Shown here one piece after another: positions 1-64,000 of a stretch of 64,000 nt of DNA (position 1 is its first letter; the number at the start of each line of letters is the position of its first letter). The notes below the pieces were generated by a model. That model did not search any database, was not told the origin of the DNA, and was given only the letters and a program-made list of their open reading frames with translations. The DNA is taken from positions 140,561,741 through 140,625,740 of the forward strand of contig CM041465.1 of NCBI GenBank assembly GCA_023213395.1, given 5' to 3'. Both the position numbers and the translations under genes were made by a program. Source of the DNA: Cycas panzhihuaensis (Eukaryota; Plantae; Cycadophyta).

Positions 1-2023
1 ATTCCACCTATTTATTATTAGGTTTAAAGTGTTTCTTTTGTATTATATGATTGTTTTATTTGTTAGAGTAGTTTTCTTTTGCTTTAACATGAAAATAATT
101 TTAAAAAAATAAGAAGAAGATTTCATTATTATTTACTATCCTTTTCTTCAAGACTTATCTCTTCATTGAGAGATATGATTTGGGAATCAAACCAATTTTG
201 ATCTCCATCTTATTCCTCATCATTAAAGCATTAAAAAAAGGTTAATATATGGTATTGAACTTGTTTCAATTCACATATTAATTACCATAAAATTTGAATC
301 AACCTTCACCCTTTTGTATTCCTATTTATAACCTATAAGGAGTTGGTCCTAAAAAGGGTTAAAAAAATTAAGTCAACTCTTTTAAGAGAGATGAACAATA
401 ATGAAGGCTTTTTTTATCATTAATTAAGTGGACATACTATCTTCTATAGAGTTTTTGACAACTTATAGCAATCATTTACTATCAAAATTCCCCAAGTACA
501 ATAGAAATGTTGTCAAAATTTTGACACATCTTCCTCAATCATATTCATATTTTTTTCAAATATAATAATTTACGTGTTCAAGGCTATTATTTATTTGGTT
601 AGTTAGCTTTATTCTGAAATGGTTGTAATCAAAAGAAGAGGAGATTATTACTTTATAGTATCACTACAAGGTACCAACCTTATCCTTGAACTTTGTAACT
701 TTTCTTATTATCCTTAAAACCACACAAATAAAAAAGAAAAAGAAAATGGAATGAATCTTTGTTTATGTTACTTATTGAATCAATGATTAAAACATCTTCT
801 TTATTTTCTTAATAGAAAATAAAGAATAGCAAATGAGTTCATTATTTAGGTTAAAGGCACAATCATGTCTTTTATTAATTATTACTTTTCTTTACACTTT
901 AGTAAACAAATTATAAAAGGATTGAAAAGAAAGTGAAAGAACTGTGGATTAGATAATCATAAGTACACCAAAAGAACTTAAAGTCTATTTTTCTTATATT
1001 CCTAGTTAACGTCTTATAATTCATTAAAACAAAAAAAAAGAAAAAGAAAATGCATCCATCCATGCATGGTTCGATTAGTATATTATATGTATGAGTCTCG
1101 TATGCATTTAACCTAAAGTTGCATCTTAGATTTACATGTAAGATTGGTTTTCTCTCATTTGGTTACCCCTAGGTTAAATCGTATTTCTTTGCTTAGGAGT
1201 TGCTTTATCACTCAAGACTTTGCATCCTTAATGTACAAGCTTGTCCTCTCTTAAGGATAGATACTTCTCATTATTAGCATTTTTTGATTAACAAGGACTT
1301 GACATCCCTAATATATAAACTACCTATTCTTTGAGATTATTACTTTCCAATCATATTTTGAATACTAAATATGGTGGTTTGTGATTATCCTTTAGGTTGA
1401 AAGTAGTGTCTTATTTTTAACTTCCACCTCTATATCTAAGAACCTTTTAAAATGAAATATAAGCATCCCTGAGTCATTCATCCTCATAAATATATCATCA
1501 CTAGGTGAGGAAGTCCCCAATGACTGACCCCTAATAGGGTCACTAATCTAGGGTCCAATCTCTCTTGGGGCCTCACACTCACTAGTCCTCCCAATCTTTA
1601 GCTAATACAATGTTGTTTACTCCTTTTAGGTGGTTATAGAAGTGTAGGTTATAATTTTATATGTAGGAGAAAACTTTGGTTAGAAAAAAGAGGAAACCTA
1701 GGAAGTTTACTTTAGGGTAAGAACCCCCAATGATCTCTCTAACCATTAGAAAGTTGTTTGTAAATTCCTCAAAGTTAAGGGGACTTTTGATTCACTTATT
1801 TGATTGATTTGAGTGATGATGTTTATTAGATTTTATTTGATTATTTTATGAATGTATGAAGTAGTTTAATTTAAAAATTAGCTTAATTTACATATTTTTA
1901 TTCAACACACAAGTAAAGATACCTCTTCAAAGGGGTCGGTTGAAGGTCCACCTTTGAGTAATATCACATTTACTTAGTCTCATATAAAATCTAATAGGTG
2001 ATTAGCCCCAAGACTCAGAACCA
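1..2023 (+). repeat. 5' LTR of Gypsy1 (partial)
   Basis: Colinear with about 13110-15285. Similarity stops at AGACTCAGAACCA, and a PBS-like sequence follows. Confidence 0.88.
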
Positions 2024-2026
2024 TTC

Positions 2027-2044
2027 TAATGACCATACTAGGGA
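2027..2044 (+). promoter_or_regulatory. Primer-binding site, probably tRNA-Arg (decayed)
   Basis: TAATGACCATACTAGGGA versus the expected TGGCGACTCCACTGGGGA. Most differences are G>A or C>T transitions. It sits just after the LTR end. Confidence 0.55.
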
Positions 2045-2199
2045 GTTATTAAAGCTTTATAGTTACATACATTAGACTTTCATCCTATGCACTCACTTGA
2101 GATCCTTCATAAGATATCTTTTCTTGGTTAGTTTTGCATCTATACCCTTGCTTCATTCTTATTTAGGATCCTTATCCTTTCTTTTAACTTACATCACCA

Positions 2200-5100
2200 A
2201 CTTTGCATTCCTATTTCGAATGGAGATTCCTTCATATCCTACTCAGCCTAGGATATTAAGGAGGTAACAAGGCCTCATTCCTTAGGATTTTAAATATGAA
2301 CATTATGAAGACTATAAATCTTAGGAGGGTTACATGCCTTATGAGGGTTATCCTAGTTTTAAGGGTTATGAGATGTATGTTCACCCTCTTAAAAGTTCTA
2401 ATATTTTATATAAGGTCCCTATAGATCAAGATTATTTTGAATACCCCAAGCCATACTTGGGAGAGCTTTCATGGTAGCCCCTACTTCTATTCATGAAGAG
2501 GCACATGTAGAACATGTTTCCCATACATTTTTATAACCCTTTCTTTCTAGAGTCTACTCTCCTATTCACATTCTAGGATATTAAGATCCCTTTCACTAGG
2601 ATATTCATAATATGTCATTACCTACTCATCCACCCCCTAAGTAACATTAGGAGCAATGTGAGCCATCTCTTCAAGAGTATCAGCCTCTACTAATTGACCA
2701 TCCTCATCCATCCAATACTCCTCCCCCATCTTATTCTTCTCATCTTTCTACCCTAAAGGCACCTCTTGTTTCCCTTGATAAGATAAGAGATACTGGGTCA
2801 CTTCACTCTCAAGACTTTGTAAAGTCAATGCCATATAGAGAGGAGCTTAGGTTCCTCCTATACCCCTTGTTTTGTTTGAAGTCTCACTTGAGAGCACTAA
2901 TGAAGACCAATAACTTACTTTGGGGTATGGACACCAACCTCCATATCATATCCATTTCCCTATTCTAGACCTAACAGAGGTTAATCTATTGTACATCATC
3001 ATATGTTCCTCAATACCACCTTGCATATTTTACCTACAAGTACCATCCCTTCTTATGATACTTCTTACCTTAGTCAAGGGAACCCTTTCCGCCAACCTCA
3101 TCAAACTATGATATATAATGTGATACCTCCACACTGTTAATCTTATAAAGGACCTACACCATCTACTCCTCTATTCTCCATACATTACACTTACATTGGA
3201 GGCTAAGGCTTATTTAAAGGCCCTCATACTTACATTCTTCTGATTAACTATCACATCCCTCTGCAACAGATACCTTAACTAATTAGAGGGCCTATACCAT
3301 CTTATGGTCCTAGACCTACTTATGATTAATAGTCATATCTACAACATATGGTTCTACCTCTATAATACATTCCTTCATCGCAATAGTATCATATTCTCTA
3401 GATAGGAATGTACCTCAACCTTGTTGTATGGTTCACTCCTTCCCATCTTCTACATTATGAGAAACCCTTGTATGACTCCCCTCCATTCCTTATAAATAGA
3501 ATCCTTCTCAACTCCTCTATATATTGAGGCCCATGATATCACTTGTGGACTATATGAGGACTTTGTTTTCATAAGAATTCCTCCTTTCATCGATGCCTCC
3601 TTTTGTCCCTGATTTACCAAAATTCTCAAGAGAATTGACATAATATCCTACTAAGCACATGTAAGCTTTTACACTTATATGTGATAATTTTCTTCCTTAT
3701 GATTATATCATGATTAGGATCTTTCTAAAATTGCTTCATGTCAATGCTCTGAAGTGGTTTTATTACCTTCAACTTGTTTCCATCTTCATATTCTAATAGT
3801 TAGTTAGTGCTTTCATTAACTACTTTGATGTTGCTAGGCCATTTGAGATGGTTATCAAGTATATTCTATTTGTGAAACAAAATAATAATGAATCATCTCA
3901 TACCTAAATAAGATGATTATAAGACCTAGTCCATACTTTCCATTCTCACCTTGATTTAGGCCTCTTATTTGATATTTTTACTAATGCTTTGAGACCTCAT
4001 GTTTACTTGGAGATTCTCAAACTTGGTCCCTAAACCTATAAAGAAGCTATTAACAAATGTTTAGCTCTCAAAGACTTTGATATTCAAGAAGGAATAAAGA
4101 ATATTGATAAGCCTACTTTAGCAAGGGTTCCTCCTAAGGGTCCAAACCTACTTAGGGTGATCATACATACAATCATCTTATCTCTTCTATTAGAGCCCTT
4201 AACTATACCATCAACACCAAGCTACGTGTTAAAAGTGCCCCCACTCCTAATATTAAATAAGAATATAAAGTTATTCATTATGAAAAAGGTAAGAAATGAC
4301 AAGACCCTCCTACTCCCCTACCGAAGAGGACTCAGTGTTCTTGGCACCAAATCACTACTCATGATTGAGATGAGTGTCGAGTAGTATAGGCCATGGGTCA
4401 CAAAGCTTAAAGTACTAATAATCCTACTTCCAAGCCTAATCAAGATCAAGTAATCCATAAGGACCTCTTACCTAACCATGATAAAGAGCACACTAAGGAT
4501 GAAAGTAAAGGAAAGGCTAATAGGATGACACTAGTGATAATGAGTTCTTAGGTTCTAAACCTAGTAAGAAATATACCATCTTATATAAGGGTGGTGGTAA
4601 ATAAGCTAATAATCAAAATTAGGTACCCTCCAAAGGTGGTGAGACTAAATGAATGATTAATATAGTCAAGGTAACAAGGAACCTACTTTTGTCTAAATCT
4701 CCTAAAGATTCATAGATCAAAACTCCAAATCCTCACCTTTTATCCCACTTAGACCTATTCATTTTATATCCATCTCCTATATTATGAAATATCGATCCTT
4801 CTTATTATTTAATGAGTTAAAAACCATCCCTTCTAGGATTTTGATAATGGACTTATTAAGGAGTTATCTAAAGCAATGTTAAATCTTGCTTAACACCTTA
4901 GGGATCCCTACTCTTGGTTCCCTAACAAGTCTTGTCCTCTCTTTTAACCTTTTTTTCTTGCCTAATAAGAAGAAGAGAAACCTTAATGATATCTCTCCAT
5001 TCTATATTAAATTTTGTACAGATGAAATCAACATTTGACATGTTGTTATTAATGAAGTATCCTCGATGAACATAATCTCTATCCTCCTTGTAGAGGATTT

Positions 5101-8100
5101 AGAGATTATTGCCTATGAACCTTACAAGTGGATTTGTCAAGGATATGACATGAACCAAAAAGAACCTTTAAGGTAAGTCACTCTTGCACTCACCTTAGAA
5201 GGGAAAATAGTTATGGTTGATCTCACCATCATAGACCATGGCTTAGAATATAATATCTTATTATAGAGGCCTTAGATCAACTAGATGCTTGTTGTTTATT
5301 CTTTGATCTTTGGTGAGCTCAAATTCATTCACAAGGGAGAGTTAAAGGTCATCAAATGAAAGAATAGATCTATTAATTAGTTTGTTCCACTTATAGAGAC
5401 TATCATAGAAATAGGAAAGCCTTCTAACTCTTTTGAGTACCACTTCTAATCTTTGGGTTTTGGGTGGTACTTTACCATCAAGTTTATTTTAACACTTGAG
5501 CAAGAACTTAAGAGTGTTAATATGATTAACACCATTCCTTCATGGGAAAGTTTCCCTTCAAGTTAATCTCATGAGGAAATATTTCAGAACACTTAGAGAC
5601 TTTTCCTATATGCACCCTTACCTCTGTGGAAGAGATTTTACTGATTTTCTCTAGTAGATGGCTAATTAATCCTATTCAAGTGGTACAAGAATTGATCCAT
5701 CCAACCTCCTCTTCTTTATGTTAATCCAATGAAAATAATGGTATGCTTTAAGAAAGCCCTCTTTTACCTTAGGAAACAACTTCATTAGGACTATCCTCTT
5801 ACAAGTCAAATTTTAGGTGTGTCCTTTACTTGCACAATGTAGAGGATGCCCTAGTGATCATTACACCCATTACATATCCTTCTTAGTATGTACATTCCTC
5901 TCAATCCATTGCTCCCTCTTCTAATAAGGCATCTTATCATGAATCTCCCCTTAGATAGCTTAGTTTAATCATCACAATAAGAAACTCCTTATACATTGAC
6001 ATCTTGACCTCTTACCTCTAAAAGATGAGATGCCCTCTTTAAATAACACCCTTAGATTGAATTTAACATAAGGAAAGGAAATTAGGGAGACCAACATGAT
6101 CACCACTATCTCTCTTCTAACTAAGGTAGTTGTTCAAGATGATACTATGCCTTTTCTCATGCATGTGTCTCCTTATCTAACCCTCCTCCCAACTAATGAG
6201 TCTAACTTTTATCAGATTGTATAATTATATTGGGAATTTCCTAATCATATTAGCCCCTCATACCATGTCTCCACAATTTTAGATGTGTTTCCTAATGAAG
6301 ACCATGCCATCATTTTAGACATAGCTCCTTCATATTTACTTCATCATCCTCCCTCTCAACTTGAAGGCTCTATCCTTAGAGAGCTCCTTCATCTTGATCA
6401 CTTTGAGAATGATGAAATAATTCTAGAACATTTACTTAAAGCCATGCCAAGCCTTCTACCCATTCATCATAAGCTTGGCTTTACTAAGCACTTACACCCT
6501 AATTCACCCTTGGCTAGCTTAGATTAGCCTTTACAAGACTCTCCATCTTTTACAAGTCTTGCACCTCCCTACTTTGAGGAAGAAAATACCATGCTTGTTG
6601 TTAATACAATAGATGTAGATTTAAAAATTGATGACACACCAAAAATCGTCAAGGTTGGAGTAGATTACTCACAGAAAGAAATCAAGCAACTTAAAGAATT
6701 TTTCCAAGAGTTTGCATTAGTTTCCACTTCGGACTATAGTAACATAGAGCGTCTTCACCTAGATGTCATAGTCCATAATATGACTACAATTTTGGGAGCC
6801 AAACCCAAAAGGCAAAAGTACTGACTTATTCATCCTCATTTATCTAGTATAATTAAATAAGAAGTTAAGAAACTGTTGAAATCAAGTTTTATAAAAAGTA
6901 TTGACTACTCATAATGGGAATTCAACATTGTCCCTATTGCTAAGAAGAATGGATTGATTTAGATATGTATTGATTTTTGTGATATCAGTAATGCTTATCC
7001 AAAGGACAATTTCCCTCTCCCATTTCTTGACTAAATTTAGGATCAAGCAACTAATTTCAAGGTCATGTTCTTCATGGATAGATTTTCAAAATAAAATCAA
7101 ATCCTTATCTCACCCAAAGACTATTAAAAGATAGATTTCATAAATCCATGAGGGATATTTACTTATAAGGTCATGCCATTTGGTTTAAAAAATACTAAAG
7201 CCACTTATTAATGAGTAATGATTTTCATATTCCATGACCAAATTAGAGTTATAATAACCATTTACCTAGATGACATGTTGGCCCTATCTTGTTATATAAA
7301 ATATCACATTAAAGAGTTGAGAATAATCTTTGAGTGATATAACAATTATCATCTTTGTATCAATCCTAACAAGTGTGTCTTTATTGTCACTTCAAGTAAA
7401 ATGCTGAGAAACATGGTTTCTTAGGATATTATTAGAGTTGACATTGAAAAAATAAGGGCTATTATTGAAAATTTCCCTCCACAAAATCAAAAGCAAGCAA
7501 AATCTTTTCTTAGTAAGTTAGGTTTTATATGAAGGTTTATTTCAAATTTTACATTAAATACTAAGCCTCTCATAGATCTTCTTAAGAAAGGGGCTTCTCT
7601 AAAATGGACCACATCTATCTAAGAATCTTTTAATAAATTAAAGCAAGCTATTGGCCCTTATACTTACTCCTACTATATTTATCAAACCCTTTATTCTATA
7701 CACATCTTCCATTGAAGAATCCCTTAGGGGCATTCTTACTCAAGAGGATGAATTTAGTCAGGATTAAGTTATTTATTTCATAAGTAGAACTCTCATTACT
7801 ATTAAACTTAACTACTCTACTTCTAAGAAAGAATACATATCCTTAATTTTCAAAACTAAGAAGCTACATCATTATCTTCTTGGCAATACCACCTTTGTAA
7901 TTATTTAATTTGACCCTCTTTACTTTTTTCTTACTAAGAGTGATCTGATAGGATGAGTCAATAAATGGGCACTCCTCTTACTAGAGTTTTCCCTTTAAAT
8001 TATGAAGTATAAATCTAAGAAAAGCATGATAGTCACTAAGATTATGGTTGAAGCACAATTACCTAATCCTACCCACTTAGTTATCAATGATAGGGATTCT

Positions 8101-9384
8101 AATGAATAAATCTTTCAGGTAAACATTGTGTCTCTAAAAGAGGAATGGTACAAAGAGATCAAATCTTACCTTATGGACTAAACCTTTTCATTATCTATCT
8201 CCTCTAAAAAGAGAAAATAAATTAGAGCTACTACTCCTCAATATCTACTTCTTAAAGATGTCCTTTATAATTGCTCCTTCGATGGAGTTTCATTAAGATG
8301 TCTTTAACCTTCTAAGGCTTAGACTACCCTAAGTGACATAATGGCATATGTAGAGGCCACTTCAATGGCCAATTTATAGCTTAGTGTATCCTTTAAATGG
8401 GATACTATTATCTAATGTTATTTAAAGATGCTCTCACATATATTTAGAAATGTGAAAAGTGCCAACCACATGCCACATTAATCCACTAACCTGCTCGATC
8501 TCTCAAATCCATCATATCTACATGGCCCTTTTCCTAAAGGGGATTGACCTCATTGGTTAGATATATCCTCCAATATTAAGTATCCATAAATTTATTTTGA
8601 CTGCTATGGGATACTTTACCAAGTAGAGTGAGGCTATTTAATTTATTTCTATAATTAGAAAGATCATTATAAGATTTATCTTCTAGTATATTATCTACAA
8701 ATTCAGGGTTCTCGATGTTATCATTACCGATAATTGAACTTCATTTTGTAATACAAAGGTAGCTAAATTATGTAAGAAATTTCACATCACTCATTATTTT
8801 TCAGCACCTTATCATCCTTAAGCTAATGGCCAAGTCAAAGCCTCTAATAAAACCTTAGTTAACATCCTGGCCAAGACTGTGACTAACTTCCAATGAGACT
8901 AGTATATTCAATTATGTCCTAAATTATATGCTTATCAAACCTCTATTAAGAATGAAATTACAATGACACCTTTCTTTCTAGATTATGGCTTTGAAGCTAT
9001 TCTACTGCTCAAGGTAAAAATCTTATCTTTACATATTTCCCTAAAATAATTCACTAATGAAGAATGGAAAATGGAGGCATATTATTGGAATTAGAAAAAA
9101 TGGATAAAACATGATTAACTACCCTTAAAAATAATCCATCTTCTAAAACCAGATCTCAAGTAGCCCATGATAAGCAATCAAGACCTCATAAATTTCATGT
9201 TGGTGACAAATTACTCAAGCTCAAATACTTACATGATAAATAGTAAAAATTCACTCCTAAATGGATAGGATCTTACTTGATCATTGAAGATATTGAGAAT
9301 GGTGTATATTGTATTTCTACCATTAATGGCCTTGAACTCTAAAAGATTGTTAATTCATAATTCTTGTGAAGGTTCTATTCCTAA
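2200..9384 (+). pseudogene. Gypsy1 gag-pol remnant (gag about 2200-4450, protease about 4800-5350, RT about 6590-7450, RNase H about 7680-8000, integrase about 8140-9384)
   Basis: Manual translation through stops: PKDNFPLPFLD, FMDRFS..NQI, YKVMPFGLKN, YLDDM, KKCVF-like (RT); YFISRTL, KLHHYL (RH); WPF..G.D, YFTK, SAPYHP.ANGQ, PKWIGSY (INT). ORF 6591-6824 is the pre-RT region. Domain boundaries are approximate. Confidence 0.9.
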
Positions 9385-11080
9385 AAGGAGAACATGAATA
9401 TCCTCCATAATAAGGATAAAACTATGGCTCTTAAATCCACACTATATAATGAGCTTAAAATATGGTTCATTTCTCACTTCTCTCCTAAGACACCACTTCA
9501 ACATAGATGCAAGAGTCCTCTTTTACTATTTCATCTCCTTGATAGAGCTTGGTGCTTACTTGTATGTAAATATGACTCCTAATGACTATGTAAGACTATT
9601 ATCTATCCACAAGATATAAGAATTATTTGTCGGGGATGCACACATGCATCTCATTTGGTTCAACTGAAGTAATTTTATCTTATTATAGTCCCTCACTCTT
9701 CTGTCCTATGTTCTATACGTAATAAGGAAAAGGGTCCCTAACTTTGAAAACCAATATGATAGCTAGATATAAGTCCAAATGGTCAACTTCATCTATTTCT
9801 TTGTAAACCTATAGGCATGCCACTCTTGTTTATTTGAACACTTATCCTCCTATGCTAAGATAGTTCCTAACACCTCTCAATTACTCTCTTAAAATTTATT
9901 GCTTATTCTACTACCATCCTTTAATGCTCAAAGATAATTTGGTTTAAAGATCATTCTAGCCCTTATGGTTTAGCCTTCAAGAATTTGGTTATGGTTTGCT
10001 TATTTTCTTAGTCTCATTAAAAAGATCATCCTTGTTATAGTTTAAGAAGTGTTGATATTTTTTGGATAGGTTAATCATTAAGCACTTGAGTCTAGTCATT
10101 CCTTCCTTTCATCACATCTTAATGAAAATTACGTGATGATCATAGTTGAAGTGCTAATTATCTATCATTTAAAGAGTAGATTCAATGATGCTTAGTTCAC
10201 AAAAACCCTTGAACTATCATATGGTATGATCTAAGATAGTAACAAAAAAAGAAAAAAAGAAAAAAAAAAAAGGAGTAAAGAAAGAAGAAGCCTTTGTATA
10301 TATATCTTTCTATCCTCTTGGCATCTGGAGTAAGTTGCATGATGACTTTATCTCCACCTATAAAAATATAGTTTAGGTCCATTAGGGTGCATCATTTAGG
10401 ACCTTTAAATCTAGTTGCTTGGGTCTGTTATAGCCTTAATTGTAACCAAAATCTATTTGGTATCTATTAACCTTTACCTTTGTTATATCTAGGAGGTGCT
10501 CTCATGATGAGAAAACCATACCATGATCTTATCTCTTTCTCATCTTATAGTCAAAACCAAGTCTCTTGTATAGAACCATATCCTTATAGGTTGATTCCTA
10601 TACCATCCCCATACTTATCATTTTATCTTTGAGTTTATTTTCTCTATTCCATGGCATTGAGCATACATATCAAGGGGTAATTAAGGTAAATCAAGGCCAT
10701 CTACCACTACATGGGTTATTCATAACCAAACGTGGAACATGTTAACTTTTGTCAGTATTTTCCTACCTCAAGCAACTAATAATAAAGCTAAATTTATTAC
10801 TATCATAAGAGTCCTAAGTGACACCTTACAATTCATAGTATAGACCTACCAATCTTTTCTCTAATTCCCAAGTTATAATATTTTAACTTATTGGTGCCTA
10901 TCATGTTTATTTACCCTACTCATGGCCTTTTCATGCTTATGTTATCTAGTTGTTGTCTTATTTTCTATTTGTTATAACACAACATATTCTACATAGTCAA
11001 AATGTTGAAGTTGACTCTATGGTATCTTATATTCTAAAATACCATCACTCCTAGCCCCATCACTCTAAGCTAGGGACAAC

Positions 11081-11250
11081 ACTTTGTAATAAGCATAAAC
11101 TAACTTAATACTTTATAATGAGTATAAACTAACTAGATACTCTGTGATAAATATAAACTAATTAAATACTTCATAATAAGTATAAACTAGTTGAACACTT
11201 TATGATAAGTATAAACTAACCACTCACTCTATCATGAGTATAAATTGAGA
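11081..11250 (+). repeat. Tandem array of about 6 x 29 bp in the Gypsy1 3' UTR
   Basis: Unit close to ACTTTATAATAAGTATAAACTAACTAAAT, starting at 11081, 11110, 11139, 11168, 11197 and 11226. Confidence 0.85.
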
Positions 11251-11320
11251 TGTAAATAATATCATAAAAATACAAAAAAATGATAAAAACATTCAAAATA
11301 TTAAAAAACTACAAATATTT

Positions 11321-11590
11321 ACCTCTAAAGAACTACTAATAAGGTTAAACTATGGTAGCCACACCTCTTAGAATAGTTGTTAAAGAGGTTAAATTGTAGT
11401 AATAATACCTTTAAATCACTGCTAATGAGGCTAAACCATGGCAGTCACACTTTTGAAGCACTATTAATGAGGTTAAACTATGGTAGTTATACCTCTGAAG
11501 CACTACTAATGGGGATAAACCATGGCAACCAAACCTCTAAGAATAGTTGTTAAAGAGACTAAACTACATCAACCACCCCTCTAAAATCTC
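11321..11590 (+). repeat. Tandem array of about 6 x 42-44 bp in the Gypsy1 3' UTR
   Basis: Unit close to ACCTCTGAAGCACTACTAATGAGGTTAAACCATGGCAGCCAC. A 44-bp variant (GAATAGTTGTTAAAGAG) occurs twice. Confidence 0.85.
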
Positions 11591-11875
11591 CCATTAATAA
11601 GATAACAATATAATGGATAATTTAGTAGTAAGTTTGAGTTCAAAGTATAATCACAGTAAAGGATTTCTTAAGCCATCTCTATTATATTCTAATAAGATTT
11701 TCTTTACCACTAACACACACTAGAGACTCGTTATCTAGTCTGGCCTTTATTTTCAGCTTAGGAGATAAACTTAAGAAATTTAAATTCCATTGTGTTTGAT
11801 CCTATGAATTGAGTTTCCACCATTTATCATCTTGCTCTCTACCATTAACAAGAACTTCTGGTGACAAGGGGTAAA

Positions 11876-12129
11876 TGTTTCATTGTAATAGGTCCCTTTT
11901 ATCATAGTCAGGTTCTTGTCTTTATTTGCTTACTCAATTTTCTTACTAGTTAAGGTTTGCATTCATTTAATTAGTATTACTTGGTTAATATTTTTAGTTG
12001 TTGGATCTACTTTGGTTGTTGTTTGATAGAGAAAACTTTGATTAGGACATGATTAAGCATTTATCACTTTGGTTTCAGTCATGAGATTTAAAGAATTTCC
12101 AATAGGATGACTGATTATGTATGACTATG

Positions 12130-12175
<46 letters not shown>

Positions 12176-15100
12176 GTTGATGATTGATTCTATAATATAA
12201 ATTTATTCTGTTGTCTAATGTGGTTTATGAAGTTACTCCAAGTATTATCTATTTACTCTCTTTTCTAGATATTGTCAAGCTTACAATTGATTTTATCTTA
12301 TGTTTACTACCATTTCACATTTCCTTTTCCTAATCTAGTTTCCATTGAAGTCATCACTACTTTAGGAAGGCCTAACAAACTTATTTTATCATTTTCTATT
12401 TTAATTTTCTATGTTTTTTGGCCGTTATGGATTATCACTTTTTTGGAAACATAAAAAATATGATAGTAAAAATAAAATATAATAGACTCTCATGTTTTAT
12501 ATTTTACTTGTATTATTATATTTTTAGTTCATTGTTATATTTTTCACTATCATACATAAAAAATTAGAAAGAAAACATAGAAATTTTCACCTATTTTAAT
12601 TTGATTTTGGCCTAAATTAGCATTTTCCCACTACCTTATCCATGCTAATTTCACTTTCCCCTATATAAGAACTTATTGAGAAAAATTAGCAAAACTATGG
12701 ATAAAAACCATGGTTTTTACCTTCATCCTCATCCCTCTTTATCTTATAAATATTTGTTCATTTCTAGAGCATGGGAGAGAGTCTTTTATGTAATAAAGTA
12801 TTGCCAAAATTTTACCAGTACCTCTTGCTAGTGATGTATTTTTTATTGAAGTGGATTGGAAATATTCTTCTTAGAAGTTTATAAAGATTGCTAAGAGGAT
12901 TGACAATCCATCCTTAGCATAATTACTTCTTTTACTTAGATTCACCTCTCTACCCACTTGCTTGGTCATTTTCTCTTAGTTTTTCCATTGGTTCTTTGGG
13001 CATGATCTTTTCCATTACAACATCTACTATTGTCAAGTTTCTCACTTTCATAATGCTTGGAACTTTTTTAGAGCATATTAGACAAGGGCATGATGTTGAT
13101 CTAAGGCTCATACCACCTATTTATCATTAGGTTTGAAGTGTTTCCTTTGTAGTTGAGTATTTATTTTACTTGTTAAAGTAGTTTTCTTTTGCTTTAATAT
13201 TAAAAAAAATGGAAGAAGATTTCATTATTATTTACTATCATTTCCTTCAAGATTTGACTTTCCATTGAGAAACATGATTTGGAAATCAAACCAATTTTGA
13301 TCTCCATCTCATTCCTCATCATTGGGTCATTAAATATAGGTCAATTTATGGCATTGAACCAATTTTAATCTACATATTAATTACCATCAAATTGAATCAC
13401 CCTTTACCCTTTCTTATTCCTATTCATAATTGATAAGGAAGTTGGTCCCAAAAAAGGGTTTAAAAAATCAAGACAACTCTTTATAGAGAGATGAATGATA
13501 AGAAAGTTATTTTTGTTTTTGTTAATTGAATGTCCATACTCTCTTCCATAGAGTTTTGAGCAACTCATAGCAATCATTTACTATCAAAATTCACTAGGTG
13601 CAATAAAAAAGCTACCAAAATTTTGATGCATCTTTCTAAATTATATTTAAATTTTCTTTCATATATAATGATTTAAATATTTAATATTATTGTTTATTTA
13701 GTTGGTTAGCTTTATTCTAAAATGGTTGTAATCTAAAAAAGCGGAGATTACTTCTTTATAGTATCACTACAATATACCAACCTCATCTTTATAGTTTGTA
13801 ACTTTTTTTATTGTCCCTTCAACTACAATAACAAAAAAAAGAAAAGCAAAAAGAATGAATCTTTGTTTATATTACTTATTAAATCATTGATTGAAGTGTC
13901 TTCTTTATTTACTTGAAAGAAAAGAAAGAATATGAAGTGAGCTTATTGTTTAGGTCAACCTCATAGTCATGTCTTTTATTGTTTACTACTTTTCTTCATA
14001 TTTTAGTAAGTAAATCATAAAAAGATTGAAAAAAAAGTGAAAGAATTACAACTTAGATAATTACAAGTATAATGAAAAAACTTAGAGTCCTTTTTTCTTG
14101 TATGCTTAGTTAACTTTTCATAATTCATTAAAATAAAATAAAAACAAAAAAGAAAGAAAATTCATCCATTTATACATGATTTGATTGGCATGTTATATGC
14201 ATTCAATCTAAATTTGTATCCTAGATTTACATGTAGAATTAATTGGCTCTTGCTTGGTCCTCCTTAGGTTAGGTCCTATCCTACTACTTAGGACTTACTT
14301 GATCACTCTAGACTTTACATCCTTGATGTACAAGATTATCCTCTCCTAGGGATAAATACTTCTTATTATTAGGGGTGTTTTAATTGACCAGGACTTGACA
14401 TCCCTGATATAAAGACTACCTCTTCTTTGATATTATTTCCTTTTATCTATATTTCAAACACTAAATACACTGACTTTCCATTATCATTTAGGTACAAAGT
14501 AGTTTCTTCTTTTCTACTTTCAACTCTAAGTATGAAAACCTATTAGAATTAGATGTAGGCATCCTTGAGCCATTCATCCTTATGGACGGATCATCACTAG
14601 GTGAGGGAGTCCTTAGTGGATGACCTCTAATAAGGTTATTAATACAAGATTTTAGCTTTCCTAGGTCCTCAAACTTGTCAATCCTTTCAATCTTTGGTTG
14701 GTACAATGTCATTTACTCCTTTTGGGTAGTTGCCAAGGTCTAAGTTAGAATAAAGACTTTTGGTTAGAAAAAGAAAAAAATTATGATGTTTGTTTTAAGG
14801 TAAGGGCCCCCAATGATCTTTCCACCTATTGAAAAGTTATTTGTAACTTCCTCAAAGTTAAGAGGACTTTTGAGTCACTTGTTTGATTGATTTGAGTATT
14901 GAAATTTATTGGATTTTATTTGATTACATTATACTATTGTTATTCTTTAAAAAGAAAAATATGGCACTTATGAAGAAATAAAGATAAATGGCACTAAAAA
15001 ACATATTGAAGGTTGTAGTCTATTAAAAACTCTATTTAGAATATGTGATTAGAAAAGAGTCAACTATTATTATTGAAATATTTTTGACATCATTTCTTAA

Positions 15101-15285
15101 GGAGCGAAAAGTAATAGATGAAATAGTTTAATTTGTAAATTAGCTCAATTTACACATTTTCATTTAGCAAACAAGTAAAGAGACCTCTTAAAAGGGGTTG
15201 GTTGAAGGTCCAACCTTTAGTCATATCATCTTTTCTTCCTCTCACATAAGATATAATAGGTGATTAGCCTAAAGACTCAGAACTA
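11876..15285 (+). repeat. 3' LTR of Gypsy1 (about 3.4 kb)
   Basis: Starts TGTTTC after the PPT and ends GAACTA (5' copy GAACCA), an imperfect terminal inverted repeat. The start is inferred from the PPT only. Confidence 0.75.
12130..12174. repeat. (ATT)n microsatellite
   Basis: About 15 uninterrupted ATT units. Confidence 0.95.
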
Positions 15286-16818
15286 GTATCACATCATAGA
15301 TCACCACTTATAAATCCATCAAACAATCAAATAAATAAGCATAACCTATAACTCTTAGATCATCATGATATATGATTTTTTTTCTATAATAACTTTGTAT
15401 CTTCCACCTATAAGCTATAAAAGAAAATTCAATCAATTCATTAATATCTAAATAAATTAACAACTATCTCCTGAAATACATGGGTAACTAGCCATTGTAA
15501 TCACTAGTTATCTAGGAAATATTTTTGCTATATGGCTTATTAGCTTCATAAAATAAAAATAATATATTATTATTAGTGAAGTATGCTAGACAAAAATAAC
15601 TTATGAATCTTTCCTATCTCTTACTTATGAGATATATATATGTGCTACATTTATTGCCAATTTTATACATACCTATATCTTTACTAACAACCTATCTCAT
15701 CAATCTTAATTCTCTAACTAATAAACTTTGAGAATAAGATGTACCACCTAGCTTATAATGTTGGTTATAATAAGGTAATATACAATAATACATTTTCATA
15801 CCTCTTATCATACATGGCAATCAAATTTATAATTAGAAAACACATATTAGTTAAACACCTCGATAACTAAACCTAGTTTTATAGATAACTTGTAACCATT
15901 ATTACCAATTTATTAATTAAACATATGAGGCTTCTCCTTTATCTTACATGAGGTAGGTAAATATCATGAACTCAATCATCCATCGACAAACTCCACTAAT
16001 AACATTATCCTCAATTATAATAACATCAAGTTCTTAAAATTTTAGGTGGTGCCTTTGTATCTTTAATCATATATTCAAATATTAATCAAGTGATTGCTCA
16101 TCAACTTAAGTTAAATTCATTTGATTAGCAGTGCATACTTCACTATATCAAATATATTTTAAGAATTAATATTATAATTCTTCATCATAAGTTCTCACAT
16201 GTGCCTCACATTTAATTGTTGAGATATAATATATCATAAATGGACTTTAAATGTGTAAATTGGAAGTAGATTAATCGTGGAGAAAGAGAAGAAGAAAAGA
16301 CCTACGACGCTACGATTTCTGGAAGAGAGGACAGTGGCGATTTCTACACTGGTTTGGTGGCTAGGGTTAGTCAGAACCGAGGTCGAAGGAGGGGGGGATG
16401 ACCCCCCAGAAGGGCTAGCTCGATGGCGTGAGGAGTTTTCTAGCTCAGCCAGCTATGAAGCAAGACGAGAACACCTTAGCAAGGGTTTTGAGGTGGATAG
16501 GCACTCGAAACAGCGTTCAGAGGGAGCGGCGTGGAGGTCTATAGCTCATCTGGCGTGGTTAGAAGTAAAAGGGAAGGAGGTACACGGCTACTGCAGTGGT
16601 GCTATAGCATTAAGATTGGAGAGAATGACTTTCCCTCAAGGATTTGGCGATTTTATCAAGGGTTTCACAGCTTCAAGAGACATAGCAAAGGGCAGACATG
16701 CTTGGCAATCCAGAAACGCTAAAAGACAAAGGGTATGGCTATGTGTAGACATGCGTTTCATGGTGAGTCTTAGTTGTGTTTGTTTCAGCTTTTGCAAGTT
16801 CTTTTTTCTACTGTCAAT

Positions 16819-18293
16819 ATGATGCAGTCAGCCCAGAATCAGTCTCATTCCTCTCCCACGGGGAGAACTTACCTGGATGTTGTAAGAACTAGAAACTATG
16901 AAGAACAAGACATTATCCCGGTTAAAATTAGAAGCAGATATAAACTTACGATACCGAAAGAAGTAACCAAAAAAACCATTCAGTACTGGGAGAATAGCCT
17001 GGTGGGAAGGTTCTCGGGCCCTAGGCCAGGTTTGGATATCATAAGAGAGTGGATCAGAAACAAGTAGAAGACCAGAAACCCTGTCCAAGTCATGGCACTG
17101 CCTAAAGGTTGCATCCTTTTTAGATTTTTAAATCAGGAGGATATGATTCCCATCCTTCTAAAGTCCCATTGGATGTTTAGAAGGAAGGCTATGTCACTAG
17201 AGAAATGGCATCCTGAATTTGATCCGGGAACTCCTGTGGTGAAACAAGCTCCAGTGTGGGTTCAACTACCTGGGCTACCTTTACATTTCTGGAACCCAGA
17301 GACAGTTAAAGGAGCGGCTAGAATGATTGGGCCACTTTTAGCCTTGGATTCGGCTACAAGGCATAGATCTAGATTGATGAATGCCAGATTTTATGTTCTG
17401 GCAAAGTTAGACAGTGAACTCCTAGTCGAGGTGGAGATTGAATCGGATGGCAGATCTATCATCCAAGGTTTATTTTATGAAGCGGAGGGCTTCAGGTGTG
17501 CTAAATGCAAGAGCAAGGGGCACCTTCCCTTTCAATGTCTAGGGGTTCCTCAGAGCGAGGACAATCAAGTGCCTGGGAAGGTGGAGAATGACAAAGAAAG
17601 AGGAATCAATTCTGAAAGTTTAGGTAAGGAGGTTTGTGGAGAGGAGGATGCTGTGGGGACCCCTGGTAAGGCGCCCGATGTTCTCGATCTATCTAGTAGT
17701 GTGAATCAGGGTGGTACGATGGAAGCTGCCCTGGCTTATCCCTTAGTCATAGGGGTAGGAGTCCAGTGGCACCTATGCCTAGGAAGGATTCTAGTATTGG
17801 TGCAGTTGGTTGCCAGGCCCTAGTCCCGGATCTGGTTGCGGGACGGGTTCCTGAGGTACATAAAGATCAATCTAGGGAACCTGGGTGAATTCAGGGGGAT
17901 GGAGATCCTCTGGTCAACGTCGACGAGCTGACATTGGCGGGGATTGTCAAGAACATAAACTGGGACCTAGAGGATTATTTGTCTGAGCCTGAGGAAGGGG
18001 GCCCGAGAGAATTGAACCAAGAGGTGAGCCAGATTGGTATTGCTGCCAAAGGAGGAGCAAGACCCAAAGGTGAAGTAGAAAAAGGTGGAGGGGGGACTCG
18101 TAAATGGGTTTCAAAAAGTATTACATCAGAAGCGAGGAAGGCACCAGATTATGGGATGGAGAAGAAGGTGGGCAGTCCCCCTAAAAAGGTTACTAGAGAG
18201 AAAGAAACTCAAGCCCAAATAGATATGGGTCTCCAGAGTACATTAAAAGAGGGGGGTGTGGAAGGCCCTAACCTTAGGAGCAGGAAAGGATGA
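16819..18293 (+). pseudogene. LINE ORF1 (DUF4283-type domain + CCHC zinc knuckle), disrupted
   Basis: WENSLVGRF, PVWVQLPGLPLHFW and CAKCKSKGHLPFQC. Stop at 17065-17067 and a frameshift in the C-terminal part. Confidence 0.93.
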
Positions 18294-18311
18294 GGTGAGT
18301 TCTGGATACTT

Positions 18312-21300
18312 ATGAAGGTCCTTTCATGGAACATTAGGGGGTTAAATGCCCCATCTAAGCAGAGAATGGTTAGAGAACTAAGGATTAGGATAGATCCAGA
18401 TCTTATTCTATTGTAGGAAACCAAATTGGAACAGATAAGGGAGACATAGGTACTCAATAAGATCTGGAGAAAAGGTGAGAGGAAGACATGTGTAGGCTCG
18501 GCAAGCTCTGGGGGATTGGTCTCTCTCTGGAATCCAAAAAGGTGGAGAGGTTATGAGTTGTGTAAGACCGAGCACTTCATAACCATTGGTTTGGTTAGTC
18601 TTTTGACTAACAAGGAGTATTGGATTACAAATGTCTATGCCCCCACTTCGGTTGAGGGTAGGAGGAGATTATGGGAGATCTTGGTGGAGCTCCACAAAGA
18701 TTGGGGAGGCCCGTGGCTAGTGGGAGGGGACTTCAACTCTCCCCTGAGCCCGGATGAGAAGAAAGGGGGGCAAGGGGGGTGGACCAGGAGTATGACTAAT
18801 TTAGGTGTGTTTTTCCAATCGAGTGGTCTGATGGACGTTCCCCTTAGAGGAGCCAGGTTCACTTGGTTTAATAGGAGGTTAGCTCATAACTTTATACAAT
18901 GCAGGTTGGACAGGATGCTAACAAACTATGATTGGGCCTGTCATTTTGAAGGAGTAAGGTTGGAAGCCCTGCCGAAAGCTGGGTCGGACCATTCACCTCT
19001 TATCCTGGAGGGGTCCATTCCGGATTCCTACAAGGGGGCTCCATTTCATTTTGAACTAATGTGGCTGAAACATCTGGATCTGAGGGAGAGGATCCAGGAC
19101 TGGTAGAGTATCCAAGTTCAGGGTTGTGCCATGTCCAGGTTCTCGAAGAAATTGAACTAGATCAAGTAACAAATCAAGGTCTGGAATAGGGAGGCCTTTG
19201 GAAATATTTTTGAGAATAAGGGTGGACTACTGGGGGAGCTCAAAGAGATTGAGGATAGGATCCAGATCGAAGGTAGAACCTAGGAGCTGGACAATAAGGA
19301 ACTCTCCACCTCCAGGAAACTTGAGGAAGTGCTAGAGAAGGAGGAAATATTTTGGAAGTAGAAGTCCAGAGAGCAGTGGATAAGGAAGGGGGATAGAAAC
19401 ACCAAGTTTTTTCACCTCTCTACGATGAGACATAGGACCCATAATAAGATAACTAAAATCTGAAGCAGGAGTGGGGTGGTGTATGAGGCTGAGGATCAGA
19501 TTGGTGGTATTGCGATGGAATACTTTAAGGAGCTATACACAGAGCCAGGGTGCCAGGACCCTGCCCTTAGGGTTGCTCTATTACAATATATCCCAAGTGT
19601 GATCACGGAGGACCTTAATAAAAAATTGACAGAACCTTTTACTCAGGAGGAGGTGGAGAAAGCTATATTTAAGATGGGGAAGGATAAGGCTCCTGATCCG
19701 GATGGTTTCCATCTAGGATTTTTCTAAGAATACTGGGAGATAATCAAGGAGGACCTGATGTTGGCGATTAATGAATTCTGCTCAAGGTGCACAATTCTGA
19801 AGGAGTGGCAGGCCACCTTTTTAGCTTTGATTCCAAAGAAAGAGGGAGTGGAAGTCATGGAAGACTTCAGACCTATTAGCTTGTGCAATATAAAATACAA
19901 GATTTTGTCCAAAGTGTTAGCAAACTGACTGAGGGAGACCTTACCGGAGGTTATTTCTCCTAACCAAGATGGTTTTGTGAAAGGCAGACAAATCTCAGGC
20001 GGTATGATAATTGTCCACGAAACCTTGCATTCGACAATTCATCGCAAGGAGGCGGGAATGATAATTAAAACAGATATGTCAAAAGCCTATGACAGAGTGG
20101 CTTGGGACTATCTGTTGGATTGTCTCGAGGCATTTGGTTTCAGGAAGGTTTGGAGAGATTGGATGAGATGTTGTGTATCTAAAGTTTTCTTTTTGGTGTT
20201 GATTAATGGCAGGTTGACTCCCTTCTTTAATGGGTCAAGGGGTTTGAGGCAAGGTGATCCCCTCTCCCCCTTCCTATTCATTATCATGGCCTAAATGCTA
20301 GGCAGGGCTACTCTAGAGGTTGAACGGTTAGGAAGGCTATCAGGTTTGAGAGCTACTTCCAACCTAGAAAATATTGTGCTCCATCTGTTCGTAGATGATA
20401 ACATTTTCTTGTGCAGGGCTTCTCTGGAGGAGGCCAGGGCTTTAAAATCAGGCCTTCAGGCTTATGAAAAGGCTGCAAATCATAAAATCAACTTGGATAA
20501 AAGTTCAGCTTTCTTTATTAATACTCGAGAGGGGCAGCAAAGGAGAATAAGCAGGATTTTGGGGATGGCCGGGGGCACCCTCCCTGGCTCTTACCTCGAC
20601 ATGCCTCTATTTGTGGGCAAGATGGGGCAGAATCTGTGGGACCCTATAGTGAGTAGATTCAATAAGAAGCTAGCGGGCTGGAAAGGGGCTCTTCTCAGTT
20701 GGGCAGGGAAAATTCAACTCATGGTGGCTTCCTTGCAGAGTATCCCAGTTTATCAAATGACAGTTTTCAAGATGCCAAGTAAGGTTATTTCCACCCTGGA
20801 GGGAATCATGAAGAGATTTCTTTGGTCAGGTGCCGAAGAAAAAAGGAGATTCCACCTAGTGTCTTGGAAGAAGGTCTACAAGCCAAAGTGGGCAGGGGGC
20901 CTCAGTGTAAGAAGGTTGGGTTTTTTTAATGAAGCCCTCTTGGCAAAGACGGGGTGGAGACTCATTAAAGAAGCTGGTGCGGCCTAGGGGAGAATTCTGG
21001 TAAGGAAGTATATGGGGGACAATCACTTTTTATTGGAGGAGGGGCACTTCTTGGAGGGCTCCTTGATATGGAGGGCCATTAGGTCTGCAAGGTCCCTCCT
21101 CCGTGAAGGTATGAGTTAGAAGTTGGGGGATGGAGAAAGCATAAAGTTCTGGGAAGACAGATGGTGCGGTCAATCCAAATTAGAGGAGCTCCCTAACATT
21201 GGTGACATGAAGTGGGAATACATAAATCACTTTGGATCGACAGTCAAAGATTACTGCGTAGGGCAAGGCAAGGAAAGGATATGGAGATCATTTGAGGACC

Positions 21301-22501
21301 TGCAAGGCCTTGAGGATGAGGCTCAAAGAGTGAGGGAGATATTAGGGAACCAGTATATTCCGAAGAGGTGCATGCGAATACATCGTATGGCCCTCCTCGG
21401 CGTCGGGTTCATATTTGGTTAAAGCGGGTTACAATCTAAGGATGAGCAGGAGGGTCGACAGGAATGATATATTAGCCGGGGCTTGGAAGTTAGGAATTCT
21501 TCCAAAAATAGTTGCTTTTTGGTGGCTATGCCTCCAAAATAAATTACTTACTCTGGATAATCTATCGAAAAGGGGCATCCAGTTGGCTAGCAGGTGTGTG
21601 CTCTGCAAGAGGGATGCAGAAACCCTGGATCACCTAAGCATTCATTGGCCCTATTCTGTTTGCATATGGAGTAATTTTTGGTCTAGGTTAGGGATAGCCT
21701 GGGTCTCATCTAAATCCCTTACAAATCAGTGGATAGCTTGGATTCCCCCTTTCAAAAGCAAAACCTTTAAAAGAATCTGGAAGATGATCTTACCAGTTGG
21801 CTCTTGGTACATTTGGAAAGAACGAAATAGGAGGATCTTTGAGGGAAGAGAGAAGGATTGCTTAACCCTGCTAGTGGAGGTAAGAAAAGGCATCTCAGAA
21901 ATGCTAGCCATGCCTAAAGGGGATAGGATTCCAGAAGGGGAAGAAGGTGTTATAAAAGAATGGGGCATTGTCCCTGAGAGCGGGGCCAGGGAGAGGAGCA
22001 GGGATGTTAAATGGCATCCTCCAGATATTCAATGGGGAAAGGTGAACTTTGATGGAGCGGCCAAAGGTAACCCCGGAGAGGCAGGTGGGGGAGGCCTGTG
22101 TAGGGATCATGGAGGTAACTTGAGATGGACCTTTGTAGAGTACCTAGGGGTCTAATCAAACCAGAAGGCTGAGGTGCGGGCGATGCTGAGAGCGATAACC
22201 CTGATGGACGAGGAGGAAGCCCAAAAGGTGGTCATAGAGGGTGACTCTATGTATGTAATAAAATGTCTAAAGGGGGAAGCAGACCCAGGATGGGACAACG
22301 TAGATATTTTTAGGGATGTCCAGGATATTCTGAGATCTAAAGTCAGTGTCTGATTCAAAGATACATTTAGGGAAGGGAATTGATGTGATCGGTGGCAACC
22401 GGGTCATGTTAAATAAGAGTACAAGGGTTTAGAAAGGGGAATACCCGGAGGAGTTACTGAGACTGGTCAGGGCTGAAGCACATACAAGGGAGGCTAACTG
22501 A
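18312..22501 (+). pseudogene. LINE ORF2: AP endonuclease - RT - zf-RVT - RNase H, with several stops and frameshifts
   Basis: MKVLSWNIRGLN, GGDFN, RLDR, SDHSP (endonuclease); KAPDPDGF, FRPISLCN, DMSKAYDRV, GLRQGDPLSPFLF, FVDD (RT); RCVLCKRDAETLDHL; KVNFDGAAKGNPG and IEGDS (RNase H). Confidence 0.96.
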
Positions 22502-24830
22502 GGAGGATGGGAGACAGTTATTGGGCTAGACCATGGGCCTGTCATGGTCATATTTGCTAAGCCAATTGGCTTGATGTACAGGGTTTGGGGACCTAGTTAA
22601 AACCCCTATAATATCATTTTTTACCATATCAAAAAAAAAAAAAATGGACTTTAAATGTGTCTATTTTTATTAATTTCAACTAAACTCAATTCAAAACTCT
22701 TCATTAACCATTAATTTTCATCAATATATACCTAGGAGACTTTAAAATCATAAAAATTTTACCAAATCAAAACTTAAATTGATCAAAAAATTAACTTGTT
22801 AGTATGCCGAAATAATTTACTTAAGTTTTCTAATTAAATTTTCTATCATATGAACTTCAAACTATGCCTTATAATAACTTATTTTGATTATATTTAAATC
22901 CTCTTTCCAACATAGTTTATGGCTCATGAATCTGACTTTATACACAATATTTATAATAAAAATGATGACAATGTGTCATCTAAAAAATAAAAACTAAATT
23001 ATAAAAATTTAAACACCTTTTTTTATCTATCTTCTAATTGAGCACTTGTTTTCATGTGACTATTGGGCTTTATGAAGGAAGCTTATGAAGGATTTATATG
23101 AACATCTAATTTAGTTTAATTTAATTTATACCTTTTACAAAAATAAACATGCTTATAAAATTTTTATTATTAGGGTTTCATCTAATGATTTTTTTGGGGC
23201 ACTTAGTAATCAAATTTCTGAGAAAATCTCTCATTGAATCTGTAATTTTATGTGAGCACTAACTATATCATTATCTTTGTATTCATGTCTAGAATAGATT
23301 GTGATGGTTTTACTAAGAGTGTAGTGTCAATACTAATAAGATAATCCTTAGGTGAACATCATCTCCTACATTTCTCCTTTATAAGTGTTGATGAATATAT
23401 GGCAATTCTTTTTTATTTATCTACAATTATTTTCATGGGGTAATTGTGTTTAGTTATTTAGGCTTAATAACTCCATGGGAAAACTATTCAATAATTCCAT
23501 GCCTATGTAATTCTTAATTAGTATATAATGCTTGTGTCTTTGTTGTACACATTCATAACATATCACTTAAGGCTACTAGGATTTGATAGCCTCTACTAAA
23601 TAATTATTTTACATCTAAAACTGTAATGGGTACTACTTCCTCTTAATATATAAAATCATTAAGTCTTTAAACATCTATGATTTTTAAGTACACATTCAAA
23701 TAGAGATCAAACCATGATGATCTACTTTGTAAAATGATTTTCCCTTTATCTTTAAATCTACCAACAAAATGACATCTATGGCAAACACATTAACTGTGAG
23801 GGATTTTTTTCTTTTGTAGATGCAAGTACTATCTAAAATTTTAAAAAACTTTTTCAACATGTAACTATATTGAACTCTCCGTAACAAATAATAGCATTCT
23901 TAGTTAAGCCAATGATTGAGACTTTAATATCTTCATCCATTTATTTCTCATGCAATTATAACTGGTCTCATATAGCATCTCAAATAGCAGGTAATTAATA
24001 AATAGATAACTCATCAAAAATAATCATTTAAGGCTTTATTTTTGCTCGAATCCTAATTGACATAAAACCTTAGTTCCACATCCATCATATTTTAGTTCAA
24101 ACCCTAGTATGTTCAATCTCTCATGCATTTCACACAAATATTGCATATATGGTCAAAACCAAATTCAAATCACACCACAAAATAAGGTTTTATCTTGTCA
24201 TTTTTTTTCCATAAAATTCCTGTAAGCATAGCTATTATCATGCTTAATTAACAAGTAGATAAATAAGTTCATATTCTTACCACATACTTGACTATATCAC
24301 TATCATAATTGCGAGTTTTAGTGAAATGGCTAGTCTCACAAAAACTTAAATCACATCTATAGGGGGGTAGCCTACATATGTAAACTCAAATGGAAACAAC
24401 TTCTTTTCTTCATCATTATCATTAGACTCATTAAACCCTACATGATCTAAATATTGGTACCAACATATATAATAAATATATCTATATAAATCAAATTAAG
24501 TACTCACCTTTGATTAAGATTTAATTGTCGTCAATATGAAACTATATGTGGTCTCATCACCTTAGTGTAATATGTTTTTGGCTCTTTAAACAACGCTTTA
24601 AATTAGCTCTTGATATTAGCTCATATCGACTCTACTATTGACTTAATAATGGCTTATAAATACATGTATAAATCATCCTTGAATGGCAAATATTATCACT
24701 ATATGTGTGTAGCCTTCTATATCTATCAATTATCAACTTAATTTTACTGTATAACTTTATTCAATATTTCACAGAAACCTTCCTTCCACTATGCTCTAGG
24801 ACTTTTGACCTTCACCCGACTTCGATACCA

Positions 24831-25305
24831 TGTTAAAATTCATTGTACAGGATAATATATTAAATTATTAAAGTAGGAGATTATGTGAAACATTCATCAA
24901 CATAAAATTAAAATTAACAATAATGAAATATAAATATTCATGAGGTATTTATGATAAACATTCAAGCATAATAATGAAATACATATGCACTAATAAGTAT
25001 AATAATTACATAAGAAAGATAACATACAAGATATAAAATTTATATGTAAGAAAGCCAAGATGAATAAAAATTATAGGAGAAGGATGAAGTATAAATCTCT
25101 TTATCAACTCATCTCAAATGTTCAAATGATGTGTATACATATTTATAAGTTCTTCATCTTATATGTAAACTAATTATATCATGTTGATATAATAACCAAT
25201 TACATCATATGTATACAAACCTTTCACATCTACCAATGGCTACTTGACCACTTGACCTACTAATTAAACATTACATTATTATTCATAAAACTAAATATTC
25301 TAATA
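24831..25305 (-). repeat. 5' LTR of element F
   Basis: Adjacent to the PBS. Homologous to the LTR of G and shares core motifs with the LTRs of C. Confidence 0.8.
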
Positions 25306-26245
25306 ACTACCACTTAGACCTCTAGATACTATAGTCTTATAGTATTCTATAAAGCCAAAGATGGATTTTTAACTCCTTAAGAGGTTTAATGACCCTAGAA
25401 CTATCATGAGATGGCCTTATCTATCACCCACATCTAAGTGGACCTCACTAAAGTGATAAAGGAAATAATATAAGGATAAGTTATGGTTAAATCCCTAATA
25501 TCCACCACCAAAAGTTGTCCATCAATATAAACCTCTAAGACTAGAGTATCGATCACTTATTATACTAAATTAACAATCAATGCATTTGACTTTATAAAAT
25601 AAGGAGAAAAGACCAAGATTAGCTATCAACATGAAGTAAAATAAATAAGTTAATTGGGGGGATGGGGAAAGAAAAAAGAAAAGAGAGTAAGGAGAGATAC
25701 CTAACATCATAATCTAAGACATTACTTTCATGAGATATACCCTAAGCTAGTAGTTTCTATGCCCCTCTATCTCCTTCTCCATTCTCATTGTTGATTAATA
25801 TGACCACCATGGCTCCATTGTATACCATTATGGATCCCTTAATATTGTGCCCATCTCACCCATCACCCCATTTCCTCCATCTTTTCTATCAATAGTTGGG
25901 GACTCATTTATATACTACTCCTATAGAAATCCATCATAAGAGTTCAAAACAAATCGGTCTAATAATGAAGAGGCCATATCCAATATATAGATCCTCCAGG
26001 ATATAATCTATCTTAGACCTCCTTGGCATAATCTCCTTAGCCACTAATACATCAATAGTGAGTCTATATCTAATGCTATTGAACCCTTATGAGGTCCAGT
26101 AGTAGGGAAATGGCCAAAGAACCATGATTGAAGTACTAAGTACTAGAAAAATACTTTACTCTTCTCAACTTAGATTGTATCTAACTAGTAGTGTATGTTC
26201 ACCATAGTAAAGGAAGATTAATCAAGTTACTTCCTAGTGTTGAAG
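25306..26245 (-). pseudogene. Highly decayed Copia RT-like remnant (basal layer)
   Basis: Reverse complement gives LVAK-like sequence near 26030-26050 and LRDP..Y-like sequence near 25820-25850. Weak. Confidence 0.35.
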
Positions 26246-27729
26246 TGTTAGAATAATCAACCTTATTATTATTGGTATAATATTTAATTAGTGGCCAAGT
26301 GGTAACTTATCATTAGCCAATATAAAAGATTTCTCACATGCATAATATGATTGGTTAACATATCAACATGACATGATTGGTTGATACATAATGTAATGTA
26401 CTTATAAGTATGTATACATATCATTTGAACATTTTGATATAAACTAATTGAGAAAGTTATGCCCCACCCTTCTCTTATGGTTTTTCCTATCTTATGTTTT
26501 TTATATATAAGACTGGTGTCCCATGTATTACTTTTCTCTTATGATTATTATACTATATTGATATTATATATTATTGGGGTTAATGTTCTTCACCTCACTC
26601 CTACCTTAAAAACATATGAGTGCACACATGTTAATGGTAAGTTAGGTAAGTTTATTTTAATATTAAGTTGTGTATTATTTTATATTATTTTAAATTCTGG
26701 AGGCTAAGGATGTTTCCCTCCTCCCTCATAACTATATATCTTATGGGGTGCATAACCGTGATGTTCTTCAACACCACTTACTTTGGAATATTTGTATACT
26801 CTTCAACTATGGTTTGAATACAATGATGTATTTCGAATACATTTTCAATATGGATTGAAATCAATGTTTACCTACTATGCTCTGGTCTTCACTACATTTC
26901 CAACATTTTGTATCATAGCATAGATCTTGGCCACCTATATCAAAGCATTGATTTCACTTCAAGGTAAGCAAATACTTCATTATTTTGTCAGTTTAATAAA
27001 GTTTATTAACATTTGTATATAGTTTTTTGCTAATATTTAGTTATTTTTTATACGTATGATCTATTTAATATTTATTTCTTTAGATTTTTGTAGCCACAAC
27101 ATGTGTATTTATCCCAACAATCATTTGGTATAGATATTTTAAAGTTTTGTTTGACATTTTTTAAGATTTTAATAATTTTTTATAAAAAATTTCAAGGATT
27201 TTTCAAGTTCCTAAACTCTGGCAGGCTGGTGCGAGCTCCACATTACTCTGAACCACGTCAAGTGACCACTCATTGGATTCATCTCTATGGTCCATAAAAG
27301 ATAGTTCAAAAAATCATCGCTCCTACGGTAAATTATAGCTCCCGGAAGCTCAGTGTATCATGATATCTACCCCAGGCATTAAAGATAAAATTACTTTGTT
27401 TAGCTTTGTTCATTAATAGTTTTCTCTGAAACTTAGTAGTAAGGCATTTTTAAGTTGTAGAATCTATTTGTGATGTCTTTTTAGCTCCGTTTTAGCTGTA
27501 TGGACCTTGCACCCTCCATGGTCTCTTAATCTTTGGCAGGCTCATTCTCATCCTGTGCTTATCCATTTCTCATGAAATTTTAGGGGAATCTAGACATCAG
27601 GAGAAAGCCAACTATCCATTTTTGTCATGTTATGTGACCCCAGTGAGGAGAAAAAGCTCCTGAAGTAATCTTTATCTGTGCACCCTTTATTTATGTCTTT
27701 TTTCAATATTATATATTAAAAATTCATTT

Positions 27730-28230
27730 ATTTTAAGGATTTTTTGTTGGATTCTCTCTATAGATCTATGGCACTCTATCTAGAGCAGTTTTTGATCAAT
27801 TTCAAGATTCTATGTTTGATTTTTAGCATTGTTCATTAATTGTACCCTCACTATTTACCATGCAACCTTCGTGTTCATTTTTTTTCCATTAAAAATCACT
27901 TTTTTCTAGTGTTTTTCAGTCGATCTCTAGTGTAAATCATCTAGCACCCATCCTAGTATAGTTTTTGATTGATTTACAGCTGATCTCTATCATTTTTTAT
28001 CAAAAAAATTTCCCTCTACTTTGTCATTAGTCGTATACCTCCATCCACATTCTTTTTTGCATTTTAACATATAAAAAATGATATTTTTTCAAATATCTTT
28101 TAACTATCTTCAGTGTAGAATTGATACATACTCTCTTACTATGATTTTGATTAGGGTTTTATTCATTTTTTCATATTTTCTAGATCATAGTAGATCTTGT
28201 ATTTTCAATCAACTTGTACTCTCTTATTTG
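27730..28230 (+). repeat. About three degenerate 180-190 bp tandem units inside A1
   Basis: Recurrent AGTTTTTGAT (about 27788, 27960, variant at 28143) and TCATTAATTGTACCCTC-like motifs (about 27833, 28024, 28205). Confidence 0.5.
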
Positions 28231-30356
28231 TTAACAAAACTGTAATTTATGTATGCTTGTTCTATCCAGTTATGAGTCTAGTTTCTAATGCCATAGACGT
28301 TTTGAAATTTCATCCATAAGTTGCTGAGATATCGTCCCTGGAGTGAAAGGGTTTCCTTTTAGAATTGTAAACTAACGTACGTCTATTAAAATTTATTTAT
28401 TTATTTTTCTAAAGTTTAGATTTAATTAAATTATATTTTATATTTTTAAATTTTAGGCATTTAATTTGGCATTTCCCCCCTTCGGGTCCAATCCCTAGTC
28501 ATATTTTAGCCCATATGACCATGTGTTTTGGCAAATTTTGAAATTTATAAATTATTTTATATATATTTTAATTAATCAAAATTTATTTTCTATATTTGAT
28601 AAATTTTCAAGTTTTAGCCCCATTAGGCTCTTAGCTGCTAGTCTTATTAGGTCCCACGTGACCCTTCTCTTATTAGTTAAGGGGCTTGTTACTTTTCCTT
28701 TTTAAATTTTATTTTATTAATACTCAAAGAGGACTGATCACCTTTTTCACTATCATTTTTTTTGGAGTGTCAGTTTCTCACAAAGTCAAACTTGTTGGAT
28801 TTGTATTTGAAAGGTCTTCAGCCTAGTACCATCCTTTGTTCAATTTGAGTTTATTTTAGCAGTGTTTAACTTAGCCAAAATTTACCTTCTTTTCTACACT
28901 TATTTCACTTGCTGAAAAGGGATTTGTTCATTGTTTCTTTAATAACTTGATTATTATAATTTTATTTTTCAAACCGTAAGAACCAACAAAAAGTATTTTT
29001 AAAGCTCTATATATTAGAATTAGTTTCATCTTATTTTAACACTATTTTGTAGGTGTTTAAACCTATTTAATTTAAGGATCTAGTTTAGCCCTAATTAGTC
29101 ATATTTTATAATGCTTTTGAGCAAAATTTTCATCTAAATTAATTCTATTTAAGTATTATTTACTACTAATTAGTTTTTTAAGGATATTTATTATTTTTTC
29201 ATAAGATTACAAGTGATTTATATCTTTTATCATTAGTTTCATCTTCTTGAGGATCAAGAGGTCTACTTGGATTAATACATCAAATTGGTACTAGTTACCT
29301 TAACCACTTATTTTATTTTACACTTTCATTTGAATTTAGAATAAATTTTTGATCTTATTGGATCATTTCAAGTATTATATCTTCTTGAAAATTTCAACGT
29401 ATGCCTAGTTTATTTCTACATTTATAAAGGAACTTCTTGTCATTTGATTTATATTAGTACAAATAATATTCTTTCTATATTTAAAAGTTATTTATTTAGC
29501 TTAAAAGGCATTGTAAAGAGTATAGTTACAAGTTCTTTTACTCATTTTGTGTTTCTAAGTTTATTTAACATTCTAAGATTGAAGAGCATTCAAATATTAA
29601 AGGTTCTATTGATTCATTGCATCATATTAGAGAAGGTGCATATAGTCTCTTATCTACTTTTATAAAGAGCATCTCAATTTGAAAGTTATTAGATTATATA
29701 TGATCATTCAAGGAACATATTTAATTAAAGACATATTCATTTGAAAATTTATATTTCAAGCTTCTTCATTTACTAGTAGAATATATATTTCAATTGCTTA
29801 AAATCTATTTGTATTTAAAAATTGAAAGGTACACAATAATGCATAGCTATAAACTTATTTTTTTACACTTTTAAGCATTTCAAGGCATACTCAATTAAGC
29901 ATTTTATTTTTAAGATTCATCTATTCATTATTGCTTAAAAGGAACACAATTTGAATATTATTTTCAATCTAAGAGGTATTATTTAAGGAATCTTTTAGCT
30001 GATTGATTAAGAAGGCATTTAAACATTGAAATAAATTGAAGTTTCATTTATTTAAGTTCTCTTTTTAGCTCCTTATTATTTAATCAAGTTTTTAGAAAAG
30101 AAGTGCATTTAATTTATTTTGAAAAAGAAACTTATTACTTTATTATACATATTCCTTTCAAAAGAGCATTTACTATTTTCAATTTAAAAGGATATTTGAT
30201 TGAATAAAGAAACATTTATCTTGCTTCATTCTTTCTTGTTTTAAATAGTTAATTTATTCTAAAGTATCATTTATTAGTTTTTTATTTGAGGATTACTCTT
30301 CTTATTTGTTCATTAAAAACCACATTTTTTTATCATGTACTAAAGTCTTTTACACA

Positions 30357-31024
30357 ATCGCAATTAATCTAAGTAATATAACCTTTCTTATATTTAATGG
30401 AAATGATTTTCAACTATGGAGTACAATAACGAAAGCATATTTTATTACAAATAACCTTTAAAAATATGTGAAAGATGGATATAAACCAAATATTAAAGAA
30501 GATATAAAAAAGGATAATGAAGCCCTAACACTATTATTTTGTACCATAAATGACAATGTATTCTCTAATGTTTATGAAATGACTACAACTAAATATGTAT
30601 GGGATACTTTAAAATTGATTTATGAGAGAGATACTTTAGAATTTAATATTACTAATTACATTAATGATGTTTTTCCTGTGAGGTAAATATTAGAGTAGGT
30701 GCATTTTGATGAAAAGACTAATATTACTTATATTAGCATAGATTTTAATAAAGTAATGACTCTAATATTGCATTTGGTGAGATGATATGTACCTTAGACT
30801 TGACTATATTAAAAGACAAAGATCAAGACAAAGCTACCTCTACTCATTCAAATCAAACTACACCTACTTGGAAGCCATTTAAACCATATAATATTAAAGA
30901 GACACACTTTATTGAAAAGATGATAAGGCAAGTTGTTAACTACATTAAGGATGATGATCAAGATAAAGGACAAGTATTCAAAGTCTTTTTCAAGTATATA
31001 TACCATAAGTTTAAGGAGAAATAA
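30357..31024 (+). pseudogene. A1 mini-gag ORF (gag N-terminus + linker + Copia RNase-H-tail-like end), decayed
   Basis: F.GNDFQLW...KAYFI, KKDNEALTLLFC...WDTLKLIY (Retrotran_gag_2-like), ending KVFFKYIYHKFKEK just before the PPT. Confidence 0.85.
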
Positions 31025-32110
31025 AAGATGATCGTAATGAACATTAAGGGGGAGTATGTTAGGATTAATGTTCCTCACCCTACTCCTACTTTAGAAACAT
31101 ATGAGTATACATATATTAATGGTAAGTTAGGTAAGTTTATTTTAATATTAAATTATGCATTATTTTATATTATTTTGAATCCTAAAGGTTGAGGAGATTT
31201 CCCTCCTCCCTCATAACTATATATCTTATGGGGTGCATAACCTTGGTGTTCTTCAATACCACCTACTTTAGAATATTTGTATACTCTTCAACTATGGCTT
31301 GAATACAATGATGTATTTTAAATAAATTTTTAATATAGATTGAGATCATTATTTATCTACTCTGCTATACTCTCTGTTATATTTTCAACATATACTTCAT
31401 TAATTGTACTTAAATATTTAACATAAATACCTTATAATTTTTTATATTTTATTATTGATTATTATAATTTCATATTAATGAATGCTTCATAGATCTCTTA
31501 CTTCATTATGTACTTTAATCTATTATCCTAGGTAATAAATTTTAACATGGCATCAAAGCTAAGGTAAAGTGTAGAGCATAGGTGAAGGAAGGTTCATGTG
31601 AGACATTAATTAGAGTTATATAATACAATATAAAGCTTAACAAAATAGATATCAAAATCCTCATATTTATACGGATGATCTTTGCCATCTAAAGATGATC
31701 CATAAATGTATTGTAAGAGCCAATATGAGCTACTAATAAGAGCTGGTATTGAATATCGATTTAAAGCCAAAAACCAAGTTATATTGATTATGTAGCCATG
31801 ATATAGAGGCATATTAAAGTGAAGTTAAAGTTATACATAGAATGAAAACTGACATAAGATTGACAAGTAATATTATTTATATGATGATTTATTATGGATA
31901 TTTATATGCATGTGGTATACCTATATATAACATGTAGGTTTATAAAGTACATCGAGAAGTTGATCATCCTATAAGAGTGAGTTGCAAAGTCTATTACTCT
32001 ATCAATATATGTGAAACATGTAGCATATATGTATGTGATATATGGAAGATTTAAAAAAGTAAGAAAGAAAGTCATATTAATAATAAGATAAATCCCATTG
32101 GTGGGGAAAA

Positions 32111-32379
32111 TGTAGTGAAACATTACACCAAACCTTGAGGTGTTAGTGAAGACTACCTAGGTGTATAACATTACCTCCCCCACAAGGTGTTGACATTCTA
32201 ATGACCCACTCTTAGTAATTTTATGCTTCATCGGGCCTTGGGTGAACACTATTATGCCAATGTTCTATAGAGGCCATCCCCTCTGAAAATTAAACATGTG
32301 ACCTTGGTTTTGATACCACTCGTAATGAACCATTATACCAAAACTATAATGTGTTAGTGAAGATCACCCAAGTGTAATA
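32111..32379 (-). mobile_element. TRIM (terminal-repeat retrotransposon in miniature), 269 bp
   Basis: About 60-bp direct repeats at 32111-32170 and 32321-32379. PBS (plus strand TTTTGATACCA, 32308-32318). PPT (plus strand TTACCTCCCCC, 32171-32181). TSD GAAAA/GAAAC. Confidence 0.85.
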
Positions 32380-35124
32380 GAAACTTGGTGTAGCAGTAAT
32401 ATATATTATGTTATATTACATGTGTACATGGTGACTTTAGAATATATGGGGCCAACTACAGCCATCTATAGCTAACTTTGGAATAAGGTATATTTTAATT
32501 TATTATTTTATTATTTTAATTTCAAAAAAGTGTCAGTTGATGATAAACTCTCGGCCACCTCTTGACTACCTCCTGATACACTGGTATTTTTTAACACCAC
32601 CCTTGATTAGAAATTTATTATTATTTTTTGATAATATGGCATGATATTTTGTTCTGCTCTATCCTTGGTTACTTTGTTTGGTATTAGAGCTTGAGTTCAA
32701 TATCAAACAACTATTTTATGGTAAAATTTGATAAATATTTGTTATATATTAAAGCTTTCCTAATATTTTCCGTATATTTCTATTAAAATATATGAATATT
32801 TACTATGTACAATTGAAAACTTATATATTCTTTTAAATTTATGTAGTGTTTATTAGTGTACTCAACCCAACATTCCTTTGAAGCTATTTTATTGAAGTTT
32901 TATTTTATTTTTTGCAAGTTTTTAATTGATTTACAATTTTTTTCTAAAGTTTTTTAAAAAATTTAAGCTTCTGTAGGCTAGTGCACTCTCCACAGTGATT
33001 AAAACTATCTCAAGTGACCACTTGTTTGATTCCTTATTGAGTTAGGTCTACACCAAATTTGACGGTTTCAAATTTGGTTGCCTCTAAGTGGAGATATTAC
33101 TTCCGGAAGTAGGCCCTCTCCCTCTAACTACTGAAACCCATGTGTACTAAACTAAAAATCATTCATTTTTACTTTTGGTTTTCACTGGAGCTAAGTGTGA
33201 TCATCCCAATATCTTATTGGGATAATTCTCAGACTTTTCTACCTCCTCTTCAAGTTGTATGACCTCCTCAACTCCATGCACCCTCCATGGCCTTCACAAA
33301 CTAAAAAAATTGATTTTTAAATCTTTTTTTGACATTTTTTTTCTTCGTGGATAATTTGCATATATTTCTTAATCAATTAGGATCAGTCTTTTTTATCAGA
33401 TTTCATTTATTCTTTTATCTACGAAGTCGCACAAATGCAAGGACCTACGTGGATATAATTTCTCTTTAATTTTTTCATTTTGATTTATTAAAAGATCATA
33501 AAGTTCAATTAAATTTAATTAATTTTAATATATTTTAGTGTTCAACCCTATTTAGCCCCTAATTACAATCCTTTGGCCCCTCATATAACCTCATTTTAGC
33601 TTATTTAAGGGATCAGATTTTAAATTATATAGGTTATTTTTAATAAATTTGGAATTTAAAGGATTTAATTATATTTTATATTCTTTGGGGTCTGCTAGCC
33701 CCCTTCGCTAGCCAACATCTAGTCATATGTGCCACTAAGGTGACTAAGGGATCTAGTAAAAGGGGCTTAAGCCCCCCTCCCTCCCTCTCTTTAGTTTTTT
33801 ATCATAAGAGACTATCTTCACTATTTTACTTATATCTTTTGATCCAGGACTCCTTTTTTCGAACAATTGGATCCATCAAAAAGTTGGTTTAGTGATCTTC
33901 ATACTAAAGCTAGTTTCATTATAATTTAAAGTTGTTTTATAGGTCTTTAAGACAGTTAAATTCAACCCTTCTATTTGAGCTAAGTTTGTATTTTTTTTAC
34001 TATTTTTAAACAATTTATCAATTCTATTTAAGCATATTATATCTTATTAAGACACTAATCTATTTTTTGCTAATTTCACTCAGTTTTTTTAGGCTTACAT
34101 ATATTTTTGGCAAAATATTATGAAATGTTTCCTCCTGAAAGAGAATACAATAGTTGGATTCCATTTTATATATAAAGAGCTCTCTAACTCTTACTTTATT
34201 TTTATTTTAAGCCTTCTAGTTTACTTTATTTTTGTTTCAACTTATTTATTTTTATTTTAAAACTTATATTAAGCTCACCTAGCTTATTTAAAGGTTAATT
34301 TACTTTATTATTAAAGTTCATTTTCAAAGTTTATTTAAGGTTCTGTTATTACACTATAAAGGCTCACATAGAGTGCATTTTATTGCATCTTAAAAGCTCA
34401 TTTAAAAGACTCTTTTATTTCTTTATATTTCATATTATTTTAGAACTTATTTGTATCAATTTAAAAGCTTATTTATTTCATATTTATTTCATTTGAAAAG
34501 AGGTTTATTTCATTTCATTTTTAAGTTGATTTTATTTATTAATTAAGAAGGAATCTTATTTGTTAAATAAGACCACATATAAAATATATTTTCATATTAA
34601 ACAAGATAAACTTCCAAAAGAACACCTTATTTCTAGCCTTACAAGGGGAATGATTAGGACCCCTAAAGTTACCACACTACACATGCCCTTGGCCTACTTA
34701 TATTCGATGAAGAGTGTCTTTGGCTATTAGGTGTATATAGTGGCAGACTGAGATGGAGTAAACCTAACTTTTGGAGTTTAGAGACCAGGCTAAACCCAAG
34801 GGGCTAAGTGTCTTAATTTATAAAGCCATCACTACTAGATCTGTTGCTAGGCATAATTCTAGTATAGGTGGGTCAACAAGATAAGGGAGTCCTGTACCTT
34901 CTTAGTAACTCATGTACTAAGGTATATAGATCCTAATGCTCATATACCGATATATTAGGTCCCTAATTTACCACTTGTGGGTAGTTGCCACTAGACATAA
35001 TAGTAATTAAAGGCTTCCTTGTAGACCCATAAACTTAGAGCCTAGCAACCTTTAGGTAATAGGACATATTATTTTAAAATTATAACTTGGGACACATTTG
35101 AATAAAACTTGATTTTGAAACATA

Positions 35125-38100
35125 ATGGCTATAAGTTTTTATAACATGATCATTTCCAAGTTTGATAGATCAAATCTTTTGAATTGGAGTAGGAAGATGA
35201 GACCCATCCTCATTGCTAAGAATATATGGGATATTGTAAAGATAAGGTATATAGAAATTAGTCAAAATACCATTGAAGCAGAAAAACAACTATTTAAGGA
35301 ATATGTAAAGAAGTATAATGAAGTTTTAGCCTTTATTTTTTATGCCTTAGAAGACCATATATTTCCAAGAGTTAATGAGGCATCAAAGTCTAAAGAGGCA
35401 TGGGACATATTGTTGCTCATCTATGAAGGTGTAGCCTCATCTAACCTCCAAATATTGAAAAGCAAACTTGAAATATTAAGGATGATACCCAGTGAATCCA
35501 TCAATAAATTCATAATAAAGGTTCAAGACCTTGTGAATCAAATGAGATATCTTGGTGAGACCCTTATTAAACAAAGGGTTATTTAAATGAATCTTATGTA
35601 TGTTAGTGAAGTCAAAAGGTTTAAGATGATAGTTACAAGTATAGAAGTCTCTAAAGATATAAGCACATTAAAGATTGAATAATTGAGTGCCATGTTAATG
35701 GCTATTGAAAAGAAAAGAAACTTAAATGAATCCTTAGAATATGCCTTTATAACTAAGGTAAGAATCAAGTCTAATTTCCAAGTTGAAAGTGTAAGATCAA
35801 GTAACCAATCCCCAAGTGGGGAGAGATAGAAATCCTAGATAAGAGACATACCAAGAGAGTCAACCTAGATACTAAGCTCCCTATCAAAGGAATCAAGGAG
35901 TTAATCAAAGATATCCAAGTCAATAAAGATATCAAAGTCAAGAAAGACATTAAGAAGTAAACCAATTATATCAAAATTACCAAGCTCATATTAACTTTCA
36001 AAGACCTAACTTCAATTATCCAAGCAATAGACAAAGAGATAATCAGGGTCTATACTTGGAAAGGGGTAGAACACTCTCTATTGATTGAGGACACCTTAGA
36101 AGTAGGATTCTTAGCCAAAGAGGAACTGATCCAATTTAATCAGGGTCTATACTTGGAAAGGGGTAGAACACTCTCTATTGATTGAGGACACCTTAGAAGT
36201 AGGATTCTTAGCCAAAGAGGAACTGATCTAATTTGTTATATATTTTGCCACAAAGTTTTTCATACTAAAGATAGGTACTTTGCTAAGAATGGCCCTCCTA
36301 TAAGGGGTAGTGCTAATGCAATTATTAAAACTAGAGAGAATGAATGCCTATGTTTATCAAGCCTTTTTGCATATAGAAATAAAGAAGATTGTTGGTATAT
36401 AGACTCTAGTTGCTCCACACATATGACCCATGAAGAAGAGATATTTCAAACCATCGAAAGGTCTAGGAAGGGCACAATTATGTTTGGTGATGATACATCA
36501 CATGAATCTAGTGGAAGGAGAAAAATTATCATCATGATAGATTTAGATGAAAATAGATATCCTGATAATGTTCTCCATGATCTAGCTTTAAAGAAAAATC
36601 TTCTATCTGTGGGACAGATGATGGAATAGAACTATAAGGTTATATTTGACAATGATAATTCTACTATCAAAGATAAAAGGAAGAATAAAGTTGTTATTTC
36701 AAAAGGACAAATGACTAAAGATAGACTTTTCAAGTTAATTATAACTCCTTCAAATAACTATGCCTTAAAGATAACAATCAAATTAGATAGTGACATGTGG
36801 CATAAAAGATTTAACCACATAAACTATGGAAGCTTAGCTCTTATGAAGAGAATGATTATGGTTGAAGGACTACCATAAATTAAATCCAACATGGATATTT
36901 GTGAGGGGTGCCTCTTAGGGAAGTAACATAGAGAAAGTTTCCCTGATGGAAGCTATAGAGCAAAAGGGCCACTTTATTTAATCTACATAGATCTTTGTGG
37001 TCCAATGGACATCTCATCACTAGATAATGTAAAGTATTTCCTCATCTTTATCAATGATTATATAAGAAAAACATGAGTCTATTTTCTAAAATTCAAGGCA
37101 AATACTTTTCAATGCTTTGTAGACTTTAAAATCTTTATGGAGAAGCAAAGTGGATATAAGATACTTTCTCTAAGATCAGATAATAGAGGAGAGTTCATTT
37201 CTAATGAATTTAATACTTATTATATATATTATAGCGTTAGAAGGCAATACACAAACCCCTATACTCCATAACAAAATGGGATTGTTAAACATAAAAATTA
37301 CACCATAGTTGAGATGGTTGGGTGCATGCTTAAAGACAAGAGGTTTGGACATTAATTTTGGGCAGAAGTTGTCCACACTGCAGTTTACCTCCTAAGTAGG
37401 TATACCACCAAGGCCCTTAGGTGGATGATACTTGAAGAAGCATGGACTAGTTATAAACCTAGTATCCATCACTTGAGAATTATATAAGGTATATAACCCA
37501 AAAGAAAGAAAGGTTATGGTTAGTAGAGACATTGTATTTAAAGAAGATGACTATTATTAATCAGATTATTTCTAAGACAAAGGAAATAATGTTATAATAA
37601 ACTTTAACTCATCTCCTAGGTCTATATATGTATCACCTAGACAAGATTCAAGGTAAAATATTGGTGTATTAAGACCAAGTGATGAGGGAACCTACTCTGA
37701 ACCTCAAAGATTTCCTAAATAGGTTCAAAGATTCTATGACTTGGATAACATATTAGACAATAACTTTGATAGGAGATCTACTCATTCACATCTAATTAAT
37801 TTTGTCCTTATGAGTCGAGTAATGGAATCCCATGAGCCTCACACTTTTGAAGAGGCAAATACTCGTGATGAATGGAGATGAGCTATGAAAGAAGAATATA
37901 ATTCTATAGTAAAAAATGATACATGGAAAGTCATTGAATTTCCTCCTAACAAAACTTCCATTGGAACCAAATGGGTCTATAAGACCAAGTTCAGATTAGA
38001 TGGATCCATTAGCAAACATAAATCTAGACTTATTACAAAAGGATATGCACAAAGAGAAGGTATAGATTATAGTGAAACTTTTACTCCTATTACTCAGATA

Positions 38101-38300
38101 GAAATTGTTCATATGATATTGAGTCTAGCTACCCAAAAAGATTGGGATATTTATAAAATGAATATTAAAAGTACCTTTCTTAATGGCTACATTGAAGAGG
38201 AAATTTATGTTCAACAACTAAGAGGTTTTAAAGTTAGGGAGAAAGAAAATAAAGTGTATAAACTTAAAAAGACACTTTATGATTTAAACTAAGCACCTAG
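35125..38300 (+). pseudogene. Copia D gag-protease-integrase-RT (N-terminal part), decayed
   Basis: UBN2-type gag at 35125-35586; WYIDSSCSTHMT; KKNLLSVGQ; IDLCGPM; RSDNRGEF; FWAEVVHTAVYL; KNDTW...KWVYKTK...KGYAQREGIDY; FLNGYIEEEIYV. Confidence 0.95.
36040..36233 (+). repeat. 97-bp tandem duplication (one mismatch) in D gag
   Basis: 36040-36136 equals 36137-36233 except CCAATT/CTAATT. Confidence 0.95.
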
Positions 38301-40304
38301 TGTTAAAAGGTAATGTTTAATGTATACATCATATACACATACACTTCCTACCATTCACTTACTTCAAGATATGTGAGATGCATACATATTGATGTTATAC
38401 CACTATTAGATGATGTAAATACTCATTATATGTGATTGGTTACTCATGAGGTGATTATCACTATAGATTTGTACTCTCACCACTTGAGAACTTGAGAAAG
38501 GAGAGAAGAGAAAGATGTAATCTTTATGATCATAAGCAAAGCCCTAACTCCACCTTCTCCCATTGTTTTTCCCACACTGGGTTTTCCATGTATAAATCTT
38601 GGTGTCTTGTGGTGATGATTATGTTTGATGATTGTTTTAATTTACATGTTTGATGTTTCATACTCATGAGTTTATATGATTACATCTTCATATTTTTAAT
38701 ATGGTATCAGATCCATGCATGTATATTTTAACATGGTATCAGAGCCATGCATGCATATTTTAAGATGGTATCATAATAATATTGCATGTAAGCTACTATG
38801 GTAAGGTGGAGATCCTACTAATCTAGATTTAGGCCTATCAAGCCCATGACAAAAGCCATTGATGAAGAGTATTTTTTAATGAGCCAGTATATTCATATAC
38901 CAGTGACATGCATGATTATTTATAGGATAGATGAATCCAGTCAAGCTGCATACATGAAAGATACTATAGATACTAATAGTATGTTGATTTGGTATTTTAT
39001 GTAGATATTCATTTATGCATATTAGTGCCAGATTCTATAGAGCATGCAAGTATTCATAGTAGTCTATAGATATTATATTCAATCCATAAGTAAAGGCTCT
39101 TGAGAGTGTTCATTAATGGATTCTCTATCACTCATGGACCATTCTAGAGGCATTTACTAGTGTCTCACAATGAGATTCAATACCAGAATAAAGATAATCC
39201 ATCAGTACACATGAAACAGGAAGCGGCCATGTATAACACCCTATTGACAAGTATTTTAGTGACAATATAAAATGTATGCTTGAAACATATAACGACATGA
39301 TTATATCTAAGGTTGGCATTGAACGAGTGTTTATTTTATTATAGTATGAAGTTATTATGGTGGCATAAGATTATGGTAACTTGAGATGAAGTAATTATAG
39401 TATCATGTGATATGTTAAAGGCACCTTATGCATGTGATATATGATATAAGGTGAATTTTTTTATAGTGTTATTCAAACCCTAAGTCAAACATGGAGGATG
39501 ATCATGCCCAACACCCATGGTTTGATTAATGGCTACTCTATATAAGAGCTCTTGCCTTTATAACTAGCCATATAGAGAGAGTTTGATTCACTCTCATGTC
39601 ATGGGATCTCAGCCCATGCTACCTTCTCAACCCCATGCATGCCTTTTTTTATCATGGCCATCACATAAAAATGGAAGAGATGCTATAGCCACCTGGTTGT
39701 GATACCTACCATGGAGTTCACACAGTCTGTTAGGATTATATATAGCCATCCACATAGAAGGGCCATAGAAATGAAGTAACCCTTGCCTTTTCTCACATAC
39801 AAACAAACCTCAAATCTTCCTTTATTTTTCCTACCATAAATAAAGGAAGCAGGGCCATCAAAAGAACCTACCTCATAACCTATCATACAATTAATCGTAC
39901 ATATATATGGGGAGATAAAAACCTACATATAAGCATATAGATGCAGTTGGAGATCATCTACTTGGTCACAATCCTAATCATGCATAAATGGACTAGATGC
40001 CATTCAATTGGTACCATTGATATATATGCATGCCTTCAATCTAGAGAATGGCCTAGATTGTGTCTTGTCGTCCAACCTATTCATGATTATGCCCTGTAGA
40101 TAAAAATATTTTTTTGATGACCACCCATCTAGTACTTTGTCATAATGCTCAATAGAGACCATGCCATCACTGTAAACACATGCCCATTACCCTGCCATAA
40201 TACCATACATATCTATAGAGATCAATAACCTGCCAACGTTTAAGGAGAGCTAAAATAAAAATCGGGTGAATTGTATAGACATATTTGGTAAAGTGTGAGA
40301 CATA

Positions 40305-40736
40305 ATGGCCATGGTTGTAGTCGATGGGAATAGTTTTGATTCAAAGAATTATGATACAAAACTGGAGTATGTCTTAGGTAGAGAGGAGCTATACTCCACC
40401 TGGGAGGAAGTTCATGATACTTTTGATTCCATGGGTCTGTAAGAAAATCTATTATATGGATTTTATACCCATGGGTTCGAGAAGCCATCTTCCATCCAAC
40501 AAAAAGGAATAGTTCCCTTCTATCAAGGTTTGGATGTGATATAGCAAGCTTAGTCTAGCACAGGGAAGACCACTACATTTTGTTTAGGGATTTTACAGGA
40601 GTTGTATTACAGTTATTAGGAATGCCAAGCTCTAGTATTTGCTCCAACTTGAGAGGTTGTGTAGCAAATTGATAAAGTGAAAAAGACTTTAGGGTATTAC
40701 TTGTAGGTTAAGGTACACGCCTACATAAGAGGGACG
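40305..40736 (+). pseudogene. eIF4A: Captured intronless 5' fragment of eukaryotic initiation factor 4A (DEAD-box helicase)
   Basis: Manual translation: [90 protein letters not shown]...QALVFAPT*EVV*QIDKV...VKVHAYIRGT. Colinear with plant eIF4A Q motif, motif I and motif Ia. Stops mostly fall at CAR/CGA codons. Confidence 0.95.
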
Positions 40737-41294
40737 CAATTAAGTGTAGTCCAGCCCTAATGCAATAGATAGATTGGGTTATATATCTTAATTAGTATAT
40801 GCATTCATCACAGATCATAGAGATATAATCCACACAGAATAAAATTTTATTTTATGAATAATTATTTTGTAGGAAAAAATATTGCAGGAGAACAGGGCAT
40901 AACATAGAATAATCTTCAATAGATAAATACATCAATACAAATCTTCAATACATCAATGTTACAATGTAGCATACATATGAAAGTTTGAATCTTCAATCCA
41001 TTGTTGAAAGTGAGCAATAAAAATTTCCCAAATGAGGGTGGTGTCTAAAAATACCAGGGTTGCACACCCCTCAATATTTATAATTTGGAGGAGGAGGGAA
41101 ACTCCTCAACCCCTGAATTCAAAATAATAATAAAATAAAGTTAACTTAACTCAAATGAAACTAACTTAAATCAAAGTTAAACTTACCTTAACTTACCTCG
41201 ACATGTTGAGCACCACATATCTAAATTGAAGTTGATGAGGTGTATAATCCTGGTTGGAAAGGTGAGAGTGGAGTGATGATGATTAACTCCAACA

Positions 41295-41957
41295 TTCTCC
41301 CCCTTAATGTCATCACGAACACTTGTATCTTTTCCTTTAACTTATGGAACTTGTATTTGAAAAAAACTTTGAAATTCTAATCTTTATCTTTATCAACTAT
41401 TCTTATTCTTTCAGCAACACGTATCCTTGTACCATGAAGTGGTACAAAAAATCTATAAGTAAAATGCAAAAAATCTAGTGCAAATAAAGCTTGATTCAAG
41501 CAGGTATGTATAGTTACAACTTTGACTTTCACTTCTGAAATTTTAACTTTAACTATCATATCATTAGGTCTCTTTTCTGTCATATCAGATTCATTCTCCA
41601 TCATGTCATAGGATTCATTTTCATTCTCCCCCTCAAATGGAGGATCAAATCCTTGTGTAAAAAGTTGGTCCTGCATTTGATCTGCATCTTCATTAGTTTT
41701 GTCAACATGATCTACTTGTTCTATTACCTATCTTACATGCTCAACAAAAATATCATCAAATACAAGGATGGTATCTCCCCCATAAGTGGAAATTAAAATA
41801 TCCCAAATAGATTTAGAAGTAGTTAATTCATAAACCTTTAAAAAAACATCATCATTCATAGTGCAAAATAATAATCCTAACGCTTCATTATCCTTTCTAA
41901 TGTTTTCCTTAATACTAACATCATAGTCATCTTGCAAATATTTCCATAAACCATGTG
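41295..41957 (-). pseudogene. B1 mini-gag ORF, main part (its N-terminus is at 47648-47720, split off by B2)
   Basis: Rejoined MKNYFI/THGLWKYLQDDY. ORFs 41728-41937 and 41377-41676 are in one frame. Ends KVFFKYKFHKLKEKIQVFVMTLRG. Confidence 0.88.
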
Positions 41958-42275
41958 TAATATGAAGGAAAATATACTTGCACGAGAACAGGGTAGAACA
42001 TATATCAAATAACTATAAACCAATATTGCATCAATACATCAATGTATCACAATCACAATAGTATAAACCATGAAAGCATTATTGTTTAATCCATTGTAGC
42101 AGAAAAAAGTGATACAAATTTCTCATTTGAGGGCGGTGTCTAAAGACACCAGGGTTGTACACCCCATTATATAAATAGTTTTGGGGGAGGAGGGAAACTC
42201 CTCAACCCTTGAATTCAAATTAATAATAAAATAATGTAACTTAACTCAAATGAAACTAACTCAACTTACCTTAAC

Positions 42276-43124
42276 TTACCTTGACATATTGAGCATCACA
42301 TGTTTAAATTGAGGTGCACAATCCTGGTAGGTAAGAGGGAGTTGAGTGATGACATTACACTCCAACATTCTCCCCCTTAATGTCAGCACGAACACTTGTA
42401 TCTTTTCCTTGAATTTATGGAACTGGTGCTTGAAAAAAACTTTAAAATTTGGATCTTGTTCTTTATCAACTATTCTCACCCTTATAGCCACATATGTCTC
42501 TTTATCATGGAATGATGTAGAAAAACTATAAGTAGATGAAACTTGATTCAAATATAAATGAATAACTGTAATTTTGACTTTGTCAACTGGAACATTGAGA
42601 ATGCTTTGAACTTGAACTTTTGTAGTCTTTATGCTTTGAACAACTACCATATCATCAGGTTTATTCTTTGTCATACCATCAGATTCATTCTTCATTATGT
42701 CATAAGATTCATCTTCATTCTCCCCCTCGAATAGAGGATCAGGTACTTAGGTAGCAAGTTGGTCCTGTATTTGATATGAATCCTTATGGGTGTTATCGTT
42801 ATGCTTCACCTGTTCTGTCACCTGTCTCACATGCTCATCAAAAATATCATCAAATACATGGAGGGTATCCTCCCCATAAATGGAAATCAATAAATCCCAA
42901 ACAGGCTTAGATGTTGTCAAATCACATACCTTTGAAAAAATTTTATCATTCATAGTACAAAATAATAAACCTGATGCTTCATTATCCTTTTAAAAAATTT
43001 CTTTAATGCTAAGGTCACATTCATGTTGTAAATACTTCCACAAATCATGTTCAATAAAATAAGTTTGCATGGTGTCATACTATAGTGAAAAGTTATGTCC
43101 ATCGAAAATGGGAAATTGTGCCAT
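42276..43124 (-). pseudogene. B2 mini-gag ORF, 283 codons with 3 premature stops, reading into the 3' LTR
   Basis: MAQFPIFDGHNFSL*YDTMQTYFIEHDLWKYL...KDNEASGLLFCTMNDKIFSKV...WDLLISIYG, then an acidic linker, then KVFFKHQFHKFKEKIQVFVLTLRGRML...MSR*. Confidence 0.88.
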
Positions 43125-44599
43125 TTTATCAAAAAACTTTAGTATGTAAAATGAATATGCTTTAACAAGTTAAAATATCAATAAATCAATGAATATATAT
43201 GATTTCAAATGCCCTTTAGAAAGTTAGTCAACTAGGCATAATAAGGAAATAATCTTTTTTTTTTTAAATGATAAAAAAACTTTTCAATATATGTACGCCT
43301 TTCAAATAAACTTTGAGATAAAGTGAATATAAGAGCATATATAAAGATCTTTTGCCTTGATAATAATGTAAAAAGCTGAAAATGAAATATATAAAAGTAT
43401 TTTTCACTTTGAAAAAATAACAATATAAAGAAATTTTTAATAAAAAATTAATATGCTTCTTAAAAGAAAGTTTGAATGATAACCTTAGGTTTGAGGGATT
43501 CAAAAGTATATTAAATGATATCAAAATGATATAAAACTTTACAAGTATAAAGATAAAAAAAATATGAACCCAACGGAACTAACCGTTCTGAAAATGGGTT
43601 CCTAGAAATCAAGTTTTAGTGAATCAAAGGTACAGGCCCCATTTTGAGGCTAAACAGGAGCAAGGGGTCAAAATGCTAACAAAATACTTATAAAATGTTA
43701 TAAGGTGATCAAATATTGTTTATAAAATTGTTCAATATACTTTCAATTGAAATTTGTTTTTTAAATATATTTAAAATGTGTAAAAATAGTAGATTTGAGG
43801 CAATAAAGTATCTCTACTTTGAATGATTTGAAAGTCAGGAAAAATATGTCAAAATGTATAAAACATTATGTAAAATCGAAGAAAATTGAGTCAGCTTCCC
43901 AACAAAATTGGCGGAATTGAAATCTAAAACAAAATAAAAAAGTTATAGCAAAAATGGTAATAAGTGTCTTTATGTAAACTGTTAAGAAACAGGCTAAAAA
44001 CAACTAAATTCTCACTTTTAGCAATTAAAATACTAATGAAAATGAATTCAAAAAATTAAAACAAGAAGTGGATATTAAAGTTTGTAGAACGTAGATTGCT
44101 ATAGAAGAAATCCAAGCAAAAACAATTTACCAGTAATAAATCACAGCTAGTTCTAAAAATGATTTTGTTAAAAGTGTGAAAAAGACTGAAATTTTGAATG
44201 TCTGACGTTAAATTGGCTGAAACAGGGTCAAATCGGCACCAAATTGGTCATATGACCAGTCAAAATTAGTGTACAAAAACTTTTTGATCTAGTGGAGGTG
44301 GTTTCGTCAGAAACCAATGCTCCAGTGAAGAGTTATGGAAAAAAAATGCCAATAACCCTATAAAAGATAAAAAATTAAAAAAATAAATAAAAAGAAAACG
44401 TTTATAAAAAGGTGAAAAACCCCTTTAGAGATAAGTTACGATCATAAGAGTATGAATATGACCAAGAACAGTAAATAGAAGGAGCTAAATCCCTTTAAAC
44501 ACATAGATCACATGGATTTAAAAATTTATATAATAAATTTTAATTTTTTTTAAACTTTGTATTATTAAAACTATATTAAAACTATATAAGAAAAATGAA

Positions 44600-46340
44600 G
44601 TCAGTTGTATTAAATGGCAATGCCACTGACAAATATTCAACAACAATATTCAACATTAATGGCTATGCCGTCTGCTGATATAATATATATATAATATAAA
44701 AGATGCTCAAACGCCAGAACCTAATAATGGCTATGCCACCGTCCGTCGATATAAAAAGATGAAAAACGATCATCCGCCATAAAAAACTAAAAGCTGAAAA
44801 CACTCAAACTGCGTGCCAACGGCAATGGAAACACACAACGCTGAAACAGAGATGGGAAGACGAAGGAGATAACGCCAGCGCCAATGCCAATATATATATA
44901 TAATAGCAGCGCTGTAGGGTGCCAATAACGTACGTGTAGGCTGTTTTCTGCATGCCAAACCTGCGTAGAGGTGCTGAGAGCTACGCACCAATAACCATTG
45001 TGAGCCACTGTACTCCCAATGCAGATCGCCAGCTGCTAATGCCAATGATAATAAAAGTATAGAAGCGAAGCGTTGCACCCAATGCAAGACGACTGTTCAA
45101 TCGCATCTGCCAATGATATGCAACGTGAGACGGCTGTTCAAGCATCACTACGGGCAAACACAGTTATTAACCCAATGCAATACGGGATACCAAGGCACCC
45201 AACACGCAATCAAATGCACAAATAGAGTTGCAGAACAGGGAAGGAGACGCCAAGGGATATCAGACGCCAACGGAGGAAACTACTAATCTCTCTGATTATG
45301 TAATAAGTGAAGAAACTGGTGCGGCAAAGGATGGCATTAGTTGACTTATATTATTAGTCACAGATGTTCTATCTCTGTATTAATCCTATTGGCGCTATGT
45401 ATATGCGAGACAAAAGATGATGGTAAGGACACAATAAATTTTGAATCTGTATCTGAAACTAAGGATGAAAGCTTGAAAGCAGGAGAGGATGCAACTGTTC
45501 AATGGAATGGATTCAGACACCAATGGAGGAGGAGCCGGATAAGTTCCAAATGTTTAATGGAAATGTTGATTTAAGAAAGAAGAAAAAAAAAAATCACACA
45601 AATACGCTTACATAAATGCACCAAGCAACTATTTGATCCCAATGTCTTTAATGCTTGGATGGTCCTCTTTTTTGTTATGCCGAAAAGACTAGTTCTTGCT
45701 AAGGGCCAGCGTCCCCCTTCAAATGGAACAGTTCTATTGAATGTTTAGAACAATAATCTGAACGGTAGTAAACAGGGTCTTGGAATATATATGTATATAT
45801 TAGAAATGATAAAAGATAATCTGGCAACTAGGTAAATAAAGTTATTTCAGCTGCCAACCAAGTAACTAATGCAGTAAGGATGGCTACAGTGAAAGATATT
45901 AAGAGACAAATGGATGGCAACGTGCCTATTCCAGAGGTATCAGTGGTCAGGTTTATGTAAGATATTATAATCAATAGGAATTTGATAAGCTTAAATAAAA
46001 ATACTTCAAATTGTGCTCTTATCGTTTAGCATCATTGCATATAAATGCATCTATATGATGTATTGTTTTGAATTTTGTCTCTATACAATAATAATAAAAT
46101 TGGGTTTTAGAAAATATTTAAAAGAAAATATATAGATATTTATACAAAAACATGAGAAATGTTGAGTTTTTTTTCTGTCTACTCTTGGTAAGACAAGTTG
46201 AGATAGTCTGGCCTAGAATATATGCCAGGTCTTGTAAAAAAATATCTTAGTGGAAATAAGGAAAGCTATAAATAAAGATATAATGAAAGGCAAGCTTTCT
46301 TTCTATTGATTCAATAGAGCACAAATCAACAAGAAATTTC
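44600..46340 (+). other. Variable cargo slot of B2: CpG-rich GCCAA-repeat block followed by exon-like fragments
   Basis: Lies between blocks conserved with B1 (up to 44248 and from about 46345). No visible similarity to the B1 slot. Confidence 0.65.
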
Positions 46341-48887
46341 TAAATATTTTGACAAACAGAAATAAGTCAAGCAAATATCATACATGTAGGTGTATCTGAA
46401 ATCTTTTTAAATGTATCTTGCAGTAGATATATTAGAAATATATATGTAAATCTGAAAAATGTAATTAAAAAAACCTCATAATGTAGCTGATTTGCAGACT
46501 TATAGCAGGTTAACCCTTACATATGAGATCTTCAAACTTTCAAGTGTATTCTTCAACAGATAGATCTGTTGCATATACCTCTTCGGATGGCTGAAAATGC
46601 CCCAAAAGTTACAGATATGCAACTGCTATCTTTTATAGATTAAAATATAGCTTGTAGCTGAAAAAAAGACTTTTATGAATCTACACAAATTTGTGAAATA
46701 ACACTGAAATATACTTGTTATATCATAAAAAATAACCGAATAATGAGTGAATCTATTGAAAAATATAATAAATCTGTTTAAAAACTTGTAGAAAATATCA
46801 CTAAATGATGAAGAATCGCAGATCTGAAGTGAGACCTAGTAGATCTACAAAAATATTATGTAAATGTTATAGATCTGACCTAAGTATAGTAGATTTATAG
46901 CCAAAAATATTATAAATCTGAACAAATATACTAGAAAATAGTGAAAAAACTTGCTGAAATAAGCAGATCTATAGTAAAAAATAGCAGACCTGAAGTAACA
47001 AATTGTAGATCTTTAAAGAAAACTTGATAACTTTTGTATGCAGCTAATGCTCTTTTGCAAATCTGCGAAAAATATCAAATAAGTAGACAAAACCTTGTAA
47101 ACTGTCAAAATATATAATAAATCTGTAGATCTGAAGAGAAAATAACTCAAATATGAGAATAAAAACTTGAATGTATATAACTTGTTGCTAAAAATCCTAC
47201 GTAGATCTGCACAAATCTTCACAGATTAGTAATCGCCTGCTCTGATACCAAATAAAGGAAAATATACTTGCAGGAGAACAGGGCAGAACATATATCAAAT
47301 AACCATAAACCAATATTGCATCAATACATCAATGTATCACAATCACAATAGTATAAACCATGAAAGCATTATTATTCAATCCATTATAGCAGAAAAGAGT
47401 AATACAAATTTCTTATATGAGGGTGGTGTCTAAAGACACTAGGGTTGTATACCCCATTATATAAATAGTTTTGAGGGAGGAGGGAAACTCCTCAACCCCT
47501 GAATTCAAATTAATAATAAAATAATGTAACTTAACTCAAATGAAACTAACTCAACTTACCTTAACATGTTGAGCATCACATGTCTAAATTGAGGTACACA
47601 ATCCTGGTAGGTAAGAGGGAGTTGAGTGATGACATTACACTCTAACACAATAAAATAGTTTTTCATAACCTTATGCCATTCTGAAAAATTTTGCCCATCA
47701 AATATAGGTAATTGTGCCATGTTATAAAAAACTTTAAAACATATAAAGTATACTTTTACTAAATCAAAAGAGTCAATAAATGAATAATGTTTGATATGAT
47801 GTCAAATATCCTCTTTAAAAAAAAAGTAATGCCCTTTGAAAATGAATCAATTGAATATAACCTTTATAGGTACAATAAGAAAATAATTGTTGCAATAATG
47901 ATAAATGCTTTCAATATATGTATGCCTTTGAAATAATCTTTGATATACTTTTTAGATATAATTTGAGATAAAATGAATATAAAAATAAGTTTGAATGTAA
48001 TAAAGATCCTTTAAGTATGCAAATTTGAAATAAACTTTAATGATAAAAAAGAATAAAATTTTCAACCTTTTGATTTTTTCAAATGTAGGGGTATGTCAAA
48101 TGCTTAAGTTTAACAACTTCAAAAGTATACTGAACGATATCAGAATAAGGTGGAACTTCACCATCATGAAGGTAAACAAAATATGAATCCAAGGGAATTG
48201 ACCATTTTGAAAACAGATTTGTATAAGTCAAATTTTGAATGACCAAATTTGCAGGCCTTGATTTGAGGCATAACAGGAGTAGGGGGCTCAAAATTATATA
48301 AAAATACTAATAAAATACTTGTAAAATGCTATAATGTAATCAAATATTATTTTTAAGATTACAAAATATACTTTCAATTGAGAAAAATTAAAAAATTATA
48401 TATAAAAAGTGTAAATATGGCAAGTTTAAAGTAATAAAGTCCCTTTACGTTGAGTGATTTGAAAAATAGTAAAAATATATTAAAATGTATAAAAAAAAAA
48501 ACTATTTCATATCAAAGATAATTGAGCCAGCTTCCCAATAAAACTGACAGAACTGAATTTGGATGCCAAACAGAGAAGTTATAGCAGAAATGCCAACATG
48601 TACCTTTATGGTAAAATGTTAAGAAAAATGTTAAAAACCACTAAAATGCCACTTTCGGTGATTAAAATAGTGGTCAAAATGAATTCTTAAAAATAAAATA
48701 AAAGATGGATAATGAATTTTGTTGAATATAGATCATTGTAGAACAAATCCAGACAGAAAATAATTTCCTGGTAATAAAATATAATGAGTTCAAAAAGTGA
48801 TTTTGTAAAAAGTTTAAAAAAGGCTGAAAAAATGACTGATTTAACTTTAAATCAACTGAAATGGGGTCAAATCAGCACCAAATTGGT

Positions 48888-50570
48888 TCACATCTTTAGG
48901 AACTACAAATTGTCCAACGATCTTCGGCTGAGAATTAGATTTCCTTAATTAATATAGATTTGGATAGGCTTGTTGGGAATATTGATTGGGTTCATGAGAC
49001 CAAAGATCATAGAAAATTTCTCGTAATGTGTTGTTACTTTGTAGCAAAGTGTCCTTAACAAGTTATAGCTTGAAAGAGGCCCTTTTGATCACTGAAGGAT
49101 TCATGGCTATTGAAGTAAATTTTACAAATACTAGAGTCGTTACATCACGAGCTCTTGCCCTGCCCTTGTCTTTTCAAAGAACTCAAGTATATTTTGTTGT
49201 TCTCAATCTCATCGAGATACCATAGTGGGTTTTGTTTAAGAAGGAGAGCAAACATCATGGTTCAATATGTATGTATTATTATTGATATTACTATTATGTT
49301 TTCTTCACAGTAATTTACAACGAGGTTGTATATTCTCCTTTTTTGGTTAAGCAATGGTTGTAGGATAACACATACTGCGTTTGATTACACTGCTGTGTTG
49401 TGCATGTAATAACACTAGATTGCATGCATGTCATATAAGATTAAATGCTCTACTCAGTATTTGCAACCATTAAATAGACTTTTTTATAGAATGATATGCA
49501 TCCTATTTGTTTCTATTCACAGAATGAAATTCTTGTTTGTTTCTTGAATTGTCTGCTCAGCAAGGAGATGCTCTTGCTAGAGAGCTAGTATTTGATGATA
49601 TGATTTTGGTTTCAGTCAATGTTAGAGCAGCATGAGAATGAGATTTTGAACCAGTTTTCTATAACAAAAAAATGGCAGACTTTATCGCCGCTTCGAATAA
49701 AAAAGTTAAGTGTTGTTTTCTCCCTCTAAGAGGAAAAATCTACTGATTTCATAAAAGTTGTTTCGATGATCTTTTGGCCGTTTTGAAAGTTGAATGCATT
49801 GTACTGAAAAGTTACAGTCTAAGAACTGTGGTAGAAATTTGACTGTTGCTAGAATGAGCTATGCACCTTGTAAGTACTTAGGCTACTCTCCATAATCCTT
49901 GAGGATGTTGGTGCCTTTTTAACAGCAGAACCTCACAACGTGTATAGAATGCAAAATGCTAATAGACTAGATAAATCAACACCACTTTTATTGTGGTTTT
50001 TGTTTGAAAAAAAAATAAATGTTACCATGCTTTGTAAATGGATGTTGTTGTTGCTAATATTGAATTTCAGTTCTCAAGCTAGGGTTTGGATGATTTTTGC
50101 TCACATGAAGTAATAATATCTTGAGTAGTTTGATCTTTAGATACTTATCCTTTTGAAGATATGGCTCAACAATTGGGCCTATACTTAAAATCACACATAT
50201 AACAAAGGGAAAAAGAGGTTCTTGAGGTAAATATGGCTCTGCTACCAAATTACTTAGCAGATCTCAATTAGGGTCATGGATCTACACAACGTGAGATTCA
50301 AGTATCAATTGATACTGAATATACAGTGAAGAAAAAAAATATTTTAGAAAATGTTAAGAACGATTGCTCTTCAAAAATGTAGTTATGGAATCAAATCAAA
50401 CGAATGGCAAGTTAAAGTAGGATTCTACTAGGTTTGGAGGATATAACTCAAGTCAGAAGTTGGAAATACTGATGAGTAATGGTTAAAGAGTTGTACTTCA
50501 ACCCAGATTTGTATGAGTATAGGCCTTTCAATGTGAATACTTCAAATAAACCAAATCTTTTCTTTCCCCC
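48888..50570 (+). other. Variable cargo slot of B1: array of exon-like fragments with short GT...AG stubs
   Basis: B1/B2 homology ends at CACCAAATTGGT (48887) and resumes at about 50578. Repeated YAG / GTA-type boundaries flank short, mostly open frames. Confidence 0.6.
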
Positions 50571-53500
50571 TTTTTAATATATTGACAAAAAATATATCTG
50601 GCAAATAAGATGCATGTATATGTATTTGAGATATTTTCAAATATATTGTAGATATATTAGAAATATGTGTTCAAAACTAAAACAGTAACTAAAGAACCTG
50701 GAAGATGTAGCTGTAGTAGATTTGTAGTTGAAAATAGGCTTCAAAGCTTCTAGTAGACAGATCTGCAGTATATACTTCTTCAGAAACCTAAATATGTTCC
50801 AAAGATTATAGATCTGTAAAAAGACTTAAGAATGTAGTCAAAATATGTGATGAAAAAATATAGATCTGAAAAGAAATATAGCAGATCTGAACTAAATGTT
50901 GCAGATCTGAAATAACTATGCCAGAAAATAGTGTAATACTTCCTGAAATAAGCAGATCCGAAGTAAAAACCAGTAGATCTAAAAGAATATTTAATATTTG
51001 AGTAGAATAAACTAGGAAACTATCAAATATTTGATACAAAGAGCAGATCTAAAAAATATAAGCCAGATCTATAGAAAACTATGGTAGATTTAAAGTAAAA
51101 ATTATAGATCTTGAAGAAAAAGCCATATGAATCTTACATGCAACTGATCTCCTTTACAGATCTGCGAAAAATATTAGATAAAATAGATAAATATACTTGA
51201 AAAACTATCAAATATATGATCAAAATTGTAGATCTGAAAAAATATATATATCAAATATGATAAAAAGCTTGAATACAAATAAATTGTTGCTGAAATACGT
51301 TGATCTTCTTTGTAGATCTAGAAATATAACAAACAATCTGCATAAATCTGAAAAAATCTGAAGTATATTTGTTATACTAGGAAATAGCTCAATAATAATT
51401 AAAACTTGATGAAAAACTAGAGGAAATTTACTGAAAAAAAATTACAGAAAATAAATATCACTGATATTATTTACTTGTGTGAAAATCTGCCTCAAAATCT
51501 TCTTGCTTTTTCGAAAAACTTCATAGATCAGCAATCGCCTACTCTAATACCAAATGTAGGAAAAATAATAGAGCAAAACTATGCTCTGATACCAAATGTA
51601 GGAACAAATATTGTAGGAGAATAGGGCAGAACATAGAATAATATTCAATAGATCAATACATTAATATAAATCTTCAATACATCAATGTTGCAATGTAGCA
51701 TAAACATGAGAGCTTGAATCTTCAATCCATTGTTGAAAGTGAGCAATACAATTTTCTCAAATGAGGGTAGTATCTAAAAACACCAGGGTTGTACACCCCT
51801 CAATATTTATAATTTGGGGGAGGAGGGAAACTCCTCAACCCTTGAATTCAAAATAATAATAAAATAAAGTTAACTTAACTCAAATGAAACTAACTTAAAT
51901 CAAAGTTAAACTTACCTTAACATGTTAAGTATCACATATCTACATTGAAGTTGATGAGGTATACAATCTTGGTTGAAAAGGTGGGAGTGGAGTGATGGTG
52001 ATTAACTCTAACATATTTTTTGAAACTTAAAAAATTTTGTATTTGTTTTCAAAAATTTAATTAAATTGGATAGTTTTTTGAAATCTGGTTTTCAACCCCT
52101 TCATATTGGTAGGTGGTCATATGGAGAGTGTATATGGCTAGGGGCTAACTTATTAGGGACCAAACTTTAAATGCCAATAAATTGAATTGGATAGTTTTTT
52201 ATTTTTTAAAAATTATATTTAAAATTTAATAAAATTTTGATTCCATTACCAATTTCTTAAGGATCACACACTTTTATATGACATACTAGTACATTTTGCT
52301 CCATAACTTCTCATAGGAGTATGAGAATCAGACGTCGTCTGTTGTGTTGGAAAGCTGACTTTAAGAAAGTCATAACGAGTGGTCACACAACCTACTTTGG
52401 ATAGAAGAAGATAGAGAAATTTTAGGGTAAAGTTGATGCAAAGGCGTAAAACATCATTTTGGATGAGTTTTGTGTCAATTTTTAGAAAAATTTCACTCAA
52501 TCCTAATGTTTTTCATGGCTCCAAACATGGTGGTGACCTTATTTTTGAGAAATGGTAGATGATTGTTATAGTTTGGTTTAAAATCAAACATTTTGAGGCC
52601 CATTTATGAAAATTTGAGGCCTATTTCAGTTGAAAATTTACATTAAGTGAAATATTTGATGGATTTATCATATGAGACATCCTTGATATGCTAAACTTTC
52701 ATTTCCCCCTTCACAACATCATATTTGGTTTTGTGGATGATAAAAGCCCTAAACAAACATATAGATTACTTAGATATTAAAACAATTTATGTTATTTAAT
52801 TAGATGACAAATACAATTACCTTGTTACAGTTAACTTACCATTGCCAAGAAGGTTGGCTTGGTCTTAGAGTAGATTATTCAAGATGATCTAGTTGTCGAC
52901 TTAATCTAGCTAATGAAACTTTGAAAAAGTCCTATAAACAATTTAGAGAGATGATGAACCATGTATCTGAAGTGATTTCCTAGTGAACTTGTAATTACAA
53001 TGGTTGGTCACCCATGTATTTCGATAGATGGATTTTATTTTATATGGACTTAGATATCATTTTTCTTGATTTGATGGACAACTTAATATAAATTAAAAAT
53101 AGGCACCACACAGGTGAAGATATGAAGATGTACGCAAAACACGTTATATATAAGTTTATGGAGATAACATATAGTTATAGGTCTTGATAGATTATAGATG
53201 ATTTTGGTGATTAATGTAGAAGCTTTGCTCGAGCCTTATGGTGTGATGAGTTCATCCTAATATATAGGATACAGATGTCAACATACAAGATGAAGACATG
53301 AAGACTCAAGATCAAGATTCAAGGATATTAAACATTATGGGGGGGGTGTTAAAACCTAATGTTTAATGTATACATGATGTACAAATATACTTCCTACCAT
53401 TCACCTACTTCAAGATATGTGAGATGCATGCATATCGATGTTATACCACTATTGGATGATGTAAAGGCTCATTATATATGATAGTCTACTCATGAGGTGA

Positions 53501-53811
53501 TTCTCACTATATATTTGTATTCTCACTACTTGAGAACTTGAGAGAGGAGAGAGGAGAAAGATGTAATCGTTATGATCATAATTGGAGTCCTAACTCCACC
53601 TTCTCCCATGGTTTTTCCCATACTGAGTTTTCCACATATAAATCTTAGTGTCTTATGGTGATGATTATGTTTGATGATTGCTTTACTTTATATGTTTGAT
53701 GTTTTATACTCATAAGTTCGTATGATTACATATTCATATTTTTAATATGGTATTAAATCCATGTATACATATTTTAACATGGTGTCAGATCTATGCATCC
53801 ATATTTTAACA

Positions 53812-54146
53812 CCTAGAGCATGGTACTCTAGGATAGACAAGTATTTCAGAGATCAAGGATTCGAGAGAACCTAATTAGATCCAAATCTATATATCAAAAT
53901 CGAAGGAGATTCTATATTAATTATAGGACTTTATGTTGATGACCTAGTCTATACAGGAAATGACTCCCACCTTTCTCAAAAATTCAAGGATGACATATGC
54001 AAAGAGTTTTAAATTATTGACTTAGATTTAATACATTACTTCCTAAGACTAGATGTTTGGCAAGATGATGATGGTATCTTTGTCTCTTAAAGGAAATATA
54101 CCTTGGACTTACTCCAAAAGTTTAAGATAAGTGATTACAAGGCCTT
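53812..54146 (+). pseudogene. Copia D RT, middle part
   Basis: RAWYSRIDKYF...DPNLYIK...GLYVDDLVYTG. Confidence 0.95.
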
Positions 54147-55482
54147 TGTTAGGTTTAATATTCCTCATCCCACTTCCACCTTAGAAATATATGAGTGCAC
54201 ACATGTTAATGGTAAGTTAGATGCATTTATTTTAATGTTAAGCTATGCATTATTTTATATTATTTTAAATTCTAGAGGTTAAGGAGGTTTCCCTCCTCCC
54301 TCATAACTATATGTTCTATGGGGTTCTAAAGAACGGTGTTCTTTAACACCACCTACTTTGGAACATTTGTATACTCTTCAACTATGGCTTCAATACAATG
54401 ATATATTTCGAATGTATTTTTAATATGGATTGAGATCAATGTTTACCTACTCTGCTCTACTCTATGATACATTTCCAACATTTAGTATTAGAGAACATGA
54501 TTCAACCCATGACAAGTTTATTTACTAATATTTCAATTTATACTATAGTTTTTAATATTATTTCTTATATAGTTTTGATAAATAATTCATGTTTTTATTC
54601 ATACAAGCTTATTAATCATGTTTTTCTCCAAGTATTTATTATAAAATTGAGCACGCTCAGCACAATAATAGTTTAGTATAGTTATTTTCTAAATTTAATT
54701 GATAAAATATTATGTTTTCTATTATTTTACATCATATGTTTAAAGGTTAGGTAAGGTTTTATGATTTCAATAAGCAGGTGCGAACTCTACATTACTCAGA
54801 ATCTTAGCATATTACTATCCGTTTAAATCTTCAGTGAACCAGCTTTGCAACTCATTCAATGGATTTGAAAATCACTACCCCTATGAGGAGATATCTCTCT
54901 GAGAATCTCAGTGGCTCAATTTTTGTAGTGAAACCCCATTGCTCCTTCCTCACGTGCTTATTTTTTCTCATTTTATTTGTTATTTTACTGATTAGACTCA
55001 GGTGCAGGCCTCTCAAGGTCTATGTAAAGTTGTCTTAGGGTTATTTGACATATTTTATAGGTTGTATCACCTCCTATTATATATACAAACTCCCTAGACT
55101 CTAAATCTTAATTCTCAGCATAAGAGTAAGTGTTCAACATGAAATTTGATAGGAGCCTTTCCATTAGAAATATCGAGAAGCTCCTCCATTTTCATCAAGA
55201 TCCGTTGCCTATGTCAGGAGTACAAGCCACTTGAAATCCCCCTACGTGGATGTACTTACTACTCAGGTATTTTCTTAATTTTACATATTTTTTACAAATA
55301 TTTTTTCTTTTTTTTTTTTTTTAATCTATGGAATGGTCCAGTACCAGGAGAACCCTCAGTGATTGAATAGAATCTATTAGGATTGATTTTTATGATAAAA
55401 TCTAATCAGGATCTCTGGTTTCTCACTGTCCATCTATCCTCTATTCTATGCCTTGTTTCTCCTTTGTTTAATTAGTTTCTGA

Positions 55483-55558
55483 ATACACACACACACACAT
55501 ACATACACACATACACATACACACATACACACACACATACACACACACACACACACAT
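55483..55558. repeat. (CA/TA)n compound microsatellite
   Basis: Direct observation. Confidence 0.95.
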
Positions 55559-57689
55559 ATATAAAATCAATCCTCGTGTTGTGGTACCCTTCTCCTATGG
55601 TCAAATTAGTCTGATTTGGATTATTTTTTATGTCTTTCTGACCGAATTCACTCTCTATGCATCGCGTAGTTAATGAGTAATTATTTTTTATTAAAATATT
55701 TTTTTTTAAAGGTTTATGAGAAATTAAATTAAATTTAATAAAACTTTGATTATATGTATGATTTTGGGCTTACCCCCTCCATCAGTTGGCCCCCAGTCAC
55801 ATATACCTCCATATAATCGTGCTTTAATGTTAAAAGGGGCAGATTTCAAACGTTAATAAACTCCTTTTTATATTTTTCATAATAAAAGACCATTAATAAT
55901 ATTCTATAATCCTTTGAGGTCATTTAGACCCCTTGGGCACTTAGTGGTTGGTCATATTGGGTCTATATATGACTAGCAACCTAACTCCAAAGAGGCTTAT
56001 TATATATTTCTTTTAAAATTTTTATTTTATTAATACTCAAAGAGGTCTAGTGGATTTTTTCACTATAACTCTACACTTGAGTGTTAGTTGCTTACAAAGT
56101 TAGACTTGTTGGATTCATATTTTAGTGCTCTTTAGCTTAGTACCATCTTTTATTCAATTTGAGTTTTATTTCAGTAGTGTTTAACTTAATCAAAGCTGAT
56201 CTTCCCTTTCAGCACTTATTTCACTTACCAAAAGGGGGTTTGTTCATTGTTTCTTCAATAACTTAATTATTATAGCTCTATTTTTCAAACTATAAGAAGC
56301 AACGAAAAGAATTTTTAGATCTCTACATATTATAATTAGTTTTATCTTATTTTTATAGTATTTTATAAGTCTTTAAAGCTCCTCAAGTCAAGGCTCTAGT
56401 TTAGCTCTAATAGGCACATTTTGTAATATTTTTGAGTAAATCTTTCATCTTAATTAAATCCATTTGAATATTATTTACTACTAATTAGTTGTTTGATGAT
56501 ATTTATTGGTTTTTATAAGATTACAATTTGATTTACAACTTTTAGCATCAATTTTAGCTTCTTGAGGATCAAGAGGTCTACTTGGATCAATACATCAAAT
56601 TAGTACTAGTTACCTTAATCACTTATTTTATTTTACACTTTCATTTATATTTAGAATAATTTTTTGAGATAATTTTAAATATTATATCTTCTTAAAATTT
56701 TCAAAGTATACCTAATTTATTTCTAAATTTACAAAGGAACTTCTTGTCATTTGATTCACATTAGTACAAAAAATATTATTTCTACATCTCAAAGTCATTT
56801 ATTTAGTTAAAAAAGGCATTGCAAAGGGTATAATCACAAGTTATTTTACTTATTTTTATGCTTCTAAGTTCACTTAATATTCTAAGACTTAAAAGCATTT
56901 AAATATTTAAAGCATTATTGATTTATTACATCGCTTAGAGAGGATGCATATAATATATTTATTTACAAAGAACATCTTAATTTGAAAGATATTAGATTGC
57001 ATTTGATCATTCAAGGAACATATTTTTTCATCATATTTTGATTGATTGAACACACATTTATTTGAAAATTTATATTTCAGGCTTCTTGATTTACTAGTAG
57101 AAGGTGTATTTCAGTTGCTTTAAAGCCATTGCATTTGAAAGTTAAAAAGTGCATAAAAGTGCATAACTATAAACTTATTCTTTTGAACTTTTAAGAATTT
57201 CAAGGTACACTCTATTAAACATTTTATTTTTAAGATATATATATTCATTATTTCTTAAAAGGAATATAGTTTGAATATTATTTTCAATCCAAGAGGGTAT
57301 TTGCCTTTCATTCTTTAAAGAATCTCTTAGCTGATTGATTAAGAAGGCATTTGAACATTAAAATAAATTGAAGTTTCATTTATTTGAATTCTCTTTTTAG
57401 TACCTTATTATTCAATCAAATTTTTGGAAAAGAAGTACATTTAGTTTACTTTGAAAATGAAGCTTGTTATTTTATTTTGCATATTATTTTCAAAGGACCA
57501 TTTATCATTTTCAATTCAAAAGGATATTTGATTACATAAAGAAACATTTATCTCACCTCATTTTTTCATACTTTGAATAGTGAAATTTATTCTAAAGTAT
57601 CATTTATTATTTGTTCATTTAAGGATTACTCTTCTTATTTGTTCATTAAAAATCATTTTTTTTTATCATATACTAAAATCTTTTATACA

Positions 57690-58358
57690 ATGACAATGAA
57701 TCCAAGTAATATAATCTTTTCTATATTTGACAGAAATGATTTTCAGCTATAAAGAATAATAATGAAAGCATACTTTATTGCAAATGACCTTTAAAAGTAT
57801 GTAAAAGATGGATATGTACCAAATATTAAAGAAGATATGAAAAAGGACAATGAAGCCCTAATACTATTATTTTATAGAATAGATGATAATGTATTCTCTA
57901 ATGTTTATGAAATGACCACAACCAAATCTATACAGGATACTTTAGAATTGATTTATGGGGGAGATACCTTGGAATTTAATATTACTAATTATATTAATGA
58001 TGTTTTTCCTGTGAGGCAGATGTTAGAGTAGGTGCATTTTGATGAAAAGACTAATGTTACTTATACTAATATAGATTTCAATAAAAGTAATGACTCTAAT
58101 GTTGTATTTGGTGAGATAATATGTACCTTAGACTTGACTAAAGTAAAAGAAAAATATCAAGATAAAGCTACCTCTACTCATTCAAATCAAGCTATGCCTA
58201 CTTGGAAGCCATTTAAACCACATAATATTAAAAATGCATACTTTGCTGAAAGAATGATAAGGCAAGTTGTTGACTACATCAAGGATGATGATCAAGCTAA
58301 AGGATAAGTATTTAAAGTCCTTTTCAAGTATAGGTACCACAAGTTCAAGGAGAAATAA
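57690..58358 (+). pseudogene. A2 mini-gag ORF, decayed
   Basis: MTMNPSNIIFSIFDRNDFQL*...KKDNEALILLFY...KVLFKYRYHKFKEK*. Confidence 0.85.
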
Positions 58359-58723
58359 AAGATGATCATGATGAACATTAAGGGGCAGTATGTTAGGGTT
58401 AATATTTCTCACCCCACTCCTACCTTAGAAATATGCGAGTACACACATGTTAACGGTAAGTTAAGTGAGTTTATTTTAATATTAAGTTATGCATTACTTT
58501 ATATTATTTTAAATGTTGAAGCTTGAGGAGGTTTCCCTCCTCCATCACAATTATATATTCTATGGGTTTTAAACATTGATGTTCTTTAACACCACCTACT
58601 TTGGAACATTTGTATACTCTTCAACTATGTCTTCAATACAATGATATATTTCAAATGTATTTTTAATATAGATTGAGATCAATGTTTACATGCTCCACTC
58701 TGCTCTCTATTATATTTCCAACA

Positions 58724-59148
58724 CCCTTATCCATACTAGCAGAAGTTAGTATCAACTATGCAAACTTGATAATTCTACATTGATGTATCCTACATTATAT
58801 AAACGGTTGATTGGGAGCCTAATATAGTTGACATCTATATGACTTAATATCATGCATGTAGTTAGTATTGTATCAAGATTTATGAAAGATCCTAAATTTA
58901 CACATTGGTAAGTAGATAAACATATTCTATGGTATCTAAAGGCCATGACAAACTATGGGCTATATTACAAACCTTCACCAAGTTTTAGATTGATTAGGTA
59001 TACAAATTTTGATTAGACAGGTGGTATTAATGATAAAAAGTCTACTTCTAATATATATTCAGTTTAGGTTCAACAATTATTGCATGGAGTACCAAAAAAT
59101 ATAATATCATCTCCTTATCTATAGTAGAAGTAGAGTATAAGGCATAAG
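58724..59148 (+). pseudogene. Copia D RT C-terminus and RNase H N-terminus
   Basis: YKRLIGSLI, VSIVSRFMKDP..THW, ILWYLK, AWSTKKYNIISLS..EVEYKA. Broken off by LTR E. Confidence 0.9.
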
Positions 59149-59296
59149 TATTGGTTGATGGCAAGCTCCCACTTGCCTCTTAACCTATAAATATATGGTG
59201 TATTATACATCTATGTTTTTAAACACCACCCTCAATTGGAATATAGCATGTTATTTTGTTCTGCTCTATCCTCAATTACTTCACTTAGTACCAAAA
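59149..59296 (+). mobile_element. 5' LTR (59149-59283) and decayed PBS of element E, related to the D LTR
   Basis: Shares its start (T.T..GTTGATG), AACACCACCCT and TTGTTCTGCTCTATCCT with 32531-32676. Followed by TTAGTACCAAAA. No PPT in front. Confidence 0.7.
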
Positions 59297-59304
59297 ATAA
59301 GATA

Positions 59305-62300
59305 TGTTGATAAAGAAGGTAAATTTTTATTAGGTGTTTTATAGTAGAATTTTGATTATTGGTCAATGTGAGTTGCATATTTTTTTATGAGATGTTATGG
59401 AATCAAATTAAGGTTTTGTAATTTATGAAGAGTTTTTGATAACTATACAATAGGATACATAAGTAGTATTATGATCATTGTTTAGATAGCCACAATTAAT
59501 CTAGTCATTCCACGATATGTTTAGTCACCACTTGTGGTTCTAATAGTAGTAAGAAACCTAATAGATTATTCATAGTTTATAAACATGATAAAAAGAGTTA
59601 TGTATTTGAGGAGAATGAGAAGTTGTGCCTTAAATTAGTATCTTGCTTATCTAAGTCCTCTAAACTAAGCCTATAAATTGGTTGAAAGTGACAAAAGGAG
59701 TAAAAAGGAAAAGAGCAAAAGATAACACTTAAAGAATGAGGAGCGATGTGAAGATCAGAGGAAGCCAAGAGAGAAAGAGAGAGAGAAGAGAAGCAGATTC
59801 AACTTTAAGTCTATATTTTCTCTATTAAATAACTTTAAACTTAGCTTTAGAAAAGTCTCCACAAGCTCTAAATAAGGGTTACAAGTGTGAGTTAGGATTG
59901 TAGTAGCACTCCATTGCTTTAACTGATCTCCTTCCCTTACTTAAGAAAAATGATGAGTTTTTATAGAAGAAAAATAGAGGGAGGAAGGTCAGAATGGTGG
60001 GGAAGTAGAGTCGTGGTTTCCTATAATCTAACATCTACATGTAAGGAAAAAATGACCTACTATTACACATTTATTTTCTATGCTAGAAGACAAAAACTAT
60101 GACCAATAGTGAAAACTATAAGTAATAAGTAAAAATTATAACCAATAGTATATTAAAAATACAATAAAGAGATGATCATATTTTTAGTTATATGGAGTTT
60201 ACATTCTATAAATAAGGCTTCATTTTTAGTAATACTAAAAACATGACCTTTAGTGAAAAATATGAATAATGAAAAAAGGTGAGAAAAAAGGGGTTTCATT
60301 AGAAAAAAAAAAAATCAAAGGAAAACATACCATAGAGAAATGTCTTAAATAAAAAAATGGAAATTTGTCATAAAGTTGAACTCAAAGGGAAAAATAAGTA
60401 AATGTGACAAATTTACCAAGTCCAAAACAAGCTAGAAAAAAAATGAATGATAGAAGTTGGCTAGAGCTCTAAAGGAGGCTAGAATAAGTTAGATTTATTA
60501 GCCACTTTTATGATCTTTACATCATTAATAATTTTGGTCAAGCATAGGCATAATCAATATGAAATCACTCAACCATCATATCAAGTAGTCACTAGATTAC
60601 CACGCAATAATGTAGTTAAACTCAAGTAATAAACAAAAAGGGCATGAGACTTGGTTAATGTGAAAAAAGGGCATAGTTAGTTGGAATATTTATTCACTTG
60701 GTAATGGAAGCTCTATGAACAAGTTGGAGTAGGATGGTGAATGTTAGCAACCTTACTGAAAATGAGTTGTTTAAGAACTTAGGTTAACTAGACTATCTAT
60801 TGAGTTGTTTAAAAAGATGAAGATGTAGATAATTAAAGGAAGTATAGATGGGGTGAATGAGTAGTGTTGATTATGGTAGCTTGATATACTTCTACCTATT
60901 TTCCTCGACTAAATGTTTAGAAAGAAATATTTGATTTTTTAAGTTTTTTTTTTTTTCTAATTTGATTTTATTTTTTAACTTTTATGTTTTACATTGTAAA
61001 TATAAAGAACCTATGCATAAGGTTGAACCTACCATAATTTGGCCTCATTAGCGGTTGATTTTTGGAGGTATTGAGACTTACCATAATTTTGCCTCATCTA
61101 TAGTTGATTTTCAAAGGGATGTGGTCACCATAGTTTTACCTCTTTAGTGATAATCTCACATCTCTTAAGTGAATAAGACTACAAAGCTTTAGAGGGGCGG
61201 TCACCATGGTTTTACCTCATTAGTGACCATCTTATGTCTCTTAAGTGAGTGAGACTATGAGGCTTCAAAGAGGTGACACCCATTACAAGTATGTATTTGG
61301 GACTGCCATAGTTTAGGCTCTTTAGCAGGTGAGACCTTCAAAGCCATAGTTTACTCTCATTACAAAGTGAGGGATCTATTACAATAGGTGGATATGACTA
61401 TTATAGTTTAGATTCTTTAGTATATGCATTTTTAGAGTCATAGTTTATAGTCATTATAGAGAGGAAACACCCCCAAGTACAAGTCTTAAGTGAAAGGTAG
61501 ATTATTCTGATTCAAATTCAAAGTAAGAAATGTCCCCAACTTATCATGACTAGGCTATAATTGATGTTTATCAATTAAATAAGAAGCAAGTGAATCAGAT
61601 TCAATATTTTGGGTCCTTAAGATGTGTTGAATAGTTATAGATATAAATTATAATAGTAAAGAGATGATAGTACCGAGCAAGTGATGCATGCAGCTTAAAT
61701 GAGTTTGATAAAAATCAGTAAGTTAGTATGCTACAATTTAGAAATTTAAAACTAGATTAATGGGTCCATCATGGAAGTTAAGAACATCAGTAAGGGCTCC
61801 AATGAAAAATAAATATTTTGCTATATTATTAGTTACTTGTGGTATGAGGAATTTGACATTAGCAAGGATAGTTCCCCCATGGTCATGGATGATCCATGTT
61901 GCAAAAGAAACTCCTAGGTTCCCTTAGCTCTTACCATTAGTATAGATGTTTAAAGCCATAATAGGAAAGAGCAAAAACCTCACAGATATATTGATAAATA
62001 GGGTGAAGGTATAGGAATCAATTATAAGGGTGTCACCTAACTTAAATGACACAACCTAGAGGTGTGAAAGACATAAACCCCATAGTTTAGTTTCATCATT
62101 ATGACTACCTTTTCTAAAGCTAATATATAACCTCTTAAATGTCACACATGTTTTGATCATAATTGAGGTTACATTGGGCCCAAGTAATTGGATTATAAGC
62201 ACTTAAATGATGTACACAATTGGGTTTGATTACATATTGTAGATGATCATGAAGTTGACACACAAGTTGCCCATGATGCTAAGAGGGCACTAATATCTAT

Positions 62301-64000
62301 ACACAAGAATTTTTTTACATATTTTTTCTTAATTCTCTCTTTTTATTTATGGGGAGGGTGTTAGTCCATACGGTAGTTCAAATAAAGGTAGTAAACTTGA
62401 CATCATTGAACAAACTTTCTAGATGATGCATCCCATTTTCCCTCATGCTTACTAAAGGACAAGTGACTACAATCATCACACAATCTTCATTAAGGTATAG
62501 TGGATAGGATGAATAATAACTTTAGAGAGTATAGTTCTGATTATCTAAACCATGGGGTATTAAAATCCAAGAAAGTATAGGTGATAAATAGATTAAGATC
62601 ATGCTCTTATGAGATAAGCTATGAGTGTTTATAGGATGTTCAATCAAAGTATCTCTGAGGGTCAAAGGAGATGGCCTTAACAACTAACTACCAAGGAGTA
62701 GGAGGGCTACTACCAAAGGGGTTTGCTTTGAAACTAGGTACCTAGTGCACCAAAGGGGAGAAGGACAAGTTATGATCACTTGTATAACTAGAGTTCCACT
62801 TACAAAGAGATAACGTATAGGTAGCAAAGGGTAGATAAGGAGACTATTTAATGCTTAACTATCTGGCTAATTAAGAGCTAAAAGACATTTTAATTATTGA
62901 AAATGTAAAAAGAACTATCTACTAGCTAAAGGAAACAAGAAAAAGTAATAGTATTATGGATATATCTAGCTTATTTTGAAGTAAAAGGAGTTGTTTGGGT
63001 ATAATGGAATACCAAATGGAGATGTTGACTAGTTGTGTTGATAATTAAAGACCATCATGTTGAGCCAAGTAGGGAGTAGGTAAAAGATTGGAAGGCTTAA
63101 CCAAAGTAGGGAAAAGGGAAAGAAATAAGCATGTTTTTATTATTTTAAGATTTTATAGTGTTTTATTTTTTTAAGATAAAGATCTGTATATATTTAGTTT
63201 ATACTTGCTTTTGAAGTGGTGCTCCCTAAATATGAGTCTTGGAGGAAATATAAGTGTTTAACCTACCATAGTTTAGGATTATTAGTAAGGAGGTTTTTTC
63301 CAAACTATAGTTTAGGCTTATTACAAAATGTGGCCTAGGGTGGCTAGGTATAATACCTTCTTAGAAATTGAGAGTTGATTAGCTTTTAGAATTCAAGTCC
63401 ATTAAGAGGAGAGAGATGATAAGCCCCATTGTTTAAGTCTTTAATAACCAAGTAAGAGCCTGCTTACTTGGAGTTTATTTTTTGTTGTTTTTCTTGTAAA
63501 TATTTAAGCTTGAGTACATTGTCCCTTATATAAAACTTCCTTGGTCTTAATAATAATCATGAGTTACTTGGGCTTAATTCTTTAAGGCTAAGTTCTTTTC
63601 ATGTGCTTCAAAATAGGTCTTATCTATATTTTCAAGTTCTAATAGCCTTGCTTATCATAGCCATTCCTTATTGATGAAGTGTTTAAGTGAGACCCCAAGT
63701 GAAGAAATCTCTATTTCTAAAGGAAGCATAGCTTCAGTCCCATAGACTAGTAAGAGCAAGGTCATCCTAGGCATAATTCTAATGGAAGTGCAATAATCCC
63801 ATAAGGTATGAAAAAATTGAGTGTGCTAATAACGTTAGGAATCAACAACTATTTTAACCAAGATCTGTATCAAGGCTTTATTAAAGGCTTCGATTTGATC
63901 ATTTGCTTATGAGTGATAGTGGTATGATATTTTGTGTGTTGTATGAAACTTATCATAAATCTTATCAATATGAGAGTTATAAAATAAAGTCTCATTATTT
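59305..64000 (-). mobile_element. 3' LTR and long 3' UTR of a second Athila/Tat-type Gypsy ('Gypsy2'); coding part outside the window
   Basis: Reverse complement of about 62150-62310 matches 10290-10450, and of about 61530-61560 matches 11050-11080. Tandem units at 61010-61460 are related to the 42-bp array of Gypsy1. LTR tentatively 59305 to about 60890. Confidence 0.65.
61010..61460 (-). repeat. Degenerate tandem array in the Gypsy2 3' UTR
   Basis: Recurrent CCATAGTTTTACCTCATTAG-like core, about 8 copies. Two more copies near 63265-63325. Confidence 0.75.

What the first reader, a model, noticed from the sequence alone, without database searches (positions are those of the whole stretch)
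45270..46340. B2 has different cargo in the same slot, same orientation and same architecture
Seen: no similarity to the B1 slot, yet again plus-strand exon-like pieces. Examples: TATTAG|AAATGATAAAAGATAATCTGGCAACTAG|, a 19-nt stub GTAAATAAAGTTATTTCAG (45832-45850), then 45851-45936 (ANQVTNAVRMATVKDIKRQMDGNVPIPE|GTATC). Also coding-like runs such as ETKDDGKDTINFESVSETKDESLKAGED and LFDPNVFNAWMVLFFVMPKRLVLAKGQRPPSNG. Inference: two relatives with unrelated cargo of similar size at the same position suggest a dedicated capture hotspot rather than a single accident.
Basis: partly seen in the sequence, partly recalled or inferred. Interest (0 to 1): 0.72.

Follow-up and report, generated by a model that had tools for sequence, protein, structure and literature searches.

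The report
Retrotransposon slot of backwards mRNA scraps
A crippled jumping gene in what is likely a conifer genome carries, at one fixed spot, a patchwork of very short pieces (33-138 bases) that match four different host transcripts, one of them demonstrably and all of them likely backwards, and a relative holds unrelated DNA at the same spot, so the spot is likely a site that captures host messenger RNA again and again.

Summary
Largely confirmed, with one correction. B2 (41963-47647) and B1 are related, pol-less Copia LTR elements on the minus strand. Between conserved flanks, in the long leader before gag, they hold unrelated ~2 kb slots. In an RNA-like run, four different long contigs each match one short piece of 45620-46342 (88, 33, 138 and 46 nt; 85-97% alike) and run on into unrelated sequence at both ends. 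The first piece is importin-7/SAD2 coding sequence; the third looks like a MORN-repeat protein end (recalled). The pieces read on +, opposite to the element's PBS, gag and PPT. DNA runs show the same cargo in many contigs, variant junctions, and summed depth rising toward the leader: a weak hint of ordered accumulation. Best reading: repeated RNA-templated capture, likely by template switching during plus-strand synthesis, then amplification, decay and deletion. Gene capture by LTR elements is known; my searches found no antisense micro-mosaic in a fixed leader slot. B1's donors, spliced origin and order are unproven.

The parts
41963..42367 (-). B2 3' LTR
   Evidence: 94.9% to 47253-47647; 18 of 20 mismatches are transitions
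42368..42379 (-). Polypurine tract next to the B2 3' LTR
   Evidence: sequence
42780..43061 (-). Copia gag remnant; no pol follows
   Evidence: PF14223 E 1.6e-8; no pol family in 42279-42746
43052..44249 (-). Backbone conserved with B1 (47648-48888); left flank of the slot
   Evidence: 68% over 1256 columns, E 1e-170
44250..44600 (-). Slot part 1: resembles the leader backbone of sister elements A1/A2/C, in the element's own sense; absent from B1
44601..45270 (.). Slot part 2: CpG-rich block (GC 44%, CpG o/e 0.95), origin unassigned; strand skew like the backbone
   Evidence: no reads laid
45271..45622 (+). Slot part 3: coding-looking runs, donors unassigned
   Evidence: no family; no reads laid
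45623..45710 (+). Captured piece of importin-7/SAD2 coding sequence (residues 214-242 of P0008), antisense to the element
   Evidence: 88 nt, 7 differences to a 3917-nt RNA-like contig; 96 of 97 candidates hit, the named ones nearly all importin-7/SAD2; tblastn E 6e-8
45739..45771 (+). Captured 33-nt piece of a second transcript, gene unknown; strand inferred from the most nearly open frame
   Evidence: 1 difference to a 2468-nt contig, loose ends on both sides
45831..45968 (+). Captured 138-nt piece of a third transcript: end of a reading frame, stop and start of 3' UTR; likely a MORN-repeat protein (recalled). Contains the supposed 19-nt intron
   Evidence: 21 differences, 0 gaps to a 2194-nt contig
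46055..46100 (+). 46-nt piece matching near one end of a fourth transcript contig, includes AATAAA; likely 3' UTR, direction of transfer uncertain
   Evidence: 3 differences to positions 1729-1774 of a 1931-nt contig
46343..47238 (-). AGATCT-rich leader conserved with B1; right flank of the slot
   Evidence: 62% over 886 columns, E 3e-50
47239..47250 (-). Primer-binding site TGGTATCAGAGC (initiator-Met tRNA type, recalled)
   Evidence: sequence
47253..47647 (-). B2 5' LTR; 5-bp target duplication TAATA (41958-41962) / CAATA (47648-47652)
48889..50575 (+). B1 slot: unrelated to the B2 slot, donors unassigned; U/G-rich words skewed to +
   Evidence: protein searches negative
40868..52013 (-). 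Host element B1 (LTRs 40868-41294 and 51597-52013, 92%; target duplication TATTT) into which B2 is nested

Best explanation
The slot of this pol-less Copia element is a patchwork of short host-transcript pieces lying in the leader between the primer-binding site and gag, one of them shown and the others likely antisense to the element, and they were likely picked up repeatedly when reverse transcriptase borrowed from an autonomous relative hopped onto co-packaged mRNAs, most likely while making the plus strand. Shown: the element anatomy, the fixed slot, four different donor contigs, the antisense orientation of the SAD2 piece, and cargo junctions shared by DNA contigs of other runs. Inferred: an RNA template (42% of the tested stretch matches transcripts); plus-strand switching (copying an mRNA into the plus strand gives antisense cargo, copying it into the minus strand gives sense cargo, and plus-strand extension crosses this region right after the second strand transfer); later amplification with the element; neutral decay; trimming by deletions that keeps the slot near 2 kb. 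The cargo is most likely a passenger, though the element's RNA would be complementary to many host mRNAs.
For: Four distinct RNA-like contigs of 1.9-3.9 kb each match one 33-138 nt piece and leave it on both sides; 305 of 723 nt are covered. The loose ends of the first contig, read by hand, continue SAD2 in frame: 9 of 10 residues before and 10 of 10 after match P0008 204-213 and 243-252. PBS, gag (PF14223) and PPT are on the minus strand. The slot edges coincide in B1 and B2 while the contents are unrelated. DNA contigs of other runs bridge the cargo junction at 45968 (records 10, 17) and the cargo-leader edge (records 12, 18), so the mosaic is not an assembly error. Other contigs diverge at 45829/45831, skip 46175-46305 or break at 46238, 46333 and 46356. 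Decay pattern: 12 of the 15 listed differences in the third piece fall on codon positions 1-2. Among the transitions counted for the RNA run, 11 of 13 have A/T in the window where the transcript has G/C (P 0.02), as expected of a methylated, unselected copy. No Helitron or TIR ends at the slot edges.
Against: No piece was shown to span an exon-exon junction. The SAD2 piece lies inside what ORFs called on genomic DNA suggest is one exon, so genomic DNA as template is not excluded. Orientation rests on four pieces: one by database, one by recall, two by weak cues. All four agreeing has a chance of about 1 in 8 under random orientation. Junction microhomology could not be tested. I found no paper that documents plus-strand switching onto mRNA (the primary papers were not held), so that step is reasoning, not precedent. 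Maize Sireviruses show no orientation bias (10.1101/777037, passage). B1's slot has no identified donor. The U/G word skew seen in B1 (87 vs 41) is absent from B2's cargo (27 vs 28), so that test is unvalidated. About 350 nt of the B2 slot is TE-like and in sense. The RNA run's kind is a guess by the tool, and it carries another organism label than the DNA runs laid.
Confidence: 0.5

Rival explanations
1. DNA-level repair fills a fragile, dispensable leader interval with short templated patches (from genes or cDNA) in either orientation. Copies with sense pieces are then lost because poly(A) and splice signals cut the element's RNA, leaving an antisense bias.
For: The pieces are very short, as filler DNA often is (own knowledge). 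No splice junction was shown. The fourth piece holds AATAAA on +, which would be harmful in sense. An element-like piece sits in sense at 44303-44589.
Against: 42% of the tested stretch matches transcripts, far above the exon share of a conifer-sized genome (own knowledge). Short coding pieces without signals should be tolerated in sense.
Confidence: 0.25
2. One or a few large chimeric cDNAs, made elsewhere (for example by a LINE reverse transcriptase jumping between mRNAs), inserted backwards into the leader of different lineages and were whittled down by deletions. There is no ongoing piece-by-piece acquisition.
For: It explains one orientation per slot in a single step. Deletions are evident: other contigs carry extra sequence at 45829/45831, and some skip 46175-46305. 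An L1-type LINE is present in the window (recognised by eye). Multi-gene chimeras from one round are reported (PMC5131818, passage).
Against: It needs independent insertions at the same edges in B1 and B2. Summed depth differs about 100-fold along the cargo, which suggests pieces of different ages, though that figure is no copy number. No poly(A) tract or target duplication at the slot edges (by eye).
Confidence: 0.15
3. The slot is a nested Helitron or Pack-type DNA transposon on the + strand that captured gene pieces by its own mechanism.
For: Helitrons often carry several fragments, mostly in one orientation (78.6% sense in maize; 10.1101/777037, passage).
Against: No CTRR|T end within 60 nt of either right edge on +. 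The longest inverted match between the edges is 8 nt in both elements. The flanks are continuous with the PBS leader and the gag backbone.
Confidence: 0.06
4. The transfer ran the other way or is chance: host transcripts contain bits of this repeat, and the slot is fast-evolving TE leader.
For: Possible for the 46-nt fourth piece, which lies where DNA depth is high. Sister elements A1/A2 also have a poorly alignable stretch in their leader.
Against: The first piece is the middle of a protein conserved from Taxus to grasses, and the window copy carries the decay-type changes.
Confidence: 0.04

Closest known systems
LTR-mediated retroposition by template switching (Tan et al. 2016, PMC5131818; abstract and passages read)
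   Same: Partial mRNA pieces inside an LTR element, several donor genes in one locus, a recurrent switch site, and re-amplification as a non-autonomous element.
   Different: There the pieces are long, replace the ORFs and are mostly transcribed in sense, often in frame. Here they are 33-138 nt, sit in the 5' leader ahead of a retained gag remnant, and are antisense to the element.
Maize Bs1 (seen only through reviews PMC13317346 and PMC7264820, passages; the primary paper was not held)
   Same: A plant LTR element carrying pieces of several host genes.
   Different: Bs1's pieces form one translated chimeric gene (review passage). Here there is no ORF, the cargo is antisense and decaying, and relatives carry other content.
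TE gene-fragment capture in gymnosperms and maize (Bao et al. 2026, PMC13477047, abstract and sections 10, 12, 16, 26 read; Muyle et al., 10.1101/777037, passages)
   Same: Copia elements holding exon fragments, sometimes of several genes; possible silencing cross-talk with donor genes.
   Different: Both use BLASTN E 1e-40 (shortest piece 90 nt in maize), which would likely miss three of these four pieces. The gymnosperm main text has no occurrence of 'orientation' or 'antisense'. Maize Sireviruses showed no orientation bias. No fixed slot is described in the sections read.
Antisense additional ORFs of Retand/Grande/RIRE2 (PMC11963269, PMC7264820; passages)
   Same: Extra sequence antisense to gag in a plant LTR element.
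   Different: Those are conserved intact ORFs of unknown origin between pol and the 3' LTR of Gypsy elements. This is a variable, non-coding mosaic of host pieces upstream of gag in a Copia derivative.

Membership tests
Non-autonomous Ty1/Copia LTR retrotransposon | Two LTRs with TG...CA ends and a 4-6 bp target duplication | tested here: met
   94.9% LTR pair; one LTR end carries a G-to-A change; TAATA/CAATA
Non-autonomous Ty1/Copia LTR retrotransposon | PBS after the 5' LTR and PPT before the 3' LTR, on one strand | tested here: met
   47239-47250 and 42368-42379, both minus; tRNA type recalled
Non-autonomous Ty1/Copia LTR retrotransposon | Copia-type gag, pol missing | tested here: met
   PF14223 E 1.6e-8; about 400 nt between gag remnant and PPT, no pol family
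LTR-mediated retrocopy (Tan 2016 / Bs1 type) | Host transcript pieces enclosed by LTR-element sequence | tested here: met
LTR-mediated retrocopy (Tan 2016 / Bs1 type) | Intron loss (a piece spans an exon junction) | tested here: inconclusive
   The SAD2 piece lies within one apparent exon; donor gene structures are not held
LTR-mediated retrocopy (Tan 2016 / Bs1 type) | Microsimilarity at switch points | not testable with these tools
   No two identified pieces abut (gaps of 28, 59 and 86 nt)
LTR-mediated retrocopy (Tan 2016 / Bs1 type) | Cargo in the same sense as the element's RNA (follows from the minus-strand switch model) | tested here: not met
   SAD2 frame on +, gag/PBS/PPT on minus
LTR-mediated retrocopy (Tan 2016 / Bs1 type) | Secondary amplification with the element | tested here: met
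   14-17 contigs of run X1 cover sites of the third piece; junctions are shared by runs X13 and X14; depth is no copy number
Helitron | 3' CTRR before T at the cargo's end | tested here: not met
   None within 60 nt of the right edge on + in B1 or B2
Pack-MULE / Pack-CACTA | Terminal inverted repeats around the cargo | tested here: not met
   Longest match 8 nt; none joining the edges
Antisense aORF (Retand/Grande) | Intact conserved antisense ORF between pol and the 3' LTR | tested here: not met
   Stops in all frames; slot is 5' of gag; content differs between relatives

The most novel reading that the evidence does not exclude
This Copia family keeps a polarised acquisition array. Each round of aberrant plus-strand synthesis adds a short antisense mRNA piece at the gag-side end of a leader slot, and older pieces sit toward the PBS. 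The hundreds of copies would form a dated record of the transcriptome of the cells in which the element replicated, and the element's RNA could pair with, co-package or silence many host mRNAs.
Probability: 0.2. Interest if true: 0.85.

Novelty: new variant of a known kind. Interest (0 to 1): 0.62.

Why it matters
If the orientation bias and fixed slot hold family-wide, they point to a capture route other than the textbook minus-strand switch, and it can be tested in any assembled genome of this plant group. The pieces are mostly below the thresholds of published capture surveys, so the coding-fragment load of conifer retrotransposons would be undercounted. A high-copy element whose RNA is antisense to housekeeping mRNAs such as importin-7 gives a direct test of TE-gene silencing conflict.

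Tried and rejected
No whole genome is held, so the family could not be retrieved. Exact-motif scans for the slot edge and the LTR found 0 matches in metagenome and viral contigs. Protein searches with slot translations were negative: Pfam, NCBIfam, PDB (13, 44-49, 58), homologue search for the third piece (14: 7 candidates, none scored) and for one B1 frame (29: 135 candidates, none scored), and phmmer of one whole B2 frame against 1.84 billion representatives (37: 0 hits at E 0.001). These blanks are weak: the SAD2 piece, which is real, was also missed by Pfam and PDB. ESM Atlas could not read new sequences. Rfam gave one hit below its gathering score. Parts of the slot without RNA cover say nothing. 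Splice-motif counts: donors at chance level; acceptor-like sites in B2 cargo 5 vs 0.9 shuffled, but one of the five (45748) lies inside a transcript match, so they were not taken as intron evidence. The conserved left edge folds weakly, with 0 of 17 pairs compensated. A 14-nt palindrome at B2's left edge is one of 11 in the window and absent in B1. Two low-depth DNA contigs over the third piece were first taken for the host gene but lack several of the transcript's letters, so that reading was dropped. Look-ups of earlier findings by place and sequence were empty. PMC3726574, PMC5086612, PMC3185545 and PMC6431247 (passages) gave nothing on antisense capture; PMC2899935, PMC54464 and PMC189744 were not held.

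Full report
Setting. The window is a nest of plant LTR retrotransposons and a LINE. The best named full-length protein match of the cargo is from Taxus, so the host is likely a conifer. No whole genome is held.

The elements. B2 spans 41963-47647. Its LTRs are 94.9% alike with 18 of 20 mismatches transitions, and it is flanked by TAATA/CAATA. It sits inside B1 (40868-52013; LTRs 92%; target duplication TATTT). The primer-binding site (47239-47250), a Copia gag remnant (PF14223, E 1.6e-8) and the polypurine tract (42368-42379) all lie on the minus strand, and no pol follows gag. In the element's direction the order is LTR, PBS, leader, slot, conserved backbone, gag remnant, PPT, LTR. LTR distances of 0.053 and 0.085 give roughly 12 and 19 million years at the gymnosperm rate used in PMC13477047. 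This is rough, but it agrees with the nesting order.

The slot. The flanks of B1 and B2 align (scores 504 and 143 against about 27 in 30 shuffles). The slots do not (26 against 25.4 +- 1.9), and the breaks are sharp at 44249/48888 and 46343/50576. 44303-44589 resembles the leader backbone of the sister elements A1, A2 and C in the element's own sense (E 1e-11). 44601-45270 is a CpG-rich block of unknown origin. Only 45271-46342 departs from the backbone's strand skew.

What the cargo is. Reads were laid on 45620-46820 only, from 4 of the 24 listed runs. In run X24 (RNA by the tool's guess), 4 contigs were laid, all different and 1.9-3.9 kb long. Each matches one short piece and, for the three whose loose ends are listed, runs on for 255 or more unrelated letters on both sides. 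The pieces are 45623-45710 (7 differences in 88), 45739-45771 (1 in 33), 45831-45968 (21 in 138) and 46055-46100 (3 in 46), all without gaps. Together they cover 305 of the 723 slot bases tested. The first piece is importin-7/SAD2: 96 of 97 candidates scored and the named ones are nearly all of this family. Single E-values are modest (best 5e-4) because the piece is short. It matches residues 214-242 of P0008 at 22 of 29, no other part of five SAD2 proteins matched the window at E below 1, and the contig's loose ends, read by hand, continue the protein at 9 of 10 and 10 of 10 residues. The third piece, read with the contig's letters, looks to me like the C-terminal motif of plant MORN-repeat proteins followed by the stop codon; this label is recalled and no call confirmed it (negative). 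The second piece is most nearly open on + (one stop, where the contig may differ). The fourth lies near one end of its contig and holds AATAAA on +.

Correction. The '19-nt intron' and the donor at 45937 are inside the gap-free 138-nt match, so they are not splice relics. The slot is a mosaic of several genes, not the exons and introns of one gene.

Family behaviour. DNA-like runs under three organism labels hold the same cargo. Records 10 and 17 bridge the junction at 45968, and records 12 and 18 bridge the cargo-leader edge. Copies differ: one contig leaves the window at 45829 and several begin at 45831, two runs skip 46175-46305, and loose ends appear at 46119, 46238, 46333 and 46356. Summed depth in X1 is 5-83 over 45620-45742, 160-650 over 45743-45988, about 2000 at 46030-46111 (dipping to 257 at 46112-46152) and mostly 950-8800 in the leader. 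The tool warns that this is no copy number and that 46% of the run was read, so it is only a hint that leader-side pieces are older or more widely shared. Thirteen of the 15 listed differences in the third piece are shared by most of the DNA depth, so they predate much of the amplification or reflect a paralogous donor. The changes look neutral (12 of 15 at codon positions 1-2) and deamination-biased in the window copy (11 of 13 transitions).

Mechanism. Shown: anatomy, several donors, antisense orientation of the SAD2 piece, shared and variable junctions. Inferred: RNA templates, because exon-derived sequence is so enriched. The standard model (PMC5131818, passages) has reverse transcriptase leave the element RNA for an mRNA during minus-strand synthesis, which yields sense cargo. 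Antisense cargo follows if the enzyme copies mRNA while extending the plus strand, which crosses this leader right after the second strand transfer. I rate this the most likely route (0.5 for the whole account), ahead of DNA repair with selection against sense pieces (0.25), rare large chimeric insertions trimmed by deletion (0.15), a nested Helitron or Pack element (0.06; termini absent) and reverse transfer or chance (0.04). Four pieces cannot establish an orientation rule, no exon junction was seen, and B1's donors are unknown; its only support is a strand skew of U/G-rich words (87 vs 41) that B2's own cargo does not show (27 vs 28).

Known or new. Capture of gene fragments by LTR elements is established (Bs1 through reviews PMC13317346 and PMC7264820; PMC5131818) and is common in gymnosperms (PMC13477047). 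Nine literature searches returned no description of an antisense micro-mosaic in a fixed leader slot of a Copia family; the library lacks most subscription journals and no supplements were read. Unreviewed notes of this scan report backwards host pieces in animal LTR and DIRS elements; these are leads, not support. Verdict: it works like LTR-mediated capture but fails that family's sense-orientation feature, so it is a new variant of a known kind. Interest 0.62.

Noticed in passing
window 32340-59290: Multi-level nest: a decayed full-length Copia (gag 35119-35586, RT 37882-38292, continuing near 53810 and 58724) is split by an element with 464-bp repeats (38300-38763 / 53346-53809, 89%), which holds B1, which holds B2; A2 (54146-58723) interrupts the RT further on.
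   Followed up: partly
window 26571-31391 and 54146-58723: Sister elements A1 and A2 (plus strand, LTRs about 75% alike to B's, gag remnant, no pol seen) also have a poorly alignable stretch in the leader (about 27825-28385 vs 55392-55680, the latter with a CA microsatellite); whether it holds host pieces is untested.
   Followed up: partly
window 44601-45270: CpG-rich block (o/e 0.95 against 0.2-0.5 around it) with recurring GCCAATG/AATGGC words inside the B2 slot; origin unknown.
   Followed up: partly
window 44245-44258: Perfect 14-nt palindrome exactly at the left slot edge of B2, broken in B1; one of 11 such palindromes in the window.
   Followed up: partly
window 51525-51600: B1 carries a short duplicated PBS-plus-LTR-end stub just inside its true PBS.
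   Followed up: no
window 42370-42780 and 41296-41720: In B1, B2, A1 and A2 the gag remnant runs into an acidic coding-like stretch that reaches the PPT; Pfam gave no family for the B1 and B2 stretches.
   Followed up: partly
window 17068-22155: Decayed plant L1-type LINE on + (recognised by eye from the ORF list, not scanned).
   Followed up: no
window 36040-36234: Near-exact 98-bp tandem duplication inside the Copia gag-pol.
   Followed up: no
window 1-1849 and 13110-14932; 11078-11273: A 1.8-kb direct repeat pair at 77% (likely old LTRs) and a 29-bp tandem array between them.
   Followed up: no

What the first reader, a model, noticed from the sequence alone, without database searches (positions are those of the whole stretch)
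48888..50570. LTR element B1 carries an antisense array of exon-like fragments joined by 22-42 nt intron stubs
Seen: between two blocks conserved with B2, the plus strand (antisense to the element) repeatedly reads pyrimidine-AG | short frame | GT. Examples: 48900-49022 (41 codons, phase 0-0, one TAG); stub 49023-49044 (22 nt); 49045-49186 (open, KVSLTSYSLKEALLITEGF...FQRTQ); stubs 49269-49310, 49325-49363, 49535-49560 and 49588-49615 around 12-89 nt pieces; GTAAGT at 49870; 50141-50226 (TYPFEDMAQQLGLYLKSHI*QREKEVLE|GTAAAT). Known: plant introns this short are generally not spliceable. Multi-gene capture with intron flanks is typical of Pack-MULEs and Helitrons, whereas LTR capture usually involves spliced mRNA. 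Inference: a 'Pack-LTR' slot that serially collects host exons with a few flanking intron bases. Antisense orientation would protect them from splicing, and the slot could yield siRNAs matching many host genes. GT/AG are frequent in AT-rich DNA, so chance is not excluded, and I could not name the source genes.
Basis: partly seen in the sequence, partly recalled or inferred. Interest (0 to 1): 0.8.

Follow-up and report, generated by a model that had tools for sequence, protein, structure and literature searches.

The report
Jumping gene carrying reversed mRNA scraps
A crippled plant retrotransposon carries a 1.7-kb patchwork of pieces from at least four likely host RNAs, one of them a spliced piece of an RNA helicase message lying backwards; the pieces were likely picked up during reverse transcription, a known kind of gene capture, and the proposed mini-introns between them are not supported.

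Summary
The letters and the nested LTR elements are as described, but the 'intron stubs' are not real. Splice-signal density is no higher than in shuffles, no contig is spliced at any stub, and three named sites lie inside continuous host matches. The slot is still captured host sequence. Four contigs of a probable RNA run from a relative match separate pieces (48893-49158, 49592-49741, 49978-50097, 50152-50328); three are 2.3-2.8 kb and go on unlike the element on both sides. Piece 50153-50450 comes from a DHX36-like DExH RNA helicase. It lacks two introns found in 32 of 37 land-plant-type loci, so it came from spliced mRNA, and it keeps a rare 4-base splice variant. It lies antisense to the element. 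Two junctions show 4- and 9-base overlaps. Best reading: repeated template switching onto host RNAs in a gag-only Copia derivative, as in maize Bs1, soybean GmaRetroS15 and Sireviruses. New member of a known kind; no function shown.

The parts
40868..52013 (-). Element B1: non-autonomous Copia-derived LTR retrotransposon, interrupted by B2
   Evidence: TG...CA ends, 5-bp target duplication TATTT on both sides, LTRs differ at 33 of 418 aligned letters
51597..52013 (-). 5' LTR of B1
   Evidence: self-match with 40868-41294
51583..51594 (-). Primer binding site, initiator-Met type (label recalled)
   Evidence: sequence directly inside the LTR
50576..51582 (-). Backbone shared in patches with B2; no coding domain
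50451..50575 (.). Slot piece of unknown source
   Evidence: no Pfam hit; one contig has 39 extra letters at 50465
50153..50450 (+). Piece of a spliced DExH (DHX36-like) RNA helicase mRNA, across two exon junctions (near 50187-50190 and 50295/50296), with 4 extra bases at the first; antisense to B1
   Evidence: phmmer E 3.4e-6 and 9.6e-5; names and domains; 204 of 301 letters alike to spliced contig L007; intron positions; probable RNA contig 50152-50328
49978..50127 (.). Piece of a 2758-nt probable RNA contig; non-coding (UTR-like, inferred)
   Evidence: match 49978-50097 with 8 differences; its loose end still resembles the window to about 50127 by eye; stops in all six frames
49742..49977 (.). 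Slot piece of unknown source
   Evidence: no Pfam hit; crossed by DNA contigs
49592..49741 (+). Piece of a 2654-nt probable RNA contig; likely coding on the + strand; gene not named
   Evidence: 15 differences; the two in-frame TGA at 49633 and 49639 read CGA in the contig; stop counts alone do not fix the strand
49347..49520 (.). Piece matching a 985-nt DNA contig that goes on unlike the element on both sides; source type unknown
   Evidence: contigs of three DNA runs stop matching at 49520
49150..49254 (.). Piece from a further, several-copy source; right edge not known; may read on the minus strand
   Evidence: loose ends before 49150 in 6 and 5 contigs of two DNA runs; a contig bridges 49042-49254; no family hit
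49150..49158 (.). 9-base overlap between two captured pieces
   Evidence: one source ends at 49158, the next begins at 49150
48884..49158 (+). Piece of a 2284-nt probable RNA contig; likely coding on the + strand; gene not named
   Evidence: match 48893-49158, 24 differences, 1 gap, through the 22-nt stub; same flanks in DNA run X1; 2 stops in 87 codons on +, at least 5 in any minus frame
48884..48887 (.). 4-base overlap between element backbone and the first captured piece
   Evidence: backbone continuation seen in B2 and in loose ends at 48887; host flank
47653..48887 (-). Backbone shared with B2; no coding domain
41963..47647 (-). Element B2, a related element nested inside B1, with a different slot (44249-46342)
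   Evidence: target duplication TAATA/CAATA, LTRs differ at 20 of 395 letters
41770..41955 (-). Copia gag remnant of B1
   Evidence: PF14223 positions 8-77 of 172, E 1.3e-7
41295..41310 (-). Polypurine tract
   Evidence: sequence directly inside the LTR
40868..41294 (-). 3' LTR of B1

Best explanation
B1 is a gag-only Copia-derived LTR element whose 1.7-kb slot is a mosaic of 120-300 nt pieces of at least four likely host RNAs, one shown to be spliced DExH helicase mRNA lying antisense to the element, likely added one after another when a borrowed reverse transcriptase switched templates at short shared stretches, and likely decaying as passengers. Shown: element structure and strand; several unrelated sources; loss of two introns in the helicase piece; its antisense orientation; edges inside exons. 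Inferred: template switching (two measurable junctions, 4 and 9 bases); stepwise addition; a switch during second-strand synthesis, or onto an antisense copy, as the cause of the reversed orientation; no function.
For: Four contigs of run X24 (RNA is the tool's guess; 139,402 records, 49 million letters, 4 contigs laid against 345-500 in each of three DNA runs) match four separate pieces, 713 of the 1441 letters laid, at 7-12% difference; the three long ones leave the element on both sides. The piece at 50140-50373 hits two plant proteins among 1.84 billion, DExH helicases nearest DHX36. Of 72 fetched loci, 37 have the land-plant motif; 32 of these 37 have an intron on both sides of the short exon, 3 show a break at the first place only and 2 at neither. 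B1 runs over both places and aligns to the spliced contig L007 for 301 letters, with no gap at either junction; B1, L007 and L003 all have 4 extra bases at the first junction, where 31 of 32 genomic loci have a second AG 4 bases upstream. Overlaps of 4 and 9 bases at two junctions; a 9-base match has chance near 1e-5 at this composition. No poly(A) end or target duplication at piece edges. Contigs from relatives bridge the 49150-49158 junction, so the mosaic was copied after assembly. Published model: microsimilarity of median 6 bp, partial mRNAs, multi-gene chimeras (PMC5131818, passages).
Against: Simple switching during first-strand synthesis gives sense pieces, and one review says transduced pieces are usually sense (PMC7264820, part 1 of 3); the route to antisense is not shown here. 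Only 2 junctions could be measured, and local alignment ends can creep. Only 1 of at least 6 sources is named; three word-index searches, Pfam and PDB named no other. RNA origin is shown for that one piece only. X24 is from a relative and not on record as RNA. About 40% of the slot has no source. The piece from 49150 may read on the minus strand. No genome was held, so no full second copy was aligned.
Confidence: 0.68

Rival explanations
1. Pieces of cDNA or RNA were patched into integrated copies during double-strand-break repair by microhomology, and the element then amplified them. Either orientation would arise.
For: Explains antisense orientation, short pieces and short overlaps equally well. 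Maize Sireviruses show no orientation bias (10.1101/777037, passages).
Against: Needs many repair events at one internal spot of one family; the spliced piece still needs a reverse transcriptase.
Confidence: 0.13
2. The mosaic was built in sense inside another retroelement or as a chimeric retrocopy, and entered B1 as one reversed block.
For: All three pieces whose strand can be judged point the same way, as one reversed block would give.
Against: No poly(A), target duplication or terminal repeat at the slot ends; no match to other elements in the window; other contigs carry different sequence upstream of 49150 and 50135, which fits stepwise change.
Confidence: 0.12
3. One reading: genomic exons captured with a few flanking intron bases, Pack-MULE or Helitron style.
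For: T-rich stretches in 49255-49591 have acceptor-like sites (scores 2.0-2.3 bits) and one piece matched only DNA contigs.
Against: No excess of splice signals; three named sites lie inside host matches; two conserved introns are missing from the helicase piece; the exon upstream of the first intron has no break near 50140.
Confidence: 0.04
4. The slot is one contiguous ordinary repeat and all resemblance to genes is chance.
For: Pfam, Rfam and PDB searches of the slot itself were blank.
Against: Four separate contig matches at 88-93% and a helicase match at DNA level, E 3e-33 pairwise.
Confidence: 0.02

Closest known systems
Maize Bs1 (known here through PMC13317346 section 4, and PMC5131818 passages; originals not read)
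   Same: LTR element with pieces of three host genes
   Different: Bs1 pieces form a transcribed, translated chimeric gene; B1 pieces are antisense, broken by stops, and come from more sources
Soybean TRIM GmaRetroS15 and related TRIMs (PMC4717578, section 13)
   Same: non-autonomous, 5-bp target duplication, exon-only pieces of three genes including a 5' UTR and a multi-exon piece without introns
   Different: TRIMs there are 1.2-1.4 kb; B1 is about 5.5 kb without B2 and keeps a gag remnant
LTR-mediated retrocopies, 'pseudo-LTR retrotransposons' (Tan et al. 2016, PMC5131818, passages)
   Same: partial mRNAs, short shared stretches at junctions, multi-gene chimeras, both LTRs kept, further copying
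   Different: animals; mostly transcribed in the parent gene's sense
Gene-capturing maize Sireviruses (10.1101/777037, passages)
   Same: Copia-type; 15% of capturing elements hold two or more fragments; no orientation bias, so antisense cargo is known; donor genes map more siRNAs
   Different: only 3% of Sireviruses capture; the dense run of six or more pieces in 1.7 kb was not described in the passages read; the supplement (Figure S11c) was not seen
Gene fragment capture by gymnosperm LTR elements (PMC13477047, passages and section 12)
   Same: capture by Copia and Gypsy elements is common; 13.68% of capturing elements hold two or more fragments
   Different: section 12 gives no orientation, junction or splice-form analysis; supplements not seen. 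That this window is from a gymnosperm is only suggested by the best protein hit
Gag-only non-autonomous LTR elements, TR-GAG-like (PMC13570524, passages)
   Same: LTRs, PBS, PPT, gag but no pol, modular internal regions
   Different: B1 keeps only part of gag, close to the PPT, behind a long 5' region that holds the cargo

Membership tests
Non-autonomous LTR retrotransposon (Copia-derived) | Two LTRs with TG...CA ends and a 5-bp target duplication | tested here: met
Non-autonomous LTR retrotransposon (Copia-derived) | PBS and PPT next to the LTRs | tested here: met
   51583-51594 and 41295-41310 on the minus strand; tRNA type recalled
Non-autonomous LTR retrotransposon (Copia-derived) | No pol domains; Copia-type remnant | tested here: met
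   PF14223 only; minus-strand frames of the backbone and six frames of the slot scanned
TR-GAG | Retains gag (and sometimes protease) as its coding content | tested here: inconclusive
   only profile positions 8-77 of 172, cut by the B2 insertion and broken by a stop further on
LTR-mediated retrocopy (Tan 2016; Bs1-like cargo) | Cargo lacks the donor gene's introns | tested here: met
   helicase piece only: two introns present in 32 of 37 land-plant-type loci are absent; the host's own gene was not seen
LTR-mediated retrocopy (Tan 2016; Bs1-like cargo) | Partial mRNAs, several parent genes | tested here: met
   four separate contigs, matches internal to the three long ones
LTR-mediated retrocopy (Tan 2016; Bs1-like cargo) | Short shared stretches at fusion points | tested here: inconclusive
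   4 and 9 bases at the 2 junctions where both flanks were printed; the others could not be read
LTR-mediated retrocopy (Tan 2016; Bs1-like cargo) | Cargo replaces internal element sequence and is copied further | tested here: met
   most loose ends at 48887 continue with B2-type backbone; contigs of relatives bridge cargo junctions
Pack-MULE or Helitron-type capture | Terminal inverted repeats or Helitron ends around the cargo | tested here: not met
   longest inverted arms 17 nt, none pairing the two slot ends; Helitron ends were not searched for specifically
Pack-MULE or Helitron-type capture | Cargo keeps introns or intron flanks | tested here: not met
   unassigned pieces not testable
siRNA-producing cargo that affects donor genes (Muyle et al.) | 21-24 nt RNAs and methylation shared with donor genes | not testable with these tools
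   no small RNA run was offered

The most novel reading that the evidence does not exclude
The family has a fixed acquisition site next to the backbone at 48887 where new host mRNA pieces are added one at a time and always antisense, so that each element transcript is an ordered antisense record of host messages (including off-frame splice forms) that feeds small RNAs against several host genes or blunts silencing of the element.
Probability: 0.1. Interest if true: 0.75.

Novelty: new member of a known kind. Interest (0 to 1): 0.42.

Why it matters
It is a clear, dense case of RNA-borne gene capture in a large plant genome, with junctions readable at base level. It shows that such elements sample the real RNA pool, including an off-frame splice form of a helicase message, so their slots are a fossil record of old transcripts. 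If antisense polarity holds across the family, it would be a direct test of how LTR elements take up reversed cargo, which the simple first-strand switching model does not explain, and of small-RNA cross-talk with donor genes.

Tried and rejected
Whole-genome search: no genome held. Fetching family copies by a backbone pattern from metagenome contigs: 0 matches. No RNA holder listed for the slot itself; not used as evidence on expression. Parts of the slot without cover in X24 are not used as evidence. Summed contig depth is higher over 49968-50330 than over 48890-49967 and over 50120-50616 than over 48913-50119; this would fit growth from the 5' LTR side, but the tool says contig depth cannot rank parts, so it is a lead only; differences to the contigs (22 of 177 against 47 of 536) do not separate old from young pieces (Fisher p 0.19). 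Naming the other donors failed: word-index searches (26, 41 and 1 candidates, none scored; one search missed the helicase that one search found, so these blanks are weak), Pfam 9, 39, 63, PDB 20-22, 40, 64, Rfam 79. Weak PDB rows (UGGT E 1.1; CTP synthase E 0.85) were rejected as chance. The Atlas could not read the window peptide. A two-frame alignment was not colinear and was not used. A loose end at 50295 first looked like an intron start but fits a 7-base deletion in a copy. A 37-nt match at 49325-49361 in one contig may be chance. Paper searches gave no description of this family or of an all-antisense multi-gene LTR slot; one search gave nothing on the tandem acceptor (listings only; the locus name used was recalled). 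The library lacks most subscription papers.

Full report
Setting. The window is AT-rich plant DNA made of nested retroelements. No genome is held for it. B1 runs from 40868 to 52013 on the minus strand, with TG...CA ends, a TATTT target duplication, LTRs differing at 33 of 418 letters, a primer binding site at 51583-51594 and a polypurine tract at 41295-41310. B2 (41963-47647, LTRs differing at 20 of 395) is inserted in it. Both keep only a Copia gag remnant. The slot 48888-50575 lies in B1's long 5' region, upstream of gag, between blocks shared with B2, and matches nothing else in the window.

The intron-stub pattern. The letters are there. They are not enriched. With recalled plant splice matrices the plus strand has 10 donors against 13.9 in 300 shuffles, 20 acceptors against 18.7, and 2 short donor-acceptor pairs against 3.1; stricter thresholds give 0 pairs. 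Four of the five named stubs have donors scoring below zero, and 2 of 8 named donors have the usual G before GT. In 8 runs laid on the slot no contig is joined across a stub.

What the slot is. Twenty of 24 listed runs, from 9 studies, hold part of the slot, none more than a quarter of its words, so all comparisons are with relatives. Run X24 (RNA by the tool's guess; 139,402 records; 4 contigs laid, against 345, 422 and 500 in three DNA runs) gave four matches: 48893-49158 in a 2284-nt contig (24 differences, 1 gap), 49592-49741 in a 2654-nt contig (15 differences), 49978-50097 in a 2758-nt contig (8 differences) and 50152-50328 in a 559-nt contig (22 differences). The three long contigs go on unlike the element on both sides. 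They cover 713 of the 1441 letters laid. The first match runs through the 22-nt stub with more than 100 letters on each side, and DNA run X1 shows the same flanks at both ends, so this piece begins and ends inside continuous gene sequence. The second begins inside the 28-nt stub. DNA contigs point to two more sources: one starting at 49150 (6 and 5 contigs in two runs) and one at 49347-49520 (three runs stop at 49520). About 40% of the slot has no source.

The named piece. phmmer of one plus frame against 1.84 billion proteins gave 2 hits, both to 50140-50373: a Taxus chinensis protein (E 3.4e-6) and an Asimina triloba protein (E 9.6e-5). They are DExH RNA helicases nearest DHX36 (the Atlas's first structural row is a cluster with a DEXH1_3_5 N-terminal family). 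A scan of metagenome contigs gave 72 loci. Thirty-five lack the land-plant motif and were set aside. Of the other 37, 32 have an intron on both sides of the short conserved exon, 3 show a break at the first place only, 2 at neither. B1 runs over both places. It aligns with the spliced contig L007 (a full helicase frame) over 50153-50450, 204 of 301 letters, without a gap at either junction. B1, L007 and L003 all have 4 extra bases at the first junction, and 31 of the 32 genomic loci have a second AG 4 bases upstream of the main acceptor. So the piece was copied from spliced RNA, and from an off-frame splice form. The host's own gene was not seen; that it has both introns is inferred from their presence across these loci. 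The exon upstream has no break near 50140, so that AG is not this gene's acceptor.

Orientation. The helicase piece is on the plus strand, antisense to B1 (shown). The piece at 48893-49158 has 2 stops in 87 codons in its best plus reading and at least 5 in any minus reading (inferred). In 49592-49741 both in-frame TGA read CGA in the contig, but stop counts alone do not fix the strand (likely). Three of three has chance 1 in 8. The piece from 49150 may read on the minus strand and is unnamed.

Junctions. At the left edge the backbone and the host flank share 4 bases (48884-48887). The first two pieces overlap by 9 bases (49150-49158), chance near 1e-5, though alignment ends can creep. No poly(A) end or target duplication marks any edge. 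Contigs of relatives bridge the 9-base junction, so the mosaic has been copied since it formed.

Mechanism. Most likely: the element's RNA is packaged by an autonomous Copia partner along with host RNAs; reverse transcriptase jumps at short shared stretches onto a host RNA and back; repeated over many cycles this replaces the dispensable slot with a patchwork (model of PMC5131818, passages). Reversed pieces would arise if the jump happens during second-strand synthesis or onto an antisense copy; this step is inference. Stops and frame breaks in all coding pieces fit passenger decay. Repair-type patching with cDNA and transfer of a reversed block from another element remain open.

Comparison. 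Multi-gene, intron-free cargo is known in Bs1 (PMC13317346 section 4) and the TRIM GmaRetroS15 (PMC4717578 section 13). One review calls transduced pieces usually sense (PMC7264820 part 1 of 3), but maize Sireviruses show no orientation bias and 15% of capturing ones hold two or more fragments (10.1101/777037 passages; supplement not seen). In gymnosperms capture is common and 13.68% of capturing elements hold two or more fragments (PMC13477047 section 12; supplements not seen). Three earlier notes of this scan report antisense cargo in animal elements (unchecked). B1 is therefore a new member of a known kind. Its points of interest are the density of pieces, the shared orientation and the captured splice variant.

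Verdict. Observation partly confirmed; interpretation partly supported; interest 0.42.

Noticed in passing
L004-L069 (32 genomic loci); L003, L007; window 50187-50190: The land-plant DExH helicase gene has a tandem acceptor: a second AG 4 bases upstream in 31 of 32 genomic loci, without a pyrimidine tract. Two spliced contigs and the B1 piece use it, which shifts the frame. A conserved route to nonsense-mediated decay is a possible reading; not found in one paper search.
   Followed up: partly
window 44249-46342: B2 has its own, unrelated slot with protein-like plus-strand frames (for example 45844-45957); no Pfam or PDB name. May be further antisense cargo.
   Followed up: partly
window 26574-31391 and 54147-58723: Two plus-strand gag-only elements with related LTRs share 2.7 kb of backbone but have different variable regions (about 27250-28390 and 54800-55690), in the same place relative to PBS and gag as the B slot; no Pfam or PDB name.
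   Followed up: partly
window 50465: One contig of a relative has 39 extra letters here; the stretch 50451-50575 may be another coding piece.
   Followed up: no
window 49325-49361: A 37-nt match in one long DNA contig overlaps the 49347-49520 piece by 15 bases; chance not excluded.
   Followed up: no
window 16259-22350: Decayed LINE on the plus strand: DUF4283, endonuclease, reverse transcriptase, RNase H.
   Followed up: no
window 35119-38763: Decayed Copia gag-pol on the plus strand, holding a near-perfect palindrome at 36040-36234.
   Followed up: no
window 1-2021 and 13110-15283: A 1.9-kb direct repeat pair at 77% identity, likely LTRs of an older, larger element.
   Followed up: no
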